Source: an uncultured Pseudomonadales bacterium (GTDB lineage: Bacteria > Patescibacteriota > Microgenomatia > UBA1400 > PJMF01). From it: a DNA stretch of 64,000 bases. Numbering within the stretch: position 1 is the first letter of the stretch; the number at the start of each line of letters is the position of its first letter. The translations under genes and the position numbers were made by a program. The notes beneath the pieces were generated by a model that was given only the letters and a program-made list of their open reading frames with translations, did not search any database and was not told where the DNA came from. This document shows positions 1-64,000 of the stretch, piece after piece. The stretch spans positions 29,452 through 93,451 of the forward strand of contig CAZOVA010000002.1 of the NCBI GenBank assembly GCA_964583625.1, given 5' to 3'.

Positions 1-1
1 T

Positions 2-211
2 GTGGCGCGAAATGAGGATTTTCGTCAGCTGGCCAATGATCTTGCTATGCAGGTTTGTGCTTATTCTCCAGAGAGTGAAAGTGAATTATTAGAATCAGAA
101 ATGATCAAAGATAGTCAACAAACCGCCGCTAGTGCCATTGCTCAATTAAGTGGCAAGGTAGGCGAGAAGATTACTCTAGGACGTTTCCTTCGTTTGGAAG
201 TGGGCAAATAG
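2..211 (+). CDS. 3' end of an upstream CDS (partial; product unknown)
   Basis: ORF runs off the 5' edge of the window and ends ...GRFLRLEVGK*. No family recognised by eye. A terminator hairpin follows at 249-274. Confidence 0.3.
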   Translation: MARNEDFRQLANDLAMQVCAYSPESESELLESEMIKDSQQTAASAIAQLSGKVGEKITLGRFLRLEVGK

Positions 212-248
212 TTTTATTGTTTCTTTGTTGAGTTTTATCGAAAAATTA

Positions 249-274
249 CCCTCTGGTTAGGCCAGAGGGTTTTT
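249..274 (+). terminator. rho-independent terminator
   Basis: Perfect 8-bp stem ccctctgg / ccagaggg with a 5-nt loop (ttagg), followed by ttttt at 270-274. Confidence 0.55.
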
Positions 275-333
275 GCATGAAAACTTTGCTTTGAGACTGA
301 AAATAGTCTATAATTTTCACTTGTAATTCAAAT

Positions 334-1404
334 ATGTATCGTTATACCACTAAAAAAACTGTCAAAGCCAATCGTAAATTTGCGCAAAAGCAGTCACAAA
401 AGAAAAAATCAACCACCAAAAACTCTCGTAATCAACGTCAGAGTGATTTTTTAGCAAAAAAAACTCGATCCGTAACCAAAAAAACTAGCAAAACTAATAA
501 AAAAAATTCTCCCAAGACAAAAATCAAGAAGAATAGTGGTTGGGGGCAGTGGTGGCGAAGTCTGTTTATTGTAGTTATTTTACTTTATTTTAGCCTTTGG
601 CTGTTGGTAAAATTTTTCCTCCCCCAGACATTTTCTTTAGAACAAGACAAAAGCATCCTTTTACTCAGTGGCTCACCAGATCAAATAACGGAGAGGATCT
701 ATCTTTTGCAAGCCTCTCCTTTGAATGAAAGGGTGGCTCTTTTTGCGCTTGACCCTCAAGCTCAGGTAAGCATTTCTGGTAATCAAGAGCCATTACCGTT
801 AGGAGAAATTGCTTATCGTTTATCACTTCAGGCAGATCAACCAGCAGCGATTTTAACTCACTACAACTTCTCCCTTAAACAAGCTTTGGACGAAGTCTAT
901 TTCGTTGCTGATTTGGGGGAAATTGATAGTTTACGAGAGCTGAGAACCAATATTTGGCAGACATTACAAAAGAAAAATATCAATAACCGTTCTCTTTTGT
1001 GGAGATTATACTTTTTTCTCCATCGAGAAATTGTTTTTAGTGCTAGTCAGTTGAAGATTAAAGATATTAGTCTTGGCTTAGAAGCAACTTTTTTAGCCAA
1101 GGATAAAATTTATAAATGTCCTGTTGTTCTGATTAATACCACTTCTCTCAATGGGTTAGCAGCCAAAATGACCAAAATAGTAGAAATGAGTGGCTTAGTA
1201 GTAGTTAATCAAGAGAGTAGCCAGGAAAACTTAGACATGAGCACAATCTATTATGATGAAAACGAAGCTGAGTGTTTGATTTTGACAGAAAGATTGAGAA
1301 AAATTTTGCCAGTGGAGAGTGAATTCATTCCTGATATGGGACAACAAGGAGCAGCCAGTCGAGCTAAGGCCGTTATCAAGTTGGGCAAAGACCTAGCTAA
1401 TTAA
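334..1404 (+). CDS. membrane-anchored envelope protein with a Lys-rich N-terminal tail, possibly LCP/LytR_C-like
   Basis: About 65 aa of K/T/S-rich basic tail, one TM helix (LFIVVILLYFSLWLLVKFF), then an extracytoplasmic domain with an ILLLSGSPD... segment and a C-terminal part resembling the LytR_C domain. Family assignment is tentative. Confidence 0.4.
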   Translation: MYRYTTKKTVKANRKFAQKQSQKKKSTTKNSRNQRQSDFLAKKTRSVTKKTSKTNKKNSPKTKIKKNSGWGQWWRSLFIVVILLYFSLWLLVKFFLPQTFSLEQDKSILLLSGSPDQITERIYLLQASPLNERVALFALDPQAQVSISGNQEPLPLGEIAYRLSLQADQPAAILTHYNFSLKQALDEVYFVADLGEIDSLRELRTNIWQTLQKKNINNRSLLWRLYFFLHREIVFSASQLKIKDISLGLEATFLAKDKIYKCPVVLINTTSLNGLAAKMTKIVEMSGLVVVNQESSQENLDMSTIYYDENEAECLILTERLRKILPVESEFIPDMGQQGAASRAKAVIKLGKDLAN

Positions 1405-2120
1405 TTTTTAATATCTTGAATATTTCCGCTATCAGCATCGTCTTGGACAATATTAATTGGCACATCATCCGCCAAAAGGAGCAAGTCTGAGCCAATACTT
1501 TCGTCTTTATCCTCCTGGTAGACGCTGTCAAAAGACAATTTGTGAGCATTAACTGGCGACTGATAAATCTCTTTGACAAAAATAGAGCAATGATGGCTGG
1601 AGCTGCTGTGAAGTTGACAGAGATATTTATTTCCAGAGGTAATTAAACGGCTTAAACGGAGGGAGATATTTTCTGGCATTGAACCAATATAAACTCCGGT
1701 CAAAGTCTCTACAGAGATAAAGCGGTTTTTTGGTCTTAAACTCAATTCTTGGCCAACATGCAAAGACTCAAGAGTTTGTCTATTACTCAAGCGGCTGAGG
1801 CTAATAATTTTTGATTTGCTAGGTTCTTCAACAAAGTTTTGGGCTTGGAATTGAGGACTACTAATAATTTTGTTTTTAATATTATTGAGTTGTTTTTGAG
1901 CGATAGGATTATGTTTTTCTAGTTTTAAGACTTGATTAAAAACCTGGCTAGCTTTTCTCAGTTTTCCCAATTGGAGCAGAGCAAAGCCCAAACGGTTTAA
2001 AGCAGCAATATTGTCTTGACTATGCTCAAGAATTTCTTGGTTGAGAGCAATGGCTTCTTTCCAGTCATTGTCCTTAGCTGCCTTGATAGCCTGATTTTCC
2101 AAAGTTTGTAATGTTGACAT
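1401..2120 (-). CDS. TPR-repeat protein
   Basis: N-terminal tandem TPR-like helices (AIALNQEILEHSQDNIAALNRLGFALLQLGKLRKASQVFNQVLKLEKHNP). C-terminal domain unassigned. Confidence 0.5.
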   Translation of the reverse strand: MSTLQTLENQAIKAAKDNDWKEAIALNQEILEHSQDNIAALNRLGFALLQLGKLRKASQVFNQVLKLEKHNPIAQKQLNNIKNKIISSPQFQAQNFVEEPSKSKIISLSRLSNRQTLESLHVGQELSLRPKNRFISVETLTGVYIGSMPENISLRLSRLITSGNKYLCQLHSSSSHHCSIFVKEIYQSPVNAHKLSFDSVYQEDKDESIGSDLLLLADDVPINIVQDDADSGNIQDIKN

Positions 2121-2172
2121 GCGGCGGATTATAACATAAAAAAGTCTCTTGCAAAGTTTGATAAAAAGTTGG

Positions 2173-2181
2173 TGTTATAAT
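2173..2181 (+). promoter_or_regulatory. extended -10 promoter element (TGTTATAAT) for yebC
   Basis: TGnTATAAT at 2173-2181; GGGAGG Shine-Dalgarno 7 nt before the ATG at 2204; possible TTGCAA -35 at 2149-2154. Confidence 0.4.
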
Positions 2182-2203
2182 AGACTGAAGAGAGGGAGGT
2201 TTT

Positions 2204-2761
2204 ATGGCTGGACACAGTAAATGGAACAATATTAAAAATAAAAAAGGGGCAACTGATACCAAGAGAGCTCAGCTTTTCACTCAGTTGGTCAAGAATATTC
2301 GTTTAGCAGCAAAAAATGGGGGCGGCGACATTAACAGTAATCCAAACTTAAGGACTTTTGTTGAAAAAGCCAAAGAAGCCAATATGCCCAAGGAAAAAAT
2401 CCAAAAGGCGATTGATATTGGTAGTGGTAAGATTAATGCGGGAAATATGCAAGAAATAAATTATGAGTGTTTTGGTCCTGGTGGAGTAGGGATGATTATT
2501 ATGGCAGTTACCGATAATGCCAATCGCACTAGTAGTGAATTAAAATCGATTTTAACTCGAGCTGGCGGGTCAATGGGTGGTCCCGGAAGTACTGGCTATA
2601 TGTTTACCTTTGATAAGGAAAAACAAGCTTATCATTCGATTATGCCGATAACCATTGATGCTGAAACACAAGAGAAACTAGCTGATCTGATAGCTGACCT
2701 GAGCGAAATAGAGGGCATTGAGGGGATTTATCCAAGCTGTGAACCTCAGCCTTTGGATTAA
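2204..2761 (+). CDS. yebC: YebC/PmpR-family transcriptional regulator (short form)
   Basis: MAGHSKWNNIKNKKGATDTKRAQLFTQL... and GPGGVGMIIMAVTDNANRT are hallmark YebC/TACO1 motifs. At 185 aa it is shorter than the canonical ~240 aa. Confidence 0.8.
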   Translation: MAGHSKWNNIKNKKGATDTKRAQLFTQLVKNIRLAAKNGGGDINSNPNLRTFVEKAKEANMPKEKIQKAIDIGSGKINAGNMQEINYECFGPGGVGMIIMAVTDNANRTSSELKSILTRAGGSMGGPGSTGYMFTFDKEKQAYHSIMPITIDAETQEKLADLIADLSEIEGIEGIYPSCEPQPLD

Positions 2762-2762
2762 T

Positions 2763-3530
2763 TTATTTTCCTGGAAAAAAAAGCAGAAAAATTAAAATAA
2801 TAAAACCAGTGAGAAAAAGGTATTCGTTTATAACCTGGCGGAAGAGTTTTTCTCTTAGATAGGTTTGAATAATTCCCAAAATGAGATAGAAAACTGACAT
2901 CAGCAACAGAGCAATATTCCAATTATTCATCGGGAGAAAAGAAAAAACCAAAGCAAACTCTGCCATAATTAAAGCACTAAAAAAACTTAATTGCCACAAG
3001 GTGAGACTGATCTTTTCCTCTAAATTGACAGACCAGGAGATCGTCAAGGAGAGAGGGAAATGTAGAAGAAAAATAGCTAAAAAATTGAAATAAAAAGGTA
3101 AATTGAGGGAAAAAATTGTTTGAGAACCCAAGAGGGAAATAATAATAGCAAAAAATAAAGCTGTTGCTTGAGCGGCATTGAGTAATTGAATATTTCTTTC
3201 CTTCGCCACAGAGAAAATATTGCTAGTGAGAAAAATAGAATAGGCACCTAGAACAAATAAGCCCAGAATAAAGACTAAACTCCAAAAGTTATCTGGTAAA
3301 AGGAAATAAAAGGCAGCAATTGTAAGAGAATAAAGGGTGGGAAAAGGCAGAATTAGTAACCACTCTCTCGCTTGCAGATCCTCTTTGAGAACCAAAGCAG
3401 AGATAAAATAAGTCAGAGCCCCAAAGCCTAGAATAGCAAGATAGCGCCATTCTACTGGTACCAACTGGATTAGCCAGAGTAAAACCCCTAGTAATAAGGC
3501 AAAAAAAACAAATTTTTCTCGACGACGCAT
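2763..3530 (-). CDS. polytopic membrane protein (unknown function)
   Basis: Roughly 8 predicted hydrophobic helices and no recognisable catalytic motif. Borders the long non-coding region. Confidence 0.4.
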   Translation of the reverse strand: MRRREKFVFFALLLGVLLWLIQLVPVEWRYLAILGFGALTYFISALVLKEDLQAREWLLILPFPTLYSLTIAAFYFLLPDNFWSLVFILGLFVLGAYSIFLTSNIFSVAKERNIQLLNAAQATALFFAIIISLLGSQTIFSLNLPFYFNFLAIFLLHFPLSLTISWSVNLEEKISLTLWQLSFFSALIMAEFALVFSFLPMNNWNIALLLMSVFYLILGIIQTYLREKLFRQVINEYLFLTGFIILIFLLFFPGK

Positions 3531-4386
3531 AGACTTTAATTATAGCATAGATAAATAAAAAATATTTATTGAGAGAAAAAGAAAGTAATTGTTTATTTTT
3601 AAGCCATATATTCTGTAATTATGCGTTAATAAAGACAACTAGATAAGTTTTAAACGTAAAATTCGCCATAAAAAGCTTTTCAAATTATAAATTATCTACT
3701 TTAATCTGGTTTATTTTAATTATGCATTTATATATTATTTAATATAAGCACTTTTGCTTGATTATTTTTATCTCAAAGAGGAAAAAATGTATTCAAAGAA
3801 GAGAGAGCTTCAAGGGAAAATAGCTTTTTAAAACTAGAGTCACTGGCCCGAAACTAGAAAATATAAGGACTTTTTGGTTAAAACTTCCTCAGGCTAAAGC
3901 TATTTTTTATCAGAGAGTAGGGGAGAGTGCTAAAATGACTTTTTAAAAAAAATAATTGCTAAATCAAGCTATTTTTTTGTTATAGATAATACCTTAAATT
4001 TATACTTAAGTAAAGAAAATATAACTTTGTATTAAATATTATGGTAAAGAATTTATCGGGAGCAGAGAAGAGAGGATTGTTAACTGTCTATAAATTTTTA
4101 CTAATTTAATTACCGCAAGAGAATAAACTTATTTGAGATAATCGGATAGCTTAAAGCCTGACTTTTTTTAGGGGAAATTAAAGCAATTTAATGTTTTTAA
4201 AATTTTACTTGAAAAATAAACTGAAGATAAGTTTTTGAAAGCATCCAGTATTTTAAGATATAAATAAGAATTTAAAAGTTATTTTTTTCAATCTTTGAAT
4301 AAATTTTAGGTGATGGGGACCTAGAGAGTAGGGGAAGCTGAAATTTTTCTAGGTCAACCAGAGTAAATAGACCTATAATATTTAAT

Positions 4387-4505
4387 AATGATATAGTTTG
4401 ATATAGTTTAAGTTGGGGATAATGATATAGTTTGATATAGTTAATAATGTGGAAAACTTTTAGTTTAAGTCTGGCTACGGCTTAATTGATATAGTTTGAT
4501 AGAGT
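4387..4505. repeat. three copies of a ~22-nt element, each an internal tandem of GATATAGTT(T)
   Basis: aatgatatagtttgatatagtt at 4387-4408 and 4421-4442 (identical), attgatatagtttgatagagt at 4485-4505. Gives 6 copies of the 9-10-mer within 120 nt of ORF-free DNA. Confidence 0.7.
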
Positions 4506-5301
4506 AAATTTAAATAACTATAAATATTATAGGGTCTTATTCTCGACTAGAGAGTAAATTTTACCCAGTCTCTTAGCTTGGGGAAGGAGCGAGTAAAACC
4601 CGAAAGCCTTTTAAAGCTACCAAAGTTCACGTAGTTTAAACCCAGGACGCCTTAGCTTAAACAGTGTCGCTTCAGAGAGTATTATGGATTGCATTAAATA
4701 AACATTTTATGGATAGAGAGCAGCCCAAGAAAAGGTGGGCGCTTTATAGCTCTACTCTTTATGACGAGAGGCAAGGTTTTTCCAAAGAGCTTTTTTGTGG
4801 TTTTTCCAGATTAAAAAGCCTGGAGAAGAGAGAAATAACAATGTCGCACAATATAACTTTTACGACCTATAGTCTGGAAAAACTAGAAAATAAGGCTTTT
4901 TTTAACATCGATTTTTATTGTTTGCTAACTGACTTTAATCCTTTTAGTCAAGAGATGTTTTTGAAATGACAGCCCTCTTCTCTGCTTTGACCTACATTAG
5001 TGCATCCTCTAGCCCAAGTCTCTCCAGAGGTACCAGGCTAAAATAAACAGGCTTTTAACTATAAAATGGCCCTGGCTCCCCCATTAAAGAAGTTAATTGA
5101 GAGAGGAGTTCTTATATTCCTATAAATAAAACCTTTAATTTTCAATTAAGTATATATAAATAATTAAAAATATAAAAAAATGTAGCTAAAAGGCTAGACT
5201 AAACGATGAAGGTCATCTTTTTAAAACAAAGCCGATTTTGAGACATTAGAAGGCCTTTCCAGGGTAAATTAGAGGCTAGTGGGATAGAAAAGTGTGATAG
5301 A

Positions 5302-6249
5302 ATGGGTTTTATGGAAACTAATAAGATTGACAGTGTGATTGTTTTGTTTTTGGAACATTTGGAAGTGGAGCGCAATGTTAGTCGTTTGACCATTCGTAAT
5401 TATCGTCAGTATCTACAGAAACTAGCTGATTGGTTGCAGCGTCGTCAAGTCACTAATATTACTTCTCTAGATTTAGAATTATTGCGCAAATACCGCTTAT
5501 ATCTGAGTAGACTGACTAATGATAAAGGTGAAGTCTTGTCTAAGAAGACTCAAAGTTACTATTTAATTGCTATTAGAAGCCTACTAAAGTGGCTAATAAA
5601 GAATGATGTTCCAGTCTTATCTCCAGACAAAATTGATTTGCCTAAAGCCGAGTCTTTACCCATGAGTTATACTGATGTCGATCATATCTTGAAATTACTT
5701 GAATCTCCAGATATAACTACGACTACGGGCTTAAGAGATCGAGCCCTGATGGAGCTACTTTTTTCTACTGGTTTGCGTGTCAGCGAACTAGCCGCCCTCA
5801 ATCAAGAGCAAATCAATTTAGACGGGGGAGAGTTTGGCGTCATTGGAAAAGGACGCCGACCAAGAGTGGTTTTTTTATCAGACCGGGCCAAGTTTTGGCT
5901 CAGACAATGGTTAGCCAGCCGAAAGGACGAGTGGTCTCCCCTCTTTATTCGTTTTTCCGGAAAGAAGAACTCCAATTTGCAGGATGATGGTCAAGATATG
6001 CGCCTGAGCGTCCGCAGCATTGAGAGAGTAATTGATAAGTATGTGAGAAAAAGCAAGCTCCCAGTGAAGCTTTCACCTCATGGCTTAAGACATTCTTTTG
6101 CTACCGACCTACTGAGCAATGGGGCTAATTTGCGCGATGTCCAGGAGATGTTGGGTCATAAAAGCATCGTTACCACCCAGATTTATACCCATGTCACCAA
6201 GCCACAACTGCGTCAAGCTCACAATAAATTTCATTCTCTGGAAAAATAA
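5302..6249 (+). CDS. xerD: tyrosine site-specific recombinase, XerC/XerD-integrase family
   Basis: N-terminal SAM-like domain (FLEHLEVERNVSRLTIRNYRQYLQKLADWL), LLFSTGLRVSEL, GKGRRPRVVF, HGLRHSFATDLLSNGANLRDVQEMLGHKSIVTTQIYTHV with the catalytic RHR...Y. Start may be the ATG at 5311. Confidence 0.85.
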   Translation: MGFMETNKIDSVIVLFLEHLEVERNVSRLTIRNYRQYLQKLADWLQRRQVTNITSLDLELLRKYRLYLSRLTNDKGEVLSKKTQSYYLIAIRSLLKWLIKNDVPVLSPDKIDLPKAESLPMSYTDVDHILKLLESPDITTTTGLRDRALMELLFSTGLRVSELAALNQEQINLDGGEFGVIGKGRRPRVVFLSDRAKFWLRQWLASRKDEWSPLFIRFSGKKNSNLQDDGQDMRLSVRSIERVIDKYVRKSKLPVKLSPHGLRHSFATDLLSNGANLRDVQEMLGHKSIVTTQIYTHVTKPQLRQAHNKFHSLEK

Positions 6250-6429
6250 TCTATCTCAACTTAAATATATTTAGTTCTATAAAAATATATTTAATCATAT
6301 CAATCTATAAATAGTCAGATATATCTATATTTTTTTAATCAAAAAATTAAATACTAATGAAGTTTTACTTCTCTCCTCTCCCCTACCAGATTAAAATTGG
6401 AAAAATTGCTTTATTCAAAGGCAAAAGGG

Positions 6430-6502
6430 TGGACCTTAGGGGGATCGAACCCCTTACCTCTTCTATGCCATAGAAGCGCTCTACCAAGTGAGCTAAAGGC
6501 CC
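6430..6502 (-). tRNA. tRNA-Ala (anticodon GGC)
   Basis: Reverse complement folds as a cloverleaf: acceptor GGGCCTT/AAGGTCC with the G3:U70 Ala identity pair, D-arm TAGCTCACTTGGTAGAGC, anticodon stem CTTCT/AGAAG with loop ATGGCAT, T-arm AGGGGTTCGATCCCCCT. No encoded CCA. Confidence 0.8.
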
Positions 6503-6827
6503 GCCAAAAAGATCAAGGACTTATTATAACATAATTTCTAGTTGAACGGGCTAGTTTTAGGTTTTTGCTCTGGTAGAAGATTAATGATTATCTTATTAGC
6601 CTATCCTTTGTCAACAAAAAGGAGCTAAATAGGACAAATTTTAATTAATATATTTTCTATAAGTCTTTAAACTAGCAAACAAAAGAATTAATTGCTAATT
6701 AAAATTATATAAATATTTGCCCTTTTTATCAATGTTTTACCTCATTTTAGCCTGGAGAAAACTTTAGAAAAAAATCCAAAATCTAAAACTCAAAAAATTG
6801 GGAGGAATTTAAGTTATAAAATCTTCT

Positions 6828-9527
6828 TTACTCGTTTTTGAAGGTTAAAGCGGCGGTGGCTACCAGATCTGAGCTATTAAGTCTGATCAAGATTACTCCC
6901 TGAGTTGAGCGGGAAAGGAGAGGGATGTCTTTTAGGGCCAATTTAATAGTTTGCCCCTCATTAGTGCTGATGATCACTCCTTCATGTTCTTGGTTAACAA
7001 GAAAAGCCTTGACGATATTGCCGGTTTTGGCATTCACTTCAGCGACTTTGAGACCAGAACCAGAGCGTTTTTGCAGAGGATAGTTCTCGATTTTGGTCAT
7101 TTTCCCCATACCCCCTTGAGTAATAGTAAATAATTGACGTTTTTTATCTTTGTCAGCAGCGAAGATGATCTCGACATCAACCACATAATCTTCACGCAAG
7201 GTAATTCCTTTTACTCCTTTGGTGTCACGAGAGCTAGGTTTAACTTCTTTTTCACTAAAACGAATAGATTTACCTTTGTAAGTAACTAAAAGAATTTCAT
7301 CTTCACCAGTGGTAATTTGTCCCCAAACTAGCTCGTCTCCAGTATTGAGCGCAATAGCAATAATGCCATTTTGGCGGATATTTTCATATTGTTTGACAGC
7401 TGTTTTTTTAACCAGACCGTTTTTAGTAATCAAGGCAATATAATTATTTTTGTCAGCATTAAAGTCAAATTTAAGAATAGATTCTACTTTTTCATCTGCC
7501 TTAAGATTAATTAAATTTACAATAGCGCTGCCTTTGGCAGTTTTGCTATTTTCTGGGATTTCATAAGCTTTTATTTTAAAGACTCGACCAAGATTGGTAA
7601 AGATCAAGAGGTCGTCATGAGTATTGACCGTTAAGAGGCACTTAACCACATCTTCTTCTTTCATTTTTACCCCCACCACTCCTTTACCACCTCGACTTTG
7701 GGAGCGGAAAGAGTCTGGGGAAAGACGTTTGATATAGCCAGTTTTGGTGAGGGTAATCATCGTTGGCTCATCAGCAATCAGATCTTCTTCGCTAAACTCA
7801 TCGACTTTACCCTTGACCACTTTAGTGAGACGGTCATCGCCAAAATTGTCAATAAGTTCTTTGGTTTCTTTAGTCAAGACTGCTAAAACAGACTCTGGAG
7901 TAGCTAAAAGTTTAAGTAAGTCATTGATAGTTTGTTGAATTTCTTGATACTCGGTTTCGATTTTTTGTCTTTCTAGAGCTGCTAAGCGACCCAATCTTAA
8001 CTCAACAATGGCGGTAGCCTGAATTTCTGACAGACCAAATTTTTCCATCAAGCGAGTTTTACTTGTGGGAATATCAGGAGAGCGACGAATAGTATTGATA
8101 ACTTCATCTAAATTGTTCAAAGCAATAATCAATCCCTCCAAAATATGAGCTCGGTCTCTAGCTTTAGTGAGGTCATATTGAGAACGACGAATAATCACTC
8201 TTTGACGGTGACAAACATATTCGCGTAAGATTTGCTTGATGTTCATCAGTTGCGGGACGCCTTCATGATTTAAAGCGACCATATTCATGGGGAAATTGGT
8301 TTGCAATTCAGTCAGTTTAAAAAGTTTATTCAAAACCACTTTCGGTTGCGCGTCCTTTTTTAAATCAATGGTAATAGTCAGGCCTCGACGATCGGAGTGA
8401 TCAGCTGCGTCACGGATGCCAATAATTTTCTTAGCTTTGACCAGCTCACCAATTTTCTCCAATAATTTTGCCTTATTAACTTGAAAAGGAATTTGAGAGA
8501 CGATAATTTGGTAACCGCCCTTTTTCCCCTCGACAATTTCTGCTTTGGCTCGAATAGTAATCCGGCCTTTACCTGTTTGATAGGCCTCATCAATGCTTTT
8601 TTTATCAAAAATAATAGCCGCGGTGGGAAAATCTGGCCCTTTGATATGAGTCATGATCTCCTCAAAAGAAATCTCGCTGACAAATTTTCCAGCAATCATC
8701 ACCGCTGGCTTTTCGATTGCCTCAGTAATTAAGTTTTGATTAGCGGCCAGACTATCTTTGTCTTTCGGCTGGCTAATTTGAGAAATATCAATAGTTTGCG
8801 CTTCTTCAACCTTTCCCTTTTCGATCATCTCAATAACGGCCAGACAAACCTCTGTTAAGTTGTGAGGAGGAATCTTGGTCGCCATACCCACAGCAATACC
8901 TTCGGAACCCATAAGCAATAAATTGGGAATTTTGCCTGGCAAAACGAAAGGTTCTTGTAAGGAGCCGTCAAAGTTGTCAACCATTGGCACAGTTTCTTTG
9001 TCGATGTCGGCTAAAATTTCCTCAGAGATTTTGGCCAATCTAGCCTCAGTGTAACGCATAGCCGCAGGACTATCTCCATCGATACTACCAAAGTTTCCCT
9101 GGCCATCGATGAGAGGATAACGCATATTAAAATCTTGAGCTAGGCGAGCCAAAGCCATATAGACCGAAGAATCGCCATGCGGATGGTATTTACCCAAGAC
9201 ATCGCCGACAATCCGAGCAGATTTTTTATAAGCAGTATTGTAGTGAATACCAGAACGATGCATGGAGTATAAAATCCGCCGATGAACCGGTTTCATCCCG
9301 TCGCGAGCGCTCGGCAGAGCGCGAGCCACAATCACACTCATGGCATAATCCAGATAAGCTGTTTCCATTTCTTCCACAATGTCTTGTGGTTTTAATTTAC
9401 CAAAAGGAGAGTCCTGCAATTGCTCTTCTTGATGATTGAGAGTAAAACTCTGTTGATCCACCGAAGGGTCAATTACGACCGTTTCTTTTTCCTCGTCCGA
9501 TAAATTTTCTACTTTAATATCTGGCAT
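6828..9527 (-). CDS. gyrA: DNA gyrase subunit A
   Basis: [29 protein letters not shown]-terminal beta-pinwheel repeats. Carries an ~40-aa N-terminal extension relative to typical GyrA. Confidence 0.95.
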
Positions 9528-9535
9528 AAGTATTT

Positions 9536-10024
9536 TTAGGATTTTTTCTCTTGCGCCCTTTCAATAATTTTCCAAGCTTCTGCTTGATCCTTCCACTCTT
9601 TTAGTTTGACAAATTTTTCTGGCTCTAAGTCTTTATAGTGTTCAAAAAAATGATGAATAGTCGCTTTTTCCGCGGCGGGGATATCAGCTAAACTCTCCCA
9701 AGCTCCACAAAGAGGATCGATTTTAGTTTTGGCGGGGACACAAATAATTTTATTATCCACTCCTTCCTCATCTTCCATTTCTAAAACACCCAAAACTTTG
9801 CACTTAACTACCGTGCCTGGCAGAACCTCTTGACTGATAAAAACCAAAGCATCTAAAGCGTCACCATCTTCGCCCAAAGTGTTTTTAATTAAGCCATAAT
9901 TGACTGGATAACCCATGGCCGTAGGCATCAGACGATCCAAACACAACTCTCCACTCTCTTCATCCAATTCATATTTAACGCGTGAGCCTTTGGGAATTTC
10001 AATTAAAACTTTTAAATCTTTCAT
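9536..10024 (-). CDS. ppa: inorganic pyrophosphatase (family I)
   Basis: [14 protein letters not shown]...DGDALDALV...characteristic family I PPase motifs; 162 aa. Confidence 0.9.
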
Positions 10025-10036
10025 GATGCCTTTCTT

Positions 10037-12055
10037 TTAGATATCTAATCTTGCTAATTTAGCATGGGTTTGAATAAATTTTTTGCGGGGAGCGACCTCG
10101 TCACCCATGAGAACTGAAAAAGTTTTATCCATGAGCGGCACTTCATTGAGAACAATTTTTTTGAGTAAGCGATTTTCTGGATTCATGGTTGTATCCCACA
10201 ATTGTTCGGCGTTCATTTCTCCCAAACCTTTATAACGTTGGATATTAATGGCCGCTTTAGGATTTCTTTCTTTGATTTCTTTGATCAGCTTATCTCTTTC
10301 CTCCTCACTGTAAAGGTAAACGTCTTTTTTTCCATCGGCCACTTTAAAAAGTGGCGGCATAGCTACATAAAGATAACCGCCATTGATAATTTCTGGAAAA
10401 TGTCGATAAAAGAAAGTGAGAATAAGGGTAGTGATATGCTCACCATCAACATCAGCATCAGTCATAATAATAATGCGGTGATAGCGCAATTTTTCAGCGT
10501 TGAAGCTTTCACCGATGCCCGCTCCCAAAGCAATAATGAGGTTTTTTAATTCTTCGGTGTCAATAATTCGATTGAGTCTAGCTCTTTCAGTATTGAGAAT
10601 TTTTCCTCTAAGAGGAAAAATAGCTTGAAACTTTCGATCACGACCTTGTTTGGCACTACCACCAGCACTATCTCCCTCTACCAGATAAATTTCACACTCA
10701 GAAGCCTCTTTACTTTGACAGTCGGCCAATTTTCCTGGTAAGGAACTGCCTTCCAAAACGCCTTTGCGAATGACGGCATCCTTGGCAGCGCGCGCCGCCA
10801 GGCGCGCGCGAGCGGCCAGCATCACTTTATCAATAATCGTTCGGCCAATCTTGGGGTTTTCTTCCAAGAATTCGGCAAAACCATCTTTGAAAACTTGATA
10901 AACAGCGCTTTGCGCTTCGCTATTATTCAATTTTGATTTAGTTTGAGATTCAAATTGCAAATCATTAGCCGGCATTTTGACAAAAACTACCGCCGTTAAA
11001 CCTTCACGTAAATCCTCGCTGGTGAAAGACTCTTTTTCTCGCAAGAGTTTATTTTTTTCAGCATAGTCTTTTAGAACTTTGTTCAAAGCGGTGCGGAAAC
11101 CATTTACATGAGTTCCTCCGTCTGGAGTGTGAATAACATTGACATAAGACTCCATATACTCTGAATAGCTGTCATTGTATTGCAGGGCTATTTCTACACC
11201 AATACTTTTCTTTAAATTTTCATCATGCCAAGAACGACTAAAATAGAAAACATCGTGCAGAGCTTTTTTACTGCGATTGAGATGTTCTACTAGAGAGCGA
11301 ATACCATTTTCAAAATAATAATGACGATTGATTTGCGCAATATTATCAAAAAAATCAAAGTAAATTTTGGCCATTAAATAGGCTCGGTCTTTGATAATTT
11401 CCACTAATTCTTTACTGGAAAAATTGGTGGCTGAGAAAATAGTTTTATCAGGAATAAAGCTAACCAGAGTGCCTGTTTCAGCCGTGATAAGTCCTTGAGA
11501 TTCTTCCGGAAACATAGTGGTAAAGTCTTTTTCTGTAATGACTTTGACGTGATCTAAAATTTTACCTTGTGATAAACCTAAATAATGGTATTTGCCTTCT
11601 CGTTTGACGACCACTCTCATAAGGGCTGATAAAGCATTGACCGCACTACTACCAATACCGTGTAGTCCGCCAGAGGCTTGGTAAGCATTTTCTTCAAATT
11701 TACCACCAGCGTGGAGTTTGGTTAAAACTACTTCCAAAGCAGAAACACCGCTACTATGCAGGTCGACGGGAATACCTCGACCATTGTCGACCACCACAAT
11801 TTCTTCATCGCCCAAAGATTCTGGTTGAGGAATTAGCTTGGCCAATTCTGGTTTAGCCGGCTGATGAAAAAGACGAATAGTTTTTCCAAAGCCACTAATC
11901 GCCTCATCCACAGCATTGTCAAGAATTTCTTTGGTTAAGTGATGCAAACCGTGCGCATCCGTGGAGCCAATATACATCCCTGGTCGCTTACGGACTGGCT
12001 CTAAGCCCTCCAAGACTTTGATCTGGCTAGCTTGATAAGAATTTGTATTGGCCAT
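10037..12055 (-). CDS. gyrB: DNA gyrase subunit B
   Basis: QVLEGLEPVRKRPGMYIGSTD, GHKL ATPase and Toprim motifs (EGDSAGGSAKQGRDR). Likely start is MANTNSY at 12055; the ORF extends to 12085. Confidence 0.95.
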   Translation of the reverse strand: MANTNSYQASQIKVLEGLEPVRKRPGMYIGSTDAHGLHHLTKEILDNAVDEAISGFGKTIRLFHQPAKPELAKLIPQPESLGDEEIVVVDNGRGIPVDLHSSGVSALEVVLTKLHAGGKFEENAYQASGGLHGIGSSAVNALSALMRVVVKREGKYHYLGLSQGKILDHVKVITEKDFTTMFPEESQGLITAETGTLVSFIPDKTIFSATNFSSKELVEIIKDRAYLMAKIYFDFFDNIAQINRHYYFENGIRSLVEHLNRSKKALHDVFYFSRSWHDENLKKSIGVEIALQYNDSYSEYMESYVNVIHTPDGGTHVNGFRTALNKVLKDYAEKNKLLREKESFTSEDLREGLTAVVFVKMPANDLQFESQTKSKLNNSEAQSAVYQVFKDGFAEFLEENPKIGRTIIDKVMLAARARLAARAAKDAVIRKGVLEGSSLPGKLADCQSKEASECEIYLVEGDSAGGSAKQGRDRKFQAIFPLRGKILNTERARLNRIIDTEELKNLIIALGAGIGESFNAEKLRYHRIIIMTDADVDGEHITTLILTFFYRHFPEIINGGYLYVAMPPLFKVADGKKDVYLYSEEERDKLIKEIKERNPKAAINIQRYKGLGEMNAEQLWDTTMNPENRLLKKIVLNEVPLMDKTFSVLMGDEVAPRKKFIQTHAKLARLDI

Positions 12056-12270
12056 AGTGGTGGAGTTTAACATAAAGAAAAACAAAAAGCAAGCAGTGTT
12101 TTATAGTTTGAGGAGCTAAAAAGGCCAAAATGAGCCCTTTTAGGTCGTTTTTTGGCTACTCTTATCTTATAGGATGCTCAGCTAAGAAACCGATAAGTTA
12201 GAAAAACAGTTTTTATTATAAGGACTTTAGCTAAGGATCCTATAATATTAAAAACATTATAAATTATTTT

Positions 12271-12330
12271 AAAAAATATAAAAAAAAGCCTCTCTTTCAA
12301 TCAATTTATGAAAGAAATTAAAAGAGAGGC
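12271..12330 (-). terminator. probable rho-independent terminator downstream of cdsA (minus strand)
   Basis: Inverted repeat agcctctcttt ... aaagagaggct (12288-12330) immediately after the cdsA stop, followed on the minus strand by a T-rich run (plus-strand aaaaaatataaaaaaaa 12271-12287). Confidence 0.4.
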
Positions 12331-12335
12331 TGGGT

Positions 12336-13145
12336 TTAAAAAATAGTTTTTCTTTGACCAATAGTTTGTTCTTGTCTTTTGAGCCATAAGAAAATTAGTA
12401 AAACGAAAACTAGACCAAAAGCGCTGGTTAAGTTGAAAATCAGTGACTGTTCCCAGTTGAATTTATTAAATAATAAATGGAACATTACTAAAATATTAGG
12501 TAAAGTCCAAGAAGCAATTCTGTCAGTCACTCCTCCATGTCCACCTAAAAAGTGGGAATAATCTTTGATCTGCAATTGTCTCTTGAAACTGGAAAAAAGT
12601 AAGTCTCCTTGAACCGCTAAAAGATTAATTAGTAAGGAGAAAATAAGGACAGAAAAAAAGGGAGTGGGAGAAGAAAACAAATCTGCTTTGAGACTAATAG
12701 AAAGATTGAGAGAGTTTTTGAGAACAAGCAAACCAAGAGGAAAAGCGACTAAGCCCGCCACTAAGCCGGCGATAAAACCTTCAATAGTCTTATGCGGAGA
12801 CAAAGCTTTTGCCAGCGGGTGACCCTTTTTTTTGAGCTTTTTTGTCCAAAAACTGCCAAAAAAATAAGCAAAAGTATCATTGATAGAACAAGTCAGCACA
12901 ATCAGTAAAATCAGCCAATAAGTCGTCAGTCTAGCGGTAGCAATGGCAGCGATGAAGCTTAAGAGGACAATGAGGGATGGTTTCCAGAGAATTGAGAGCT
13001 CCCCTTTTCCCTCCAGCTGATTGCTTAGCTCTAGAAAAGAGGCTAGAGTCAGGAAAAAGAAACAGACCATAAAGCTTTCAGGGCTGAGGGCAGCAATCAG
13101 CAAGTAACCAAGAATGAAGAGGCTGAAATAGAAACGGTTTTTCAT
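12336..13145 (-). CDS. cdsA: phosphatidate cytidylyltransferase (CDP-diglyceride synthase)
   Basis: Polytopic membrane protein with the CTP_transf_1 signature GGHGGVTDRIAS. Confidence 0.8.
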   Translation of the reverse strand: MKNRFYFSLFILGYLLIAALSPESFMVCFFFLTLASFLELSNQLEGKGELSILWKPSLIVLLSFIAAIATARLTTYWLILLIVLTCSINDTFAYFFGSFWTKKLKKKGHPLAKALSPHKTIEGFIAGLVAGLVAFPLGLLVLKNSLNLSISLKADLFSSPTPFFSVLIFSLLINLLAVQGDLLFSSFKRQLQIKDYSHFLGGHGGVTDRIASWTLPNILVMFHLLFNKFNWEQSLIFNLTSAFGLVFVLLIFLWLKRQEQTIGQRKTIF

Positions 13146-13314
13146 TAATTTTCCCTCCTAACCGATAAGTTTGAGTTTTGATTCGTCTAGAGAAAAACTA
13201 TATTATTAAAGAGCTATTGGTCAAATTGCAGCCGCAATAATGGCTGCCGACCAAATAATACTCAAGAAGGTGATTATATCAAAGAAAGATAGTTTTTGTT
13301 AGTAAAAGTGATAG

Positions 13315-13581
13315 TTACCAGTTTTTGAGAATGAAAACAAATTTTCCCTTGGGAAAATTGGCTAATTGCGGTAAAAGTGCTTGATAAGTTTTGCGTTTTA
13401 TTTGGTGACGTTGAGAGCTTAAAGGGAAAACTTTTTTCTGAGCAATCAAAGCTATCTGAGCATTGGCTAGTTTTTCATCCAACTGATAGTAGATCAGACC
13501 ATAAGGACTAGGCTTTTTTTTGCTATTGGTGAAGAAATCAGTAGGAATTTGACCTTTTAATTGGTATTTTCGAGGCAACAT
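13315..13581 (-). CDS. hypothetical small protein (possible first gene of the cdsA operon)
   Basis: 88-aa ORF from MLPRKYQ... on the same strand upstream of cdsA. The longer version (to 13695) would overlap pheT. No family recognised; may be spurious. Confidence 0.25.
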   Translation of the reverse strand: MLPRKYQLKGQIPTDFFTNSKKKPSPYGLIYYQLDEKLANAQIALIAQKKVFPLSSQRHQIKRKTYQALLPQLANFPKGKFVFILKNW

Positions 13582-13621
13582 GGGGATGATTATAACAAAC
13601 ATTTGGTTTATAATAAACTTT

Positions 13622-15595
13622 ATGAACATTTTGATTCCAGACTCACTTTTGCGAGAATATTTGCAGACCTCAGCTACAGCAGCTGAAATTGGCAAATTTA
13701 TGTCTTTAGCGAGTGCTAGTGTGGAAAGAATTGAAGAAAAAGAGAAAGAGAAAGTTTATGAGGTAGAAATTACTACCAACCGAGTAGATATGGCTTGCGT
13801 CAGAGGTTTTGCCAGAGAAGCAGCCGTCATTTTACGCCAAGCTGGTTTTGAAGCTTCATTCTCCCCCACTGGCACAGTCGCTTCCTTGGCTTTGGAACAA
13901 TTCAAACCAATTCAAAAATTACCTCTGCCAGAAATTAAAATTGAAACTGATCAGGTGAGAAGGATTATGGCGGTGGTTTTAGACCAACTAGAAGATGCCC
14001 CCACTCCTCCCAAAATGGTGAAACAATTATTAGCTATGGGGGAAAACGAGCACAGTAGTTTAATTGATATTAGCAATTATATTACTCATGAATTAGGTCA
14101 TCCCTGCCATGTTTTTGATTATGACAAAATTATGTCTTTGGGAGGAGAAATCCACATTGTCGTAGCTAAACCAGGGAAAAAATTTATTACTCTTGATGGT
14201 GAAGAGCATCAGACAGTCGGAGGGGAAGTAGTTTTTGAAAGTTCATCAGGAGAAATAATTGATTTACCCGCTATTAAAGGAACGCTAAATACAGCTGTTG
14301 ATCAAAATACCAAAAGAGCCCTTTTCTGGCTAGAAAATCTTCATGCGCCAATAGTTCGTCACGCCAGCCTCAAACATAATATTCGTACTTTGGCGGCCAC
14401 TCTCAACGAAAAAGGAGTAGATCCAGAACTAGCAAGTGAGGTGCTGGCCAAAGGCTTGATCCTTTTTCAGCAACTTTGCCGAGCCCAGGTTGCCAGCGAA
14501 TTCTTTGATTATTATCCTCAACCACTAAAATTGCCCACCATTGATTTAGATTTATCTCTGGTTAATGCCTATCTAGGGGTAAAATTACCACCAGAGCAGA
14601 TTGAAAAAATTCTTTTAGATTTGGATTTCCAATTGCAGAGACAAGAAAATAAAATTTTGGTCACTCCTCCTAGTTTTCGCGCTGCTGATATTAGTGAGGC
14701 GGCCGATATTATTGAGGAAATCGCCAGAGTTTATGGTTATGAAAAATTACCCACAAGCTTAGATTTTCCTTTGAAAATTATCGCCGAACAAGAAGGAGTC
14801 AATTTTCATCTTGAGAATAAAATTAAGCATTATTTAGCTGGTAAAGGGCTGAGCGAAATTTATAGCTATTCAATGGTGGCGGAAGACCAATTTATCGGTG
14901 AAAAACAAAAACTTTTGCGTCTTGCCAATCCTCTAACTGAGCAACTAGTCTGCCTCAGGCAAAAAATTTATCCTTCTTTGTTAGAAATTTATCAAGAAAA
15001 TAAAAACAAGACCGCCAAAACTATTGGTTTATTTGAACTGGCCAAAGTGTACTTTGGCGGTGAAACAGGAGAAAAGGTGACAGAGCAGCTGCATTTAAGT
15101 GTAGTTTTGAACGCCAGTTATCGTCAGGCGCGCGCTATTCTTGAGCAGGTTCTACACTTGGCTTATTTACAAGCAGAGATTGATTCTTCAGGAAAAATAT
15201 TTGTCTTACAAGACCAAGAAAAAGTTCTCTTGGGAGAAATCGGTAATCATCAGTCGGGACTGGTTTTTTTTGAATTAGACTTTGATAAAGTAGCCACTCT
15301 TGCTCGGGCTTATCCTCAATATCAAGCTCTTAGTTCACAGCCAGTGGCGATCGAAGATCTCACTTTTACCTTACCAGAAGAAGTCATAGTTGGTCCTTTG
15401 ATAGAAAAAATGTCTCAAGTTTCTCCTTTGATTAAAACAGTTAGTCTCAAAGATATTTATCAAAGAAATTATACTTTCAACTTTATCTATCAAGGTGAAG
15501 AACGAGCCTTGACAAGTGAAGAGTTAGCTTCAGTCAGAGCTCAAGTAGTGGCTGTCATGGAAGACATGGGATGTCGTTTAATCGGGACGATTTAA
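13622..15595 (+). CDS. pheT: phenylalanine--tRNA ligase beta subunit (short form lacking the N-terminal tRNA-binding domain)
   Basis: B3/B4 motif HPCHVFDYDKI, B5 and class-II-like core, C-terminal FDX-ACB domain (LTFTLPEEV...SEELASVRAQVV). Start assigned to MNILIPDSLLREYL (13622); the ORF opens at 13580. No pheS adjacent. Confidence 0.85.
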   Translation: MNILIPDSLLREYLQTSATAAEIGKFMSLASASVERIEEKEKEKVYEVEITTNRVDMACVRGFAREAAVILRQAGFEASFSPTGTVASLALEQFKPIQKLPLPEIKIETDQVRRIMAVVLDQLEDAPTPPKMVKQLLAMGENEHSSLIDISNYITHELGHPCHVFDYDKIMSLGGEIHIVVAKPGKKFITLDGEEHQTVGGEVVFESSSGEIIDLPAIKGTLNTAVDQNTKRALFWLENLHAPIVRHASLKHNIRTLAATLNEKGVDPELASEVLAKGLILFQQLCRAQVASEFFDYYPQPLKLPTIDLDLSLVNAYLGVKLPPEQIEKILLDLDFQLQRQENKILVTPPSFRAADISEAADIIEEIARVYGYEKLPTSLDFPLKIIAEQEGVNFHLENKIKHYLAGKGLSEIYSYSMVAEDQFIGEKQKLLRLANPLTEQLVCLRQKIYPSLLEIYQENKNKTAKTIGLFELAKVYFGGETGEKVTEQLHLSVVLNASYRQARAILEQVLHLAYLQAEIDSSGKIFVLQDQEKVLLGEIGNHQSGLVFFELDFDKVATLARAYPQYQALSSQPVAIEDLTFTLPEEVIVGPLIEKMSQVSPLIKTVSLKDIYQRNYTFNFIYQGEERALTSEELASVRAQVVAVMEDMGCRLIGTI

Positions 15596-16785
15596 GCCAT
15601 TTTTTATTGAGTACCACTTTGATCAGTGCGAGTTTGAATTTATTTTTGGTTCTTAGTGAACAAGGGGCTTGGATTGATGGTTGGCGAGTAGATTATCTGA
15701 TCCCGAAACTTTTTTTAGCGCAATTTTTTTTGAGTTTCTTTTTACTTGAAGAAGCCTGGTATCAGAGAAAAAAAATTGTCGCTTTTTTACAAAAAAACTT
15801 TCTCTCTTTAAGCTTTTTTATTTTTATATTTGCTTTACAATTAGCTTCCACTGAACAACCATTAATTGGTTTGTGGCAAGCATTGACTTGGTTTTCTATC
15901 TTACTTTTTGCTTTGATTGTCCGTCAAAAAATAAACCGTTCTTCAGTTACTAAGGATTTAGTTTTAAGATTATTTTTTTTAATTATTATTGGTCAAAGTT
16001 TTTTAGCTTTTTGGCAGTTTTTTGGGCAAAAAAACTTTCTCCCCTATCAGTTTTTAGGAGAAAGTAATTTTCAAGCTAGTAGTAATTTGGCAAAATTTCA
16101 CTTCTTTGGTTTGACTAGAATAGCGCCTTACGGCACTATGAGTCATCCCAATATTCTAGCTGGAAGTTTGGCGATTTTGGCCAGTTACTTATGGACACAG
16201 ACACAGGGGCTTAAATGGTGGTCTAAGCGCGCCAAAATCGCCATTTTTTTCACTTGGTTGGTGGTCTTTATGACTCAAAGCTTAAGTGCGTTTTTGTTTT
16301 TAGCAATTTATTTTTTAGACAGGAAAAGACAACAAAAAACCAAAGAAGTTTTTTCTTTCAAAAATAAGAGATTTTTTTTATTTCTTTTACCTCTAATTAT
16401 CTTCCCCCTTTTTTTATATTTGATTTCCTCTTGGGGAACAGAAAGTCTTTCTATCAGTAGACGAGTCAATTTAAATCAAGCAGCTTGGAAAATGTGGCTA
16501 GAGAGGCCTTTTTTTGGAGTTGGCTGGGGGCAATTTACGCTTCACTTAAAAAGATTTTGGCCAGAAAACTTTTTTACTCAGCCAGCCCATAATGTTTTTT
16601 GGTTAGTTTTATCGGAGCTGGGAATTTTAGGGGGCTTATGTTATTTTTTTCTCTTATTAAAACTAATCGTTCAAAAATCAGAAAGAGGTTTTTTTACTTT
16701 CCTCCCCTGGTTTATTTTGCTTGCCCTCGACCATTATTTTTGGACTAGTTTTTGGGGAATACTAGTTTTTTGCCTTTTGTTTTAA
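15571..16785 (+). CDS. O-antigen ligase / Wzy_C-family membrane protein (WaaL/PglL-like)
   Basis: About 10 TM helices and the Wzy_C signature RPFFGVGWGQF...QPAHNVFWLVLSELGILGG in a periplasmic loop. Confidence 0.65.
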   Translation: MSFNRDDLSHFLLSTTLISASLNLFLVLSEQGAWIDGWRVDYLIPKLFLAQFFLSFFLLEEAWYQRKKIVAFLQKNFLSLSFFIFIFALQLASTEQPLIGLWQALTWFSILLFALIVRQKINRSSVTKDLVLRLFFLIIIGQSFLAFWQFFGQKNFLPYQFLGESNFQASSNLAKFHFFGLTRIAPYGTMSHPNILAGSLAILASYLWTQTQGLKWWSKRAKIAIFFTWLVVFMTQSLSAFLFLAIYFLDRKRQQKTKEVFSFKNKRFFLFLLPLIIFPLFLYLISSWGTESLSISRRVNLNQAAWKMWLERPFFGVGWGQFTLHLKRFWPENFFTQPAHNVFWLVLSELGILGGLCYFFLLLKLIVQKSERGFFTFLPWFILLALDHYFWTSFWGILVFCLLF

Positions 16786-16803
16786 AGTTAGGCTCATGCT
16801 ATA

Positions 16804-17301
16804 ATGATTATTATGAATAGTCTTGCTGGTGACTGGCGCAGTTTTGTTAGTGGTGGCAATAAAGAGGCCTTATCTCAGGCAGCACCAGAGGTGAAACCTT
16901 CAGCTACTACGCCAGAACCAGTCAAAGAAGAAAGCTCTTCAGAGGAACAATTGGTTAAAATTAGGGCATTGATTCAAGGAGAAACTCCTAAATTGGCCAG
17001 GGTAGAAGCAACTTCAACTCAAGAAGAGACACCCAACTTGGTAGCTGAGCAAAGACGGTTGATTGGCAACCTTAAGGAACAAAAAAACAATTTAGGCAAA
17101 GATAGTCAATTGGACAGCGCTTCCAAGCAAGAAATCAAACAAATTTTGCTTTCTGCCAGAGAACTACCATCCAAACCAGACGCTCATACTGGAGCTGGCT
17201 GGCTACAAACTTTAGATAGAAAACTGGAGAAGGTTTTTTCTGCCGAGAATAAAAAACAAGCCAGCAAACAGCAAGCTATTGATCTGGCTATTAAGAATTA
17301 A
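16804..17301 (+). CDS. hypothetical acidic, low-complexity protein
   Basis: 165 aa, Ser/Glu/Pro/Thr-rich, no TM segment. Stop is 3 nt before the start of the ATPase gene (operonic). Confidence 0.4.
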   Translation: MIIMNSLAGDWRSFVSGGNKEALSQAAPEVKPSATTPEPVKEESSSEEQLVKIRALIQGETPKLARVEATSTQEETPNLVAEQRRLIGNLKEQKNNLGKDSQLDSASKQEIKQILLSARELPSKPDAHTGAGWLQTLDRKLEKVFSAENKKQASKQQAIDLAIKN

Positions 17302-17304
17302 TTT

Positions 17305-19656
17305 ATGTTAGAAGCAAGTCTAAAAACGGCCGAAAACGATCTTTTCCAAAGATTGACGAGTACTACTACTCTTCTCCTTTGGCTATTACTGGCTATCTTA
17401 CTATCGGTTTCCCTTTGGTATTTCTTTTACTTTTGGTGGAAGAATCGTAGTCGAGAAAAGCAAGCTTTAGATTTTGTTACTCTTTTAATTCGATTACCAA
17501 AAGAAAATGAAGTTAAGATTGAAGCGGCAGAACAAATGTTTAATGCTTTACATGCTTTGAAATTGGAGCAGTGGAAAAGTTTTTTTGAAAGAGAAAAAAG
17601 TTTTACCTTTGAGTTAGTGGCTAAGAAAGAAGACATTGCTTTTTACTTGAGTGTTCCCAAAGACTTAAGAGATTTGGTAGAAAAAAACATTCATGCCGCT
17701 TATCCTGAAGCTGATATTCAATTGACAGCTGAGCCAAACATTTGGACTAAGAACGGCAAAGTAGTTTTCACTCACTTGAAATTGAAAGACGACGATCGCT
17801 ATAGTATCAATACTTTCAAGAATTTGCCCAATGATGGTCTCAATGCTCTTACCTCTGCCCTATCAAAAATGGACAATGAAGATGGAGCTATAGTGCAATA
17901 TTTAATTCAACCAGAAGGAGATAGTTTTAGAAAAAACAGCTTAAAAAGAATTAAACAACAAAAAGAAAAAAATAATGATCAGGAAAAGTCTTTTGAGGCA
18001 GACGGTAAAGAATTGCAGTCAATGGAGGATAAAGTCAGTAAACCCCTCTTTAGAGTGGCAATTCGCATTTGCGTGAACGCTTCTAGTAAAGAGTTGGCCA
18101 ATTCTCATTTGACCAATATTGTTTCTAGTTTTGCTCAATTTAATAGTCTCTATGCCCAATTTGAAAAAAAGACAGTTCTATTAAAACGCTGGTTCATGAC
18201 CAATTTTATTTATCGTTATCCGCCATTTTTTGAACATCAAGGCTTAATTATTCTCAACTCTGAAGAGCTGGCGACTGTTTTTCATCTCCCCAATAAGAGT
18301 GTAGAAACTCACCACATTCGTTTCTTATATGCCAAAAATGCTCCTGCTCCCAGAGAAATTCCGCAAGAGGGTTTATTATTGGGCAAATCTGTTTATCGTG
18401 GTGATGTCAGAAATATTTATATGGATTTAAATGACCGCCGCCGCCATATGTATATTATTGGTAAAACTGGCACTGGTAAATCAGAATTCCTCAAAGAAAT
18501 GATTTTACAAGATATTGAAGCCGGTCACGGAGTTTGCGCCATCGATCCTCACGGAGAATTTGTCGAAGATATTTTACAACTTTTACCTAGTAATCGAGCT
18601 GAAGATGTGATCTATTTTAACCCCTCAGATTTAGATAGACCGATGGGAATGAATATGATGGAAGCTGATACGGAAGAGCAAAAACACTTTGTCGTTAGTA
18701 GCATTATTGGCTTGATGTACAAACTTTATGATCCTCATCGGACAGGAATTATTGGTCCCCGTTTTGAGCATGCGATCAGAAATGCTATGTTGACCATTAT
18801 GTCGCGCAAAGGCTCTACTTTTATTGAGCTGGTTCGAGCTCTCACTGATCAAAAATTTGTTGATGAACTTTTGCCTTTGGTGACTGATCCTATGGTGAGA
18901 CGGTACTGGACAGATCAAATAGCCCAAACTTCCGACTTTCATAAATCTGAAGTTTTAGATTATATCGTTTCCAAGTTTGGTCGTTTTGTTACCAATAAAA
19001 CTATGCGTAATATTATTGGTCAACCTCAGTCAGCTTTTAATTTTCGTCAGGCAATGGATGAAAAGAAAATTATTCTTTGTAATCTTTCTAAGGGAATTTT
19101 GGGGGAAGAAGATGCTAAATTTTTAGGCTTAATTTTAGTGCCCAAAGTTTTGACCGCGGCTATGAGTAGACAAAATATGCCGATGGAGCAAAGACAAGAC
19201 TTTTTCCTTTATGTTGATGAGTTTCAAAATTATGCCACTGAAGACTTTGCTACTATCTTGTCTGAGGCTCGCAAATATCGCCTGAATTTAATTGTAGCCA
19301 ATCAGTATATTAGTCAGATTGATGAGCAGGTAAGAGGAGCAGTTTTTGGTAATGTAGGCACGATGATTAGTTTCCGAGTGGGAGTGAATGATGCGCAATT
19401 TTTACAACATGAATACGCTCCGATTTTTAATGAAACTGATTTAGCCAATATTGAAAAATATCATGTTTATATTAAAACTATTGTGAAAAATGAACCAGTT
19501 CCCCCCTTCTCCATGTCTTTGGAAAAAGATATGGAAGAAGTAGAAGCAAAAATGAATCCAGAGTTGGCTCAAGCAGTTAAAGAGCTAAGTCGGTTGAAAT
19601 ATGGTAAGAGTAAAGCAGAAGTAGAAGCAGAGATCTCTCAAAGAGCTCAGTTATGA
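17305..19656 (+). CDS. membrane-anchored P-loop ATPase of the TraG/VirD4/HerA-VirB4 (DUF87-like) superfamily
   Basis: N-terminal TM (LLLWLLLAILLSVSLWYFFYFWW), Walker A YIIGKTGTGKSEF, AIDPHGEF, Walker B FFLYVDEFQNY, C-terminal ARKYRLNLIVANQYISQ...GNVGTMISFRVG block typical of coupling-protein/HerA ATPases. Confidence 0.55.
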   Translation: MLEASLKTAENDLFQRLTSTTTLLLWLLLAILLSVSLWYFFYFWWKNRSREKQALDFVTLLIRLPKENEVKIEAAEQMFNALHALKLEQWKSFFEREKSFTFELVAKKEDIAFYLSVPKDLRDLVEKNIHAAYPEADIQLTAEPNIWTKNGKVVFTHLKLKDDDRYSINTFKNLPNDGLNALTSALSKMDNEDGAIVQYLIQPEGDSFRKNSLKRIKQQKEKNNDQEKSFEADGKELQSMEDKVSKPLFRVAIRICVNASSKELANSHLTNIVSSFAQFNSLYAQFEKKTVLLKRWFMTNFIYRYPPFFEHQGLIILNSEELATVFHLPNKSVETHHIRFLYAKNAPAPREIPQEGLLLGKSVYRGDVRNIYMDLNDRRRHMYIIGKTGTGKSEFLKEMILQDIEAGHGVCAIDPHGEFVEDILQLLPSNRAEDVIYFNPSDLDRPMGMNMMEADTEEQKHFVVSSIIGLMYKLYDPHRTGIIGPRFEHAIRNAMLTIMSRKGSTFIELVRALTDQKFVDELLPLVTDPMVRRYWTDQIAQTSDFHKSEVLDYIVSKFGRFVTNKTMRNIIGQPQSAFNFRQAMDEKKIILCNLSKGILGEEDAKFLGLILVPKVLTAAMSRQNMPMEQRQDFFLYVDEFQNYATEDFATILSEARKYRLNLIVANQYISQIDEQVRGAVFGNVGTMISFRVGVNDAQFLQHEYAPIFNETDLANIEKYHVYIKTIVKNEPVPPFSMSLEKDMEEVEAKMNPELAQAVKELSRLKYGKSKAEVEAEISQRAQL

Positions 19657-20645
19657 TCAAAATAGATTTTTTTAGATCAAAAGTAGTTATAGTAACTGGT
19701 GCAGCTGGGTTTATAGGTTCGCATCTTTGCGACTGGCTTTTGGCCATGGGAGCAGTGGTGGTGGGCGTGGACAATTTTATTACTGGTCAAGAAAAAAATT
19801 TAACTGCCTGCCGAAAGAAGCCCAACTTTGATTTTTTCAACACTGATTTGAATGAAGAAGCCGCCCTAAAACAAATGCTCAACCAAGTTTTATCGAAAAG
19901 GGGAAGAATTGACGCGATTTTACATTTTGCTTCTCCTGCCTCTCCTCCACTCTATCAAAAATATCCGACTCAAACTTATTTGGTTAACACTTTGGCCTTA
20001 CATAATTTATTAACTTTTTTGCATGATCATCAGCCAGAGGCAAGATTGCTTTTTGCAGGTACCAGTGAGGCTTATGGCACTCCCTTAGAACATCCGCAAA
20101 AGGAAAGTTATTGGGGTAATGTTAATCCTAATGGTTTGCGCAGTTGCTATGATGAAAGCAAACGTTTGGGAGAAACGATTTGCGGGGTTTTTTACCGCGA
20201 TTTTAATTTAGACACTAGGATTGTCAGAATCTTTAATACCTATGGCCCAAGAATGAGCCTGGAAGACGGTCGAATTTTACCCCAATTTATTAGTCAATAT
20301 TTGAGTGACAAGAAACTCACCGTTTATGGTGATGGTCAACAAACTCGTTCTTATTGCTATATAGATGATCTAGTGAGAGGAATTCTAACCTTTTTAGCAA
20401 AAACAACTTTGGCCGGAGAAACTATTAATTTAGGTAATGATGATGAATTTACTGTTTTGCAAACAGCTGAGCTTTTCAATCAAGCAGTCGGTCGGGAAAA
20501 AGATTATTATGAATTCGCCTCCTTACCTCAAGATGACCCTCCACGTCGACAACCAGATTTAAGTAAAGCCAAAAAATTACTCGATTATCAACCTAAAACA
20601 AAATTTGTTCATGGTTTAAAAAAGATGATAGAAAGTTATCAATGA
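19653..20645 (+). CDS. NAD-dependent sugar-nucleotide epimerase/dehydratase, UDP-glucuronate decarboxylase (UXS)-like
   Basis: Rossmann GxxGxxG (VTGAAGFIGSHLCDWL), VGVDNFITGQEKNL, YxxxK region. ATGA start/stop overlap with the upstream ATPase gene. Confidence 0.75.
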   Translation: MIKIDFFRSKVVIVTGAAGFIGSHLCDWLLAMGAVVVGVDNFITGQEKNLTACRKKPNFDFFNTDLNEEAALKQMLNQVLSKRGRIDAILHFASPASPPLYQKYPTQTYLVNTLALHNLLTFLHDHQPEARLLFAGTSEAYGTPLEHPQKESYWGNVNPNGLRSCYDESKRLGETICGVFYRDFNLDTRIVRIFNTYGPRMSLEDGRILPQFISQYLSDKKLTVYGDGQQTRSYCYIDDLVRGILTFLAKTTLAGETINLGNDDEFTVLQTAELFNQAVGREKDYYEFASLPQDDPPRRQPDLSKAKKLLDYQPKTKFVHGLKKMIESYQ

Positions 20646-21361
20646 GAATTAACTCTGAACGTCAAGCTTTTAACCCCGATTACACTCAAGAAAGAATAAT
20701 CAAACCTCATTCCTTGAAAGAAAGGCTCAAAGGCGTTTTTGCGGCTAGTTTTGAGAAAAAGAGGCAAAAAAGAGAGCAGGATCAAGATCAAGAACTCTTT
20801 TCCCGTTTGGAAAGACAGTTATTTCAAGCTGAAGATGAGGGGAAAAATTATAGTGAAATTGCCACCGAGATGATTGATCAGACCACCAATTTGAAAGAAC
20901 TTAAAGCAGTGTTATTTACTTTAACGGAGCTGCGTGGAGAAGGTGGCACTTATGGTCAAGACGAACAGATGCATTTTTTTGCGCAAACGATTGAAAGATT
21001 GGAAATGGCGGACGGAAAAGAAGAGGTGGCAGACTTGCTGGCTGGTTTGACTCAAGACTATGGTCTTCAAGAAAAAGCAGAAAAATTAATCGTCAAATAC
21101 AAAATTGAAAGCAAACTCGCCCGAGAAGGAGTTTTTGTGCCAGGAACAGAGATAAAAATTAAGAAAATTGCTGGAGACAGTCAAGCCGTCCGAGAAGGAG
21201 GGATTGTTTATTCGACAATCACCAATCATATCTCTCTTGATCAGCCCCTCTTAACTCAAGACTTCCGAACTTCTCGGATTGTTGAAATTGCAGATCATAC
21301 GGACACTCTCTTTATTAAAACAGAAAGCGGATCAGTTTATCGATTGACAGTAGCCAAATAA
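20642..21361 (+). CDS. hypothetical protein
   Basis: 239 aa, soluble, no recognised motif. ATGA overlap with the preceding gene implies co-translation. Confidence 0.4.
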   Translation: MRINSERQAFNPDYTQERIIKPHSLKERLKGVFAASFEKKRQKREQDQDQELFSRLERQLFQAEDEGKNYSEIATEMIDQTTNLKELKAVLFTLTELRGEGGTYGQDEQMHFFAQTIERLEMADGKEEVADLLAGLTQDYGLQEKAEKLIVKYKIESKLAREGVFVPGTEIKIKKIAGDSQAVREGGIVYSTITNHISLDQPLLTQDFRTSRIVEIADHTDTLFIKTESGSVYRLTVAK

Positions 21362-21381
21362 ATTAGAAAAAATTAAGATTT

Positions 21382-22317
21382 ATGCCTAAAACTAGAAAAG
21401 ATTATTATAAAGTAGCTATTGTGGGAGCAGGCAAAGTGGGAATGACTTCGGCCTATGCCCTTTTGCTTTCAGGAGTGGCTCACGAAATCATTTTATTTGG
21501 TCGCGATGTCAGTAAACTTTTAGGTGAAAAGTTGGATTTAGAGCACGCGATGGCCTTGACCAATAAAACAAAAATCACTGCCAGTGATGATTTTAATGAT
21601 CTCGCAGAAAGCGATGTGGTAGTTTTTAGTGCGGGTGCTGCCCAAGAACCGGGAGAGACTCGTTTACAGTTGGCAGAAAAAAACTTAGCTATTTTAGAGA
21701 AAATGCTTCCCCCGATTATGGCAGCTGCTCCTCAAGCGGTAGTTTTAATCGTTACCAATCCAGTGGATATTTTGACTTATCGCGCTCAAGAAATTATTGG
21801 TACGCCAGTCGGTCAAATTTTTGGGTCGGGAACAACTCTAGACACCGCTAGATTTCGTTTTCATTTGAGTGAATTTCTCAATGTCAATCCTCGAAGTATC
21901 CACACCTATGTTTTAGGAGAGCATGGCGACAGTAGTTTTCCGCTGATTTCCAGTGCTAGTATCGGCGGGCAGAGCCTCAGTAGTTTCCCTGGTTTCTCTT
22001 TGGAGAAAACCCAAACAGCCTATCAGAGGGCGCGGGAGGCAGCTTATGAAATCATCAATAGTAAAGGAGCAACTTTTTATGGCATTGGAGCAGCGGTGAC
22101 AACAATTGTCAAGGCAGTTATTAGGCAAGCGCAAACAGTTTTGCCTGTTAGTTTGCCAGTTTCAGACTATTATGGCGTCAATAATGTGGCTTTATCCTTG
22201 CCAGCGATTATTGGTCGAGGAGGAGTGCAGCAGGTGATTCACCCTAGTTTGGATGAAAAAGAGCAAGCCCAGTTACAGCAAAGCGCCGCTAGTTTACAAA
22301 GTTATTTAACTAGGTAA
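21382..22317 (+). CDS. ldh: L-lactate dehydrogenase
   Basis: VAIVGAGKVGMTSAY, IVTNPVDILTY, GEHGDSSFP. Gln in the substrate-specificity position (GAAQEPGETR) favours LDH over MDH. Confidence 0.8.
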   Translation: MPKTRKDYYKVAIVGAGKVGMTSAYALLLSGVAHEIILFGRDVSKLLGEKLDLEHAMALTNKTKITASDDFNDLAESDVVVFSAGAAQEPGETRLQLAEKNLAILEKMLPPIMAAAPQAVVLIVTNPVDILTYRAQEIIGTPVGQIFGSGTTLDTARFRFHLSEFLNVNPRSIHTYVLGEHGDSSFPLISSASIGGQSLSSFPGFSLEKTQTAYQRAREAAYEIINSKGATFYGIGAAVTTIVKAVIRQAQTVLPVSLPVSDYYGVNNVALSLPAIIGRGGVQQVIHPSLDEKEQAQLQQSAASLQSYLTR

Positions 22318-22357
22318 ATAATATTTATATTTAAGTCTTGTTTTCTTTGTCTATTTA

Positions 22358-22366
22358 TGGTATAAT
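22358..22366 (+). promoter_or_regulatory. extended -10 element TGGTATAAT
   Basis: Perfect TGnTATAAT at 22358-22366, about 10 nt upstream of the GTG at 22376. Confidence 0.3.
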
Positions 22367-22375
22367 GGATAGTTT

Positions 22376-22579
22376 GTGACAGAAAAATTAAGAAAAAATA
22401 CTTCTTTAGTCTGGTCGTTATTACTTGTTTTAACGGGTTTTTTTGCCTTATTTTTAATGAAAAAAGTAGAGGTTCAGGCCGAAAAAACTTTGCCCTTCTC
22501 TCCCCTAGTAGAGACCACTGAGCAAAGCTTGGAAGCTGGACAAAGTGGCAGAATAGAACACTTGACTAGCAATAGGTGA
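22376..22579 (+). CDS. hypothetical small membrane protein
   Basis: 67 aa with one TM (LVWSLLLVLTGFFALFL). GTG start very close to the -10 element. Weak support. Confidence 0.25.
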   Translation: MTEKLRKNTSLVWSLLLVLTGFFALFLMKKVEVQAEKTLPFSPLVETTEQSLEAGQSGRIEHLTSNR

Positions 22580-22638
22580 TATGATATCTTATTGAGACTA
22601 AAAAATAATAAATTTAATAAAAATTTTAGAAAGTAAAC

Positions 22639-22875
22639 ATGACCCCCTTACCAAAGAATAAAATCACTAGAGTCGAAAGAGGAAAAAGACGTCGAGGCAA
22701 TACTCCCAAACTAGTGAAAAACAGCAAAACTGCCAAAATCCCTCTTCACAAAGATAAAATTGTTCAAAAACTAAAAATGGTTTTAAAGCCAACTAAAAAA
22801 ATTGATGAGAAGGCTCAAAAACTAGAGTTAGCTTCTAAATTAGGTAAGAAGAAACCAATTAAAAAAAGTAAATAA
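22639..22875 (+). CDS. hypothetical highly basic small protein
   Basis: 78 aa, about 35% Lys/Arg. Sits immediately upstream of nusB. No ribosomal-protein family recognised by eye. Confidence 0.3.
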   Translation: MTPLPKNKITRVERGKRRRGNTPKLVKNSKTAKIPLHKDKIVQKLKMVLKPTKKIDEKAQKLELASKLGKKKPIKKSK

Positions 22876-22883
22876 AGGTTCTT

Positions 22884-23300
22884 ATGGAGCAAGAAGAGCA
22901 ACAAGAGCCACAAGCCCAAAAGGAGGTCGTTGACAGGCGTCATGCCGAGAGGATGGCTTTATTACAAGCTCTTTTTGTTGATGAGTTTCCTGGTCAGAGT
23001 TGGGAATATTTAGATATTAATTTTAATCAGAAAATTTTGGCAGAAATTCGTCAACACAAAGCTGAGTATGATCAAGAAATCGCCACAGTCGCACAAAAAA
23101 GACCTTTGCCAGAATTGGCCAAAATAGATTTAGCTATCTTGCGCCTCATTTTACATGAAAGCAAAACTAAAAAAACTCCACCAAAAGTTTTAATTGATGA
23201 AGGGGTGGAATTAGCCAAAGAATTTGGCGGTGAGAACTCTTATGCCTTCGTCAATGCTGTCTTAGAAAAACTACTTTTGAAAGAGAAAAAAAGTGCCTAA
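22884..23300 (+). CDS. nusB: transcription antitermination factor NusB
   Basis: RRHAERMALLQALF..., IDEGVELAKEFGGENSYAFVNAVLEKL match the NusB helical fold motifs. Confidence 0.75.
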   Translation: MEQEEQQEPQAQKEVVDRRHAERMALLQALFVDEFPGQSWEYLDINFNQKILAEIRQHKAEYDQEIATVAQKRPLPELAKIDLAILRLILHESKTKKTPPKVLIDEGVELAKEFGGENSYAFVNAVLEKLLLKEKKSA

Positions 23301-23589
23301 TCCCAAAGAAAAACAAAACCAAGCAAATCGTAGCCGAGAAGATATTTTTAATTTATTGCGGCAAACATTGATAGAACTGACTGATAATCAAGCGAATGAT
23401 ATTCGCTATGATTCGCTCATTTTTAATGAACTTAATTTGACAGAATTTGATTTGCAAAGAATTATCAAAAAGATTGGCACACAAATTGAGATTGATATTG
23501 ACAATTTACTAGATGACGCCAATCGTGAAGAGATAGTCACTATCTCTGACTTAATTGATTTAATTGTTGACGAGAAGGATTTAGGTTGA
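23293..23589 (+). CDS. acpP: acyl carrier protein-like
   Basis: DSL phosphopantetheine-attachment motif (IRYDSLIFNELNLTEFDL) in a ~98-aa acidic 4-helix protein. Conserved acpP-rnc adjacency. Confidence 0.55.
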   Translation: MPNPKEKQNQANRSREDIFNLLRQTLIELTDNQANDIRYDSLIFNELNLTEFDLQRIIKKIGTQIEIDIDNLLDDANREEIVTISDLIDLIVDEKDLG

Positions 23590-24269
23590 TGTCGACAACT
23601 CTATTGCCCAAATTTCAAGACAAAAAATTATTGCAAACAGCGCTAACTCATCGTAGTCTTCTCAATGAAAGACATCAGGAGCAAATGCAATCCAATGAAA
23701 GATTGGAATATCTAGGTGATGCCGTTTTAGAACTAATTGTGACGGAATTCCTCTATCAACGCTTACCAACCACTCCAGAAGGCCAATTGACGGCTATTAG
23801 AAGCGCCCTGGTGAAGACCACTACTTTGAGCGCCGTAGGCAAAGAATTAGATTTAGGCAAGCAATTATTATTGAGCAAAGGTGAAGAAAGTTCTGGCGGT
23901 CGAGAGAATGAAACGCTGATTGCCGACACGGTAGAGGCTCTAATTGGCGCTTTGTATTTAGATCAGGGATTACCAGTCACTAGAGACTTTATTCACCGAA
24001 TGATTTTGGTCAGGTTTGAAGAGGTGATGGAAAAAAAACTCTACAAAGATTCCAAAAGCACTCTGCAAGAAGAAGTACAAGCCTATGGCTTTGAGACCCC
24101 TGTTTATCAAGTAATTGAAGAAACTGGACCAGATCATGAAAAATCGTTTGTGGTCGCTGTTTTTGTTAACGGCAAGCAAGTTGGGCTGGGACAAGGAAAG
24201 AGCAAACAAAATGCGCAACAATTAGCTGCTTTGCAAGCTCTTAATGATCACGATTTTTCAAAATGGTAG
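23586..24269 (+). CDS. rnc: ribonuclease III
   Basis: RNase III signature ERLEYLGDAVLELIVTEFLY plus C-terminal dsRBD (KSTLQEEVQ...GKSKQNAQQLAALQAL). Confidence 0.9.
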   Translation: MMSTTLLPKFQDKKLLQTALTHRSLLNERHQEQMQSNERLEYLGDAVLELIVTEFLYQRLPTTPEGQLTAIRSALVKTTTLSAVGKELDLGKQLLLSKGEESSGGRENETLIADTVEALIGALYLDQGLPVTRDFIHRMILVRFEEVMEKKLYKDSKSTLQEEVQAYGFETPVYQVIEETGPDHEKSFVVAVFVNGKQVGLGQGKSKQNAQQLAALQALNDHDFSKW

Positions 24270-24381
24270 TTCTTTCTTGAAGAGAAATCTCTCACAGAAA
24301 GAAAAGAATAAGAAAAAAGGCGAAAATATAGTATAATACAACTTCTTAAAAAGCATTTAAAATGAAGATTAGAAAAAACCT

Positions 24382-24831
24382 ATGTTGAGAATCAAACTTA
24401 CTCGAATTGGCAAAACAGCCGAGCCTCGTTACCGAATTGTTGTCAATGAACAAAGGGATAAGAGAGACGGTCTTTATGTTGTCAGTTTGGGTTTTTATCA
24501 ACCAGCTGAGAAACCAAAAAAATTGGAGCTTGACCTAAAAGCTTATGATCAATGGTTGAAGAAAGGCGCTCAGCCGACTCCGACAGTCGCTTTTTTAGCT
24601 GAAGTAGTGAGAAAAGGCAAGGGTTTTCCTGAGGGAAAACCAAAATTGAGTAAAAAAGCCAAAGCTAAGGCGGCGGCTGCTACTGAGAGTAAAGAAGAAA
24701 AAGCCTCTGCCACCAAAGCAGAAATCAAGGAGGACTCTGAACAAACTGCTCCAGTTGTCGAGAAAGAAGTCAAAAAAGAAGAAACTAAAGTAAAATCAGA
24801 AGAAAAGAAAGAAGTAGAAGCAAAGGAATAA
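24382..24831 (+). CDS. rpsP: 30S ribosomal protein S16 with a Lys/Glu-rich C-terminal extension
   Basis: MLRIKLTRIGKTAEPRYRIVV... canonical S16 N-terminus, followed by ~70 aa of KE/A-rich low-complexity tail. Confidence 0.9.
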   Translation: MLRIKLTRIGKTAEPRYRIVVNEQRDKRDGLYVVSLGFYQPAEKPKKLELDLKAYDQWLKKGAQPTPTVAFLAEVVRKGKGFPEGKPKLSKKAKAKAAAATESKEEKASATKAEIKEDSEQTAPVVEKEVKKEETKVKSEEKKEVEAKE

Positions 24832-24899
24832 AGGTTTGTAGCCTACGCTAGGCGGGGTTAGAATTACAAACCAGAAAAATTATAGAAAGGTTATTTTTT

Positions 24900-25250
24900 A
24901 TGAAGGAACTTTTGCAGTACATGATCGAGGGTTTAGTTAATCATCCCGAAGACATTGTTATTGATGAGCAAGTTTTACCAGACGGACTGATTATTTTATC
25001 AATTTCAGCCAATCAAGAGGATTATGGTCGAATCATTGGTCGTCAGGGTATGCTCATCCGCTCTCTGCGAACTATCATCAAGGCTCGAGCGATCAAAGAA
25101 CAAAAGAAAGTCATGGTGAGAGTGATGACTGAAGATGAAGACAAAAAAAGCGAAGCTCCAGAAGGACAAGCAGTCGCTGAAAAAACTGAGAATCAAGAAT
25201 CAGTGGCGGATGTTGTCGACGAAAAAGCTTTGGATGACAGTCTGATTTAA
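24900..25250 (+). CDS. KH-domain RNA-binding protein (YlqC/UPF0109-like)
   Basis: GRIIGRQGMLIRSLRTII KH GXXG motif. Conserved position after rpsP. Confidence 0.75.
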   Translation: MKELLQYMIEGLVNHPEDIVIDEQVLPDGLIILSISANQEDYGRIIGRQGMLIRSLRTIIKARAIKEQKKVMVRVMTEDEDKKSEAPEGQAVAEKTENQESVADVVDEKALDDSLI

Positions 25251-25274
25251 TATTTTTATAATTTAAATAAATTT

Positions 25275-25304
25275 AAGGCTAGAGAAAAACTCTAGCCTTT
25301 TTTA
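25275..25304 (+). terminator. rho-independent terminator between convergent KH gene and pilO-like gene
   Basis: aaggctagag-aaaaac-tctagcctt hairpin followed by ttttt. Confidence 0.5.
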
Positions 25305-25307
25305 GAT

Positions 25308-26198
25308 CTATTCTGTAGTAGGAACGGGCGTTGGAGAAACAGGTGGAGAGGAAGGAAGACCCTCCCCTTCTCGAGCAGCCTCCTGATTTTCAGTTTCCAT
25401 TGTTTGAAGAACATTACTACTGAAGATATCAGCCTTACCGCCAATTAAATCTTTTTGATCTAAAATATCCAAACGAGGAATAACAAAATCTTCCAGTCGC
25501 TCCAAAGTTTCTTTCTCTTTGTCTCCAAAAACAGGTAAGTCTTCTCCTAAGCTAGCAACTAGATTGGGCGTGTAATAATGGGTCATGATTTCTATTTTTG
25601 CTCGAGCATGTCCTTGTAAACTATTACTGATTTCTACAAAAGCAATACTGCTTAAAGGAGCAGTCTTTTCCAAACGATGAAGAAACTGAGTTAACTGATC
25701 ATAACTGCCTCTAGCTTCGATAAAAATAGTAAAACCTTGATTTTGTTGAGCATTGAGACTTCTAGCCACGGCAGTGATCGGTCTTCCAGTGGAAAATTGA
25801 GCTGAGGGAGTAGCAATTAATCCTGGAGAGTATTCAAAGCGATCAAAAGTTACTTTCTGTTCATTACCTAGCTGAGTCAAAGCATGTAAAATAGCTAAAA
25901 AGGGGTTGTTGTCATAAAGAATCTGATCTACTTTCTCTATCTGAGCCAAATCAATGTCTTGAGCTAAATTTTGTATTCTGATGAACTTATCATTCAAGTT
26001 TTGCAAAGCAATTTCTTCTTCCTTGATCTGATTTTTTTGGTTGAAAAAACCATTCACCTTGGGCATGATGCCAAAAAAGAGCAAAGCTAATAAACCAATA
26101 AACAAAAAGAGAGATATGAGGAGATAACCTCGGTGACCGATAGTTTTTAGTTCAGCACTTAAGTCTTGAGTTTGTTGTTTTAAGTTTTTTATTGCCAT
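25308..26198 (-). CDS. pilO: type IV pilus assembly protein PilO-like
   Basis: Single N-terminal TM, coiled-coil, periplasmic domain, Pro-rich C-terminus. Position after pilM-pilN. Confidence 0.55.
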   Translation of the reverse strand: MAIKNLKQQTQDLSAELKTIGHRGYLLISLFLFIGLLALLFFGIMPKVNGFFNQKNQIKEEEIALQNLNDKFIRIQNLAQDIDLAQIEKVDQILYDNNPFLAILHALTQLGNEQKVTFDRFEYSPGLIATPSAQFSTGRPITAVARSLNAQQNQGFTIFIEARGSYDQLTQFLHRLEKTAPLSSIAFVEISNSLQGHARAKIEIMTHYYTPNLVASLGEDLPVFGDKEKETLERLEDFVIPRLDILDQKDLIGGKADIFSSNVLQTMETENQEAAREGEGLPSSPPVSPTPVPTTE

Positions 26199-26202
26199 AA
26201 AT

Positions 26203-26748
26203 TTATAACTTCAAATCCACATCTAAGGTATAGGTGCCATCACCTGAGCGACTGAGAGATAACAACTCTACTTGTTGATATTGTTGGCGAAATTCTTCTG
26301 CTTGAACTAGAGCAAAAAGCTCCTTAAGAGAAAAAACACTATTACAGGTAAGCGTGAGTTCGATGCTGGTGAGATAATAGTCATAAATGCTTTTGCGAAT
26401 CGCCACGTTCTGAGTAGTGAAATACTCAAAGGTTTGAATTAGTGATTGCGTGCCATGAGTTTGCTTAGTCAAAATTTCATCAGTTTTTTGCAATTTACTA
26501 TGAAAAGAAAGATATCTTCTTTCCTGTTTATCTCCATCAAGCAAAGCTTGTTCAATTCTTTGTTGCTCATTGGCTAAAGCAGCTAGTTTCTTTTTGTAGT
26601 AATTTTCTACTACTAGCAAAGCAATAAAAATTAAGACGACAATCGTCGTAAAAATAGCAATGAAAAAGAAAGACTTCTTATCACTCTGATCTCGTGATTC
26701 TAAAAGACTTTTATTTTGGTGAAGAAAATTAATTTCTCTTTGGCTCAT
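26203..26748 (-). CDS. pilN: type IV pilus assembly protein PilN
   Basis: Short cytoplasmic N-terminus (EINFL), one TM, periplasmic domain. Immediately downstream of pilM. Confidence 0.6.
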   Translation of the reverse strand: MSQREINFLHQNKSLLESRDQSDKKSFFFIAIFTTIVVLIFIALLVVENYYKKKLAALANEQQRIEQALLDGDKQERRYLSFHSKLQKTDEILTKQTHGTQSLIQTFEYFTTQNVAIRKSIYDYYLTSIELTLTCNSVFSLKELFALVQAEEFRQQYQQVELLSLSRSGDGTYTLDVDLKL

Positions 26749-26761
26749 AAATTAAATACGC

Positions 26762-27778
26762 TTACTTTTTCTTAGCTAATCCAACGGCAATAGGATATAA
26801 AAGGTGATCTTTTTCTGGAATATTGCCACCAATATTACTAAAAATACCCAAAGGATTGATCTCTAAGTTGAAATTGACCGCCAAAAGCTCTGGGAAGCCT
26901 GGCATCATTGAGCCGCCACCCGCAAAATAAATATGAGTGATATGACTTAAATTATTTTTACTATTGTAGAAAGCCACAGTATTTTTAATATCACTGATAA
27001 TCATTTGAGCGATTGGCTCAATCGCTTTGGCGATTTTGCCGTCGAAATGTCTTTTGTCAATACCATAAGCTTTTTTGTATTCTTCCGCTTTATCTCTAGG
27101 GAGATTAAAAGCTGTCATGAGAGACTTAGTAATCATTTCGCTTCCATTTTGGTGGGCAATGGATAAGTTGAGTTCATTGTTTTTCACAATGGCTAAATCC
27201 AAACCACTAGCGCCAAAATTGATCACCATTTGGGTTGATTCTCCAGTTTGTTGGGGTAAATGACGCAAAGTAGAGATAGTCTCAGTTTCTAATAAACTAG
27301 GCTCAACTCCCGCAATTTTGCAAGCAGCCAAAAGATGGTCAAGGTTTTGTCGATGAATACCAATCAGAAGAACCCTCATATTAGTAACCGCTTCATCTTT
27401 TTTTTCTGGACGAAATAAGACCTGATAACTAAGAACTAAATCTTCTTTGGGAATAGGAATATATTGTTGGGCTTGCCACTGGATAGAGGTGGCCAACTCA
27501 ACATCAGTCAGGGTAGGGATATCGATAATTTGCGTAGAAGTGAGTTTTTCTGGCATAGCCAAGCGCAAACCAATGCGTGGCAGTTTATGTTGAGTGAAAA
27601 TATCTTCTAGATAACTAGCAAAAGCCGCTACTTGCTTTTGATCATTGGGAACAGAAAAACCTAAAACATTTTCTACCACTAAGGTTTTTTCCAATTCTTG
27701 TTTTTTATTAACAATAGCGATTTTAGTTAGGCTACTTCCCAAGTCAAGGCAGGCAGTACTATTTTGACTTTCGAACAT
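26762..27778 (-). CDS. pilM: type IV pilus assembly ATPase-fold protein PilM
   Basis: Actin/FtsA-like fold motifs (CLDLGSSLTKIAIV..., GIDKRHFDG, YFAGGGSMMPGF). Confidence 0.8.
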   Translation of the reverse strand: MFESQNSTACLDLGSSLTKIAIVNKKQELEKTLVVENVLGFSVPNDQKQVAAFASYLEDIFTQHKLPRIGLRLAMPEKLTSTQIIDIPTLTDVELATSIQWQAQQYIPIPKEDLVLSYQVLFRPEKKDEAVTNMRVLLIGIHRQNLDHLLAACKIAGVEPSLLETETISTLRHLPQQTGESTQMVINFGASGLDLAIVKNNELNLSIAHQNGSEMITKSLMTAFNLPRDKAEEYKKAYGIDKRHFDGKIAKAIEPIAQMIISDIKNTVAFYNSKNNLSHITHIYFAGGGSMMPGFPELLAVNFNLEINPLGIFSNIGGNIPEKDHLLYPIAVGLAKKK

Positions 27779-27781
27779 AAT

Positions 27782-28495
27782 TTATCCTCCCTGTTCTATA
27801 CTCAAATTACCCTCACCCGCAAATAAAGCATAATCTAGAACTGAAGGAGCGGCTGGTTCAGTTTGTCTTTGCTCTACCACTCTCACTTGTTCTCCAGTAA
27901 AGTCATCTTTAGCTGCCGAGCGAGTGATGCTGGTTAAGCCAGCAATTCTTAAGTGGGTCCCACTAAAAAGAGCTTTAATTCTTACAATACCGCCCTCAAT
28001 ACCCAAATTTTCATATTTATTTTTATAAGGGCTGGTCCCCACCTCCGAGTTGACATAACCTTCACGATCACAACTGGTGCCATTACCAGTGACGTACTCA
28101 TAACTTAAGAGCTCATTGTTTTTATAGTGACTAATAATCAAGGCTGGGTGTTTTCCATCAACTCCTGGGTCATTACAGTTAACATTGATATTCCAGTCGA
28201 TTTGCGGTAATTTTGAAGTGCCAAGAGCCAGCTCAACCGTTTCCCCAGCACCTAGCTGAATAGTATTGTCACCAGTAATACTGCTAACTGACAATAGAGG
28301 GTTAGCGCCCGAACCTGTTTCTAAACCACCTTCAGCTAAATTGAAGGCTTTACTAGATTCTCGTCTTTCTGCTTCTTGGGCTGCCTCTCTCGTTATCCGA
28401 GTGGAGATGGCCACTCCGATAGCTAAAAGAATAGTAGTTAAAATAACAGCGATCGCGCCAATTTGGGCTTGATGTATACGACGGTTTTTTTGCAT
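27782..28495 (-). CDS. PilX_N-like membrane-anchored pilus-associated protein (putative minor pilin/assembly factor)
   Basis: Basic N-terminus, hydrophobic helix (IGAIAVILTTILLAIGVAI), then ...AFNLAEGGLE resembling the PilX N-terminal domain (AEAGL motif). First gene of the pilMNO cluster. Confidence 0.4.
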   Translation of the reverse strand: MQKNRRIHQAQIGAIAVILTTILLAIGVAISTRITREAAQEAERRESSKAFNLAEGGLETGSGANPLLSVSSITGDNTIQLGAGETVELALGTSKLPQIDWNINVNCNDPGVDGKHPALIISHYKNNELLSYEYVTGNGTSCDREGYVNSEVGTSPYKNKYENLGIEGGIVRIKALFSGTHLRIAGLTSITRSAAKDDFTGEQVRVVEQRQTEPAAPSVLDYALFAGEGNLSIEQGG

Positions 28496-28692
28496 ATTAA
28501 TATCTTAGACTATTTTTTTAAAAAAAGCAAGTAAAAAAAAGGAAAATTATTTCATAAAAAGAGAGCAAGAGTCCTTAGCGAGCTTTGTTATTTGATAAAT
28601 TTTTTATTTATCTTAATATTTTAGTGACTGGGAATTTATTTTTTTTAAGTAAAATATTTCTTTGATTTTCTCATGTTATAATAACCTTCAAT

Positions 28693-29172
28693 ATGAAGAA
28701 AATTACCCAATCTCAGACTAAATTAACCAAAAGTAGTTATGAAAGTCTCCAGCAGGAGCTAAAAGATTTGCAAGAAAATCAATTACCAGAGGTAATTGAG
28801 AGAATCGCCAAAGCTCGTGAGCAGGGAGATTTATCAGAAAACAGCGAATACAAGGACGCCAAAGATCAGCAGGAACTTTTGCAGGTCAGAATTGACGAGA
28901 TTGCTGCTATTTTAAGTCAGGCGGAGATCGTCAAAGAAGCTAGTGGAGGAAACAAAATTGGAATTGGCTCGGTGGTGACTTTGGTCGATGAAGAAAAAAA
29001 ACAGACAATTTATACAATCGTCAGCGAGTTTGATAATGCGGCGGCGACTAGTAACACTATCTCTGCTGTCTCTCCGATTGGCTCAGTTTTATTGCATAAA
29101 GAAGTAGGCGACAAAGCCTGCGCCCAAACACCCGTGGGCGAAAAATGTTTCAAAATTAAAGCCATCAAGTAA
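28693..29172 (+). CDS. greA: transcription elongation factor GreA
   Basis: LTKSSYESLQQEL..., GDLSENSEYKDAKDQQ (acidic finger), C-terminal FKBP-like domain. Confidence 0.9.
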   Translation: MKKITQSQTKLTKSSYESLQQELKDLQENQLPEVIERIAKAREQGDLSENSEYKDAKDQQELLQVRIDEIAAILSQAEIVKEASGGNKIGIGSVVTLVDEEKKQTIYTIVSEFDNAAATSNTISAVSPIGSVLLHKEVGDKACAQTPVGEKCFKIKAIK

Positions 29173-29179
29173 GGATTTT

Positions 29180-30652
29180 ATGTCCAGAATGGAACAGACA
29201 ATTGAAGCGAAAAAAGAAAAGCGTCAAGCTTTGGAGAAATTGGGAGTAAAAATTCATCCTCATTCCTTTGCCAAAAAACATGACTTAGCTCAAGTACTTG
29301 CTTTGGTTGATAGTGGAGAAAAAGTCCAAACCGCTGGTCGGGTGCAGGCTTATCGAGCTCACGGAAAAGTCGTCTTTTTAGATTTGATAGATAGTCAAGG
29401 TAAAGTTCAAGTGCTGCTCCATCAGGGTCGACTAGGTGAGGCTAAGTTTGAGATTGCCCAGCTAGTAGATCCCGGAGATTTTTTAGGCATCACTGGAGTA
29501 GTAGAAAAAACCCGGACGGGAGAAATTACTATCTTGGCTCAAGACTTGGAATTTTTAGGAAAATCCCTTCGTCCTCTCCCCTCTTTGTGGAATGCTGCTG
29601 AAAATAAAGAAGCCCGTTTTCGTCAAAGATACTTAGATTTATTAGTCAATCCCCAAGCGGCAGAAATTTTGCGCAAGAGATGGAAAATTTTACGTCTTTG
29701 CCGAGAATTTTTACAAAATAACTTGGGTTATACAGAAGTAGAAACACCAATTTTGCAAGTGCTTTATGGCGGGACCAATGCCAAGCCGTTCACCACACAT
29801 ATGAATGCTTTGGATCACGATTTTTATTTGCGAATCGCTCCAGAGCTCTATTTAAAACGTTTGATCGTGGGGGGAATGGAAAAAATTTTTGAAATCGCTC
29901 GTAATTTTCGCAATGAAGGAATTGATCAAACACATTTGCCTGAATTTACGATGGTGGAATGGTATCAGGCTTATGCTGATTATTATGTGATGATGGATGA
30001 AATTGAGGCTTTAATTAAATTTTTACAAAAAGAAATTAATCAGAGCGATAAATTGCTAGTGGGAGAAGAGGAAATTAATTTATTAACCGAAGAAAAATGG
30101 CCCAAACTAACCATGGCTGAAGCTTTGGCAAAATATGAGAAGCTAGCAGTCGAAAAATTAAGTGATCAGGCTTTAGCAGAGCTTTTGATTAGTCATAAAT
30201 TAAAAATTATTGGCGATTTTTCTAGAGGAAAAGCAGTTTTTGCCCTTTTTGAACATTTAGTGGCCAATAAACTAATCAAACCAACTTGGATTATTGATTA
30301 TCCCAAAGATGTTTCTCCCTTGGCCAAAGCTCATCGAGAGAAAGCAGATTTAGTGGAGCGTTATGAGCTTTATATTGGCGGAAAAGAGATTGCTGACGGC
30401 TGGAGTGAGATTACTGATCCTTTGGAGCAAAGAGAGAGATTTGAAAATGAGCAAAAAAGAATGCGGGCAGGCGATGAGGAAGCTCAGCCCTTGGATGAAG
30501 AATTTTTGGAAGCGATGGAATACGGTCTCCCCCCTCTGGGAGGAGTAGGCTTAGGGATTGATCGTTTGGTTATGCTTTTGACCAATACTTGGTCGATAAA
30601 AGAAGTGATCGCTTTTCCAACCCTTAAGGCTGAAGAACAAATTAAAGAGTAG
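29180..30652 (+). CDS. lysS: lysine--tRNA ligase (class II)
   Basis: OB-fold anticodon-binding domain, class II motifs FRNEGID, GLGIDRLVMLLT. Confidence 0.95.
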   Translation: MSRMEQTIEAKKEKRQALEKLGVKIHPHSFAKKHDLAQVLALVDSGEKVQTAGRVQAYRAHGKVVFLDLIDSQGKVQVLLHQGRLGEAKFEIAQLVDPGDFLGITGVVEKTRTGEITILAQDLEFLGKSLRPLPSLWNAAENKEARFRQRYLDLLVNPQAAEILRKRWKILRLCREFLQNNLGYTEVETPILQVLYGGTNAKPFTTHMNALDHDFYLRIAPELYLKRLIVGGMEKIFEIARNFRNEGIDQTHLPEFTMVEWYQAYADYYVMMDEIEALIKFLQKEINQSDKLLVGEEEINLLTEEKWPKLTMAEALAKYEKLAVEKLSDQALAELLISHKLKIIGDFSRGKAVFALFEHLVANKLIKPTWIIDYPKDVSPLAKAHREKADLVERYELYIGGKEIADGWSEITDPLEQRERFENEQKRMRAGDEEAQPLDEEFLEAMEYGLPPLGGVGLGIDRLVMLLTNTWSIKEVIAFPTLKAEEQIKE

Positions 30653-30671
30653 AGATATAGTAAAGAGACAA

Positions 30672-31955
30672 ATGTTAGACATTAATTTTATTCGAGAAAA
30701 TATAAGCGCTGTCAAGGCTGGCGCGCGCGCCAAGCAACTTGACGACGCAGTCGTTGATCAACTTTTGGTCACTGACCAAAAGCGGCGAGAAATCTTACAA
30801 AAAGTAGAGGGCGCGCGCGCCAAAATCAATCAAAACACCGCTAATATCAAGAAATCTTTGCAAGAAAATGGAGTGAAACCTAATCCTCAGTTGGTCATTT
30901 TAGGACAAAAGCTCAAAGCAGAGCTAAAAGCTGATGAGGAAAAACTAAAAGAAATTGAGGGCGAATTTATTACCTTGAATTTGCAAATTCCTAATCCGCC
31001 AGCTGAAGATGTGCCTTTTGGTAAAGATGAGCGTGGCAATCAAGTGGTGAGGCAGGTAGGAGAAAAAAAACAATTCCCTTTTCCTCCCAAACCTCATGAA
31101 CAATTAATGGAAGAGTTGGATTTACTCGATACCAAGAGAGCAGTTAATATCGGTGGTTTCCGCAGCTATATGTTGAAAAACCAGGCTGTTATTTTAGAAC
31201 AAGCCTTACTCAACTATGGACTAAAAATGATGCTGGATCAAGGCTTTACTCCTTTGACGGCTCCTGTTTTGGTAAAAAAAGAAGCCATGACGGGAACAGG
31301 TTATTTCCCCTGGGGACAAGAAGATCATTATTATACTCAAGACGGACAAATTTTAGCAGGTACCGCTGAAGTAGCCTTGACTAGTTTTTATGCGGGTGAG
31401 CTATTGGTAGAAAAAGATTTACCGATTAAAATGGTGGGAATTTCTCCTTGTTTTCGTCGAGAAGTTGGCTCACATGGAAAAGATACTAAGGGAATTATCC
31501 GAGTTCATCAATTTAATAAGGTAGAACAAGTGGTCTATACCATTGCCGATGAAGCAGAAACAAGAAAGTGGCATGAAAAAATGGTTGCTTGGGCTGAGGA
31601 CCTATTAAACAATCTAGGCTTGCCTTATCAGGTTTTATTAATGTGTAGTGGTGATATGGGGGCTGGGCAGCGAAAAAAATATGATTTAGAAACTTGGTTT
31701 CCAGCGCAGAATAAATATCGCGAAACTCACAGTGCCAGCTACTTCAATGACTTTCAAGCTCGAAGGCTCAATATTAAATATCGTGCCAAAGATGGGACCA
31801 GCAAATATGTCTATACTCTCAACAATACGGTGGCAGCCTCCCCTCGCCTCTTGGCGGCCATAATTGAAAATTATCAGCAAGCAGATGGTTCAATTGATAT
31901 TCCAGAGGTTTTACAACCTTTGACAGGGTTTGCCAAAATCGAAAAGCACTCTTAA
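30672..31955 (+). CDS. serS: serine--tRNA ligase
   Basis: N-terminal coiled-coil arm, class II core (FRREVGSHGKDTKGIIRVHQFNKVE, TLNNTVAASPRLL). Confidence 0.95.
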   Translation: MLDINFIRENISAVKAGARAKQLDDAVVDQLLVTDQKRREILQKVEGARAKINQNTANIKKSLQENGVKPNPQLVILGQKLKAELKADEEKLKEIEGEFITLNLQIPNPPAEDVPFGKDERGNQVVRQVGEKKQFPFPPKPHEQLMEELDLLDTKRAVNIGGFRSYMLKNQAVILEQALLNYGLKMMLDQGFTPLTAPVLVKKEAMTGTGYFPWGQEDHYYTQDGQILAGTAEVALTSFYAGELLVEKDLPIKMVGISPCFRREVGSHGKDTKGIIRVHQFNKVEQVVYTIADEAETRKWHEKMVAWAEDLLNNLGLPYQVLLMCSGDMGAGQRKKYDLETWFPAQNKYRETHSASYFNDFQARRLNIKYRAKDGTSKYVYTLNNTVAASPRLLAAIIENYQQADGSIDIPEVLQPLTGFAKIEKHS

Positions 31956-31971
31956 AACGTTTGGCTTTTTC

Positions 31972-32091
31972 TTAGCAGTCGTGCAACATAAAAAAATCAC
32001 TTTTCAATTATTCCAGAGTCAGAAAAAAAATTATTAGCTTTTATTTTTAGCAGTTGTGCAACTTTACAAGTCAAGTCGTGCAACTTTTACA
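31972..32091. repeat. three direct copies of the GCAGTYGTGCAAC(W)T motif upstream of miaB
   Basis: gcagtcgtgcaacat (31975-31989), gcagttgtgcaacttt (32050-32065), caagtcgtgcaactttt (32072-32088). -10 TATAAT follows at about 32131-32136. Confidence 0.55.
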
Positions 32092-32153
32092 ATTTTTCCT
32101 TACAATTCCCCTCACGGCAAAAAATTTAATTCTTCAGTTATAATAAGTCTCCT

Positions 32154-33284
32154 GTGAAATATTTTATTAAAACTTATGGTTGTCAGGCCAATAAACTGGA
32201 GAGCGAAAGACAAGCCACTTTTTATGAGCAGCAAGGTTTGACAGAAACTGATGATTGGCGGCAAGCAGAAAAAATTTTTCTTAACACCTGTAGTGTGCGT
32301 AAAGCGGCTGATGATCGGGTCTGGTCACTTTTGAATAAGATGACGACCTATTTTGCTAATAAAAAATCCAAACCAGAGGTTATCCTCAGCGGTTGTATGT
32401 CTCGTTATCAGGAACAAATTTTACAGAAATATCCTCTAGTGAGCAAAGTCCAAGAACCCTCTAGTGTTAGTTTTGACCTTCCTCCGAAAAGAAAAGATCA
32501 AAAACAGGCATTCGTGCAGATTAGTAAGGGTTGCAATTCTTTTTGCACTTATTGTGTGGTCCCTTATGCTCGAGGAAGAGAGGTATCACGCACTCTAGCT
32601 GCTGTTTTGCAAGATGTTCAGCAAGCGGTGGCGGCTGGTTATCAAGAAATCACTCTTTTAGGACAGAATGTTAATTCTTGGGGCTTGGAAAAAGTGGGTA
32701 TTGGTCAACGCAAGGAAAACTTTGCCAGTTATGCAGATTTTCCAGAAAATAGAGATCAATATTTACAGTTTGCGGGAACACCTCCTTTTGTGAAGCTTTT
32801 GCAAGAAATTAGCCGGATTGATAAAGTAAAAAAAATTCGTTTCTTAACCTCCAATCCTTGGGATTTTTATGATGAATTAATTGAAGAAGTGGGGAGAAAT
32901 AAAAAAATAGACCGTTTTCTCCATTTGCCAGTTCAGTCTGGCAGCAATGAGGTTTTGAAAAGAATGAATCGGGGTTACACAGCTGAACAATATCTCAATC
33001 TTATCACTCGTTTGCGCTCTTTGGATCCAGAAATCACTATTGGCACTGATATTATTGTCGGTTTTGGCAATGAAACCCTGAGTGAGTTTGAGGAAACTTT
33101 GAGTTTGGTCAAAAAGGCCAATTTTATTATGGCTTTTGTGGCTATTTACTCTCCCCGACCTGGAACAGTGGCAGTCAAACTTTACCCTGACAAAATTCCT
33201 TTTGCGGAAAAGAAAAGACGTTTTGAGCTTTTAGATAAAATTATTAATAAAGATCAGTTGGCCAAAAGACCAAAAATTGTTTAA
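32154..33284 (+). CDS. miaB: radical-SAM methylthiotransferase, MiaB-like (tRNA i6A37 2-methylthiolation)
   Basis: UPF0004 N-terminal domain (YFIKTYGCQAN), radical SAM CNSFCTYCVVP. Short C-terminus with a reduced TRAM domain. Followed by miaA. Confidence 0.85.
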   Translation: MKYFIKTYGCQANKLESERQATFYEQQGLTETDDWRQAEKIFLNTCSVRKAADDRVWSLLNKMTTYFANKKSKPEVILSGCMSRYQEQILQKYPLVSKVQEPSSVSFDLPPKRKDQKQAFVQISKGCNSFCTYCVVPYARGREVSRTLAAVLQDVQQAVAAGYQEITLLGQNVNSWGLEKVGIGQRKENFASYADFPENRDQYLQFAGTPPFVKLLQEISRIDKVKKIRFLTSNPWDFYDELIEEVGRNKKIDRFLHLPVQSGSNEVLKRMNRGYTAEQYLNLITRLRSLDPEITIGTDIIVGFGNETLSEFEETLSLVKKANFIMAFVAIYSPRPGTVAVKLYPDKIPFAEKKRRFELLDKIINKDQLAKRPKIV

Positions 33285-33287
33285 GGC

Positions 33288-34214
33288 ATGAAAATTATTT
33301 CTATTGTCGGTCCGACAGCTAGCGGCAAAACGAAATTGGCGCAAAAAATGATTGAACATTTTTTGCAGCAAGGGGTGGCGGTGGACTTAATTTCCTTGGA
33401 TTCTCGGCAAATTTATCGTCAGTTGCCAGTTTTGAGTGGCGCCGACATTCAAGATTTTCACTTATGGCAGGCTGATCCAAGAGTACAAATTTTTAATTTA
33501 CTCAGTCACGAAATTGATCAAAACTGGTCTTTGGGGGAATGCGCCAGACAAACGGCCTTGATTGTCAAACAAGCCAAAGCAAGAAAGCATCAAGTTTTGC
33601 TCTTGGGCGGAACATTACTTTATCATCAAAGAGTGATTGGCAATAATGAGTTGATCAATGTTCCGCCCAATGAAAATATTCGTCTTGCAGCTGAAAATCA
33701 TAGTCTGGCTGATTTACAAAAATGGCTTAAAAGGGTGGACGGTCATACCTATAAAAATCTCAATGCTAGTGACTTAGCTAATCCTCGACGGTTGATTCGC
33801 AAGATTGAGATCGCCCTTTATCAAAAACTTTTTCCTCAAGCTGAAGCAAAATTATTACAGTTGGACGAAACACTAGAACATTTTTATGTGGAGCCTATTT
33901 ATCAGATCAAAACTTTACCGCAAATCATTGCCAAGAGAGTGAAATGGCGTTTTGATCATGGAGCTGTCGGTGAAGTAGAAGCAATTTTGCGCCAAAAACC
34001 AGGTGTGATGAAAAATCAAGAAGCGCTTTCGCGTCTGCCTTTGGGTTTTGAAGAAATTGCTCAATTTTTGCAAGGGAAACTGGAAATTAAACAATGTCAA
34101 GATTTATGGAGTTTGCATGAGTGGCAGTACGCCAAGAGACAATTAACTTTTTTGCAAAAATTGAAAAAGGAGCAACCGCATAGTTTTAAAACTATAGCTC
34201 AAGTTTTAACTTAA
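33288..34214 (+). CDS. miaA: tRNA dimethylallyltransferase
   Basis: P-loop IVGPTASGKT, LISLDSRQIYRQLPVLSG. Confidence 0.9.
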   Translation: MKIISIVGPTASGKTKLAQKMIEHFLQQGVAVDLISLDSRQIYRQLPVLSGADIQDFHLWQADPRVQIFNLLSHEIDQNWSLGECARQTALIVKQAKARKHQVLLLGGTLLYHQRVIGNNELINVPPNENIRLAAENHSLADLQKWLKRVDGHTYKNLNASDLANPRRLIRKIEIALYQKLFPQAEAKLLQLDETLEHFYVEPIYQIKTLPQIIAKRVKWRFDHGAVGEVEAILRQKPGVMKNQEALSRLPLGFEEIAQFLQGKLEIKQCQDLWSLHEWQYAKRQLTFLQKLKKEQPHSFKTIAQVLT

Positions 34215-34223
34215 AAAGTCAAG

Positions 34224-34541
34224 CTATTTATTTTTAACAATCACTCCCACCTGATCAATTAAAGGAAAGTCTTGCCTAATCAAGTCCCAAAACTTTTCAC
34301 TTACTTTGGCTGAGTAAACAGAATTATTAGTTCTTTCCATACTACCACAAAGCCTTTTTTCCCAATTACGAGCCAAATGTAAAAAGTCACGACCCAACTG
34401 ATTGAATTTTGTCCTGTTTACTTCTGGATTAAGGGCAAAGTTTTGATGGACAGCGGCGAAATCGGCAAATAATTGATCCTGACTTTGTTTGAAAAGATTA
34501 TAAATTTGAGCTGTTTTTGTTTTTGCCATAATCGGTAGCAA
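34224..34541 (-). CDS. hypothetical protein
   Basis: 105-aa ORF downstream of the methyltransferase on the same strand. No family recognised. Confidence 0.3.
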   Translation of the reverse strand: MLPIMAKTKTAQIYNLFKQSQDQLFADFAAVHQNFALNPEVNRTKFNQLGRDFLHLARNWEKRLCGSMERTNNSVYSAKVSEKFWDLIRQDFPLIDQVGVIVKNK

Positions 34542-34677
34542 TTATACATGAGGTTAAAGAAAGAAAACAAGGAAAATTGAGAAGAAACTTGACCTTTAAA
34601 GTTTTTTGTCTAATATCATATATTATGCTTATGACTAAATTTAAATTATTTTACACTTTTTTAAGTCGTTCATATTT

Positions 34678-35685
34678 TTATATTACTTGAAATTCCATTT
34701 GTAAATTTTTCTTTTCTGCTTTTTCAACTCTCTCGCTCACTTTGAATAAATCTGGTTTTTTGTCTAATTCTTTTATTCGTCGTTCTGAAATTTTTACGTA
34801 TTTTTCATTTGCGTCAATTCCGATATAATTTTTCCCGAGTTTCTTTGCGGCTACTGCCGTTGTTCCGCTTCCAATAAATGGGTCAAGCACAATAGCATTT
34901 TTTGAAAAAGCTGAAAGTTTTATCAAATACTCGCAAACGGCCAATGGTTTTACGGTTTTATGGTCATTATATTCTCCTTTTTCTTTTTTGGTTGGTTTAG
35001 GGAGTAAAAATGCCTTGTCTATCAATTCGTTAATGCTCTCTATCGTAAAAACATTTGCCGGATACATATTGTTGCCAATTTTTACGTTTGTATTGAACAT
35101 GCCCACTTCGTGCTTAAGCATATTATTTAAATAGGTCTGATCGGTAGGTTTCTGTGCCATTGCGATTGGCTCAAAACAAGATTTTATTTGCGGAGTTTTC
35201 CAGCCATTTAGTTTTTCCTTGATTTTTTTCTTCGCTTTCTCGTCAATATTCATTTTCTTGATAAAATGGTCAACACTCATAGCTTTGGCTTGATTTTGAG
35301 TATAAAGCCACATAAACGCGTCTCGTATTTCAAAACCAGCGTCATCTATTGCCGAAGCCATTCGGTGGTAAAGCCGAGGGCTAGAAAAAGAAAAGAAAAA
35401 TCCTCCCGGCTTTAAAACTCTAAAAATTTCTTTTGAAATATCTAAATACCAAGCATAAAATCTTTTTCCTTGCTCTCTATCAAACTTCATTCCAGCAGGT
35501 AAAGATTTTATCGTGTATTGATTGCTTTGGTTAGAAACTTCCTCGTAATCCCAGTTATTATCTAATTTATCCAAAAAATATGGCGGGTCGGTCAAAACAA
35601 CATCAATAGAATTGTCCTCAATTTTAGGAAGTAATTCTAATGTATCCGCACAAATAATTTTATTTATGAATTTGTTATTTTTCAT
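34678..35685 (-). CDS. DNA methyltransferase (N6-adenine/N4-cytosine, beta class)
   Basis: Motif IV DPPY (VVLTDPPYFLDK) preceding motif I (VLDPFIGSGTTAVAAKKLG). This is the beta-group order of amino-methyltransferases. 3 nt after the upstream nuclease gene. Confidence 0.8.
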   Translation of the reverse strand: MKNNKFINKIICADTLELLPKIEDNSIDVVLTDPPYFLDKLDNNWDYEEVSNQSNQYTIKSLPAGMKFDREQGKRFYAWYLDISKEIFRVLKPGGFFFSFSSPRLYHRMASAIDDAGFEIRDAFMWLYTQNQAKAMSVDHFIKKMNIDEKAKKKIKEKLNGWKTPQIKSCFEPIAMAQKPTDQTYLNNMLKHEVGMFNTNVKIGNNMYPANVFTIESINELIDKAFLLPKPTKKEKGEYNDHKTVKPLAVCEYLIKLSAFSKNAIVLDPFIGSGTTAVAAKKLGKNYIGIDANEKYVKISERRIKELDKKPDLFKVSERVEKAEKKNLQMEFQVI

Positions 35686-35688
35686 AAA

Positions 35689-36429
35689 TCACTTTTTTAA
35701 ATTAGGATTTTTACCATTAAACTCGTTATATAAAATCTTGTAAATTTTTTGTCGCACATCTTTATCAAAATTTCTAACAAAATTTGCGTATGCCAATTTT
35801 ATAACTCTGCCTTTATCGTCATAAATCCACCTGTTTCTATCTCCTCTGTTACATTTTTGGCATTGCGGAATTATGTTTCCAGCAACAAGCGGCTTATTTG
35901 GGTCCATATGCGCTTTTTGCAGAATTGTTTTTGTCGCTGGCCAATGAAAATGAGGTTTTCCCTCTTGTGAGCCACAAGTGGCGCAACGAAAGTTATATTT
36001 TTCCTTTATCTCGCCCCAGTTATCGGTTTCCGAAATTCTATGCCCTTTCTTAAATCCGGGATACGGTTGCTCTAAAGTATAAAGTTGATACGATCCTCTT
36101 TCTATTCTCAAAACTATGTTATCGCGTCCACCAGCGACTATCCACCACCCCGCTTGCGCTCCTAAATGTCTAGCTTGTTGGACGTCGTTTGTATTTGGAT
36201 AATAACTTCTAACAAATTTTGTTAATTCTTCTTTGCTAACTTTACGAGTATTCGGATAATCATAAGTAAGATAAACCAAAACAAGAGCATCCTTTGTAAA
36301 ATTTCCCTGCGAGTCATAAAGTTTTGGCAACTTTACGCCAAACTGTTTTAAATACTTTTTGTGAAACTCACAAATTGTTTTATAAATACTCTCTATGGAT
36401 TTTTTGTTTAAAATGAGATTGTCTAACAT
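35689..36429 (-). CDS. putative type II restriction endonuclease with a Cys4 HNH (beta-beta-alpha-Me) nuclease motif
   Basis: CATCGSQEGKPHFHW...QKAHMDPNKP...NIIPQCQKCNRGDRN: CxxC...HxH...N...CxxC HNH signature. Operonic with the methyltransferase. AT-rich relative to flanks. Confidence 0.5.
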   Translation of the reverse strand: MLDNLILNKKSIESIYKTICEFHKKYLKQFGVKLPKLYDSQGNFTKDALVLVYLTYDYPNTRKVSKEELTKFVRSYYPNTNDVQQARHLGAQAGWWIVAGGRDNIVLRIERGSYQLYTLEQPYPGFKKGHRISETDNWGEIKEKYNFRCATCGSQEGKPHFHWPATKTILQKAHMDPNKPLVAGNIIPQCQKCNRGDRNRWIYDDKGRVIKLAYANFVRNFDKDVRQKIYKILYNEFNGKNPNLKK

Positions 36430-36536
36430 AGTTTTATTTTATTATATCTTCTATTCAATTATATGATACCAAATTATATAAAAACAAGCAAATTGATTTT
36501 GGGGGAGTTCCTTTCCCAAAACGGCGAAAGTTGCGA

Positions 36537-36613
36537 TTGGTGGCCGCTTAGGGACTCGAACCCCAGACCTACCGGATGTAAACCGGGCGCTCTAACCAAC
36601 TGAGCTAAGCGGC
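36537..36613 (-). tRNA. tRNA-Val (anticodon TAC), CCA encoded
   Basis: Reverse complement GGCCGCT-TA-GCTC-AGTTGGTTA-GAGC-G-CCCGG-TTTACAT-CCGGT-AGGTC-TGGGG-TTCGAGT-CCCTA-AGCGGCC-A-CCA. Anticodon loop TTTACAT. Confidence 0.75.
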
Positions 36614-36680
36614 CACAAGAGTAGTATTATAGCACGCTTCACTGTCAGGATCTAAAATAAGAAATTAATTTAAAAAAAGC

Positions 36681-36754
36681 GTGGACTCTAGAGGACTCGA
36701 ACCTCTGACCTTTGCAATGTCAATGCAACACTCTAACCAACTGAGCTAAGAGTC
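36681..36754 (-). tRNA. tRNA-Val (anticodon GAC)
   Basis: Reverse complement GGACTCT-TA-GCTC-AGTTGGTTA-GAGT-G-TTGCA-TTGACAT-TGCAA-AGGTC-AGAGG-TTCGAGT-CCTCT-AGAGTCC-A. No encoded CCA. Confidence 0.8.
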
Positions 36755-36863
36755 CAGAAACTTTCTCCTTATTATAACACGAAACACAAGAGGAAAAGAA
36801 GCCAGGATTATTTTGTAAAAATGAATTAAAAAATTAAACTAGAGACAAAAATTTATTTTTTTA

Positions 36864-36872
36864 TGTTATAAT
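36864..36872 (+). promoter_or_regulatory. extended -10 promoter element TGTTATAAT for the infC-rpmI-rplT operon
   Basis: TGnTATAAT at 36864-36872. AAGGAG Shine-Dalgarno at 36944-36949 precedes the likely GTG start. Confidence 0.35.
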
Positions 36873-36960
36873 TGTCCGTCTGTAATGATGAAAAAGGAAA
36901 AAGTAGCCGGTGCTTAAAAAAGGCAACTCTAGATATCACTCTAATAAGGAGCGGGTCTTC

Positions 36961-37479
36961 GTGGTGGCTAATACACAGTTACGCTTTCCTCAACTGCGGG
37001 TTATGGATGAAAGAGGCAATAATTTGGGCATTATGTCCAGAGAAGAAGCCTTAGATAAAGCTTATGCCAGTGAAAAAGACCTGGTCTTAGTCACTGACAA
37101 AGCTGATCCACCAGTAGTTAAAATCATTGAGCTCTCTAAATATCGCTATCAATTGTCGCAAAAAAAAGCCGATGAAAGAAGAAAAAATCGCGCTCAAGAT
37201 TTGAAAGAAATTCGTTTAACACCTTTCATTGGTGAAAATGATTTACAAGCCAAATTGCGTAAAGCAAGAGATTTTTTGAAGCACAATGACAAAGTGCGCT
37301 TGTCAATGGAATTGCGCGGGCGCAATATTACCAAACAAGACATTGCTCAAGAAATTCTCAATCGAGTAGTCCAAGAATTAGCCGATGTTTCTCAAATAGA
37401 AACACCAGCTAAGCTCTTAGGTAAAAAAATGCAGCTACAGTTGATGCCGATGAAGAGGAAAAAAACACCTAAGCTTTAA
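36961..37479 (+). CDS. infC: translation initiation factor IF-3
   Basis: PQLRVMDERGNNLGIMSREEALDKA, DLVLVTDKADPPVVKIIELSKYRY and the C-terminal domain. Likely non-ATG (GTG) start near 36961, 11 nt after AAGGAG. The listed ORF from 36910 probably over-extends. Confidence 0.85.
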   Translation: MVANTQLRFPQLRVMDERGNNLGIMSREEALDKAYASEKDLVLVTDKADPPVVKIIELSKYRYQLSQKKADERRKNRAQDLKEIRLTPFIGENDLQAKLRKARDFLKHNDKVRLSMELRGRNITKQDIAQEILNRVVQELADVSQIETPAKLLGKKMQLQLMPMKRKKTPKL

Positions 37480-37500
37480 ATTTGATCTAAAAAGGAAATC

Positions 37501-37707
37501 ATGGCTAAAAGTTATAAAAGAAAAACAAGAAAAGCAGCTGCTAAACGTTTTAAAGTGACCGCTAGTGGTAAGATTATGCGTCGAGTGCAAAATATGCGCC
37601 ATCTACGGGCTAATAAAAGCAAAAAAGCAAGAAGAAACTATCGTCGACTAGTAGAAGTCAAAGGCGGTATGGAGAAAAAAATTAGGAGAATGTTGGGCTT
37701 AGCCTAA
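37501..37707 (+). CDS. rpmI: 50S ribosomal protein L35
   Basis: MAKSYKRKTRKAAAKRFKVTASGKIMRR canonical L35. Confidence 0.9.
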   Translation: MAKSYKRKTRKAAAKRFKVTASGKIMRRVQNMRHLRANKSKKARRNYRRLVEVKGGMEKKIRRMLGLA

Positions 37708-37733
37708 TTTTCTACAGAAAAAGAGGAAAATAT

Positions 37734-38084
37734 ATGAGAGTTAAAACTGGTTTTGTGCGCTCCCGCGCTCATAAGAAAGTTATCAAGGCGAACAAGGGTT
37801 TTCGAGGCACTAATCGTCGTTTGTTCAAAAGAGCTAATGAGGCCCGTTTGCACGCTGGTCAATATGCTTATGTGGGTCGCAAATTGCGTAAAAGAGATAT
37901 GCGCACCCTTTGGATTTTGCGCATTAGCGCCGCCATCAAACAAGTAGATGAGAAACTCAATTATTCACGTTTTATCTCACTTTTGCGTCAAGCAAAAATT
38001 TCTCTTGATCGAAAAATTTTAGCTGATTTAGCGGTCAATGATAGTGATGCTTTTGCGGCAGTGGTAAAGAAGGCCAGCAAGTAA
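37734..38084 (+). CDS. rplT: 50S ribosomal protein L20
   Basis: MRVKTGFVRSRAHKKVIKANKGFRG...YAYVGRKLRKRDMRTLWILRI canonical L20. Confidence 0.95.
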   Translation: MRVKTGFVRSRAHKKVIKANKGFRGTNRRLFKRANEARLHAGQYAYVGRKLRKRDMRTLWILRISAAIKQVDEKLNYSRFISLLRQAKISLDRKILADLAVNDSDAFAAVVKKASK

Positions 38085-38163
38085 TTTTCCTCTAGTATTG
38101 ATTGAAAAATTGCCTTTAAATGTCCCATGAAAAATTGGGCATTTCTGTTATAATGGGATTCTT

Positions 38164-47525: not shown

Positions 47526-49345
47526 AAATCTCTTAAATTTTTATTGAGAGAAGAATTAATGATCGATCTTTCAAAGTAATCCTGGCGATAAACTTCAGCT
47601 AAGGTAAATAGTTTATTTTTTATCAAATAAGTAAATTGGAGTTTTACATATTGCCAAGGCCAATCTAATTGATCGCTAAACTCTTCCCATGAGTTTTTAG
47701 TTGCTTTCAGATCGGTAAAAATGGCAAAATCAACCTCTGGCTGTTTATGAAATTGTAAGTGAATTACTTCTCCATTAGCTCTGAGGTTTTTCTCTTCTGT
47801 TCGATCTAAAAAAGTGGCCACTTCTCCTTGACTATTATAGACAAAAAAGCTAAATTTATTTTCACTTATACCTTGAGGCGGATCAATGGCAAGGGAATAA
47901 AGACCATCGGCTGGTTGAGAGAGGTAATATTGATCGCCGATTTTTTCTGTGTAGCCATCAGGATTGATATCGGGAGCAAAAAGGGGAACTTTTTCCAAAA
48001 CTATCGTTTCTCCAGTTTCGTCTTTGAGATGGACAGAAGCTTGACCAAGAATATTGATAATAAAATAACTTTGGTCAGTTAGTGAGGGTTTTAAAAAACG
48101 CAAGCTTTGGATTGATAAGCCAAGCTGGTAGTCCTTGCTAGTTTGACGATCGGTATAAAACGGGTCTTTGACCAATAAGGTTCCCAAACCATCGATGCCA
48201 CTACTCACCAAGAAATGTCCTGGCATTTCAATAATTAGTGGTTGTCGTTGATCGAGTTTGTCGCGTAAAACATTATGCGCCCACAAAGTAGAAAAAGATT
48301 TAGGTTTAATAACCTGATATTCAAATTTAGGGAAAATTTTACCCTCGCCAAAATAATATTTTTTATGCAGTTGAGTTGAAAGACGAACCAGGGCTTGCCA
48401 GTTGAGGAGATTTTTATTTATATAGCCATCTTTTTGAGCAATTAGCCATCGATTAAGGTTGCTAGGATCCAAAATTTCACCACTTGGTAAATAAAAATAG
48501 CGATGATAATTGAAAATCATAGCTGCGCTCGTCAAAGCGCAACCAATCTCGCCAATCGTTTGAGGCTGGGAGGTTTGATCAGTTTGACCTAAAATTTCAT
48601 TTTGCCAAACAGGATTGGTTTGAGCTAAAGGCCAAATATCTAGTTGATCGAAATAATAGGCATGATCATAATAAAACTGATTTAAAGTGAGGCTGGCTGT
48701 TGGATTTTTCAACCACTCTTTTTGTAAGACAAAAGCGGGCGGCCAAGTACTAGATAGAAAGTAAAAATGATTGTGAAAAAAGGTGCGATCAAAAATATAG
48801 TCACCGAACTCTCCTTGATCGGTTGTCCAAATTTGGATTCGAAAATGATGTTGGTCGCTCACTAGATTAAGAGAATATTTTTCTGTTGTCTTAGCCGGCT
48901 TGCGATAATTATAAAAAGAAAAGAATTCCGAGTCTGAACTTGGCGGGAAATGACTGTCTTTTAATAGGCAGTGCAAACTGGAATAACTTTCAACTTTAAT
49001 TTTTTGGCAAACGACACTCTGATAGCTTCCATCAGGAGAAAAAAGAAAACGAAATTCAAACTGATCGCCAATGTCAAAGTGATTAAGCTCGAACTGAGCT
49101 TGAAAACTATAGTCTTGACCTGAAGTTGGCGGTTCGATGAGAGGTGAAAGAGCGGCAAAAGGTTCTTGCTGACTGGGAGTAATCTTGAGGCCGGCGGGCA
49201 CTAATTCCACTTGACCAAAAGTTCTAAAATCTTCCAAGCGGTGAGCAAAACTAGCAAAATGTCTAGTGGGAATTTCTTCTTGAGCAAAGACCAATTGTCC
49301 ACTAAAAGTGAAAAACATTATTAATAGTAGAACTTTTCCGATCAT
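47507..49345 (-). CDS. secreted protein with a C39-like (papain-fold) cysteine peptidase domain
   Basis: Signal peptide MIGKVLLLIMFFTFSGQLVFAQEE. Candidate catalytic Cys (GEIGCALTSAAMIFNYH) and His (MPGHFLVSSGIDG) in the Peptidase_C39_2-like spacing. Large flanking beta-rich regions. Confidence 0.5.
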   Translation of the reverse strand: MIGKVLLLIMFFTFSGQLVFAQEEIPTRHFASFAHRLEDFRTFGQVELVPAGLKITPSQQEPFAALSPLIEPPTSGQDYSFQAQFELNHFDIGDQFEFRFLFSPDGSYQSVVCQKIKVESYSSLHCLLKDSHFPPSSDSEFFSFYNYRKPAKTTEKYSLNLVSDQHHFRIQIWTTDQGEFGDYIFDRTFFHNHFYFLSSTWPPAFVLQKEWLKNPTASLTLNQFYYDHAYYFDQLDIWPLAQTNPVWQNEILGQTDQTSQPQTIGEIGCALTSAAMIFNYHRYFYLPSGEILDPSNLNRWLIAQKDGYINKNLLNWQALVRLSTQLHKKYYFGEGKIFPKFEYQVIKPKSFSTLWAHNVLRDKLDQRQPLIIEMPGHFLVSSGIDGLGTLLVKDPFYTDRQTSKDYQLGLSIQSLRFLKPSLTDQSYFIINILGQASVHLKDETGETIVLEKVPLFAPDINPDGYTEKIGDQYYLSQPADGLYSLAIDPPQGISENKFSFFVYNSQGEVATFLDRTEEKNLRANGEVIHLQFHKQPEVDFAIFTDLKATKNSWEEFSDQLDWPWQYVKLQFTYLIKNKLFTLAEVYRQDYFERSIINSSLNKNLRDFWQDQL

Positions 49346-49416
49346 AGTTTTAATTATTATTGATTATGAAAATGATAAGAAAATGATTAATAGAGACTCA
49401 GTCAGATTTAAGAAAT

Positions 49417-50148
49417 TTATTTTTTCAAAGCTAAAGCTAGAAAATAAAGGGTATTTTTTGGACTGATATTGTTTTGCAAGTATAAACAAGCAGTTTGTAG
49501 GTGGATGAGACCGTCTGTGAGTTGATCAAGAGTGAGAGGAGAATTTTTAGGTTGATCAAGAAAAAAAGTTAAGCTGTAAATTAATTGTTGTAAAAGAAGA
49601 AATAAATGGAGACTTTTTTTGGGAGCATCTTCTGTTTGAGGTGGACCCTCAAGCAGTTTTTTATAGTCATCAAGAAAAATTTTCTCCCAATTTTGAGCCA
49701 GCTTCACTGGTCCTGTTTCAAACCAAGTATCTATTTGCCAGAAATTTAAAATCTGCAGAGCTTCCTTCTCGGTCATTAATAGAGGGAGAGATAAGATTTG
49801 ACAACGAGAAATGAGGGTGGGCAGAACTAGTGACAAGTTTCTTGTCAAAAGAATAAAATCGGTTCCCGTGGGCGGTTCTTCAATAATTTTTAATAAAGAA
49901 TTTTGGACTAATCTACTACAATTATTGAGATCAAGAACAAAAATAGCAATTTTATCCTTTTGTTTAATTTGTCGGCTTTGTTTTTTTAAAAAACGGGCGT
50001 CTTCAATCAATAGCTTTTCACCCAAATTGACAAATTGCCAAAGGATGTTTTCCTTAGTAAAAGAAAAATTTGTCTTTGCTAACAAAGACATCAAGTCTTT
50101 AGATAAATCAATTTTTTCTTGGGGATAATTTTGTACTAAAAAAGGCAT
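49417..50148 (-). CDS. holB: DNA polymerase III delta' subunit-like (clamp loader, no P-loop)
   Basis: AAA+ lid/sensor region KIIEEPPTGTDFILLTRNLSLVLPTLISRCQIL without a Walker A. Confidence 0.6.
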   Translation of the reverse strand: MPFLVQNYPQEKIDLSKDLMSLLAKTNFSFTKENILWQFVNLGEKLLIEDARFLKKQSRQIKQKDKIAIFVLDLNNCSRLVQNSLLKIIEEPPTGTDFILLTRNLSLVLPTLISRCQILSLPLLMTEKEALQILNFWQIDTWFETGPVKLAQNWEKIFLDDYKKLLEGPPQTEDAPKKSLHLFLLLQQLIYSLTFFLDQPKNSPLTLDQLTDGLIHLQTACLYLQNNISPKNTLYFLALALKK

Positions 50149-50194
50149 AAAACTTGCATGCTAATTTTTTTTATTATACAATGGTAAGCAATCA

Positions 50195-51934
50195 ATGTTA
50201 AGACAAAACCGTACTTTACTAGATGAGTTGGTAGAAATGGGCAAGCTTGATCAAAATCAAGCCAACTCTTTTCGCGCGCAACAATTGCAAACAAATAAAG
50301 ATTTGGAAAGCTTAATTGTTAATTCTGGTTTGATTGATAAAGCAACCCTTTTATCAGCCCTTTCTAGTTTGAATAATATTCCTGTAGTCAAATTGAAAAC
50401 TGTCGGTGCTGCGCCAACCGCTTTAGCAGAAGTTGATTCTGATTTGGCTCGTCGTTACCAGCTCTTCCCTTTTGCCTTAGATACAGTTAATAATAGCTTG
50501 TTAGTGGCGATGGCGGACCCTTTGGATTTGACCGCCATTCAGTTTATTAGTCAAAAAACTGGCAAAAAAGTGGTTCCTCATTACGCCGACGTTGAAGAAA
50601 TAGAGAAAACGATTGAAACAGCTTATAGTAATAATTTATCACAAGAAATCACTGAAGCTTTGGAAGATACAGATAATGTAGTGAAAGCCAAAGCGGTAAA
50701 AAACTTCTCCGAACTATCTAGCGCTGGCATTATTAAACAAGCCCCGATTGCCAAAATCGTAGAACAAATATTGGGTTTTGCTGTTGGCTCTGGCGCCTCT
50801 GATATTCATATTGAACCACAAACCAATCGCATTCGCGTTCGTTATCGGATTGACGGCATTTTGCAGGAAAAACTGATTTTGCCCCGCAGTGTGGCTGACT
50901 CTTTAGTTTCTAGGATTAAAATTCTCTCTCGTCTCAAAATTGATGAAAAAAGATTACCTCAGGACGGTCGTTTTGGTTTTAGCTCTGATAAAGGGAAAGT
51001 AGATTTGCGTGTTTCTACCCTACCCACCGTTCATGGAGAAAAAGTGGTAATTCGGCTTTTACATAAACAAGACGATGTTCCTTCTATGGAAGAATTGGGC
51101 ATGTCGGGCAAAGCTTTGAAAAGCTTTTTGAGAGCTATCAAAGTTCCACAAGGAATTATTTTAGTGACTGGACCAACTGGTAGTGGTAAAACGACCACTC
51201 TTTACTCAGCCCTTAATATTGTTAATACTATGGCTGTCAACATTCTCACAGTGGAAGATCCGGTGGAATATGAAATGCCAGGAATCTCTCAGGTGCAAGT
51301 AAATAATCAAGCCGGTTTAACATTTGCCAATGTCTTGCGTTCTTTCTTACGTCAAGATCCCGATATTATAATGGTGGGAGAAATCCGTGATCATGAAACA
51401 GCGGCTTTGGCAGTGCAAGCAGCCCTGACTGGACATTTAGTTTTTGCCACTTTGCATACCAATAGTGCTGGTGGAGCTATCCCTCGTTTGATTGATATGG
51501 GAGTTGAGCCATTTTTACTTGCCTCTTCAATGAATTTAGTGATGGCTCAACGAGTTATGCGACGTTTGAACCCGGAAATGTCGGAGGAGTATCAACCCAG
51601 CAGTGATGAAATTGACAAACTTCGTGAAACTTTGGGTAAAAATCTTGATTTGTGGTTGGCGGAAAAGCAAATCACTCTTGATCAACTCAGATTGAGACGA
51701 CCAAAACCAGAATTGGGTAATAGTAATGACGCTTACAAAGGAAGAATCGCAATTTTTGAGGTCATGGCAATCGACGAAGAGATTCAATCTTTAGTTCTAA
51801 AGAGCAGGCCCTCGGGTGATTTAGAGAAAGCGGCTCTAGATAAAGGGATGCTTTTGATGAAACAGGACGGCTACATCAAAGTTTTGGAGGGTATAACTAC
51901 CATAGGTGAAGTTTTGCGGGTAGCGGAGATCTAA
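50195..51934 (+). CDS. pilB: type IV pilus assembly ATPase PilB (GspE family)
   Basis: N-terminal GSPII_E_N domain, Walker A VTGPTGSGKTTT, Asp box, Walker B, His box (GEIRDHETA...). Confidence 0.9.
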   Translation: MLRQNRTLLDELVEMGKLDQNQANSFRAQQLQTNKDLESLIVNSGLIDKATLLSALSSLNNIPVVKLKTVGAAPTALAEVDSDLARRYQLFPFALDTVNNSLLVAMADPLDLTAIQFISQKTGKKVVPHYADVEEIEKTIETAYSNNLSQEITEALEDTDNVVKAKAVKNFSELSSAGIIKQAPIAKIVEQILGFAVGSGASDIHIEPQTNRIRVRYRIDGILQEKLILPRSVADSLVSRIKILSRLKIDEKRLPQDGRFGFSSDKGKVDLRVSTLPTVHGEKVVIRLLHKQDDVPSMEELGMSGKALKSFLRAIKVPQGIILVTGPTGSGKTTTLYSALNIVNTMAVNILTVEDPVEYEMPGISQVQVNNQAGLTFANVLRSFLRQDPDIIMVGEIRDHETAALAVQAALTGHLVFATLHTNSAGGAIPRLIDMGVEPFLLASSMNLVMAQRVMRRLNPEMSEEYQPSSDEIDKLRETLGKNLDLWLAEKQITLDQLRLRRPKPELGNSNDAYKGRIAIFEVMAIDEEIQSLVLKSRPSGDLEKAALDKGMLLMKQDGYIKVLEGITTIGEVLRVAEI

Positions 51935-51978
51935 AATTTGAAAACAAATTATGATAAAATGAGAAGTGAAAAAATTTT

Positions 51979-53034
51979 ATGAATATTCGTGATATTTTAA
52001 ACAGTTTGGTGGAAAAAAATGGTTCTGATATCCACTTAATTGTCGGCTTACCTCCAATTTTGCGTTTGGATGGTGATTTGATTCCTGTTCCTGGTGTTGG
52101 AGAGATTACCCCAGCAGAAATGGATTTACTACTTGACCCCCTTATGAGTGCCGAACAAAAGCAACTTTTTGCAGACAATAAAGAATGGGATTTTGCCTAT
52201 CAACATGAAGATAAGGGAAGATTTCGTATCAATGTTTATTTAACTAAAGGTAATAAAGCAGCCGCTTTGCGTTTGATTCCTGCTCGAATTAGGACAATTG
52301 AAGAACTGAATTTACCTAAAGTTTTTGAAAAAATGGCCAATAAAAAACAGGGTTTGGTACTAGTGACTGGCCCGACGGGAGAAGGTAAATCAACCTCTTT
52401 GGCGGCTTTAATTGATCGGATTAATAGTCAACGCAATGAACATATTCTAACGATCGAAGATCCTATTGAATTTGTTTACGAGCCAAAAAGAAGTATTATC
52501 TCTCAAAGAGAAATTAATCAAGACACCAAAGATTGGGGTATTGCTTTGCGCAGTGCCTTACGTGAGGACCCAGATGTAGTTTTGGTGGGAGAGCTACGTG
52601 ACTATGAAACGATTGCTTCAGCGATTACGGTGGCGGAAACAGGCCACTTAGTTTTTGGAACTTTGCATACTGCTACCGCGGCCCAAACTATTGACCGGAT
52701 CATTGACGTTTTTCCCTCCCATCAACAAGCTCAAGTACGCCAGCAACTCTCTGCTACGGTTGAGGCAGTTATTTCTCAAAGACTATTGAAGAAAACTGGC
52801 GGTGGACGGATCGCTGCTTTTGAGGTGATGACTGCCAATGCTGCCATTCGCAATCTAATTCGCGAAGGTAAGACCTATCAAATAGATAATGTGATTCAAA
52901 CGACCAGCGCTGAAGGTAATATGTTAATTGAAAGTAGTTTGCTTGATTTAGTACGGCAAAATTTTATTGCTAAGGAAGATGCTTTGCGAACGGCTTTTAG
53001 ACCAGATCAAATGCAGAGACTTTTAGGAGGATAA
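51979..53034 (+). CDS. pilT: type IV pilus retraction ATPase PilT
   Basis: VLVTGPTGEGKSTSLAAL, ILTIEDPIEF, GELRDYETI. Confidence 0.9.
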   Translation: MNIRDILNSLVEKNGSDIHLIVGLPPILRLDGDLIPVPGVGEITPAEMDLLLDPLMSAEQKQLFADNKEWDFAYQHEDKGRFRINVYLTKGNKAAALRLIPARIRTIEELNLPKVFEKMANKKQGLVLVTGPTGEGKSTSLAALIDRINSQRNEHILTIEDPIEFVYEPKRSIISQREINQDTKDWGIALRSALREDPDVVLVGELRDYETIASAITVAETGHLVFGTLHTATAAQTIDRIIDVFPSHQQAQVRQQLSATVEAVISQRLLKKTGGGRIAAFEVMTANAAIRNLIREGKTYQIDNVIQTTSAEGNMLIESSLLDLVRQNFIAKEDALRTAFRPDQMQRLLGG

Positions 53035-53035
53035 G

Positions 53036-54238
53036 ATGCCTTTTTATAATTACAAAGCCAAAAACTCTTCAGGACAACCCCAAAAAGGAAAAGTGGAAGC
53101 TGTTTCCGAAGCTAAAGCAGCTGAGACTTTGCAAGAAAGAGGCTTTTTTGTAATTTCCTTAACCCCAGTGGTAGAAAGAAGTAGCCTTTTGAGTAATCAA
53201 AAGCAAGTGATGAGTTTTGCCGATACAGTAATTTTTACTCGCCAGTTGGCTTCGATGATTGAAGCAGGTTTGACTTTGACCAATTCTCTTTCTTTACTCA
53301 TTCAGCAAGCCAAGCCCTCAGTTAGAGCGGTTTTAGGTCAGATTCTCAATGATATTGAAAGTGGGATGTCTTTTACCAAAGCTTTGGAAAAACACCCGAA
53401 GGCTTTTTCCAAAACTTATATTTATTTAGTGCAAGCGGGAGAGTCGAGCGGTTCTCTAGATATTATTTTGAATCGTTTAGCGGACACTATTGAAGAACAA
53501 AAAGAGTTTAGAGGAAAGATTATTAGTTCCCTGATTTATCCAGCAGTAGTTTTATTGGTGATGATCGCTGTCGGAGCTATTATGATGATAGTCGTTGTTC
53601 CTAAACTAATTGGTATTTTTGAAGAATTTGAAGCGAAATTACCCTTGCCCACTCTAATACTCATTGGCCTTTCCAACTTTTTAGTTTCTTATTGGTGGTT
53701 AATGTTGATTTTTATAGTAGTGGCAGTGGCCATTGCTTCTACTTGGTATCGGAGCGCTGATTCTAAAAGATTGGTTGATAAATGGTTATTCAAAATTCCA
53801 GTAATTGGCGAACTGCGCAAAAAAACTATTCTCACTGACTTTAGCCAAACTCTAAGTTTATTAGTTCGCTCTGGTGTACCTTTGGTGGATTCTTTAAATT
53901 TAGCTACCGAATCAATGGGAAGCATTAATTATCGTGATTATATGCACATCATTAAGGACAAAGTGGAAAAAGGGGTGGCTTTTGGTGAAGCTTTGAGTGC
54001 TTATGAAGACTTTCCGCCAATTATGACTCAAATGATTACTGTAGGTGAGGAGACGGGTAAACTAGATGATCTTTTGGCTCGTTTAGGCAGGTATTTCAAA
54101 GGTGAAGCGCAGAGAGCAGTGGCGGCTTTGATGTCAGCTTTTGAACCTTTATTGATGGTGATCTTGGGTATTGCGGTCGCTTTTTTGGTAATTGCTATTA
54201 TTTTGCCAATTTATGACCTGACTGGACAAATTGGTTAA
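53036..54238 (+). CDS. pilC: type IV pilus inner-membrane platform protein PilC (GspF family)
   Basis: Two T2SSF repeats, three TM segments, about 400 aa. Confidence 0.9.
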   Translation: MPFYNYKAKNSSGQPQKGKVEAVSEAKAAETLQERGFFVISLTPVVERSSLLSNQKQVMSFADTVIFTRQLASMIEAGLTLTNSLSLLIQQAKPSVRAVLGQILNDIESGMSFTKALEKHPKAFSKTYIYLVQAGESSGSLDIILNRLADTIEEQKEFRGKIISSLIYPAVVLLVMIAVGAIMMIVVVPKLIGIFEEFEAKLPLPTLILIGLSNFLVSYWWLMLIFIVVAVAIASTWYRSADSKRLVDKWLFKIPVIGELRKKTILTDFSQTLSLLVRSGVPLVDSLNLATESMGSINYRDYMHIIKDKVEKGVAFGEALSAYEDFPPIMTQMITVGEETGKLDDLLARLGRYFKGEAQRAVAALMSAFEPLLMVILGIAVAFLVIAIILPIYDLTGQIG

Positions 54239-54259
54239 AAAAAAGAGAGGCTTTCAACA

Positions 54260-54847
54260 GTGAAAAAATATCAAGGAGCAACTTTAACAGAAACTATTAT
54301 TGCGGCAATCATTATCGCTGTCCTGGCTTTGGTTTTATGGAGATTGCTTGATCCGCCTGAATTAATAAAAAAGTCTAGAGACACTAACACTTTAGCTCAA
54401 GCCAATGAAATTTCCAAGTCAATACAACACTATTATGTTAATTATGGTTTTTTTCCTTGGAATAGAGGCAATGAAAACTTCCTCACACCAGTGCGCGACA
54501 CCAATCGCTATTATTTTTATGATGCTGAAAATCCAGATTCCAATTTTGGCTGGTTGAGTAATTTGGTGACTGGCAGCTATTTGAAAGAAACTGAGGTAGG
54601 AGACATTATTCAGGAGAATAGACTTTATGTTTATAAGGCAGTCAATAGTACTGAAGTCTATATTTGTTTCTCGCCTCTTTCTCGATATTATCGAGAGGCA
54701 GCCGCTTTGTCTTGTAATAAAGCCGCGGAGAAAGAGAAAAACACTCCCGCTAATTATCGCGAGTTTATTGCTTGTCAAAGTGATGATGGGACAGTCTTAA
54801 TTCCAGAGGAAACTGCGAGTCGCAATCTCTTGTGTGTAGTAGAATAA
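54260..54847 (+). CDS. type IV pilin-like protein (prepilin)
   Basis: Class III signal: MKKYQG|ATLTETIIAAIIIAVLALVLW with Glu at +5. C-terminal domain with 4 Cys. GTG start. Confidence 0.65.
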   Translation: MKKYQGATLTETIIAAIIIAVLALVLWRLLDPPELIKKSRDTNTLAQANEISKSIQHYYVNYGFFPWNRGNENFLTPVRDTNRYYFYDAENPDSNFGWLSNLVTGSYLKETEVGDIIQENRLYVYKAVNSTEVYICFSPLSRYYREAAALSCNKAAEKEKNTPANYREFIACQSDDGTVLIPEETASRNLLCVVE

Positions 54848-54848
54848 A

Positions 54849-55664
54849 ATGTGGATTTATTATTTTTTATTCCTTCTCTCCTTCTTTTTTTTAGGGGCAG
54901 CTTTGGCTAGTTTTTTAGCTCTCTTGCATTATCGCTTACCTAAGAAAGAAAACTGGACAACGAAACCCAGTTTTTGTGATCATTGTCGGCAGAAAATTTC
55001 TCTTTGGAGCAAGGTGCCAGTATTTTCTTATCTCTTTCTGCGGGGAAAGTGTCGCTTTTGTCAGAAAAAAATCCCCCCCCTTTATTTTTGGTGGGAGTTG
55101 ATCAATGGTTTGTTTTTTAGTTGGTGGGCTGGGCAATTTTTATTGTTTTCAGTGGACTGGTGGACAGCCGTCCCCCTTTTGTTTTTAGGACAGATTTTAA
55201 TTTTTGTTGCCTTAATTGATTGGCAAAGACGCTATATTACTAGTTTTTGGTTGGGCGTAATTGCTCTTCTCACTATTTTTACTAATATAATTTGGTTTCT
55301 TGTTGGTAAGCAAGACTGGCCTCTTTTGGGACAAAAACTTCTAGCTTCTTTAACTTTACTATTTTTGTTTTTTCTCATTGATTTTTTGGGGCAAAAAATC
55401 TGGCGACAAGAAGTGACTTTGGGTCAAGGCGATGCTTTTTTAATTGCTCTTTTGGCTTGGTGGCTCGATCCAAGACAAAGCCTGACAATGCTACTTTTTT
55501 CTTTTTGGAGTGGCGCCTTGCTTGGGCTTTTTTTGCTTTGGAGAAAAAAAAGCCAACAAAAAGGTGATGGTAAATTGGCCTTTATCCCCTTTATTGTTAT
55601 TGGTTTTTATGGTAGTTATGCTTTTGCCGAGCAATTATGGCGATTTTTGGAGAATTTTGCTTGA
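54849..55664 (+). CDS. pilD: prepilin peptidase (A24 family) PilD
   Basis: N-terminal Zn-ribbon CDHC...CRFC, polytopic, catalytic Asp motif GQGDAFLIALLAWW. Confidence 0.85.
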   Translation: MWIYYFLFLLSFFFLGAALASFLALLHYRLPKKENWTTKPSFCDHCRQKISLWSKVPVFSYLFLRGKCRFCQKKIPPLYFWWELINGLFFSWWAGQFLLFSVDWWTAVPLLFLGQILIFVALIDWQRRYITSFWLGVIALLTIFTNIIWFLVGKQDWPLLGQKLLASLTLLFLFFLIDFLGQKIWRQEVTLGQGDAFLIALLAWWLDPRQSLTMLLFSFWSGALLGLFLLWRKKSQQKGDGKLAFIPFIVIGFYGSYAFAEQLWRFLENFA

Positions 55665-55739
55665 CAAAGTTTTTAAATTATGTTTTAATTTAAGAAGTGA
55701 AAAATATCATTAGTATTAATGAAAGGAAAAATTATTAAT

Positions 55740-56252
55740 ATGAAAAAACAATTTAAGGCCTTCACGCTGATTGAGCTGATGGTGGTGGTGGCGGTGATCG
55801 CAATTTTGGCCACCCTGAGTGTCTCAAACTTCAGTGCGGCGGTCAAAAGAACGAGAAATGCTGGTCGTCAAGCTGATGTCCAGGCGGTAGCTAAGGCTTT
55901 GGAGACTTGCTATGATGTCCCGACGGGGAGATATAGCGGTTTAGGAACTGGAACCAGCCCCATTTCGCTTGGCTCTGGTACGGCTAGTGGTGCTTTTCAG
56001 GCATCTACCAACACCTGTCTTAATGAAGATATTGTCCCTGACATGAGTAATTATCCTTATTCTATTAGCTGGGTTGCTGGTCCTCCTCAAAGGTTTGTAG
56101 TCTGTGCTGCTTTGGAAAAAGTGGCTAATTGGGAAAACATTGGCAACTCGGCCACCACAAATCCAAGTATATCAACCGCTGGTGTGAGTCTTGGTACTGG
56201 CTGCTCATCAGGAAGTACTGACTGTGCTTTCTGTGTGATAAACCAACAATAA
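55740..56252 (+). CDS. pilA: type IV major pilin (prepilin)
   Basis: MKKQFKA|FTLIELMVVVAVIAILATLSV class III signal (Ala at -1, Glu at +5). C-terminal domain with Cys pairs (CYD...C; C...C...C...C). ORF opens at 55719 but the ATG at 55740 fits leader length and the AAAGGA RBS. Confidence 0.8.
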   Translation: MKKQFKAFTLIELMVVVAVIAILATLSVSNFSAAVKRTRNAGRQADVQAVAKALETCYDVPTGRYSGLGTGTSPISLGSGTASGAFQASTNTCLNEDIVPDMSNYPYSISWVAGPPQRFVVCAALEKVANWENIGNSATTNPSISTAGVSLGTGCSSGSTDCAFCVINQQ

Positions 56253-56286
56253 AAGTTAAGTAAACTAAAAATCTAGACTCCCTAAG

Positions 56287-56318
56287 CTCAAAGCTTGGGG
56301 AGTTTTTTAATTTTGGAT
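56287..56318 (+). terminator. rho-independent terminator after pilA
   Basis: 12-bp stem actccctaagct / agcttggggagt (one G-U pair) with a 3-nt loop, then tttttt. Confidence 0.55.
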
Positions 56319-58019
56319 TTTTTGTAAAAGTTGGTTTTTTAAACTAGCTGCCTTACTTGATTCAGGCTTGAGGGACAAAGATAAGTCTAAGTCAGCTAAA
56401 GCTTCTTGATAACGACCAAGTTTTTCCAAAGAAATACTTCGATTAATGAGGATCTGGCTACTAAAATCGGCTAAGGCACTGGGAGTGCTGGCCAAAGCTT
56501 GATTAAAACTAATCAAAGAAGCAGAAAAGTCTTTTAGTTCGCCCTGAGAGATACCCAGCTGATTGTAGACTAAACTCAGTCTTGTCTCTGGAATCAGATT
56601 TTTAGCTAGAGCTTCGTGGGTGAGAGATACCGCCCCCTCATTATCACCTAATTTGCTTTTTACATCAATTAGATTGGTATAAGCAGCAGAACTAGGAGAA
56701 TAGTCAAAAAGAGCATAAGCAAAAGCCAAAGGCTGGCGAAAATCTTGGGCATAAAGCCAACTTCTACCACTAGCATTCAAAATTAATAATAAAAATAAGA
56801 AACTAAAGACTTTACCAAAAGGGTTTTGGACGGCCCACCAGGACTTTAAGTTTTTGGTGGTCAATTTTTGCTGAAAAAAAGGCAGTTTTTTAAGAAAAGC
56901 ATTGAGGAGAAAGACAATGCCTAATAAAGGCAGAAAGGATCGATGCTCTAGAAAATCAACAAAGCCTGTCATATTGGTGGTGCTAAAAAAGAGCGGAGGG
57001 AAGGTGAAAATCACAAACCAAAACCAATAAAAAATTCTACCTTGAGAGGTCATTTTTTTTATTGTTAGCCAAAACAAAAGTAAAAATAAGATCGAACCAG
57101 CAAAAGTATTGAAAGGCGAATAAAGGGAGGTAATAAAAACATTGTGGGGAAAAAGCAGCTTAAAGAGCGTTTCTGGGATGGTGGGTAAATACTTCTTCAA
57201 ATTGGCCAAACTCATAGTGGCAGTACCTGCTTCCAAATAATAGGCAGCCTGCTGAAAATAACGCCAGATCAGAGCAATAATAATGAAAAGCAGGGCCAAA
57301 GAAATATTTTTGCCAGTAAAAATTTGTCGCCAAATAGATATTTTTGCAACCTTTTGTTTTTTGGGAAAGGGAAAATGAAAAGAAAAATAATAAACCACTA
57401 AGACCAAAGGGGTAACGCCAGCCACCTCTTTGGAAAAGAGAGCCAAAGCAAAAAAGAGGGCGGTCAAAAGTAAGTAAGACCAAGTATTTTTTTGTAAATA
57501 TTTGACAAAAAAAATAAAACAGAGACAAACAAAAATAGTCACTTGCAAATCACCACGAGCAGGAATCCAAGTAGCTAGACTGGTAAACAAAGGACTAGTA
57601 GCATAAAAAATTGTTAAACAAAAAGCTAATAATCTAGGGGAATGAAAAATTTTTTCCAAAATATAAAAAATCAAGCTAATAGCAATAAAAAATAAAAGCA
57701 AATTGTGAAGATGAAAGACTGGCAAGAGGCTGGTAAATTGATCGATCTTATTAGTCGATAGATGGGTATCCAACATATAGGAGAGATTTTGCAAGGGACG
57801 ATAAAAACTACTTTTATCTCCCAACCAGGCTCCAGAACGGAAGACGAGAGAAAGATTGCCCCAATCGGAAAAAAGCTCAAGGCGACCAAGAATGAGATCA
57901 GTATCGTCAAATCCACTGTAACCAAAATCGACTACCTGACCATAAATAGTGATCAATAGAAAAAAAATAATAATATAAGGCCAGAACTTTGCCCAAAAAC
58001 CCTGCCACCAATTTTTCAT
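56307..58019 (-). CDS. TMTC-like protein: GT-C type membrane domain fused to C-terminal TPR repeats
   Basis: N-terminal MKNWWQGFWAKFW... multi-pass membrane domain with DD motif in the first loop (GYSGFDDTDLI). C-terminal TPR repeats (NQLGISQGELKDFSASLISFNQALA..., RYQEALADLDLSLSL). Confidence 0.6.
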   Translation of the reverse strand: MKNWWQGFWAKFWPYIIIFFLLITIYGQVVDFGYSGFDDTDLILGRLELFSDWGNLSLVFRSGAWLGDKSSFYRPLQNLSYMLDTHLSTNKIDQFTSLLPVFHLHNLLLFFIAISLIFYILEKIFHSPRLLAFCLTIFYATSPLFTSLATWIPARGDLQVTIFVCLCFIFFVKYLQKNTWSYLLLTALFFALALFSKEVAGVTPLVLVVYYFSFHFPFPKKQKVAKISIWRQIFTGKNISLALLFIIIALIWRYFQQAAYYLEAGTATMSLANLKKYLPTIPETLFKLLFPHNVFITSLYSPFNTFAGSILFLLLFWLTIKKMTSQGRIFYWFWFVIFTFPPLFFSTTNMTGFVDFLEHRSFLPLLGIVFLLNAFLKKLPFFQQKLTTKNLKSWWAVQNPFGKVFSFLFLLLILNASGRSWLYAQDFRQPLAFAYALFDYSPSSAAYTNLIDVKSKLGDNEGAVSLTHEALAKNLIPETRLSLVYNQLGISQGELKDFSASLISFNQALASTPSALADFSSQILINRSISLEKLGRYQEALADLDLSLSLKPESSKAASLKNQLLQKIQN

Positions 58020-58080
58020 CAGGTAAGCATTATAGCATGGGTTTATGGGAGGTTTGAAGAATGTGTTACAATCATAAGCG

Positions 58081-58821
58081 ATGATAAGAAAAAAGAAAAT
58101 TGTAGTGGTTTTACCAGCTTATAATGCGGCCGCCACTTTGGTTAAAACCTGTGCGGAAATCCCGAAAATAGTCGATGAAATTGTGCTCGTTGACGATAAA
58201 AGTACCGATGAGACGATTAAAATCGCTAAAAAAATCGGTATTCGTCATTTAGTTCGCCACCAAAATAATTTAGGTTATGGCGGCAATCAAAAAACTTGCT
58301 ACCGTCAAGCTTTGAAATTGGGTGCTGATATTGTAGTGATGCTCCACCCTGATTATCAGTATACGCCCAAACTAATTGAATCGATGTGTTTTTTAATTGC
58401 CAATGAAGTTTATCCAGTAGTTTTGGGCTCGAGAATTTTGGGTAAGGGGGCTTTGAAGGGCGGAATGCCTCTTTATAAGTATATTGCCAATCGTTTTTTG
58501 ACCTTAGCTCAAAATTTTCTCATTGGTCAGAAACTGAGCGAATATCATACTGGTTTAAGAGCTTTTTCTGGTGAAGTTTTGCGGGCCATCACTTATGAAA
58601 AGAATAGCAATGATTTTATTTTTGACAATCAGATGCTTTTGCAGATTTTTGCGGCTGGCTTTGAGGTGGCAGAAATTACTTGTCCCACCAAGTATTTTGC
58701 TGAAGCCTCTTCTATTAATCTCCGACGAAGTATCAAATATGGCTTTGGCGTGCTTGGAGAAAGTGTAAAATATTTTTTAGGGCAGTATAATAAAGAGAGC
58801 AATGACAAAAAAAATAATTAA
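58081..58821 (+). CDS. glycosyltransferase family 2 (polyprenyl-phosphate sugar transferase-like)
   Basis: VVVLPAYNAAATL, VLVDDKSTDET, DxD-region. GT-A fold. Confidence 0.8.
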   Translation: MIRKKKIVVVLPAYNAAATLVKTCAEIPKIVDEIVLVDDKSTDETIKIAKKIGIRHLVRHQNNLGYGGNQKTCYRQALKLGADIVVMLHPDYQYTPKLIESMCFLIANEVYPVVLGSRILGKGALKGGMPLYKYIANRFLTLAQNFLIGQKLSEYHTGLRAFSGEVLRAITYEKNSNDFIFDNQMLLQIFAAGFEVAEITCPTKYFAEASSINLRRSIKYGFGVLGESVKYFLGQYNKESNDKKNN

Positions 58822-60124
58822 TCTCTTACCTTTGGGCGGAATGGCGGAATGGTCACCAGCTGAACAATTGGAATTTGAAAGATGGAAGAAAATTATTGAT
58901 GAAACTTATGCTTTATATGGTTTTTCTAAAATAGAAACGCCAATTTTGGAGAGAGAAGAAGTTTTACTAGCAAAAGCTGGTGGCGAAACAGAAAAACAAA
59001 TTTATCGTTTCAAAAAAGGTGATGCTGATATCGCTTTGCGCTTTGATCTAACTGTTCCCTTAGCCCGGTATGTCGCTTTACATCAAAATGAGCTACAGTT
59101 TCCGTTTCGGCGACGGACAATTGGTCAAGTTTACCGGGGGGAGCGAGCTCAGAGAGGTCGTTTTCGTGAGTTTTATCAAGCAGATGCTGATATTATTGGT
59201 CGCGAGACTTTGGACTGGCAGTATGATGCAGAGGTGATTGGCTTGATTGCGGCCACTTTTTCTCGCTTGGCCATTGGAGATTTTCTTATTTCTATCAATA
59301 ATCGAAAAATTTTATTAGGCTTTTTGCAGGCCTTAAAAATTCCCGATGAAGCGGAAGTGATGCAACTTTTGGATAAGGCAGATAAAATTGGTGAGAAAAA
59401 AATGCGTGCAGAATTGTCCCTTTTGAGATTGAATGCTTTAGAAATTCGAAAAATTGTCCAGTTTGCTCAAATTCGAGGATCATTAACTGAAGTCATACAG
59501 TCTTTATTACGTTTGGACTTGGATAATCCGACTTTCAATCAAGGTTTGGCAGAATTAGAAGCTGTGGGAAAATTGCTACCAGCTCTAGGTTTGAGTGAAG
59601 ACAACTATCAATTTGATTGCGCTATCATTCGGGGCTTGGATTATTATACGGGAACTATTTTTGAGACCAAACTCAAAGAAGCTCCAGAATTAGGTTCAGT
59701 TTGCTCTGGTGGGCGTTATGACAATCTAGTGGGCAGTTTTGCCAAAACTAAAATGCCCGGAGTGGGTATGTCAATTGGTCTAACTAGACTTTTTTTTCAA
59801 CTAAAAGAACTAAATTATTTTCCTTTGACCCAAAAGACTGAAAGTCAAGTGATTATTTTACCTCTGACGACAGATTTGCCCGCTGTTTTGAGGGCGGCAA
59901 CTGCTTTGCGGGCAGCACAAATAAAAACAGAGATTTATTTACAAACGGCAGGGATGAAAAAGAAAATGAAGTATGCTGCCGACCTAAATATCCCCTACTC
60001 TCTTATTATTGGTGATGAAGAGATTGCCCAAAATAAAGTTGCTTTTAAAAATATGCAAACTGGCGAACAAAAACTTCTTAGTTTACGTCAAGTAATGGCA
60101 GAAATTAATGCTGGAGAAAATTAA
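58802..60124 (+). CDS. hisS: histidine--tRNA ligase
   Basis: Class II motifs (YRFKKGDADIALRFDLTVPLARYV, QIYRGERAQRGRFREFYQAD, GGRYDNL), C-terminal anticodon-binding domain. Confidence 0.95.
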   Translation: MTKKIINLLPLGGMAEWSPAEQLEFERWKKIIDETYALYGFSKIETPILEREEVLLAKAGGETEKQIYRFKKGDADIALRFDLTVPLARYVALHQNELQFPFRRRTIGQVYRGERAQRGRFREFYQADADIIGRETLDWQYDAEVIGLIAATFSRLAIGDFLISINNRKILLGFLQALKIPDEAEVMQLLDKADKIGEKKMRAELSLLRLNALEIRKIVQFAQIRGSLTEVIQSLLRLDLDNPTFNQGLAELEAVGKLLPALGLSEDNYQFDCAIIRGLDYYTGTIFETKLKEAPELGSVCSGGRYDNLVGSFAKTKMPGVGMSIGLTRLFFQLKELNYFPLTQKTESQVIILPLTTDLPAVLRAATALRAAQIKTEIYLQTAGMKKKMKYAADLNIPYSLIIGDEEIAQNKVAFKNMQTGEQKLLSLRQVMAEINAGEN

Positions 60125-60141
60125 AGTTTTTCTAGTTTTTT

Positions 60142-61479
60142 TTAGCGGTTGATCATTTTTTGGAAGGTTTGAATTAGTAACTGAGGATCAATTTTTTCTT
60201 TGAGCTGGCGCATAATCTGTCCCAGAAAAAATCCCTGGAGTTTTTTTTCTCCTTGCTGGAAACGAGCAACTTCTTGAGAATGAGATTGGAGGATATCAGT
60301 AATAATTTTTTCCAATTTTTCTTGATCAATAGTGACGGTGGAAGTTTGAGCTTTGAATTTATCTAAAACCTCGACTATTGGGTCACCAAACTGCCAGCGA
60401 ATCTTTTTATTAACCAAAAAATTTGCCAATTGCTCTATTTGACAACCTTCTTTTTTTGCCAATTGCCATAATTTTTGACTCCAAGAAATTTTTTCTTGAG
60501 TGGTAATAAATTTACTAGCATATTTTTCTGATAGCTGATATTTATTTTGCCAATCGCTTAAAATAGTTTGTTGATTGGGCGGCAGTTCTTTTCTCCAAGT
60601 GTCAATTTGTTTTTTGGTAAACTGCAATGAGGGCAGATCAGGATCGGGAAAGTAACGATAATCAATAGCATTTTCTTTGTCTCTTTGGACAAAGGTTTTA
60701 CCTGTTTGACTATTGAAACCAAAAGTTTGTTGTTTGATTTTTTCTCCTGCGTCCAAAAGTTTTGTTTGACGAGCAATTTCATAATCAATTGCCTGACCCA
60801 TAAAGTTGAAAGAATTAATATTTTTAACTTCAACCTTATACGAGGGCAGTTTTTTTGCTTGAGCCTGTTTGGCTGTTTGCAAAGAGATATTAGCTTCCAA
60901 TCTCATCCCGCCTTTTTCCATGTCGGCCTCACTAAAACCCAAATAACGTAAAGCTTGGCGGATTTTTTTACCATATTCTATAGCTTGAGCGCTACTTTTA
61001 ATATCTGGCTCACTGACAATTTCTACCAAAGGAACTCCAGAACGATTGAAGTCGATGAGGGTGACTTTTTCTTCACCAATATGAGAGTGCAATAATTTAG
61101 CCGTATCTTCTTCAAGATGAATACGATTAATTCTAACAGGCCCAGCACTGGTTTCTACCACGCCATCATAACAGAAAGGTAAATCATATTGACTGATTTG
61201 ATAGCCTTTGGCTAAGTCAGGATAAAAATAGTTTTTTCGATCAAATTTGGAAAAAAGATTTATTTTACAATTGAAGAATAAACCTAGCTTGATAGTCCAT
61301 TCAATCGCTTTGGCATTGGCGACCGGCAAACCTCCAGGAAGGCCTAAACAGGTAGGACAAGTATAAATATTTGGCTGTGGAGCGGTAAAAGGATCATTTT
61401 GACAACCGCAAAACATTTTACTTTTAGTTTTGAGCTGAGTGTGAATTTCAAGACCGCAAACTAATGTATATTTTGCCAT
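60142..61479 (-). CDS. gatB: Asp-tRNA(Asn)/Glu-tRNA(Gln) amidotransferase subunit B
   Basis: GLEIHTQLKTKSKMFCGC...PNIYTCPTCLGLPG cradle domain, C-terminal YqeY-like domain. Confidence 0.95.
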   Translation of the reverse strand: MAKYTLVCGLEIHTQLKTKSKMFCGCQNDPFTAPQPNIYTCPTCLGLPGGLPVANAKAIEWTIKLGLFFNCKINLFSKFDRKNYFYPDLAKGYQISQYDLPFCYDGVVETSAGPVRINRIHLEEDTAKLLHSHIGEEKVTLIDFNRSGVPLVEIVSEPDIKSSAQAIEYGKKIRQALRYLGFSEADMEKGGMRLEANISLQTAKQAQAKKLPSYKVEVKNINSFNFMGQAIDYEIARQTKLLDAGEKIKQQTFGFNSQTGKTFVQRDKENAIDYRYFPDPDLPSLQFTKKQIDTWRKELPPNQQTILSDWQNKYQLSEKYASKFITTQEKISWSQKLWQLAKKEGCQIEQLANFLVNKKIRWQFGDPIVEVLDKFKAQTSTVTIDQEKLEKIITDILQSHSQEVARFQQGEKKLQGFFLGQIMRQLKEKIDPQLLIQTFQKMINR

Positions 61480-61482
61480 AAA

Positions 61483-62850
61483 TTATTTTTTCTCCAACCA
61501 ACTATTCCAATTAGTTCCCGATTCATAGGCGCTAGCCACTTCTACTACTAAGTCCTCTCGGTGCAAAGGAGCGATGATATTCAAACCTAAATAAAGATTA
61601 CCTTTCGGGTCGCGGTAACAAGGAACGCTAGCACTGGGCAACCCACAGATACTGCTAGACTCGGTAAAAATGTCTTCCAATTCACCGTCAATTTCATTAT
61701 CGTCACTTCCGTCCACTTTTTTCGCTAAACTGGGAGAGGTAGGACAAACTAAAACATCGTATTGCGAAAAAAGTCGGGCAAAATCTTGCACAAAAAGAGT
61801 CCGGACTTTTTGCGCTTGCCAGTAAAACTGGTCAGCAAAACCACTCGAAAGCATAAAAGTCCCCAAAGTGATTCTCTTTTTGGCCTCTTTTCCAAAAGCC
61901 TGACGATTTTCTCCGTAGCGAATTCCGTCATAGCGCGCCAAATTACTACTCACTTCACTTCTTTGCACGACTGTATAAATAGCCAAAGCTTCATTAGGGT
62001 CACGGGTTTGGGCCTTTTCTACTTGAGCGCCTAGTTTTTCCAAATCTCGCCAGACCTGCTCATAAAAAGGTAAAATAGGCTTTAATCCTGGTAAATCCAG
62101 GTAAATAAAACCAATTTTTTTACCTTGAAGATTTTCTTTGAGAGTGAGTTTTGGTAGAGATTCTGGAGAGGTAGTGGAATCCTGAGGGTCTTGACCACAG
62201 ATAAAAGGCAATAAAAAAGTGGCATCAGCTACTGTTTTGGTTAAAAAACCAGGAGTATCCAGACTGGAGGCCATTGCTGCCATCCCGTAACGGCTAGCGC
62301 GGCCATAACTAGGTCGCAAGCCGACGCAACCGCACCAGGCAGCTGGTTGACGGACACTACCGCCCGTCTCACTTCCCAAAGCAGCCAAGCAGAGATCGCC
62401 AGCGACGGCGGCCGCGCTACCGCCACTACTACCACCAGGAAGATGTTGATCATTGCGAGGATTCTTAGTCGGTCCAAAATCGGAAGTTAAAGTACTACTT
62501 CCATGAGCCCAAGCATCGAGATTGGTTTTACCTAAAAGATTCGCGCCCGCTTCTTCTAGTTTGGCGACAACCGTGGCTGAGTAAGGGGCGCGAAAGTGGC
62601 GCAAGACATTACTACTAGCCGTGGTGAGACTATTTTTAAGACAAAAATTATCTTTGATAGCTAAAGGCAAACCAGCTAGTGGAAGCTTTTCGGCTGGAGA
62701 AAACTTTTCATTAAGAGCTAAAAAAATATTTAAATTTTTATTTTCAGCCGCAATCGCTTGTTGACAAGCTTGCCAAACTTCTTGAGCAGAGAACTTTTTC
62801 TCTTTGATGCCATTGAGAGCCTGTAAAAAAGTCAACTGATTAAGTTTCAT
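61483..62850 (-). CDS. gatA: Glu-tRNA(Gln) amidotransferase subunit A
   Basis: Amidase signature GGSSGGSAAAVAG with Ser-cisSer-Lys triad context. Confidence 0.95.
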   Translation of the reverse strand: MKLNQLTFLQALNGIKEKKFSAQEVWQACQQAIAAENKNLNIFLALNEKFSPAEKLPLAGLPLAIKDNFCLKNSLTTASSNVLRHFRAPYSATVVAKLEEAGANLLGKTNLDAWAHGSSTLTSDFGPTKNPRNDQHLPGGSSGGSAAAVAGDLCLAALGSETGGSVRQPAAWCGCVGLRPSYGRASRYGMAAMASSLDTPGFLTKTVADATFLLPFICGQDPQDSTTSPESLPKLTLKENLQGKKIGFIYLDLPGLKPILPFYEQVWRDLEKLGAQVEKAQTRDPNEALAIYTVVQRSEVSSNLARYDGIRYGENRQAFGKEAKKRITLGTFMLSSGFADQFYWQAQKVRTLFVQDFARLFSQYDVLVCPTSPSLAKKVDGSDDNEIDGELEDIFTESSSICGLPSASVPCYRDPKGNLYLGLNIIAPLHREDLVVEVASAYESGTNWNSWLEKK

Positions 62851-63142
62851 GATCTAAAATTCTTTTGACAACAAAATATCCTTGATGACTAAAAGGGGCG
62901 TTTGCTAAAGCTTCTTTTTGTGACAATTGATTTTTTTCATCTATTTCGTCTGGTCGAGTAATATTAAGTAAATTATTAACCTGATAAGTGGGTTTCACTT
63001 TTTTGGTATCGATTTTGGTCAGTTTCTCTACCTCAGAAAGACTTTGACTAAAACCTTTAGCCAAACTTTCCCCTTGTTTTTGGTCAACGTTTAGCTTGGC
63101 TAGTTGAGCCATTTTTTCAACATCAGTAGAGGAAAATTTCAT
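62840..63142 (-). CDS. gatC: Glu-tRNA(Gln) amidotransferase subunit C
   Basis: About 100 aa, DVEKMAQLAKLNV..., position upstream of gatA with overlapping start/stop. Confidence 0.85.
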   Translation of the reverse strand: MKFSSTDVEKMAQLAKLNVDQKQGESLAKGFSQSLSEVEKLTKIDTKKVKPTYQVNNLLNITRPDEIDEKNQLSQKEALANAPFSHQGYFVVKRILDHET

Positions 63143-63149
63143 AAGATTT

Positions 63150-63629
63150 CTACAAAATGTTAATTAATTCCACATCAAAAATCAAAGTACTGCCGGCAGG
63201 AATATTGCCGACCGCTCGATCGCCATAAGCCAAAGAGGCTGGTATAACCAAGCGTCTTTTTCCTCCTACTTTCATACCAGGAATTCCTTGGTCCCAACCC
63301 TTGATCAATTCTCCCACTCCAATAGTAGTTTCAAAAGGTAAGTCTCTTTCCACCGAACTATCAAAAACAGTGCCGTCAGTCAAAGTGCCGTGATAGTGGA
63401 TTTTTATCTGATCACCAACTTTTACTTCGGCTCCCTCTCCCATAACTAAATCAGTAATTTGTAATTCTTGATTGCCAGACATATTTTCTCCTTTATTTTC
63501 ACTAATTTTACTTTCTTCTTTTTGCAACTTTTCTCTTTGAGGGTAAAAAGCGATCGCACACGCCAGGGCAAAAATCAAGACGCTAATTAAGAAAAATTTT
63601 TGTTTTTTGAAGAATTCTTTTTTGTCCAT
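63150..63629 (-). CDS. FKBP-type peptidyl-prolyl cis-trans isomerase (membrane-anchored)
   Basis: N-terminal TM, then FKBP domain (IHYHGTLTDGTVFDSS, GELIKGWDQGIPGMKVGGKRRLVIP, LIFDVEL). Start taken as MDKKEFF (63629); the ORF extends to 63695. Confidence 0.85.
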   Translation of the reverse strand: MDKKEFFKKQKFFLISVLIFALACAIAFYPQREKLQKEESKISENKGENMSGNQELQITDLVMGEGAEVKVGDQIKIHYHGTLTDGTVFDSSVERDLPFETTIGVGELIKGWDQGIPGMKVGGKRRLVIPASLAYGDRAVGNIPAGSTLIFDVELINIL

Positions 63630-63668
63630 AGGTGGATAATTATAGCACAAGAATGTTATAATGAATTT

Positions 63669-64000
63669 ATGGATTCTTTGCTGGTTTTTTATCAAAGTTT
63701 GCTAGCAATTACGACAATTATCGTCCTCGGTTTCCTCTTGGGAAAATTGAAAATGATCACTGCCGACAGTGCCAAAGTGATGGCCAATTTATTGCTGTCA
63801 GTAATGATGCCTTGTGCTCTCTTTATGGCTTTTGGCGAAAAATTTTCGCCTGAGTCTTGGCAGATGTTTCTCAAAGCAGTTATTGGTGGTTTATTGATGA
63901 TGGGGAGCGCGATTATTGCTTCGCGTCTAATTTTTCGTCAAAAAGATTTAGGCAAAAATTATTTTCAACACCAGTTTGCTTTCATTTTTAATAATGCTAG
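63669..64000 (+). CDS. AEC (auxin efflux carrier/malate permease) family transporter, 5' partial
   Basis: MDSLLVFYQSLLAITTIIVLGFLLGKLKMI...LLSVMMPCALFMAF typical AEC N-terminal helices. ORF runs off the window end. Confidence 0.6.
   Translation, partial: MDSLLVFYQSLLAITTIIVLGFLLGKLKMITADSAKVMANLLLSVMMPCALFMAFGEKFSPESWQMFLKAVIGGLLMMGSAIIASRLIFRQKDLGKNYFQHQFAFIFNNA

Follow-up and report, generated by a model that had tools for sequence, protein, structure and literature searches.

Within the 64-kb window, which is the whole stretch of DNA analysed (64,000 nucleotides), a long gap (3531-5301) lies between a DUF5656 membrane-protein gene on the - strand and the gene of a Xer-family tyrosine recombinase on the + strand (Table 1). 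The gap had originally been predicted to be free of genes, and this was confirmed: it contains no ORF of at least 120 aa, and zero gene calls were found there on identical public contigs. The ORF at 4664-4969, already dismissed in that prediction, has no Pfam match and crosses the palindrome described below, and no ORF is conserved at this place in related loci. A pseudogene or missed gene was rejected, because 1143 ORFs from the upstream regions of relatives matched the gap at the protein level (tblastn) only at conserved DNA motifs. A small-ORF search of related loci revealed no conserved small peptide after the palindrome. The gap is AT-rich as claimed, with a GC content of 0.22-0.31 in 200-nt windows over 3501-4600 versus approximately 0.37 for the whole window. 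The nearby tRNA-Ala was also located, and gyrA, gyrB and rnpA, which are typical genes of origin regions, lie 1.5-8.4 kb from the locus.

The gene order TPR, YebC, DUF5656, gap and Xer is common to 65 species-level loci, and 65 species share the position and its housekeeping flanks, as do metagenome contigs (56 of 58 and 63 of 64). A comparison with relatives had been proposed, with an ordinary gene at this place as the contrary outcome; the gap is conserved between DUF5656 and Xer in the 65 species-level relatives, which carry no gene there that could have decayed. Its length in relatives is 0.95-2.8 kb and is greater only where genes have been inserted. The right part of approximately 0.9 kb (about 4320-5260), hereafter the module, carries the same strand-specific motifs in the same order as in relatives. 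In the window these are TGATATAGTT dyads, the DnaA box TGTGGAAAAC, AAAACCCGAA, a 12-6-12 palindrome, a T-rich tract and a AAAGCCGATTT hairpin; across related loci the order R-B-Y-(W,K,C)-P-D-T-rich-G is collinear and strand-specific with roughly constant spacing. The related gaps and a position matrix of 72 genomes indicate that the motifs are under strong purifying selection and are not decaying. The left 0.8 kb (3531-4320) is a fast-evolving, lineage-specific spacer with a promoter region, which arose when the DUF5656 gene changed orientation. Compared with 61 other loci, this gene is reversed in the window and in the four nearest relatives whose gap is complete, and the DUF5656 of the window is 47% identical to the + strand gene of L033. 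Gap positions 1-850 gave zero blastn matches in L004-L010, showing that the spacer is unconserved even in the closest relatives, and its motif TGCGTTAATAA recurs upstream of DUF5656 only in the inverted-gene subclade.

Table 1 Features of the gap, its module and the bordering genes in the window
Feature	Position	Strand	Remarks
DUF5656 membrane-protein gene	2763-3530	-	Left border; Pfam PF18900 just under cut-off
Lineage-specific AT-rich spacer	3531-4320	.	Includes presumed DUF5656 promoter region; TGCGTTAATAA at 3622-3632, one AGAGAGTAGGGGA at 3912-3924
Left edge of module	4323-4368	+	Purine-rich GA motif AGAGAGTAGGGGAAG, then CCAGAG element
Y elements	4370-4378, 4527-4535	.	GACCTATAA (inverted) and TTATAGGGT, respectively; bracket R repeats and DnaA box
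R repeats, three dyads	4389-4407, 4423-4441, 4487-4505	+	TGATATAGTT-TGATATAGT; 80% A+T, C-free
Consensus DnaA box	4448-4457	-	TTTTCCACA on -, TGTGGAAAAC on +; 6 nt after second R dyad
P motif	4595-4605	+	AAAACCCGAAA; unique in window
101-aa ORF	4664-4969	+	Sole gap ORF >60 aa; judged non-gene
Imperfect 30-nt inverted repeat	4784-4813 / 4870-4899	.	Encloses palindrome D
Palindrome D, dif-type	4840-4869 (core 4841-4868)	+	ATGTCGCACAA-TATAAC-TTTTACGACCT; two 11-12-bp inverted arms, asymmetric 6-bp spacer
T-rich tract after D	4893-4965	+	Weaker here than in relatives
W motif	5033-5040	+	CCAGGCTA
G motif	5228-5258	+	AAAGCC ... GGCCTTT hairpin; conserved loop start GATTTTGAG
Xer-family tyrosine recombinase gene	5302-6249	+	Right border; presumed partner of D
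tRNA-Ala	6428-6502		

Several short repeats had been listed for the gap, and they were recovered in part. The repeat AGAGAGTAGGGGA is present at 3912-3924, its second copy lies at 4323-4335, one base off the position given, and a third exact copy was found on the - strand at 59991-60003. The three copies of AGAGTAAAT are real but start at 4360, 4501 and 4551 rather than at 4352, 4502 and 4550; five copies occur in the window versus 0.83 expected. What had been described as a tandem GATATAGTT array is not one array but three separate TGATATAGTTTGATATAGT dyads at 4389, 4423 and 4487 (three matches versus 0.04 expected, and none elsewhere in 64 kb). The TGATATAGTT unit of these dyads occurs on the + strand in 63 of 66 related gaps and on the - strand in 4, with one to four dyads each, and 85 of 95 metagenome contigs contain it; in viral contigs the R 15-mer produced nothing beyond isolated chance matches. 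Judged from their sequence, the R dyads are a candidate unwinding-element, iteron or polar protein-binding array.

The DnaA box is the sole TTWTCCACA match in the 64-kb window, where four more sites fit the looser TTWTNCACA. TGTGGAWAAC stands at the equivalent place in approximately 59 of 66 loci, mostly 0-20 nt from R in relatives, and 70 exact matches were counted in 61 of 66 modules versus a median of 3 for permuted motifs. Weaker boxes showed no significant enrichment across the modules (217 matches, 70 of which are the exact boxes, versus 181 at the permuted 95th percentile). Within the window, one-mismatch boxes peak in density at 4400-4900, with 7 per 500 nt, and across loci they do not exceed permuted controls. 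Neither this box nor the 30-bp palindrome had been mentioned in the original prediction.

Further motifs fill the remainder of the module. The left edge corresponds to the consensus 'G.g.Agag ... aCCAGg ... aggg' that precedes the repeats in 66 aligned modules. In relatives, TTATAGGAC follows the DnaA box at a fixed distance of 17-25 nt, mostly 18, and TATAGGA is 20-fold enriched in the modules. Found in 62 of 66 gaps and always on one strand, the P motif AACCCGAA lies approximately 190 nt before the palindrome, and most relatives carry a GA-rich/CT-rich hairpin followed by TTTT within 20-60 nt before it. After D, the excess of T over A (T minus A, as a fraction in 40-nt windows) reaches +0.2 to +0.3 between D+40 and D+200 as the mean of 66 loci, in which the tract shows no sequence conservation and no conserved peptide. 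The W motif (ACCAGGCTA/TAGCCTGGT) is 14-19-fold enriched on both strands, with about two copies per module. A cluster of CCWGG (Dcm-like) methylation sites was considered and rejected: CCWGG is 3-fold enriched, yet the real motif is the longer ACCAGGCTA. Between D+160 and D+440, 48 of 66 gaps contain the G motif AAAAAGCCG, which is inverted in L011, L014 and L015. A promoter and terminator scan gave no signal above shuffled controls. As this analysis illustrates, a long 'empty' stretch between genes of a compact genome can consist of dense cis-acting DNA and need not be an RNA gene or junk. The locus is best explained as non-coding, vertically inherited DNA for chromosome maintenance in a Pacebacteria-like Microgenomates clade (Candidate Phyla Radiation, CPR).

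Palindrome D has the architecture of a dif site (approximately 28-31 bp, inverted arms of about 11 bp and a centre of 6-8 bp). Its consensus arms match each other as reverse complement at 10-11 of 11-12 positions, and in the matrix of 72 genomes 22 of the 24 positions of the 24-bp core are at least 95% invariant, with sharp edges, despite Xer proteins that are only 58-76% identical to that of the window. D is unique in the 64-kb window, and each of 120 metagenome contigs, among them contigs of 0.75-1.19 Mb, yielded one match within the part retrieved. It lies upstream of Xer on the same strand in every related locus with enough sequence, as it does in 63 of 64 metagenome contigs. Extra half-sites (ATGTCGCACAA) occur 150-340 nt upstream of the Xer start in approximately 14 loci, and an inverted half-site copy occurs 200-230 nt after D in four more. 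Variable insertions separate D from Xer in relatives. A mobile-element site was rejected, because D is absent from 2.9 million viral contigs and the genes inserted between D and Xer (L046, L047, L049, L050 and L053) are without mobile-element domains.

A cognate Xer-family recombinase is encoded in the genome at 5302-6249. The 315-aa protein matches Pfam PF00589 and PF02899, scores 236 bits as XerC and 230 bits as XerD in NCBIfam, both under the equivalog cut-offs, and finds its best solved-structure match in XerD (1a0p, E = 6e-38); its sequence displays the catalytic R, K, HxxR, H and Y motifs. No second Xer copy was found in the 64-kb window or in any related locus. Among the explanations offered in the original prediction, a dif-like Xer site is the best supported, owing to this 12-6-12 palindrome being almost invariant in 72 genomes. 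D is probably the dif-type recombination site of the Xer encoded 0.46 kb downstream, a reading that is well supported by these comparisons, and its two near-identical arms suggest a single recombinase species.

The dif site of E. coli reads GGTGCGCATAA-TGTATA-TTATGTTAAAT, which D presumably matches at only about half of its positions, as compared by eye. The likeness to E. coli XerCD/dif consists in the 11-6-11 architecture, a site unique in the available sequence, extreme conservation across species and a ..CGCAnAA shared by the left arm of D and the XerC arm. In contrast, the arms of D are alike and not XerC- and XerD-specific, and its right arm TTTTRCGACAT is by eye unlike TTATGTTAAAT, so that no XerD-type arm is seen. 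The palindromy of D resides mainly in the outer arm positions and not the inner ones; only 3-4 of 6 inner pairs are complementary, and the 7-12/17-22 palindromy of dif sites (PMC3025954, PMC7858055) is lacking or marginal at best. This deviant palindromy and right arm fit a divergent single-recombinase system. XerS/difSL of streptococci and lactococci and XerH/difH of Helicobacter and Campylobacter likewise combine a two-arm core site with a recombinase gene close by, and near-palindromic arms fit a single recombinase, only one Xer gene being present per locus here. The Xer of the window nevertheless scores only 122 bits where XerS requires 267, and its relationship to XerH is distant (E = 1.7e-14). 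The sequence of D is presumably unrelated to difSL or difH.

Unlike all of these known sites, D does not lie at a GC-skew shift point, and the skew has the same sign on both sides (66 + 120 loci). Coding-strand GC skew at four-fold sites was +0.03 (+ genes) and -0.43 (- genes) on the left and -0.07 (+ genes) and -0.44 (- genes) on the right, and the absence of a sign change was repeated in the 120 metagenome contigs. A classical bidirectional origin or terminus at the locus was rejected by this test. In 57 of 57 long loci, the Xer-sense strand has a positive total skew. Within the window, gene orientation accounts for most of the raw skew, and the strand disparity of its genome is weak (0.058 overall, near zero at 5-42 kb). 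A skew without a sign change agrees with a dif site only if the chromosome is copied in one direction or this clade has its dif away from the terminus. Complete genomes of order UBA1400, which belong to related families and were assigned to the same order on record names, have a monotonic skew, and their origin and terminus were proposed to be adjacent (PMC7143001). For the only published genome of family PJMF01, a normal V-shaped skew is reported (PMC7143001). The family is named after the record behind L077, a locus without a skew switch at the module.

In oriC of E. coli, the same 10-mer TGTGGATAAC directly follows the AT-rich 13-mers. The order and strand relation of the R dyads and the DnaA box match those of the 13-mers and the R1 box, and we therefore infer that the two form an origin-like unit approximately 0.4 kb upstream of the palindrome. 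As in the left half of oriC, AT-rich short direct repeats are followed by TGTGGATAAC or TGTGGAAAAC on the same strand; predicted unwinding DNA would be supplied by the R dyads (80% A+T) 0-20 nt before the box and by the T-rich tract after D. The repeats here differ in sequence and have a 10-nt period, no further cluster of DnaA boxes is demonstrated, and dnaA, dnaN and gidA are not adjacent, nor is there a skew minimum. A dnaA gene was found neither in the 64-kb window nor within approximately 6 kb of the locus in 83 related loci. The unit also resembles the origins of iteron plasmids (pSC101, R6K, F) in its direct repeats of variable copy number, its DnaA box and AT-rich sequence, and the tyrosine recombinase and target site close to the origin; it differs in its chromosomal, vertically inherited housekeeping context and in the neighbours of the repeats, which are DUF5656 and Xer with no gene for a Rep initiator. 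Decayed cargo or iterons of an integrated element had been suggested: the TGATATAGTT dyads beside the DnaA box do look iteron- or unwinding-like, and decayed cargo is contradicted by the same housekeeping synteny in 65 species and by relatives that lack any gene that could have decayed.

These observations can be combined as follows. The palindrome would be the target of the adjacent Xer, with a single recombinase species acting. About 0.4 kb upstream, the AT-rich, C-free TGATATAGTT dyads and the DnaA box would serve as the origin-like unit, while Y, W, P, G and the T-rich tract may be further protein-binding or unwinding elements. Replication would start at the locus, proceed one way round the chromosome in the Xer-sense direction and end back there, such that origin, terminus and dif would coincide. 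One-directional replication is proposed on the basis of the missing skew sign change and the monotonic skew in related Microgenomates. A precedent is found in Pseudoalteromonas chromids, which replicate one-directionally and in which dif2 adjoins ori2 on a replicon without a GC-skew switch (PMC7858055). There, the two sites are 4-27 kb apart on a secondary chromid with a plasmid-type RepA and one-directional replication is shown by coverage; here, they would be 0.4 kb apart on the main chromosome.

A maintenance locus that combines dif, an origin-like unit and one-directional replication is the explanation that we prefer, with a probability of roughly 45%. Several observations speak against it: only one DnaA box is clearly conserved, dnaA is not linked to the locus, the missing skew switch is equally expected at an ordinary mid-replichore position, the PJMF01-family genome has a reported V-shaped skew, the strand disparity of the window genome is weak, and D matches E. 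coli dif at only about half of its positions, with palindromy mainly in its outer arms. The narrower proposal, in which the main chromosome of this Microgenomates clade is copied one way from an origin of AT-rich TGATATAGTT dyads and a single strong DnaA box approximately 0.4 kb from dif and its single Xer recombinase, within a compact plasmid-like module of approximately 1 kb, is tentative and in our judgement rather doubtful.

It is conceivable, but on balance unlikely, that D is a site of Xer or another recombination or attachment site in a mid-replichore position, that the motifs upstream of it act as promoters, operators or an element that titrates DnaA or is regulated by it (datA/DARS-like, or DnaA control of transcription) and play no part in initiation, and that the chromosome replicates normally from a dnaA-linked origin located elsewhere. 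A single conserved DnaA box with no significant cluster and the lack of a nearby dnaA speak for this reading, the unchanged skew is what such a position would show, and the PJMF01-family genome with normal skew agrees with it. The R repeats contain TGnTATAGT, which resembles an extended -10 element. The Y inverted pair also lies upstream of gyrB (12167/12237) and W in the intergenic region upstream of gyrA (6748); thus some of the motifs may be general regulatory sites. However, R, B, P and G occur nowhere else in 64 kb, and approximately 0.9 kb of dense, ordered and orientation-locked motifs far exceeds the needs of a promoter. A dif in mid-replichore would also be unusual: those described so far map to the terminus, and dif functions badly when moved elsewhere (PMC3025954).

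A structured non-coding RNA had been the first suggestion for the gap. As a + strand gene of approximately 0.4-0.9 kb, it would encode a large structured RNA of a new kind, a protein sponge with repeated motifs or a primer RNA of the ColE1 type, with the palindrome and the GA/CT elements as hairpins; we consider this improbable. The collinear, strand-specific motifs with roughly constant spacing would suit such a gene, as would the purine-rich + strand upstream of D and the GA-rich/CT-rich hairpins with TTTT just before it, which differ in sequence among loci. The outer pair of D varies as in a paired stem (U-A 19, U-G 16, C-G 3, C-A 1), and the + strand of the window folds at z = -2.4. On the other hand, the five core pairs of the D stem show zero compensatory changes, and the mean folding z over 66 loci was small and nearly equal on the two strands (-1.22 on + and -1.27 on -, Wilcoxon p = 0.87), which indicates no strand preference; single-sequence folds of the region likewise revealed no strand-specific or covarying structure. 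RNAalifold found no structure besides the 5-bp stem of D in the P-to-D segment of 40 loci, where alignments of the variable parts were poor and weak structure could escape detection. The R copy number of 1-4, the occurrence of W and Y in both orientations and the inverted G motif of some loci also argue against an RNA gene, and no intrinsic terminator was predicted. The Rfam scan recommended at the outset (gathering and E-value thresholds) yielded only tRNAs in the window and 11 related loci. The models of ROOL, GOLLD, OLE, HEARO, raiA, 6S, RNase P, tmRNA and SRP gave zero gathering-score matches there, and the best sub-threshold match was a spurious miRNA (29 bits versus a cut-off of 70).

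The remnant of a small integrated plasmid or integrative element with iterons, DnaA box and multimer-resolution site, its genes having been lost, is most improbable and a recent plasmid insertion is largely refuted: iteron-like direct repeats, a DnaA box, AT-rich sequence and a recombinase close to its site do form the classic iteron-plasmid layout, and some relatives carry extra genes between D and Xer, but the flanks and position are constant across species and contigs, neither a rep gene nor its pseudogene is present, D is not found in the viral contigs and the motifs are under purifying selection. A possible ancient capture of a plasmid replicon as the chromosomal origin would merge with the maintenance-locus explanation.

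In the literature searched, no dif site or oriC was described for CPR bacteria. On a conservative reading, D is a previously undescribed dif-type site that is highly conserved and widespread in CPR genomes, and it can help to curate and orient metagenome-assembled genomes, to find elements integrating at D and to study dimer resolution in minimal cells. To our knowledge, one-directional replication of a main bacterial chromosome is undemonstrated. The idea was put forward in 2020 for some Microgenomates, with GC skew as the only basis and without a candidate locus. The module offers a concrete conserved sequence on which one-directional replication can be tested. If the narrower proposal above is true, it would give a physical location to the hypothesis, based on the monotonic skew of UBA1400 genomes, that origin and terminus are close together (PMC7143001).

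The interval at 3531-5301 lies between the genes of a DUF5656 membrane protein and an Xer-type recombinase. The original prediction that it is free of genes was borne out: its 1771 bases hold no ORF of at least 120 aa, and gene callers likewise annotate nothing there in the aligned, identical public contigs (L001-L003). The sole ORF (4664-4969), doubted from the outset, has 101 aa, matches no Pfam family and spans the conserved DNA element D. The 1143 translated upstream ORFs of relatives matched the gap only at conserved DNA, and a decayed or mis-called gene was therefore rejected. The neighbouring YebC/TACO1 homologue has a short length of 185 aa, and its match to the second Pfam domain covers just positions 1-54 of 160; since relatives are equally long, the shortness characterises the clade rather than reflecting a truncation in the window genome.

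The repeats predicted in the gap are real. The 13-mer AGAGAGTAGGGGA and the motif AGAGTAAAT were recovered with small shifts in coordinates, and the supposed tandem array proved to be three separate TGATATAGTT-TGATATAGT dyads, which the rest of the 64 kb lacks. A third exact AGAGAGTAGGGGA lies within the histidyl-tRNA synthetase gene (59991-60003, -), and a near copy in reverse sense, CTCTCCCCTACC, lies beside tRNA-Ala (about 6370-6385); three exact copies per 64 kb are unlikely to have arisen by chance.

Related loci were collected by scanning one genome per GTDB species with the Xer protein, thereby yielding 80 loci with 58-76% identity, whose records are labelled Pacebacteria, Paceibacterota, Woesebacteria or Patescibacteria. 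The order TPR, YebC, DUF5656, gap and Xer is retained in 65 of them, and the gap measures 0.95-2.8 kb, being greater only where genes are inserted. Insertions of 1-4 kb with genes of unknown function (L047, 3618-5629; L049, L050, L046, L053, L060 and L030) lie on one side of D or the other, towards Xer or towards DUF5656; one inserted gene has a lysyl-oxidase domain and another a PTPS-related membrane domain, and the locus seems to be an insertion hot spot. Compared with L011-L083, DUF5656 is inverted only in the window and its four closest relatives with complete gaps (L004, L007, L008 and L010). DUF5656 alone is flipped in this subclade, with the orientation of YebC unchanged and its stop 1 nt from that of DUF5656, and the subclade gained 0.8-1.6 kb of unconserved AT-rich DNA, which separates the DUF5656 start codon from the conserved right part of the gap (the module, ~4320-5260). 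Only in this subclade is the inverted gene preceded by one to five copies of TGCG(T/G)TAATAA, a possible lineage-specific promoter or operator element; L007 also has the motif at other positions, several close to the locus ends. The unconserved DNA with its subclade-specific motif (3531-4320 in the window) is therefore best interpreted as spacer together with a promoter region.

The module consists of short motifs that are collinear, on the same strand and roughly constant in spacing among relatives, and R, B, P and G are confined to the gap within the 64 kb.

Features of the gap and its borders in the window, with their occurrence in related loci
Feature	Motif or description	Window position	Occurrence
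YebC/TACO1	gene	2204-2761	
DUF5656	membrane-protein gene	2763-3530 (-)	
Xer	recombinase gene	5302-6249 (+)	
Subclade motif	TGCG(T/G)TAATAA	3622-3632	L004 3494-3614; L008 3336-3507; L010 3482-3867; L007 several intergenic sites
13-mer	AGAGAGTAGGGGA	3912, 4323	
Repeat	AGAGTAAAT	4360, 4501, 4551	
GA/CCAGG	purine-rich GA element, then CCAGG-like element	4323-4368	in 66-module consensus
R	TGATATAGTTTGATA, 1-4 copies	4389, 4423, 4487	63/66 loci, + strand almost always
B	TGTGGAWAACT	4448-4457	about 59/66 loci
Y	TTATAGGAC	4527-4535	fixed 17-25 nt (mostly 18) past B in relatives
P	AAAACCCGAAT	4595-4605	62/66 loci, never on opposite strand
K and C	TGCAAGAATAA, CGTGAAAA	not present	many relatives
Hairpin	GA-rich/CT-rich, then TTTT	inverted repeat 4784-4899 in its place	most inspected relatives
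D	30-bp palindrome	4840-4869	all loci with enough sequence
T-rich	~150-nt tract, sequence not conserved	4893-4965, weak	average over all 66
W	ACCAGGCTA / TAGCCTGGT	5033-5040	either strand, enriched 14-19-fold
G	AAAAAGCCGWTTTTGRGGC hairpin	5228-5258	48/66 loci

Y also occurs as an intergenic inverted pair (TTATAGGRY; 12167, + and 12237, -) upstream of gyrB, and W as intergenic CCAGGCTA (6748, -) upstream of gyrA, so that general regulators may bind some of the module motifs. The unit R-R-P, two R dyads followed by AAAACCCGAA, is tandemly duplicated in L007 and L008 (740 to 330 nt before D). The D-to-Xer interval of L056 is 1.4 kb and very AT-rich, and a unit of ~47 nt, TTTTTTGACAATTTGTGTTTGGCAAATTTTTATGAATCG, stands there in three tandem copies about 400-560 nt past D.

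In 72 genomes, 22 of the 24 positions in the core of D, GTCGCACAATATWACTTTTRCGAC, are invariant to at least 95%. TAT precedes the core and RTA follows it, and conservation ends abruptly on both sides. Inverted arms of 11-12 bp, TATGTCGCACAA and TTTTRCGACATA, surround an asymmetric 6-bp spacer, TATWAC, a layout that tyrosine-recombinase core sites share. All loci with sufficient upstream sequence have D, invariably on the Xer-sense strand and 0.45-1.5 kb ahead of the Xer gene, with greater distances confined to loci with inserted genes. Exact matching against metagenomes added at least 120 further contigs with one copy apiece; a same-strand Xer relative is encoded in 63 of the 64 with at least 2.5 kb downstream, and DUF5656 in 56 of the 58 with at least 2.5 kb upstream. 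D was not found among 2.9 million viral contigs. Four metagenome contigs of a more distant lineage (L206, L207, L210 and L216; Xer 50-54% identical) keep the exact D, with R nearer to it (210 to 270 nt before) and AACCCGAA after it (+163 to +187) instead of before, and thus the order of the module is not fixed across the full distribution of D.

The Xer protein has the Xer domain pair and the catalytic R, K, HxxR, H and Y motifs; XerC and XerD score best, yet below both equivalog cut-offs, and no second Xer copy was found in the window or any locus. Given this protein family, the recombinase-type core and the linkage, we take D as the putative target of the adjacent Xer; a dif region for Xer was among the options originally proposed. 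D is similar to canonical dif in form but divergent in sequence, and it adjoins the recombinase gene as the sites of XerS and XerH systems do. About 14 loci (including L024, L044, L052, L054, L056, L068, L070, L077 and L080) have an extra single arm, ATGTCGCACAA, 150-340 nt ahead of the Xer start, and four more (L011, L014, L015 and L048) carry an inverted arm 200-230 nt past D, with the G hairpin likewise inverted in the first three. Together with D-to-Xer DNA that varies in several loci, the extra arms suggest that Xer binds its own promoter (autoregulation), that inversion or integration took place at D in the past, or both. About 16 of the 80 GTDB contigs terminate within the module, one of them (L038, position 8) 7 nt before D; the Logan contig L003 ends inside the gap (window about 3655), and a strain variant (L002) lacks 13 nt of the AT-rich part (5123-5135). 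Repeats, variation within the population or recombination at D may lie behind these ends and the deletion.

Raw skew in the window tracks gene orientation, and G versus C was therefore compared at four-fold degenerate sites, with genes split by strand and side of the module. The values were +0.03 (left, +), -0.43 (left, -), -0.07 (right, +) and -0.44 (right, -) in 66 species loci, and 0.00, -0.31, -0.06 and -0.37 in 120 metagenome contigs; the pattern is alike in nearly every locus, and the Xer-sense strand has positive total skew in 57 of 57 long loci. The four values fit one model only, in which the Xer-sense strand is G-rich and leading on both sides of the module, thereby excluding a bidirectional origin or terminus there. 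What remains is a mid-replichore position, or one-directional replication with coincident origin and terminus. Complete UBA1400 Microgenomates genomes (Ch65, Collierbacteria and Beckwithbacteria) have strong G/C strand disparity and monotonic cumulative GC skew, and their authors proposed that origin and terminus adjoin or that theta replication runs in one direction, with neither site located; one PJMF01-family genome with normal skew calls for caution (Kadnikov et al. 2020, PMC7143001). Our loci appear, on record names, to belong to this order, since L077 is PJMF01000003.1, the namesake record of a UBA1400 family.

B matches the DnaA box perfectly (TTATCCACA or TTTTCCACA, - strand) and is the sole TTWTCCACA match in the window. 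The looser pattern TTWTNCACA has 70 exact matches in 61 of the 66 modules, nearly all of them B, against a median of 3 for permuted patterns. B lies 0-20 nt after an R dyad (80% A+T, no C). The geometry is the one seen on the left of E. coli oriC, in which a same-strand TGTGGATAAC (R1) comes after AT-rich 13-mer repeats; that stretch, known to be oriC, occurs once per E. coli chromosome. The genes gyrA, gyrB and rnpA, typical of origin regions, lie 1.5-8.4 kb from the module, and replication origins 'typically contain a small repeat array' (Chen et al. 2020, PMC7111523). Against an origin, the module has only one strong DnaA box, with weak boxes in no significant excess, and no dnaA gene was found in the window or related loci. 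The main rival places the module mid-replichore, where its upstream motifs would be regulatory.

A module acting as RNA has some support: its motifs are strand-specific and collinear, the + strand is purine-rich upstream of D, and U-G is far commoner than C-A at the outermost pair of D. However, alignment folding gave no structure except D, and folding z-scores of 66 loci were small and the same on both strands (-1.22 and -1.27, p = 0.87). R varies in copy number, W and Y occur in both orientations and G is inverted in some loci, which is typical of protein-binding DNA sites; more evidence thus points to DNA. The large structured RNA suggested originally had no Rfam counterpart: the Rfam matches in the window are tRNAs only, permissive thresholds gave nothing credible in the gap, and the equivalent gaps of 11 related genomes gave no match.

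The gap thus holds a conserved, vertically inherited cis-acting locus, whose recombinase-type core site is nearly invariant and in tight linkage with Xer. We infer, with fair support, that D is the dif of a single-recombinase system. In Pseudoalteromonas chromids, one-directional replication was shown by coverage, and 'dif next to ori' was used as its signature (Xie et al. 2021, PMC7858055). With moderate support, the R/DnaA-box unit would be the replication origin and the chromosome would be copied one way, following the sense of Xer, which would make ori, ter and dif coincide at the module.

Follow-up and report, generated by a model that had tools for sequence, protein, structure and literature searches.

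The window analysed here, a stretch of 64,000 nt from an uncultured bacterium, contains a region (3531-5301) with no open reading frame longer than 101 amino acids, followed by the gene of an Xer-family tyrosine recombinase. Pfam scans of the flanking genes identified YebC, DUF5656, the Xer-type recombinase, GyrA, Ppa and GyrB; a tRNA-Ala is also a neighbour, and gyrB, gyrA and rnpA are no more than 9 kb away. Throughout the clade this chromosomal locus keeps its synteny. The sole 101-aa ORF of the region (4664-4969) was rejected as a decayed gene: it has no Pfam match and overlaps a conserved core. A tRNA or tmRNA at the repeat array was also rejected, as ARAGORN and Rfam find only four tRNAs, all elsewhere in the window. 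The features of the region are the following:

3912-3927, + strand: purine-rich polar motif AGAGAGTAGGGGAGAG, left of the core; its AGGGGAG at 3919-3925 is the sole + copy in the window
4323-4336, + strand: the purine-rich motif a second time, AGAGAGTAGGGGAA, close to the array on its upstream side
4370-4384, + strand: left arm of the bracketing inverted repeat, GACCTATAATATTTA (13 nt, 100% complementary)
4385-4418, + strand: repeat unit 1, 34 nt, with the tandem 10-mers TGATATAGTT TGATATAGTT at 4389-4408
4414-4422, - strand: DnaA-box-like 9-mer TTATCCCCA, one mismatch from TTATCCACA, 5 nt after the 10-mers of unit 1
4419-4452, + strand: repeat unit 2, 34 nt, with the tandem 10-mers at 4423-4442
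4448-4458, + strand: TGTGGAAAACT, the window's copy of a conserved TGTGGAWAACT block; the - strand reads the DnaA box TTTTCCACA (TTWTNCACA type)
4485-4505: third, degenerate copy of the 22-mer, AATTGATATAGTTTGATAGAG
4487-4505, + strand: the same degenerate third copy in narrower bounds, TGATATAGTTTGATAGAGT
4521-4536, + strand: right arm of the bracketing inverted repeat, TAAATATTATAGGGTC, which holds a conserved TTATAGG block
4595-4605, + strand: strand-specific block AAAACCCGAAA, present in 63/63 aligned loci (ACCCGAA 63 times on the + strand versus 0 on the - strand)
4841-4868, + strand: dif-like core ATGTCGCACAA-TATAAC-TTTTACGACCT, a single-copy 11-6-11 dyad with an AT-rich centre
5302-6249, + strand: gene of the Xer-family tyrosine recombinase (315 aa), the only Xer paralogue in the window

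A sequence-only reading of this DNA had described two identical 22-mers and a degenerate third one with spacings of 34 and 64 nt, and this description is correct. The 22-mer AATGATATAGTTTGATATAGTT at 4387-4408 recurs unchanged at 4421-4442, as found by reading the sequence and in the repeat listing; from one start to the next, the three copies are 34 and 64 nt apart. Properly delimited, the unit repeated in copies one and two measures 34 nt (85% identity between the two) and includes, after its 22-mer, a DnaA-box-like 9-mer (TGGGGATAA at 4414-4422 and TGTGGAAAA at 4448-4456). Missing from the earlier description was an inverted repeat of 13 nt, free of mismatches, whose arms enclose the array, CCTATAATATTTA at 4372-4384 and TAAATATTATAGG at 4521-4533.

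The exact 9-mer GATATAGTT occurs five times in the 64 kb, always on the + strand and always between 4390 and 4496, a number that was reached in 0 of 100 dinucleotide shuffles (mean 0.39, maximum 3). Its confinement to this place speaks against a generic repeat, the first of two ways in which the sequence-only reading could have failed. The 15-mer TGATATAGTTTGATA has, with up to 3 mismatches, nine matches in the window versus 3.1 expected; the exact matches, three in number, all lie within the array. The array is a DNA-level structure, not RNA and not CRISPR: in CRISPR, repeats of 23-50 nt alternate with unique spacers of similar length, whereas the units here are of 22-34 nt with internal tandem 10-mers, and the "spacers" are of 12 and 42 nt and partly conserved. 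The earlier reading had also excluded CRISPR, and was right to see an orderly arrangement of protein-binding type that does not extend beyond the ORF-free region beside the recombinase. The array is a three-copy expansion of a 19-nt element composed of two tandem 10-mers, TGATATAGTT-TGATAYAGnn.

Conservation of the element among CPR bacteria

The unit TGATATAGTTTGATAYAG, that is the two tandem 10-mers, occupies the same position and strand in 61 of 65 Microgenomates-type CPR genomes. For this count the loci were anchored on the Xer protein only, at least 2 kb of upstream sequence had to be available, and the 15-mer was allowed up to 2 mismatches. The 15-mer together with a box is present in at least 120 metagenome contigs, and the element overall is common to more than 160 uncultivated CPR genomes and contigs. 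Absence from related strains, the second possible refutation of the earlier reading, is thereby dismissed; the motif occurs in nearly all relatives. When the relatives were examined over ±10 kb around each match, 111 + strand matches fell at -750 to -250 from the dif-like core, versus 0-3 per background bin. TGATATAGTTTGATA is nearly unchanged between two clades even though their Xer proteins share only 32-40% identity, and close relatives share islands of 100% identity with unalignable DNA between them. A strain comparison of seven near-identical contigs yielded one 13-nt indel and nothing further informative.

The number of units varies from 1 to 4 among the 61 loci (36 with one, 20 with two); the window has three. 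In L028, L029 and L034 the second copy is inverted. Nor is the repeat period conserved, being 24-27 nt elsewhere versus 34 and 64 nt in the window. Plasmid or phage iterons would be expected as at least three regularly spaced direct repeats of 17-22 bp; with a single unit in most relatives (36/61), multimeric iteron spacing does not characterize this family. A multimeric operator, which the sequence-only reading had named as an alternative, is what the array may be.

Immediately 5' of the 10-mers, the relatives have GGGRAGAG. The bracketing inverted repeat of relative L012 has CCAATAA and TTATTGG as its arms, a change on both sides. Approximately 40% of the loci have in addition inverted, slightly different and promoter-like copies of the element, TGATATAYTTTGATA, which are preceded by TTGATAYATCAA and lie 100-250 nt upstream of xer and also between xer and tRNA-Ala. 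Relative to the core, these - strand copies map to +500 to +1000 and +2000 to +2250. Neither the window nor most of the loci contain any of them.

DnaA-box-type sites and the dif-like core

The unit is bracketed by 9-mers of the DnaA-box type, TGTGGAWAA and CGTGAAAA downstream and TTTTCACG or TTATCCACA upstream. TGTGNAWAA occurs at most 110 nt downstream in 55 of 61 loci, and the median spacer between the element and the strong box is 13 nt. Among 166 non-identical loci, boxes in forward orientation were found only upstream (TTTTCACG with 51 matches versus a background of 0.05 per bin, TTWTNCACA with 15 matches versus 0.29), and boxes in reverse orientation (CGTGAAAA and TGTGNAWAA) only downstream, so that all of them point toward the element. 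In most loci a strong box is accompanied by one to three weaker ones (CGTGAAAA or TTTTCACG); the window has two boxes with one mismatch each, 34 nt apart and both inside the array. The usual criterion for oriC is at least three clustered TTWTNCACA boxes with no more than one mismatch, each within approximately 100 bp of the next. The richest arrangement is that of L129 and L177, in which TTATCCACA-at-TTATCCACA is followed after 13 nt by TGATATAGTTTGATA and after a further 7 nt by TGTGGATAAC, giving three perfect boxes; in these two loci neither an xer gene nor a core is within reach of the element.

The element is 76% AT against a background of 60% and lies beside the boxes, as the AT-rich unwinding element of an oriC does; a long AT tract or separate AT-rich DUE flanking it was not found. 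In bacterial origins the spacer between DnaA box and unwinding element is most often 10-13 bp, and the DnaA-trio rule demands at least three consecutive 3'-NAN-5' trinucleotides (consensus GAT) not more than 16 bp from a DnaA box (PMC8287927). By inspection, three NAN in succession are not obtained from TGATATAGTTTGATA in any frame of the two strands, so that the trio rule fails and only the spacing agrees. A parS site was considered because CGTGAAAA resembles a half-site, and was rejected, a near-palindrome being formed in few loci only (L028, L094, L121).

The core lies 160-650 nt downstream of the unit, always on the same side (approximately 450 nt in the window), and 450-1500 nt from xer across the loci. 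Its 11-bp arms are imperfectly symmetric (8 of 11 positions match in the window, and relatives reach 10 of 11), and its dimensions are those of a dif site (28-31 bp with arms of approximately 11 bp and a centre of 6-11 bp). The Xer-family recombinase, closest to XerC/XerD and below their cut-offs, is the presumed partner of the core: the core sequence changes with the recombinase, there being three clade-specific variants of one architecture. In clade 2, xer has its own TTGACA/TATAAT promoter at the core.

The heptamer AGGGGAG reverses strand at the core. In 62 genomes it was counted 129 times on the + strand and once on the - strand to the left, and 15 times on the + strand and 109 times on the - strand to the right; in the window there is one copy on the + strand to the left and ten on the - strand to the right. 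The switch is seen in genes of both orientations and in three clades. It was detected by a stratified k-mer test over ±10 kb; a version restricted to the gap missed AGGGGAG through its count thresholds. The switch is the KOPS/dif signature, and the heptamer would be recognized by FtsK, which is not among the ten largest unannotated ORFs of the window.

With XerS/difSL and XerH/difH (PMC5357621) the core shares the dyad of 11-bp arms, the short AT-rich centre, the single copy, the linkage to a recombinase gene and a purine-rich polar motif that converges on it, comparable to KOPS, SRS and AIMS. It differs from them in lying 450-1500 nt from xer rather than directly adjacent to it and in that the GC3 skew is unflipped; the likeness concerns the core and not the array.

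Raw skew is confounded by gene strand. GC skew at third codon positions (GC3 skew) is positive on the + strand on both flanks of the locus (60/60 and 53/55 loci) and across the whole 64-kb window; a change of sign at the locus, as expected for a classical bidirectional origin or terminus, was not found. Related CPR genomes are reported to show a monotonic cumulative skew, and their authors proposed that origin and terminus are close together; the only published closed genome from the probable family of L081 is said there to have a normal skew pattern (PMC7143001).

A proposed origin-like module and its alternatives

The origins and termini of CPR bacteria are essentially unmapped, and the one-way GC skew in some Microgenomates has been puzzling, unidirectional replication having been proposed without a candidate site. 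What is defined here is a compact, deeply conserved non-coding module of DnaA boxes and a near-invariant pair of 10-mers, together with a lineage-specific dif-like site with its Xer gene and, in AGGGGAG, a candidate heptamer for FtsK guidance; more than 160 genomes and contigs have all of these. A conserved element bracketed by DnaA-box-like sites, with a dif-like site and an Xer gene nearby, may mark an origin beside a dimer-resolution site. From the comparison of sequences we tentatively propose, as the reading we prefer, that the module is an origin-like element for DnaA assembly and unwinding coupled to dif.

The 19-nt element would then be the AT-rich centre of a DnaA-assembly module common to Microgenomates-type CPR bacteria. 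DnaA would bind the strong box, TGTGGAWAA, which follows the element after a median of 13 nt, and also the weaker inward-facing boxes (CGTGAAAA downstream, TTTTCACG or TTATCCACA upstream); DnaA oligomers would extend from the boxes onto the 10-mers, which would melt or be captured in single-stranded form. The additional copies in the window, the first two each duplicated with a box of its own, would enlarge the DnaA platform. The module would be a chromosomal origin, or at least a DnaA-dependent unwinding site, physically coupled to a dimer-resolution module approximately 450 nt downstream that would consist of the core at 4841-4868 and xer.

The left end of E. coli oriC has three AT-rich 13-mers, followed after 13 nt by TGTGGATAA. 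The module resembles this arrangement of 13-mers (DUE) and R1 in having two to three tandem AT-rich repeats of 10-13 nt, a spacer of approximately 13 nt, TGTGGATAA on the same strand and further DnaA boxes nearby. It differs in that the repeat sequence is nearly uniform across the lineage, a single 10-mer pair is commonest, and the boxes stand on both sides facing inward; GATC sites, a skew flip and linkage to gidA, mioC or dnaA are lacking. The basal unwinding system of B. subtilis and many other bacteria (PMC8287927, PMC6669920) likewise places a strong box, to which a weaker tandem one is often added, at 10-13 nt from the element presumed to be opened, and in L129 the tandem TTATCCACA boxes lie exactly 13 nt from the element; in contrast to that system, the 10-mers do not conform to the trio rule and no separate AT-rich tract follows the element.

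An origin is favoured by the deep conservation at a fixed place and on a fixed strand, the inward boxes, the median spacer of 13 nt and the AT-richness of the element, which is under tighter constraint than a promoter: TGATATAGTTTGATA is nearly invariant, whereas the promoters of this genome read TGTTATAAT. The context, with a dif-like core that co-varies with the recombinase and the reversal of AGGGGAG, fits a centre of chromosome maintenance, and the same sign of the GC3 skew on both flanks recalls the monotonic skew of related CPR genomes. Against an origin stand the lacking skew flip, the small number of boxes, the failed trio rule, the fact that only the element itself is AT-rich (0.76 versus 0.60) and the promoter-like inverted copies TGATATAYTTTGATA upstream of xer in approximately 40% of the loci. 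Also against it, dnaA and dnaN were not found within ±10 kb in approximately 200 loci (motif regular expression; tblastn with B. subtilis DnaA), and the closed genome of L081's probable family is said to have a normal skew pattern (PMC7143001).

A bolder version, possible and in our view rather doubtful, is that in Microgenomates-type CPR bacteria the origin (DnaA boxes and 10-mer element) and dif are separated by no more than approximately 0.5 kb and replication of the chromosome runs one way. Co-location and unidirectional replication would explain together the DnaA-box module beside dif, the convergence of AGGGGAG and the unflipped GC3 skew, and would give the monotonic cumulative skew of the related closed genomes (PMC7143001) a basis at the sequence level. 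An origin truly adjacent to dif would be a chromosome layout without precedent in a cellular organism and reminiscent of a plasmid; if the two are not adjacent, the module would still be a new DnaA-linked control region for chromosome dimer resolution.

An alternative, unlikely in our judgement, is that the module is not an origin but an accessory or architectural part of the Xer/dif module. DnaA and a 10-mer-binding protein would build a complex on one side of the core that controls or directs Xer recombination or couples the activity of xer/dif to the cell cycle. The module is always on the same side of the core at 160-650 nt and travels with xer in three clades despite the divergence of core and recombinase, the core is clearly dif-like and located at a polarity switch, and neither a skew flip nor a nearby dnaA would any longer be needed. 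There is also a likeness to the accessory sequences of cer and psi, a few hundred base pairs of DNA of the protein-binding type on one side of an Xer core. In cer and psi the accessory sequences are approximately 180 bp long, bind ArgR/PepA or ArcA/PepA and are plasmid-borne with fixed spacing; here the sites are DnaA boxes rather than sites for ArgR, ArcA or PepA, the locus is chromosomal and the distance to the core is variable. A fourfold variation in this distance fits poorly to a looped filter, and in L129 and L177 the element and three perfect DnaA boxes are present without xer or core in reach. Moreover, DnaA is to our knowledge not an Xer accessory factor, and a chromosomal dif with KOPS-type guidance normally needs no accessory sequences.

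It is improbable that the 10-mers are tandem promoters, with TGATATAGT as extended -10, TTGATA as a -35-like element and the DnaA boxes as operators, from which transcription would run toward the core and xer or yield a non-coding transcript. TGATATAGT agrees with TGnTATAAT at 8 of 9 positions, or 7 of the 8 bases that are specified, and an extended -10 (TGTTATAAT) also characterizes the promoters of this genome, but all 15 positions of the element are conserved, including a non-consensus G at -8 and the TTTGATA after the -10, and in more than 160 loci there is no drift toward TGTTATAAT. A promoter scan gives sites in the array; its yield is not above that of shuffles (10 sites versus 7.9). 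The inverted copies described above (TGATATAYTTTGATA after TTGATAYATCAA) and the strong strand specificity of the downstream motifs would suit promoters, whereas boxes facing the element from both sides, the separate TTGACA/TATAAT promoter of clade 2 xer at the core and the lack of a terminator or defined RNA downstream would not.

Still less probable are polar fork barriers of the Ter type, for which the 10-mers would be bound by a putative terminator protein and the copies left of dif would form a fork trap with the inverted copies right of it. The + copies left of the core, the - copies to its right in approximately 40% of the loci and the position at a dif-like terminus marker would agree with this, yet the right-hand copies differ in sequence and are absent from the window and most loci, the flanking DnaA boxes are left unexplained, and the GC3 skew points to forks that traverse the locus instead of meeting there. 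The 10-mers bear no known resemblance to Tus or RTP sites.

A long structured non-coding RNA of the + strand, reaching from the 10-mers to the hairpin-like conserved core and including the array, is very improbable. The conserved blocks are collinear and strand-specific over approximately 450 nt, the bracketing inverted repeat shows one change on both sides (CCAATAA/TTATTGG in L012), and in every variant TATAGTT is, by inspection, able to pair with the RYTATA that precedes GG. Nevertheless, RNAalifold on 63 sequences gave zero pairs, the fold of the window's + strand has a z-score of only -0.64, no better than shuffles, and variants of the core arms give C.A mismatches on either strand (inspection). 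With the window region and six related loci, Rfam returned no family match, only tRNAs and noise at the gathering threshold and at E up to 10. DNA rather than RNA is indicated by the copy number of 1-4, the varying orientation of the 10-mers with an inverted second copy in some loci, the lack of a fold and the islands of identity separated by unalignable DNA.

Of the iteron-like architecture in the sequence-only reading, the direct repeats remain, now in an origin-like setting with DnaA boxes, while Rep-bound iterons of a plasmid or phage do not. The array shares with the theta-plasmid origins of pSC101, R6K, P1 and RK2 the direct repeats beside a DnaA box and, in some relatives, inverted partial copies near the promoter of the next gene, and unidirectional replication is known among iteron theta plasmids. 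That earlier reading had advised a search for a co-occurring Rep or initiator gene; Pfam scans of the flanking genes found none near the array. The PLSDB plasmid collection gave no match and the IMG/VR viral contigs none to the module; four single isolated 19-mer matches in IMG/VR, beside which all other module motifs are lacking, are probably due to chance. Thus Rep-type iterons of an integrated plasmid or phage replicon are hardly credible, even though the window has three direct 22-mers with an adjoining DnaA box and, in some relatives, inverted partial copies in front of the adjacent gene are reminiscent of sites for rep autoregulation: there are no Rep gene nearby and no plasmid or viral matches, the housekeeping synteny of this chromosomal locus is conserved, and the commonest state among the relatives is a single copy of the 10-mer pair.

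The array and its conservation

The array lies in a 1.77-kb stretch without ORFs (3531-5301), with a DUF5656 gene on one side and the gene of a Xer-family tyrosine recombinase (xer) on the other. The three copies and the spacings of 34 and 64 nt described in the sequence-only reading were recovered at the same coordinates when the sequence was read again. The 9-mer GATATAGTT occurs exactly five times in the 64 kb, every time inside the array (shuffle mean 0.39; none of 100 shuffles reached five). The true unit of copies 1 and 2 is 34 nt, because a DnaA-box-like 9-mer comes 5 nt after each 22-mer. AT-richness is confined to the element itself, a pair of tandem 10-mers (AT content 0.76 versus a background of 0.60).

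Features of the array and the core
4372-4384 and 4521-4533: perfect 13-nt inverted repeat enclosing the entire array
4387-4408: 22-mer AATGATATAGTTTGATATAGTT, copy 1
4414-4422: DnaA-box-like 9-mer TGGGGATAA, after copy 1
4421-4442: identical 22-mer, copy 2
4448-4456: DnaA-box-like 9-mer TGTGGAAAA, after copy 2; fits TTWTNCACA
4485-4505: degenerate third copy
4841-4868: dif-like core, 11-6-11; family form ATGTCGCACAA-TATWAC-TTTTRCGACRT, window form ATGTCGCACAA-TATAAC-TTTTACGACCT

Relatives were collected with the Xer protein as sole anchor (80 species-level genome loci, 59-76% identity) and surveyed to ±10 kb around each anchor. DUF5656 and the related contigs (Candidatus Pacebacteria, Woesebacteria, Patescibacteria group; one from assembly PJMF01) suggest CPR bacteria of the Microgenomates type, placed by NCBI in the Minisyncoccota. 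Contigs whose proteins equal those of the window show 99-100% identity here, the sole addition being a 13-nt indel at 5126-5138 (AATAAAACCTTTA), which is polymorphic between the window and L002, strains otherwise identical.

The 15-mer TGATATAGTTTGATA was found with at most 2 mismatches on the xer strand in 61 of the 65 Xer-anchored loci having at least 2 kb upstream, with one copy in 36 loci, two in 20, three in 3 and four in 2; the array is a three-copy state of a conserved 10-mer pair. Within ±10 kb it is nearly restricted to one spot, 111 + strand matches lying -750 to -250 from the core against a background of 0-3 per bin, and the 10-mer sequence itself is strictly conserved. When metagenomes were scanned for the 15-mer with TGTGGAWAAC after it, more than 120 further contigs were among the matches listed; they take in two more distant clades whose Xer is only 32-40% or 47-50% identical to that of the window. 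The gap between DUF5656 and xer is in the relatives a collinear, strand-specific series of blocks; in close relatives it consists of islands of 100% identity with unalignable DNA in between, one island of 110 nt covering the 10-mers and boxes.

Blocks of the gap, in order
1: purine-rich GGGRAGAG motif
2: the 10-mers
3: TGTGGAWAACT
4: TTATAGGAC
5: ACCAGGCTAAA or ACTCGAGTAAA
6: AAAACCCGAAT
7: the 28-nt core
8: AAAAAGCCGTTTTT

Among the loci there are also CCAGGC/GCCTGG hairpins and a TTAGCAG...CTGCTAA palindrome.

The dif-like core and strand polarity

Of 66 related loci, 64 contain TTATGTCGCACAATATWACTTTTRCGACRTAA, each in a single copy; this block is the 11-6-11 core and, judged by its sequence, a dif-like site. 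A distant clade has another 11-6-11 dyad instead (ACTGAGTATAA-TATCTC-TTACACTCAGT), which overlaps a TATAAT and lies 100-150 nt ahead of where xer starts, and the dyad of a third clade (GTCGTACAA-TRTATC-TTATGCGAC) is nearer to canonical dif. Since clades with divergent Xer have other dyads, the core changes together with the recombinase, to which it is genetically linked, as in XerS/difSL and XerH/difH, single-recombinase systems for which such linkage is given as a hallmark (PMC5357621). For the recombinase, the sole Xer paralogue within the window, XerC and XerD are the best-matching models, with scores under both cut-offs.

A k-mer test on ORF sequence from 60 loci, stratified by flank and gene orientation, picked out the heptamer AGGGGAG.

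AGGGGAG around the core
Left flank, + genes: + strand 78, - strand 1
Left flank, - genes: + strand 18, - strand 0
Right flank, + genes: + strand 6, - strand 16
Right flank, - genes: + strand 2, - strand 50
62 genome loci (+:-): left of core 129:1, right 15:109
Metagenome core type 1 (+:-): left 65:1, right 9:28
Metagenome core type 2 (+:-): left 32:0, right 0:18
Metagenome core type 3 (+:-): left 5:0, right 0:9
Window, left of core: 3919, the single + strand copy
Window, right of core: 5936, 6378, 12999, 16039, 16702, 22500, 25362, 29576, 31838, 38407, all - strand (6 of the 10 within + strand genes)

This pattern is common to about 140 related loci. The strand switches at the core (to within ±200 nt) rather than at the array, and the density climbs toward the core. 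AGGGGAG thus behaves like the KOPS, SRS or AIMS motifs around dif, and we infer that it is recognised by FtsK. A KOPS-like polar motif also explains the purine-rich motifs directly upstream of the array.

On the xer strand, third-codon GC skew is positive on either flank, whatever the orientation of the genes (pooled over genome loci, 0.15 for + and 0.26 for - genes on the left, 0.16 and 0.24 on the right; positive in 60 of 60 left and 53 of 55 right flanks), and also in the metagenome clades. In window 1-64000 nearly every gene, in either orientation, has a positive skew on the + strand, with no leading-strand switch across the 64 kb, dif-like site included. At a classical bidirectional origin or terminus a sign change is expected. 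Since the skew does not flip, AGGGGAG on the right flank opposes the skew-inferred fork direction over at least 33 kb. Should the skew be a product of replication, this would place origin and dif together and make replication unidirectional, a possibility that we hold to be somewhat doubtful. For closed genomes of the order UBA1400, Kadnikov et al. (PMC7143001) reported a monotonic cumulative skew and proposed either that origin and terminus are close together or unidirectional theta replication; for one genome of family PJMF01 they described a normal skew pattern.

DnaA boxes and the reading of the element

Candidate DnaA boxes on both sides face the element. In 166 non-identical loci, forward boxes are enriched only upstream (TTTTCACG, 51 matches versus a background of 0.05 per bin; TTWTNCACA, 15 versus 0.29) and reverse boxes (CGTGAAAA, TGTGNAWAA) only downstream. 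In the independent Xer-anchored set, a DnaA-type box lies at most 110 nt downstream of the element in 55 of 61 loci (median spacer 13 nt). The clearest case is that of the metagenome loci L129 and L177, where three perfect boxes flank the 15-mer: TTATCCACA-at-TTATCCACA, 13 nt, TGATATAGTTTGATA, 7 nt, TGTGGATAAC. Their surroundings, without xer and DUF5656, hold small zinc-ribbon and GRF-finger ORFs, and they may belong to another lineage or to a mobile element.

Read on the other strand, TGTGGATAA is exactly the DnaA box TTATCCACA. In E. coli oriC three AT-rich 13-mers lie 13 nt from TGTGGATAA, the same distance as the median spacer here. In bacterial origins the spacer between DnaA box and opened element has its mode at 10-13 bp (PMC8287927); on inspection against the DnaA-trio rule of the same paper, the 10-mers do not follow it.

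DnaA boxes point inward at the 10-mer pair, which lies some 450 nt left of the dif-like site that marks the polarity convergence. We tentatively propose a candidate origin-like element for DnaA assembly and unwinding, coupled to a dimer-resolution module; this reading is preferred because the explanation uses all the facts. That the array region is instead an accessory or regulatory part of the Xer/dif module we consider unlikely.

It is less probable still that the 10-mers are promoters and the DnaA boxes their operators. The promoters of this genome, which precede most genes and tRNAs (41160-41180, 6515-6535 and 3540-3560 are examples), are extended -10 elements of remarkable uniformity (TGTTATAAT) with a hardly visible -35 element. 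TGATATAGT is near this consensus, and about 40% of loci have inverted variants 100-250 nt upstream of xer (TGATATAYTTTGATA, with the palindrome TTGATAYATCAA before it), some loci also between xer and tRNA-Ala. The left-hand element speaks against promoters: each of its 15 positions, including a non-consensus G and the trailing TTTGATA, is kept across clades with recombinase identity down to 32-40%, a constraint exceeding a promoter's needs. An AGCAG...CTGCTAA hairpin also precedes the inverted copies (L016-L085, - strand); such copies with palindrome and hairpin are absent from the window.

Ter-like barriers are a quite improbable reading of the strictly conserved 10-mers. Very improbable is a long RNA: the array region has no Rfam family match, its + strand folds ordinarily (z-score -0.64), RNAalifold predicted no pairs on 63 sequences around the core, core arm variants give C.A mismatches on either strand, and the element varies in copy number, its second copy being inverted in L028, L029 and L034. 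Only the bracketing inverted-repeat arms of L012, changed on both sides (CCAATAA and TTATTGG), leave slight room for pairing, and the element is treated as a DNA site. That the three-copy array represents Rep-type iterons is hardly credible.

The neighbouring genes

Past the recombinase gene follow tRNA-Ala, gyrA, ppa, gyrB, cdsA and rnpA, and the order LytR_C - TPR - YebC - DUF5656 - gap - xer - ... - gyrA is common to the relatives. The DUF5656 gene (2763-3530, - strand) is on the strand opposite to its orthologue in most relatives (+ strand, after yebC), which suggests that this one gene, adjoining the module, was inverted in a lineage-specific event; in L011 and L014, too, the ORF found here is on the - strand. 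An ORF of 101 aa with GTG start (4664-4969, + strand) spans the conserved core, matches no family and probably does not represent a gene. Among housekeeping genes, a 783-aa protein (17305-19656, + strand) resembles a type IV coupling protein in its ATPase domains, which are of the TrwB/HerA type. In L094 (a 753-kb contig), four genes whose products are large secreted or surface proteins (242, 851, 215 and 240 aa) lie between the dif-like core and xer, and in the metagenome loci L097 and L135 the non-coding gap between module and xer contains LAGLIDADG homing-endonuclease ORFs (Pfam E = 9e-20 and 9e-07).

Follow-up and report, generated by a model that had tools for sequence, protein, structure and literature searches.

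A large part of the bacterial diversity that lacks cultivated representatives belongs to the Patescibacteria. They rely on host cells by way of poorly understood envelope machinery. A survey of 3,035 genomes of this phylum (Quinonero-Coronel et al. 2025, Microb Genom; PMC12102498) reported 5,713 VirD4-like (T4CP) homologues in 2,918 genomes (96%), compared to VirB4 in 2,417 genomes (80%). As T4CP homologues are more common than VirB4, some of them must act without a type IV secretion system (T4SS). Only 148 of the 5,713 homologues are located near virB4, most being far off, and the patescibacterial T4SS itself is MPF-FATA-like and lacks a relaxase. The survey authors themselves raised exaptation of the T4CP homologues.

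For one member of the phylum, Southlakia epibionticum ML1 (class Saccharimonadia), Tn-seq data are available (Wang et al. 2023, Cell; PMC10633639, Table S1). In this organism, SEML1_0142, an orphan ATPase, and SEML1_0141, the small gene upstream of it, are essential, whereas the paralogue SEML1_0293 is dispensable. Both ATPases are orphan, transmembrane (TM)-anchored proteins of 920 to 1020 amino acids (aa), in which an N-domain of some 300 aa, so far unassigned, accompanies a P-loop domain at approximately residues 360 to 800. A 139-aa hypothetical gene lies 13 nt upstream of SEML1_0142 on the same strand.

The window, i.e., the whole 64-kb stretch of DNA analyzed here, encodes a 783-aa ATPase in a comparable layout. 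A preliminary description had called its setting an undescribed arrangement, which is outdated in view of the survey (148/5,713 near virB4; PMC12102498). The surveyed T4CP homologues share their phylum, orphan chromosomal placement, and VirD4-type profile matches with the window ATPase, and by these likenesses we consider it one of them, with nothing essential that differs. The fold of its N-domain, the conserved small partner, and the relaxase-adjacent plasmid homologues discussed below are absent from the survey's account. The S. epibionticum ATPases belong to another class and are longer, and they are likened to the window protein by layout and Pfam signature, not by sequence. SEML1_0293 is the only S. 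epibionticum paralogue with the Pfam trio of the window ATPase (PF10412, PF12696, and PF01935); its dispensability, while the S. epibionticum T4SS is essential, counts against a T4SS role.

Domain architecture of the ATPase

The features of the locus are listed in Table 1. The ORF coordinates and lengths reported earlier were reproduced, as were the 3-nt gap that precedes the ATPase start and the two ATGA overlaps further on.

Table 1. Features of the ATPase locus (window positions; aa, residues of the 783-aa protein; AF2, AlphaFold2 model)
Feature	Position	Strand	aa	Remarks
165-aa low-complexity protein CDS	16804-17301	+		Slot of the conserved small upstream partner
ATPase CDS, 783 aa	17305-19656	+		DUF8128 and T4CP-type P-loop domain, membrane-anchored
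TM helix (only one)	17362..17439	+	~20-45	Kyte-Doolittle; AF2 helix aa 2-46
DUF8128 (PF26449) alpha/beta N-domain	17473..18294	+	~57-330	VirB4 N-terminal-domain fold
P-loop ATPase domain	18373..19524	+	~357-740	FtsK/HerA superfamily, T4CP type
Walker A	18454-18489	+	384-395	
AIDPHGEF motif	18538-18561	+	412-419	
All-helical insert	18667..19059	+	~455-585	Between Walker A and Walker B; AF2 helices H457-475 through H580-585
Walker B	19201-19233	+	633-643	
ARKYRLNLIVANQYISQ (...ANQ)	19267-19317	+	655-671	
GNVGTMISFRVG	19348-19383	+	682-693	
Helical C-terminal tail	19534..19653	+	~744-783	Conserved; AF2 H752-767, H770-782
SDR CDS, 330 aa	19653-20645			Directly 3' of ATPase
239-aa ORF	20642-21361			3' of SDR
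ldh	21382-22317			3' of 239-aa ORF

The protein carries a single N-terminal hydrophobic segment (Kyte-Doolittle peak at residues 16 to 45), followed by the basic stretch WWKNRSREK, which suggests by the positive-inside rule that the bulk of the ATPase resides in the cytoplasm. Walker A, AIDPHGEF, Walker B, and the C-terminal block were all located in the order noted previously, and the C-terminal tail holds a near-invariant ...LSRLKYGK... motif. In the Pfam searches, the nucleotide-binding domain matched TrwB_AAD_bind (PF10412; residues 373 to 674, E value of 4.4e-9, 36.1 bits with a cut-off of 20.5) and TraG-D_C (PF12696; residues 635 to 701, 8.8e-5, 22.9 bits with a cut-off of 22), and DUF87 (PF01935; residues 359 to 457, 7.9e-9) scored above its gathering threshold. 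PF02534 and PF05872 gave no match in the 783-aa protein. PF02534 is listed for Levybacteria-type orthologues. Among the NCBIfam models, every T4CP equivalog scored far below its cut-off, and the VirD4-like CD1115 family model matched residues 376 to 691, also far under its cut-off. The Pfam matches, together with a Foldseek match to TrwB (E value of approximately 1e-10 over about 430 columns), uphold the identification as a TM-anchored ATPase of the TraG/VirD4/HerA superfamily.

Canonical TrwB/VirD4 proteins (R388 TrwB, PDB 1e9r; DotL; Cag-beta) have in common with the window ATPase an N-terminal membrane anchor, Pfam matches to TrwB_AAD_bind and TraG-D_C, and an NBD of RecA-like type into which helices are inserted. 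In the AF2 model, the ATPase domain of which is of only moderate confidence (pLDDT of about 50 to 80), the insert sits where the TrwB all-alpha domain would; this position and the profile match suggest that it is the AAD equivalent. However, the window protein has one TM helix instead of two, and an additional domain of about 270 aa, resembling the VirB4 N-terminal domain, separates this helix from the NBD. The similarity is weak outside the P-loop, PF02534 is absent, and no relaxase or T4SS is encoded nearby.

The long middle region had previously been left unrecognized, but Pfam already includes it as DUF8128 (PF26449), according to the precomputed annotation of the identical sequence P0001, which also lists PF10412 and PF01935. 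Fold comparison assigns this domain the VirB4 N-terminal-domain fold; an HMM-profile comparison with solved structures returned no match, so fold comparison alone succeeded. Moreover, the best full-length structural matches of the ATPase are TrwK/VirB4, extending over about 800 columns (Foldseek), and its own TM helix gives it a likeness to a VirB3-VirB4 fusion. In contrast to VirB4 (TrwK of R388, PDB 7o42/8rtd), the protein matches no VirB4-type Pfam profile (CagE_TrbE_VirB, TraG P-loop), and the NCBIfam model VirB4_plasma covers the P-loop only, at 21.8 bits versus a cut-off of 590. Its gene does not adjoin VirB3, VirB6, or VirB8, and the ATPase domain lies nearer to VirD4-type than to VirB4 profiles.

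Membership of other P-loop families was considered and rejected. FtsK_SpoIIIE (PF01580) stayed below threshold (22.1 bits, cut-off of 24) and was confined to the P-loop at residues 369 to 401, and neither a gamma domain nor a multi-TM N terminus accompanies the single TM helix. The ATPase is not a HerA helicase either: only the DUF87 P-loop region matches, no nuclease or Sir2 gene is adjacent, and the N-domain is an alpha/beta, VirB4-like domain, not a HAS-barrel. Likewise, the match to mad8 of the MADS defense system (1.7e-17) spans the P-loop domain only, and the neighboring genes have no PADLOC matches.

Distant relatives reside on Bacillus Tcp-like plasmids (e.g., NZ_OX419581.1 and NZ_CP154917.1), annotated as "DUF87 domain-containing protein." The Bacillus subtilis plasmid ATPase encoded directly upstream of the relaxase is 26% identical to the 783-aa protein over residues 100 to 740 (E value of 7e-50). 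The homology is full length, including the N-domain, and Walker A, DPHGE, and Walker B are the same, although the plasmid proteins are longer (885 to 913 aa). They are part of a complete conjugation operon with a relaxase, TcpC/D/E-like proteins, and a VirB4/TcpF-like ATPase; the latter shows no similarity to the window protein (E value of 0.17). Their gene position hints that these plasmid homologues are T4CPs. No small partner bearing the patescibacterial motif accompanies them. Plasmid pLS20 was dismissed: gene 48, its T4CP, encodes a canonical VirD4 with two TM helices, and the plasmids matched here belong to a different family.

Family conservation and gene neighborhood

Far from being solitary, the gene belongs to a huge, vertically conserved patescibacterial family. 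At least 5,732 homologues were found, and 5,828 clusters at 50% identity matched with an E value of ≤1e-30. At least 590 species genomes, the majority labeled as Microgenomates-type Patescibacteria, encode an orthologue with 56 to 85% identity. The architecture of PF26449 followed by a DUF87/T4CP-type P-loop domain in about 780 aa is that of the DUF8128 family, and hundreds of proteins named "T4SS DNA-binding domain-containing," "DUF87," or "TraM recognition domain" bear PF26449. Among 46 sequences, full-length identity to the relatives is 67 to 85%, hundreds of positions, including Walker A and Walker B, are invariant, and the catalytic residues do not vary. For the same relatives, identity is about 70% for the ATPase, 76 to 77% for GyrB, and 46 to 48% for PheT. 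The ATPase is conserved about as strongly as GyrB, and the alignment indicates strong purifying selection. In short, nothing sets it apart within the very large, vertically inherited DUF8128/T4CP family, and the bacterium that encodes it is probably of the Microgenomates type. Domain fusions were uninformative as functional hints, with long architectures adding TPR arrays, unknown extensions, or a second P-loop. Two candidate links were also discarded. For the link to the Saccharimonadia through locus L075, the "Saccharimonadales" label is apparently wrong, as the L075 protein is approximately 80% identical to Levybacteria proteins, and the 1024-aa representative P0276 derives from candidate division WWE3, with an unrelated PIN/TRAM membrane protein encoded upstream.

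In the window, the gene is part of a co-directional string with one 18-nt gap, one 3-nt gap, and two 4-nt overlaps, which also takes in pheT, ldh, nusB, and rnc and is typical of the compaction of a small genome. Promoter and terminator motifs along this string occur at background counts without a distinctive signal, DnaA-box-like sites that would mark a nearby replication origin are not enriched, and no Rfam family matches within the 12-24 kb part of the window. The setting is a syntenic housekeeping context of uniform base composition; the gene is flanked by neither integrase nor repeats, and about 11 kb separate it from the closest recombinase gene. VirB4, VirB6, and relaxase genes are undetectable across the whole 64-kb window, in agreement with the preliminary description, and only type IV pilus genes of this kind are present. 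A scan of the other large ORFs for a hidden T4SS returned type IV pilus, glycosyltransferase, and housekeeping genes only. The 80 related ATPase loci sampled for synteny equally lack T4SS components, and neither there nor in the window is the ATPase encoded with a relaxase or a T4SS channel.

The identities of the nearby Wzy_C, SDR epimerase/dehydratase, and pheT genes were confirmed by Pfam and annotation. The tight coupling to envelope sugar genes proposed earlier holds for this lineage, as the four closest relatives share the SDR adjacency, but not beyond it: across the 80 loci, the ATPase adjoins an SDR in 4, Wzy_C in none, and ldh in 4. Other lineages have DUF192, NagZ, Lgt, a MacB-type ABC transporter, RNR, Maf, or Xer as neighbors, and a Xer-type recombinase about 0.8 kb downstream of the ATPase (14/80 loci) is a lineage-restricted minority pattern. 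Because of this synteny, coupling to a sugar operon is rejected, and the association is considered incidental.

The only conserved neighbor among the 80 loci is the small upstream gene. The related loci have a small ORF on the same strand directly before the ATPase, with a conserved motif at the C terminus of its product in 61 of 80; a Pfam scan of these partner proteins gave no matches. The coupling to a small gene stands for the window as well (3-nt gap). Its 165-aa product, previously termed acidic, is not acidic overall (23 D/E versus 24 K/R), contains the C-terminal segment ...GAGWLQTLDRKLEKVFS..., and matches nothing in Pfam, NCBIfam, PADLOC, or PHROG. With hhalign, its W-helix aligns in register with the C-terminal motif of the partners at nonsignificant E values (0.13 to 0.22), and four rounds of iterated hmmsearch in addition to hhalign failed to establish significant homology. 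The 165-aa protein is therefore a counterpart of the partner by position alone. A small neighbor also occurs in a known system, as Cag-beta has its regulator CagZ (PDB 8dol) encoded beside it.

Proposed role and alternative explanations

The best explanation, to which we give about an even chance, is that the window protein is a core patescibacterial DUF8128/T4CP ATPase, a domesticated coupling-type motor feeding a T4SS-type channel. By analogy with TrwB, VirB4, and HerA, it would assemble as a membrane-docked ring, and ATP hydrolysis would drive the recruitment of a macromolecule (protein or DNA) to be fed to an envelope channel. This channel would most likely be the relaxase-less chromosomal T4SS, which most Patescibacteria carry at a separate site close to dnaA. 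The small upstream protein could serve as adaptor, regulator, or tether via the conserved C-terminal beta-helix-beta segment, comparable to CagZ, and the motor would support an epibiotic lifestyle and not act as a partner of envelope-polysaccharide enzymes. As neither the 64-kb window nor any of the 80 loci contains a T4SS component, the link between ATPase and T4SS is inferential. The original notion of a domesticated conjugation-type motor was reasonable, given that distant plasmid homologues adjoin relaxases in Gram-positive conjugation operons; its sugar context did not stand.

Alternatively, the ATPase and its small partner could make up a self-contained module that does without the VirB4 machine and carries DNA or protein across the membrane or along it. 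Such a module may serve DNA uptake or export, as in archaeal Ced, or FtsK-like chromosome handling at division. We regard such a T4SS-independent translocase as doubtful but deserving of serious weight. T4CP homologues are found in more genomes than VirB4 and seldom near virB4 (148/5,713), with exaptation already raised (PMC12102498), and the family is conserved about like a housekeeping gene. The TM anchor and VirB4-like N-domain also resemble a self-sufficient VirB3-VirB4-like unit, but no channel-forming partner is conserved beside the ATPase. Profile matches to CedD and CedB are weak and confined to the P-loop, as is the subthreshold FtsK_SpoIIIE match, which comes without a gamma or multi-TM pore domain. 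The downstream Xer linkage (14/80) is limited to a minority of lineages, and the plasmid homologues sit in full conjugation operons. It is speculative, and rather unlikely, that DUF8128 ATPases form a distinct third VirB4/VirD4 branch, in which a VirD4-type motor has retained an N-domain of VirB4 type, and that this branch in Patescibacteria constitutes, with the small partner, an essential T4SS-independent envelope translocation module; SEML1_0141/0142 would be its example open to experiment and the window pair its Microgenomates counterpart.

The TrwK/VirB4 matches over about 800 columns would also fit a second VirB4-like ATPase that energizes assembly of the T4SS or of a VirB2-like pilus, or replaces VirB4, instead of recruiting substrates; the essential VirB2-like pilins and split TrsD/VirB4 arrangement of the patescibacterial T4SS are in line with this. 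Yet this role is distinctly improbable, since the sequence profiles are VirD4-type (TrwB_AAD_bind, TraG-D_C, CD1115 family) and never VirB4-type, the relaxase-adjacent plasmid ATPase is clearly related whereas the VirB4/TcpF-like one is not, and VirB3, VirB6, and VirB8 are not adjacent. The reading of the preliminary description, in which the motor is functionally coupled to making or exporting envelope polysaccharide and shares an operon with Wzy_C and a UDP-sugar SDR, agrees with the tight co-directional spacing and the SDR shared by the four closest relatives. On synteny it is largely refuted (SDR 4/80, Wzy_C 0/80, ldh 4/80, other neighbors elsewhere), and the inclusion of pheT, ldh, nusB, and rnc and the lack of enriched promoter or terminator motifs further make it highly improbable. 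An anti-phage defense component (HerA/mad8-like) or mobile-element remnant, hinted at by PADLOC mad8 (1.7e-17), weak HerA matches, phrog_5156 (5e-89), and homologues in Bacillus phage G, SPO1-like phages, and many plasmids, is extremely improbable. The housekeeping synteny, uniform base composition, and GyrB-like conservation across hundreds of species argue against it, as does the absence of a HAS-barrel, of an adjacent nuclease, Sir2, or methylase, and of flanking integrase or repeats (nearest recombinase gene at about 11 kb).

The window ATPase itself is an ordinary family member, and its interest lies with the family, which is near-universal in Patescibacteria and conserved about like gyrase. 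Members could be the coupling ATPases of the relaxase-less patescibacterial T4SS or motors of a separate essential process. Three results make this question testable: the VirB4-fold N-domain, the small upstream partner gene, and the essential pair SEML1_0141/0142, which has the same layout as the window pair and is found in the genetically tractable S. epibionticum.

The ATPase gene and its surroundings

The gene at the center of this analysis encodes a real, intact, membrane-anchored ATPase, and the open reading frame (ORF) coordinates of the preliminary description were all borne out. Its N-terminal transmembrane segment was recovered as one hydrophobic helix (approximately aa 20 to 45). Walker A lies at aa 384-395, AIDPHGEF at 412-419, and Walker B at 633-643, followed by the C-terminal block motifs ARKYRLNLIVANQYISQ (aa 655-671) and GNVGTMISFRVG (aa 682-693). 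Among the Pfam profiles, TrwB_AAD_bind (4.4e-9, aa 373-674), DUF87 (7.9e-9), and TraG-D_C (8.8e-5) exceed their gathering cut-offs, in line with the class of type IV coupling proteins (T4CPs) and related ATPases to which the protein had rightly been assigned. T4SS-DNA_transf and HerA_C gave no match, FtsK_SpoIIIE remained under its cut-off and matched only the P-loop, and the ATPase fell far under every cut-off of the NCBIfam T4CP, VirB4, Ced, and HerA models. At the sequence level, similarity to TrwB from the PDB is confined to the surroundings of the P-loop and Walker B. Membership tests placed the protein in neither FtsK nor HerA, and likewise turned down a defence role or a mobile-element remnant. 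The middle domain, previously said to match nothing recognised, is already a Pfam entry, DUF8128 (PF26449).

Features of the window
Feature	Coordinates (strand)	Product or remark
Xer-type recombinase gene	5302-6249	approximately 11 kb upstream of the ATPase gene
pheT	13580-15595	upstream of the ATPase gene
Wzy_C	15571-16785	upstream of the ATPase gene
Small upstream ORF	16804-17301	165 aa
ATPase ORF	17305-19656 (+)	783 aa
SDR epimerase/dehydratase	19653-20645	330 aa
Hypothetical protein	20642-21361 (+)	239 aa
ldh	21382-22317	
Type IV pilus genes, first place	25308-28495 (-)	includes pilM
pilM	26762-27778	
Glycosyltransferases	42586-46479	two GT4 and one PMT_2-type
ORF without Pfam match	47507-49345 (-)	612 aa, beside dus
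pilB, pilT, pilC	50195-54238 (+)	type IV pilus genes, second place

The 3-nt gap before the ATPase gene and the two ATGA overlaps after it are present as described. The reported lack of other secretion parts nearby also held, as no VirB4-, VirB6-, or relaxase-like protein was detectable in any large ORF across the 64-kb window. Other genes in the window include gyrA, gyrB, cdsA, rnpA, pheT, ldh, nusB, rnc, rpsP, and the pyruvate kinase gene, together with a glycosyltransferase cluster, genes for a Xer-type recombinase and a DNA methylase, and pilM, pilB, pilT, and pilC. Base composition is even along the window, a window scan found promoter- and terminator-like motifs at background level only, and the stretch from 12 to 24 kb has no Rfam match. 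The ATPase region is a compact, co-directional string of housekeeping genes, not a dedicated operon.

Several further features were observed. The charged 239-aa protein, translationally coupled to the SDR gene via an ATGA overlap, has no match in Pfam, NCBIfam, PADLOC, or PHROG, and no homologues were detected in the 80 best-matching loci of related genomes, closest relatives included. The 612-aa ORF adjoins dus and the glycosyltransferases listed in the table. The type IV pilus genes occupy two separate places, and three ORFs without a Pfam match flanking pilM are probably pilN/O-like. Both the GC-skew sign and gene orientation flip at approximately 12000 to 13600. Left of this flip, gyrA, ppa, gyrB, cdsA, and rnpA are minus-strand genes; from pheT rightward, the genes are on the plus strand. 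rnpA commonly neighbors oriC, but DnaA-box-like sites are not enriched (18 observed versus 14.7 expected).

Family distribution and the conserved upstream gene

At least 5,732 homologues of the window ATPase were found in a large protein database, under source names including Woesebacteria, Pacebacteria, Microgenomates, and Patescibacteria. The best 120 of these are all full-length, 67 to 100% identical, and carry PF26449, PF10412, and PF01935. Searching the 50%-identity representatives exhaustively gave 22,349 clusters at E<=1e-3 and 5,828 at the stricter E<=1e-30; longer architectures occur in some of them. An orthologue is encoded in at least 590 species-representative genomes, the 80 best loci being 56 to 79% identical to the window ATPase; the credibly labelled genomes among these are of Microgenomates type (Woese-, Levy-, Pace-, Gottesman-, and Cerribacteria). 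DUF8128 also occurs in a related WWE3 clade, and the family is near-universal in Patescibacteria. Across 46 aligned sequences, hundreds of columns do not vary, among them those of the lysine in Walker A and of the aspartate and glutamate in Walker B. Identity to the same close relatives is approximately 70% for the ATPase, 76 to 77% for GyrB, 46 to 48% for PheT, and 59 to 64% for SDR and LDH. Given this spread and conservation, the ATPase gene is a core gene under strong purifying selection.

The same ATPase domain also occurs in fusions (representatives P0174 and P0179, approximately 1450 to 1510 aa; P0134 and P0141, 1584 to 2006 aa; P0155, 1210 aa). Some have approximately 1000 aa of N-terminal TPR repeats replacing DUF8128; others have long C-terminal extensions of no recognised type or a second P-loop. 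In the species-representative collection, record titles (L005-L084) place many Patescibacteria contigs under 'uncultured Pseudomonadales', 'Gammaproteobacteria', 'Vitreimonas', 'Methylococcaceae', 'Limisphaerales', and 'Saccharimonadales'. Proteins of these contigs (including L075 and L016) are 56 to 80% identical to Microgenomates/Levybacteria proteins, and the titles appear to be taxonomic mislabelling.

Comparison across the 80 loci did not support the proposed tie to envelope sugar genes. The SDR gene adjoins the ATPase gene in four loci, those of the four closest relatives only, ldh in 4/80, and Wzy_C in none. Elsewhere the neighbors are DUF192, NagZ, Lgt, a MacB-type ABC transporter, MFS, RNR, Maf, or a Xer-type recombinase, and T4SS genes were never seen near the ATPase in these loci. 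Because neighbors are not kept, the sugar-gene coupling is incidental to the window lineage. Fourteen of the 80 loci, of Levybacteria type, carry a gene for a Xer-like tyrosine recombinase approximately 0.8 kb downstream of the ATPase (within the L061-L084 subset; for example, L064:12081-12941, minus strand); the window has a similar gene.

The sole conserved neighbor is a small same-strand gene abutting the ATPase start. In 61/80 loci its product shares a C-terminal motif of approximately 45 aa (consensus ...PVVVLPITxEEExxGxKKSPKFSIRWLVEWSRKIIKMFSGKVVYR), the remainder being variable and low-complexity, and these proteins match nothing in Pfam. Family members measure 140 to 340 aa, with the variability at the N-terminus and strong conservation in the motif (PVVVLPIT...FSIRWLVEWSRKIIKMFSGKVVYR); their genes always lie directly 5' of the DUF8128 ATPase (L009-L060 and other loci), ending at approximately 5900 to 6010 of the locus (for example, L010:5135-5911). 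In the window this slot is filled by the 165-aa protein, and in the closest relatives by its counterparts. The 165-aa protein, described as acidic, is nearly balanced overall (23 D/E versus 24 K/R), and it ends, like its close counterparts, in a basic amphipathic helix with tryptophan (GAGWLQTLDRKLEKVFS). By hhalign, this helix aligns in register with the conserved motif, yet not significantly (E 0.13 to 0.22), and we regard the protein as a positional counterpart, without claiming homology.

Predicted fold and relatives on plasmids and phages

The AlphaFold2 model of the whole ATPase has a pLDDT of 73 (N-domain, 85 to 93). Its best structural match is full-length TrwK/VirB4 of the R388 T4SS (E 5e-14, approximately 800 aligned columns), followed by HerA and then TrwB, DotL, and Cag-beta, which match the ATPase half only. 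On this match, DUF8128 adopts the VirB4 N-terminal-domain fold in the model. The C-terminal domain is nearer to VirD4-type profiles by sequence, and a helical insert (aa 455-585) sits where TrwB has its all-alpha domain. A VirB4-NTD-like domain and a T4CP-type P-loop domain are united in this one protein.

Distant full-length homologues (21 to 32% identity) reside on 384 plasmids of Streptomyces, Bacillus, Staphylococcus, Clostridium, haloarchaea, and Sulfolobus. Large Bacillus phages also carry homologues (phage G gp156, SPO1 gp27.4), explaining a match to phrog_5156; the phage proteins are full-length or ATPase-domain only (phage G gp156, JN638751.1 90952-93081). Two B. subtilis plasmids carry the homologue directly upstream of the gene for a replication-relaxation-family relaxase; there it stands at the head of an operon that also encodes TcpC/D/E-like proteins and, separately, a VirB4/TcpF-like ATPase of approximately 850 aa. 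Over aa 100-740, the window ATPase aligns with the ATPase next to the relaxase (E 7e-50); against the VirB4-like one, no similarity was seen (E 0.17). The gene position next to the relaxase suggests that the family ancestrally served as coupling proteins for conjugation in monoderms.

Possible role in Patescibacteria

A survey of 3,035 Patescibacteria genomes identified VirB4 in 2,417, as a clade nested in MPF-FATA, and 5,713 VirD4-like T4CP homologues in 2,918 genomes, only 148 of them near virB4 (Quinonero-Coronel et al. 2025, PMC12102498). Relaxases are nearly absent, and the authors of the survey do not exclude exaptation of the T4CPs (PMC12102498). The arrangement is therefore not undescribed, as had been claimed; the window ATPase is an ordinary member of a known, functionally uncharacterised family. 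The preliminary description was mostly correct in observation and partly so in interpretation: besides the protein class, its reading of a domesticated motor is plausible.

In Southlakia epibionticum, the T4SS, encoded by SEML1_0006-0019, is essential and its cluster is without a recognisable coupling protein (Wang et al. 2023, PMC10633639). The tables of that study contain two orphan ATPases of the same architecture, both flagged as core, Patescibacteria-enriched families (PMC10633639). SEML1_0142 (1019 aa) was scored as essential at each of the three time points, as was SEML1_0141, a 139-aa hypothetical protein encoded 13 nt upstream on the same strand; SEML1_0293 (921 aa) is non-essential (PMC10633639). 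By its table entries, SEML1_0141/0142 has the gene layout of the window pair, and by annotation SEML1_0293 has the same Pfam trio. Two candidate bridges to these paralogues were discarded: a locus labelled 'Saccharimonadales' turned out to be Levybacteria, and a 1024-aa representative WWE3.

We propose that the ATPase would form a ring motor at the membrane and pass substrates, either protein or DNA, to a channel in the envelope; the most plausible channel is the relaxase-less T4SS encoded elsewhere on the chromosome. The small upstream protein would serve as its adaptor or regulator. The principal alternative is a translocation module independent of the T4SS. Two points favor it: T4CP homologues are more widely distributed than VirB4, and one S. 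epibionticum paralogue is dispensable while the T4SS is essential.

The slot for a small upstream partner is conserved; a link to sugar genes is not. New here are this partner gene, the VirB4-like fold that the model gives DUF8128, the plasmid homologues found next to relaxase genes, and the attention drawn to SEML1_0141/0142 as an essential pair.

Follow-up and report, generated by a model that had tools for sequence, protein, structure and literature searches.

A horizontally acquired two-gene cassette beside tRNA-Val, very probably a type II restriction-modification system with a winged-helix HNH nuclease

We analysed a 64,000-nt stretch of DNA (the window) and observed that two minus-strand genes lying immediately 3' of a tRNA-Val(tac) gene very probably constitute a horizontally acquired, two-gene type II restriction-modification (R-M) cassette, composed of an HNH nuclease and a methyltransferase. 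The upstream gene of the pair (35689..36429, minus strand, 246 aa) encodes the candidate restriction endonuclease, and the second (34678..35685, minus strand, 335 aa) its cognate DNA methyltransferase, a beta-class amino-methyltransferase; only 3 nt (35686-35688) separate them. The first-pass annotation had placed two open reading frames here and had read them as a compact, acquired type II R-M pair. Both the gene structure and this reading were borne out, since syntenic relatives are empty at this position, the pair recurs in unrelated contexts, and the linkage of the two genes is near-constant. As in type II systems, the putative endonuclease and methyltransferase are encoded by separate genes that are adjacent and co-inherited.

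The predicted methyltransferase matched PF01555 at 121 bits (cut-off 26.7, E=9e-35) and the PADLOC model MTase_II (E=1.6e-50). Motif IV, TDPPYF, was present at aa 32-37 (D33-P-P-Y36) and motif I, FIGSGT, at aa 270-275 (F270-x-G-x-G274); DPPY ahead of FxGxG is the beta-class permutation, exactly as had been proposed for this gene. TDPPYF and FxGxGT were invariant across nine partner methyltransferases (TDPPYF in eight other cassettes). Among its relatives in the PDB are an N4C methyltransferase, M.MboIIA, DpnA and CcrM, and the JGI label for members of the methyltransferase cluster is 'adenine-specific'. Since the DPPY motif points to N6-adenine, this is probably the target, with N4-cytosine as the alternative.

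The nuclease was found to have a helical and winged-helix DNA-binding domain at its N-terminus (approximately aa 9-122) and a Cys4 zinc-stabilised HNH (beta-beta-alpha-metal) domain at its C-terminus (approximately aa 138-212). The AF2 model (pLDDT 90.7) places a beta-beta-alpha element at 170-197, with strands at 170-174 and 186-190 and a helix at 191-197 (pLDDT >90). Foldseek placed it near winged-helix proteins and near HNH domains, namely those of Cas9 (probability 0.97), McrA (EcoKMcrA), Cap5 and PtuB. The motifs C149xxC152, H160xH162, H174, N185 and C190xxC193-N194 were all present. C149, C152, H174, C190, C193 and N194 were invariant across 84 relatives (27-87% identity), while N185 was conserved in at least 90% of these relatives and was invariant in a second alignment. 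The earlier HNH reading of a CxxC...HxH...N...CxxC pattern thus stood as regards the motifs, the fold and the invariant residues, but its HxH at 160-162 does not hold the invariant histidine. As H174 is the family-invariant histidine, it is most likely the catalytic one. We propose H174, N185 and N194 as the catalytic set, and C149, C152, C190 and C193 as the putative zinc ligands. Sequence and model together support the placement of this protein in the HNH superfamily.

Profile searches gave matches of the nuclease to two phage families, PHROG 1271 ('HNH endonuclease', E=1.6e-7) and PHROG 1035 ('endonuclease VII', E=1.9e-4). The best Pfam match of the isolated C-terminal domain was PF01844 (HNH), which scored below threshold (14.4 vs 21.4 bits) and aligned in register over positions 1-44 of the 47 in the profile; weak PF01844 matches were also seen in 8 of the 84 relatives. 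The nuclease matched none of the curated restriction-enzyme models of Pfam, NCBIfam or PADLOC, and the Pfam scan gave no match to the NlaIII/IceA family PF05315 at E<=1. When all PDB chains were searched with phmmer and by profile hmmsearch at E<=10, no significant match was obtained; Hpy99I and PacI, both of which have solved structures in the PDB, were absent from the matches. The names KpnI, Hpy99I and PacI given earlier thus serve as analogies only, as these searches detected no similarity to solved or curated restriction-enzyme families. A match to PADLOC PDC-M01B (E=0.002) covered 37 residues over the CxxC-N stretch and was set aside as too weak and too local.

The nuclease family comprises 955 clusters at 90% identity and 427 at 50%, and it is represented in 187 GTDB species. 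Nearly every source consulted names its members 'hypothetical protein', and one distant relative is named 'McrA' (JGI). The cassette itself spans many phyla, with 80 or more species carrying it: numerous classes of Patescibacteria, some ten further bacterial phyla, and Altarchaeum. In these genomes it sits in unrelated flanks, at approximately 75% nucleotide identity. We counted linkage in the 74 GTDB species-representative loci that had at least 1 kb of downstream sequence. A homologous methyltransferase started between -10 and +44 nt after the nuclease in 70 of these; the other four had the homologous methyltransferase at +152 nt (one locus), C5 methyltransferases in the same slot (two loci), and a decayed copy, which lies in an Omnitrophota genome. 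Both types of partner thus occur among close homologues (69-73% identity). Against the PDB the C5 partner showed only generic similarity to M.HaeIII, DNMT1 and M.HhaI, which gave no hint of its specificity. Nuclease relatives at a greater distance (31-44% identity) also adjoin a methyltransferase; either gene may come first, and the two may be fused.

These linkage data bear on the possibility of an orphan or regulatory methyltransferase with which an unrelated selfish HNH endonuclease, of the homing or phage type, travels along. HNH homing endonucleases are common, the sole significant sequence matches of the nuclease were the phage HNH and endonuclease VII families, and, as the cassette carries no recombinase, the nuclease itself could aid mobility. 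We nevertheless consider this highly improbable. Across 70 or more loci the identity of the nuclease varies together with that of the methyltransferase, and in the viral collections we found no more than two relatives of the nuclease, both distant. The nuclease family also has partners from two unrelated methyltransferase classes, as would be expected of a restriction enzyme that needs protection. One viral relative had no methyltransferase next to it, which counts against the R-M reading. The nuclease gene had no intron or intein context; nor did we find the other things that the first-pass annotation had named as contrary to its proposal, namely a universal locus of host-like composition or an orphan methyltransferase.

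We also compared the locus with its syntenic relatives, as the first-pass annotation had suggested. Empty sites were located by protein searches and contig look-ups; a MiaA scan of the genome contigs for such sites found none. Two relatives, L012 and L013, showed the order miaB, miaA, a 100-aa gene, tRNA-Val(tac), tRNA-Val(gac) and infC, and both were without the R-M pair. In the window, ARAGORN and Rfam both called the tandem tRNA-Val genes that had been noted earlier, at 36538..36614 (tac, minus strand) and 36681-36755 (gac). The tRNA-Val(tac) gene, 100% identical between the window and L013, is a host gene that forms one boundary of the insertion and is not part of the cargo. The other boundary is a host gene of 101 aa (34224..34529, minus strand), which shared 64-69% identity with its positional counterpart beside miaA in L012 and L013 and does not accompany the cassette in other genomes. 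It had earlier been left open whether the 105-aa reading frame at 34224-34541 belonged to the island. It does not: L013 is a clean empty site, in which the tRNA-Val(tac) abuts the ATG of the conserved 100-aa gene with the R-M pair absent, and the frame is thus host core and not cargo. The true start of the host gene is probably M5 ('MAKTK').

The limits of the insertion could be narrowed further from these alignments. Homology to the syntenic relatives ends at 36540 and to L012 resumes at 34578, while homology of the cassette to unrelated genomes begins at 36469 or below and ends at 34691. A cassette of approximately 1.8 kb sits inside an insert of approximately 2.0 kb. The insert leader (36430..36539, minus strand) runs for approximately 110 nt from the 3' end of tRNA-Val(tac) to the nuclease ATG, and only its last 40 nt or so (36430-36469) are common to other cassette copies. 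The 3' tail (34579..34677, minus strand) extends from the methyltransferase stop to the point where L012 homology resumes (blastn boundaries).

The earlier view of the site as a tRNA landing site was upheld only in part. The pair does lie 3' of a tRNA-Val gene, and it is absent from the relatives. However, there was no integrase or recombinase ORF at the island, no repeat of the tRNA 3' end, and the flanking direct and inverted repeats were only short AT-rich chance matches, none of them att-like. Nor is a neighbouring tRNA usual for the cassette: of 67 other insertions, only 5 had a same-strand tRNA in the 400 nt upstream. Composition was similarly of modest value. The pair is more AT-rich than its surroundings, as had been stated (GC 0.342, against an average of 0.376 for the window with an sd of 0.022, which places it at the 5.5th percentile among windows of its size), but the difference is modest and weak as evidence, and GC3, at 0.30-0.31, is host-like. 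The composition of the island is only marginally atypical. Comparison with other genomes supports horizontal acquisition of the pair.

Within the species (99.9% nucleotide identity) we observed three independent alleles that disrupt the nuclease: Q191* on 6 contigs, a frameshift near codon 20 on 7 contigs and a frameshift near codon 173 on 5 contigs, these contigs coming from related samples and the counts not being independent. An intact nuclease of identical protein sequence was present on 15 contigs, and the methyltransferase was full-length on 32/32. Three nuclease-null alleles alongside a methyltransferase that is always intact are the pattern expected for a real R-M pair, and this fits a nuclease that is held in check by the methyltransferase. 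The same alleles could also be taken to mean that the pair here is a dead remnant, or a methyltransferase-only epigenetic system that is turning orphan, since about half of the assembled copies of the species have a disrupted nuclease and the Omnitrophota copy has decayed too. This is very unlikely for the pair described here: the window allele is full-length with all of its family-invariant residues intact, the intact nuclease recurs unchanged on its 15 contigs, and the methyltransferase motifs are intact.

In the type II R-M reading, the SAM-dependent methyltransferase would mark a short, probably symmetric, recognition site on the host DNA. The N-terminal winged helix of the nuclease would probably read the same site, and its Cys4-zinc HNH module would probably cut DNA that is unmethylated, with H174 as the predicted general base, N185 in a structural role and N194 as a metal ligand. 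A symmetric site is suggested since one methyltransferase suffices. Palindrome avoidance was evaluated for 4-, 5- and 6-mers as observed/expected under a maximal-order Markov model, both in the window and in 713 kb pooled from 81 cassette loci; this gave a general palindrome depletion with no standout site, in a comparison that had no cassette-free control set.

The two genes are likely to be co-transcribed, with the promoter presumed to lie in the approximately 110-nt leader (36430..36539); a promoter/terminator consensus scan gave matches no better than shuffled expectation. The 3-nt gap here, along with reading-frame overlaps of 4-11 nt between nuclease and methyltransferase in other cassettes, suggests translational coupling. 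The R-M reading does not account for safe establishment in a new host, as the cassette has no controller protein and its nuclease gene comes first.

R-M systems of type II that use HNH nucleases are familiar, so this type of system is not new. The value of the finding lies in a large and widely spread nuclease family that is covered by no Pfam, NCBIfam, PADLOC or PDB entry, and whose members occur mainly in Patescibacteria and in other uncultivated lineages. Our literature searches found no R-M system of this kind described in Patescibacteria or Saccharibacteria. Restriction barriers in those lineages matter for phage-host inference and for the emerging genetic tools, and the family is a candidate source of new restriction specificity. 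The cassette also offers a natural example of methyltransferase-class swapping, and the population of one species shows the asymmetric decay that would be expected when a toxic nuclease is paired with a protective methyltransferase.

Among known systems, the haloarchaeal wH-HNH type IV endonucleases, which depend on N6-methyladenine (SruGXI, HpaD253I and others; PMC11037411), share with the nuclease a winged helix-then-HNH layout and the 224-283 aa size range, as compared by description only. They are encoded by stand-alone genes and are toxic in Dam+ cells (PMC11037411). The nuclease could accordingly be viewed as a modification-dependent type IV enzyme of this sort, with a neighbouring methyltransferase that is not protective and has a non-overlapping specificity; the JGI name 'McrA' for one distant relative and the presence of EcoKMcrA among the structural neighbours would agree with this. 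We regard such a view as very improbable. A methyltransferase was nearby for 13% of the published set, and 87% of those enzymes have none within three genes (PMC11037411), whereas one flanks the nuclease in essentially every context of the present family, often with overlapping frames and once fused. The nuclease has, moreover, been lost repeatedly with the methyltransferase kept, and in the PDB profile search neither DpnI nor any other winged helix known to sense methylation showed similarity. Since the family is almost always methyltransferase-linked, methylation most likely blocks cleavage rather than triggers it. Beyond the type II assignment, we put forward, tentatively and as a rather doubtful possibility, that the family is a counterpart to the wH-HNH type IV enzymes, methyltransferase-linked and blocked by methylation. 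The winged helix would in this view read a short unmethylated site, and the tethered Cys4-HNH would cut at or near it; the site may be one that an amino- or a C5-cytosine methyltransferase can protect, since both types of partner occur among close homologues. If so, the family would consist of restriction enzymes that are experimentally uncharacterised and have a new specificity, and few defence cassettes would be exchanged as widely as theirs among Patescibacteria, other uncultivated phyla and Altiarchaeota.

Among restriction-enzyme folds, HNH ranks second in frequency, with 8% of the characterised and 30% of the putative enzymes, and its type II subfamilies include KpnI, Hpy99I, PacI, NlaIII, SphI, MnlI, HphI and Eco31I (Orlowski & Bujnicki 2008, PMC2441816). 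The cassette resembles the HNH-superfamily type II enzymes in having an HNH beta-beta-alpha-metal nuclease with a separate methyltransferase gene, and the Cys4 zinc scaffold resembles that of endonuclease VII and the Hpy99I-type enzymes. However, the winged-helix reader fused to the HNH domain is not the layout of KpnI, Hpy99I or PacI. FokI likewise has winged-helix recognition domains and a separate cleavage domain, but that domain is PD-(D/E)XK rather than HNH; FokI also needs methylation of an asymmetric site, whereas the cassette here has a single methyltransferase. The methyltransferase itself is like M.MboIIA, DpnA, CcrM, M.RsrI and M.PvuII in belonging to PF01555 with DPPY before FxGxG, and its closest PDB matches fall in the beta-class amino-methyltransferase group (E 1e-17 to 1e-5). 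Unlike the known beta-class enzymes, it carries a long family-specific insertion at approximately aa 130-235, which is presumably its target-recognition domain.

The first-pass annotation had placed two ORFs 3 nt apart on the minus strand, and both were found there: the nuclease ORF (35689-36429, minus strand, 246 aa) and the methyltransferase ORF (34678-35685, minus strand, 335 aa). The flanking genes are lysS, serS, miaB and miaA upstream and infC, rpmI, rplT and holB downstream; tRNA-Val(tac) (36538-36614) and tRNA-Val(gac) (36681-36755), both on the minus strand, are separated by 66 nt (36615-36680). As had been noted, the pair is richer in AT than its surroundings: its GC is 0.342, where the window averages 0.376 (sd 0.022), putting it at the 5.5th percentile among windows of equal size. 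This dip is genuine but small, and GC3 (0.30-0.31) is indistinguishable from that of the adjoining core genes, so that composition alone does not establish a foreign origin.

We observed no restriction-modification (R-M) pair in the syntenic loci of two relatives, L012 and L013, which come nearest to the window in MiaA sequence (53-56% identity). Their gene order is miaB, miaA, an opposite-strand 100-aa gene, tRNA-Val(tac), tRNA-Val(gac), infC, rpmI, rplT, holB, pyk and tRNA-Cys. In L013 nothing separates tRNA-Val(tac), at its 3' end, from the ATG of the 100-aa gene; this is a clean empty site, and the pair in the window is an insertion. DNA homology of the window to the relatives ends at 36540 and restarts at 34578 (L012) or 34529 (L013). 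The slot of the pair is occupied in L012 by an unrelated 174-aa ORF, and between the two tRNA-Val genes the relatives carry other cargo, a GH25 lysozyme (L012) or unknown ORFs of 351 and 144 aa (L013). The slots on both sides of tRNA-Val(tac) thus vary between relatives (L012:9247-10937; L013:9290-10933; compare window 36615-36680), making the tRNA-Val pair a local hot spot for cargo. The island was found to carry no integrase, and no meaningful repeat flanks it.

The 105-aa ORF at 34224-34541, earlier left as a possible island member, is 64-69% identical to the relatives' conserved 100-aa gene and was never seen alongside the cassette in other genomes. It is therefore host core and not cargo. 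The 101-aa gene at 34224-34529 (minus strand), adjoining miaA, is better conserved between relatives, at 64-69%, than its neighbour MiaA, at 53-56%; it received no family assignment, giving only a weak, sub-threshold YopR-like match. In L013 (9170-9260) the tRNA-Val(tac) 3' end (...GCGGCCAC) is followed directly by the ATG of the 100-aa gene, with no room for a ribosome-binding site, and this mRNA may be leaderless or freed by tRNA processing.

The cassette (36469-34691) was found at about 75% nucleotide identity elsewhere, between entirely different housekeeping genes. Copies with unrelated flanks occur on a groundwater contig and in Altiarchaeales, Margulisbacteria and Berkelbacteria bins. 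The cassette is thus a mobile unit, and the proposal of an acquired insert beside tRNA-Val holds, given its absence from L012 and L013 and its recurrence in unrelated flanks. Scanning one genome per GTDB species, we found 187 relatives of the nuclease. The best 80 of these (61-94% amino acid identity) span more than 12 Patescibacteria classes, Deltaproteobacteria, Gammaproteobacteria, Elusimicrobiota, Verrucomicrobiia, Planctomycetota, Cloacimonadota, Omnitrophota, Margulisiibacteriota and Bdellovibrionales, and also Altarchaeum; so much identity between phyla, and even between domains, implies that transfer is frequent and recent. A tRNA had been called a typical landing site. Of 67 loci, 5 have a tRNA on the same strand no more than 400 nt upstream of the cassette (about 1.4 expected), and of 61 loci none has one downstream; adjacency is enriched but is not the rule.

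Two divergent cassettes were seen in one MAG each of Altarchaeum (L052, L080), Omnitrophica (L098, L100) and Saccharibacteria (L035, L091), the two Altarchaeum nucleases being 84% and 70% identical to that of the window. Such coexistence in one genome hints at a possible difference in specificity between subfamilies at about 70% identity.

The nuclease had been noted to show no obvious similarity, by eye, to the common PD-(D/E)xK enzymes. Sequence searches gave no match in Pfam, NCBIfam or PDB, but residues 119-212 match phage HNH families (PHROG 1271, E=1.6e-7; PHROG 1035 'endonuclease VII', E=1.9e-4). The best Pfam match of the isolated C-terminal domain is HNH, in the correct register and below threshold. 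Among 84 relatives (27-87% identity), invariance is confined to C149, C152, H174, C190, C193 and N194, with N185 conserved in at least 90%; a second alignment (80 sequences) gave the same set, with N185 invariant. This set is the classic Cys4-zinc HNH signature, and it puts the catalytic histidine most likely at H174 ('QKAHMDP'). The HNH assignment of the first-pass annotation thus stands, but not its HxH motif: H160-x-H162 is conserved only within the close subfamily. The idea that the protein is a homing endonuclease is extremely unlikely, as no intron, intein or phage context was found.

The methyltransferase matched PF01555 (N6_N4_Mtase) at 121 bits (cut-off 26.7) and the PADLOC type II methyltransferase model at 1.6e-50. 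Its motif IV, TDPPYF (aa 32-37), comes before its motif I, FIGSGT (aa 270-275), as in the beta class. The closest solved structures are an N4-cytosine methyltransferase, M.MboIIA, DpnA and CcrM. In amino-methyltransferases, DPPY rather than SPPY favours N6-adenine, and one source labels cluster members 'adenine-specific'; the motif therefore favours N6-adenine over N4-cytosine as the probable target. The amino-methyltransferase partners are 39-84% identical to one another, with TDPPYF invariant.

We then counted linkage in the 74 species-level loci whose sequence extends 1 kb or more past the nuclease. A homologous beta-class methyltransferase starts -10 to +44 nt after the nuclease in 70 loci and at +152 nt in one. 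Two more (L074:24-1821, L086:2049-3990; nuclease identity 73% or 69%) have exactly that slot filled by a C5-cytosine methyltransferase (PF00145, E about 1e-77). The last, L070 (Omnitrophota; L070:5001-8616), is a decayed copy: an in-frame stop at W138 interrupts its nuclease, a C5 methyltransferase and an unrelated 263-aa ORF have been inserted, and the amino-methyltransferase is reduced to its C-terminal half. This copy may represent a methyltransferase swap caught midway. Pairwise identity among the C5 partners is 56-73%.

More distant relatives (31-44% identity) are also paired with a methyltransferase. A C5 methyltransferase overlaps one and is fused to another as a 581-aa product (39-42% identity; L014:4001-5795 and protein P0162), and two follow a beta-class methyltransferase in reversed order. 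Two lie upstream of a 'site-specific DNA-methyltransferase' on small plasmids of cultured Thermus strains (pTthSNM1-7d and pTCCB09, 40-43% identity; L020:3806-5594, L021:3710-5490), adjoining ParA, toxin-antitoxin and transposase genes; these would be tractable sources for biochemical characterisation. On one viral contig the relative is accompanied by a convergent C5 methyltransferase. The sole relative without an adjacent methyltransferase is a 201-aa protein on a 173-kb viral contig (L103:5992-7222), where a neighbouring gene gave a weak DruA (Druantia) match.

As nuclease homologues carry either C5 or beta-class amino-methyltransferases, these data suggest that two methylation chemistries can guard a single recognition site. 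A nuclease that almost never lacks a methyltransferase, of two unrelated chemistries, behaves like a restriction enzyme. The most serious rival would group it with the wH-HNH N6-methyladenine-dependent type IV enzymes, whose size (224-283 aa; PMC11037411) accommodates its 246 aa. However, that paper tells modification-dependent enzymes apart by their standing alone, 87% having no methyltransferase within three genes (PMC11037411), and the family here departs decisively from this in gene context, the basis of comparison rather than sequence; we consider a type IV assignment very unlikely.

Indirect functional evidence for the R-M pair came from its asymmetric decay. In same-species contigs from other samples (MiaA 100% identical; 2.6-kb region 99.9% nucleotide identical) we observed three disrupted nuclease alleles: one in which Q191, lying between C190 and C193, has become a stop (G to A at 35859), one frameshifted near codon 20 by a 1-nt deletion at 36372, and one that loses the frame after residue 172, just ahead of H174 (decay alleles at L104:7402-8142, L105:7402-8142 and protein P0361). 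By exact-sequence look-up these are on 6, 7 and 5 contigs and the intact allele, that of the window, on 15; the samples are related and the counts not independent, although the three alleles arose separately. All 32 contigs have a full-length methyltransferase (two alleles differing in 1 nt). For an R-M pair, losing the nuclease while keeping the methyltransferase is viable, and the reverse would be lethal. That the pair itself is a dead remnant is most improbable, since the window's nuclease allele is intact.

Together, these results make it highly probable that the cassette was acquired horizontally and is a genuine type II R-M system, of putative activity. The system is ordinary in kind; its nuclease comes from a large, widely exchanged family that lacks annotation: nearly all copies are labelled 'hypothetical protein' in every source, with one distant relative called 'McrA' (JGI). 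Membership in the Hpy99I, PacI or NlaIII families was not demonstrable by Pfam scan or PDB searches. Among restriction-enzyme folds HNH ranks second in frequency, with 8% of characterised and 30% of putative enzymes (PMC2441816). As read from its genes, the cassette would work as orthodox type II R-M systems do, with an endonuclease of the HNH kind.
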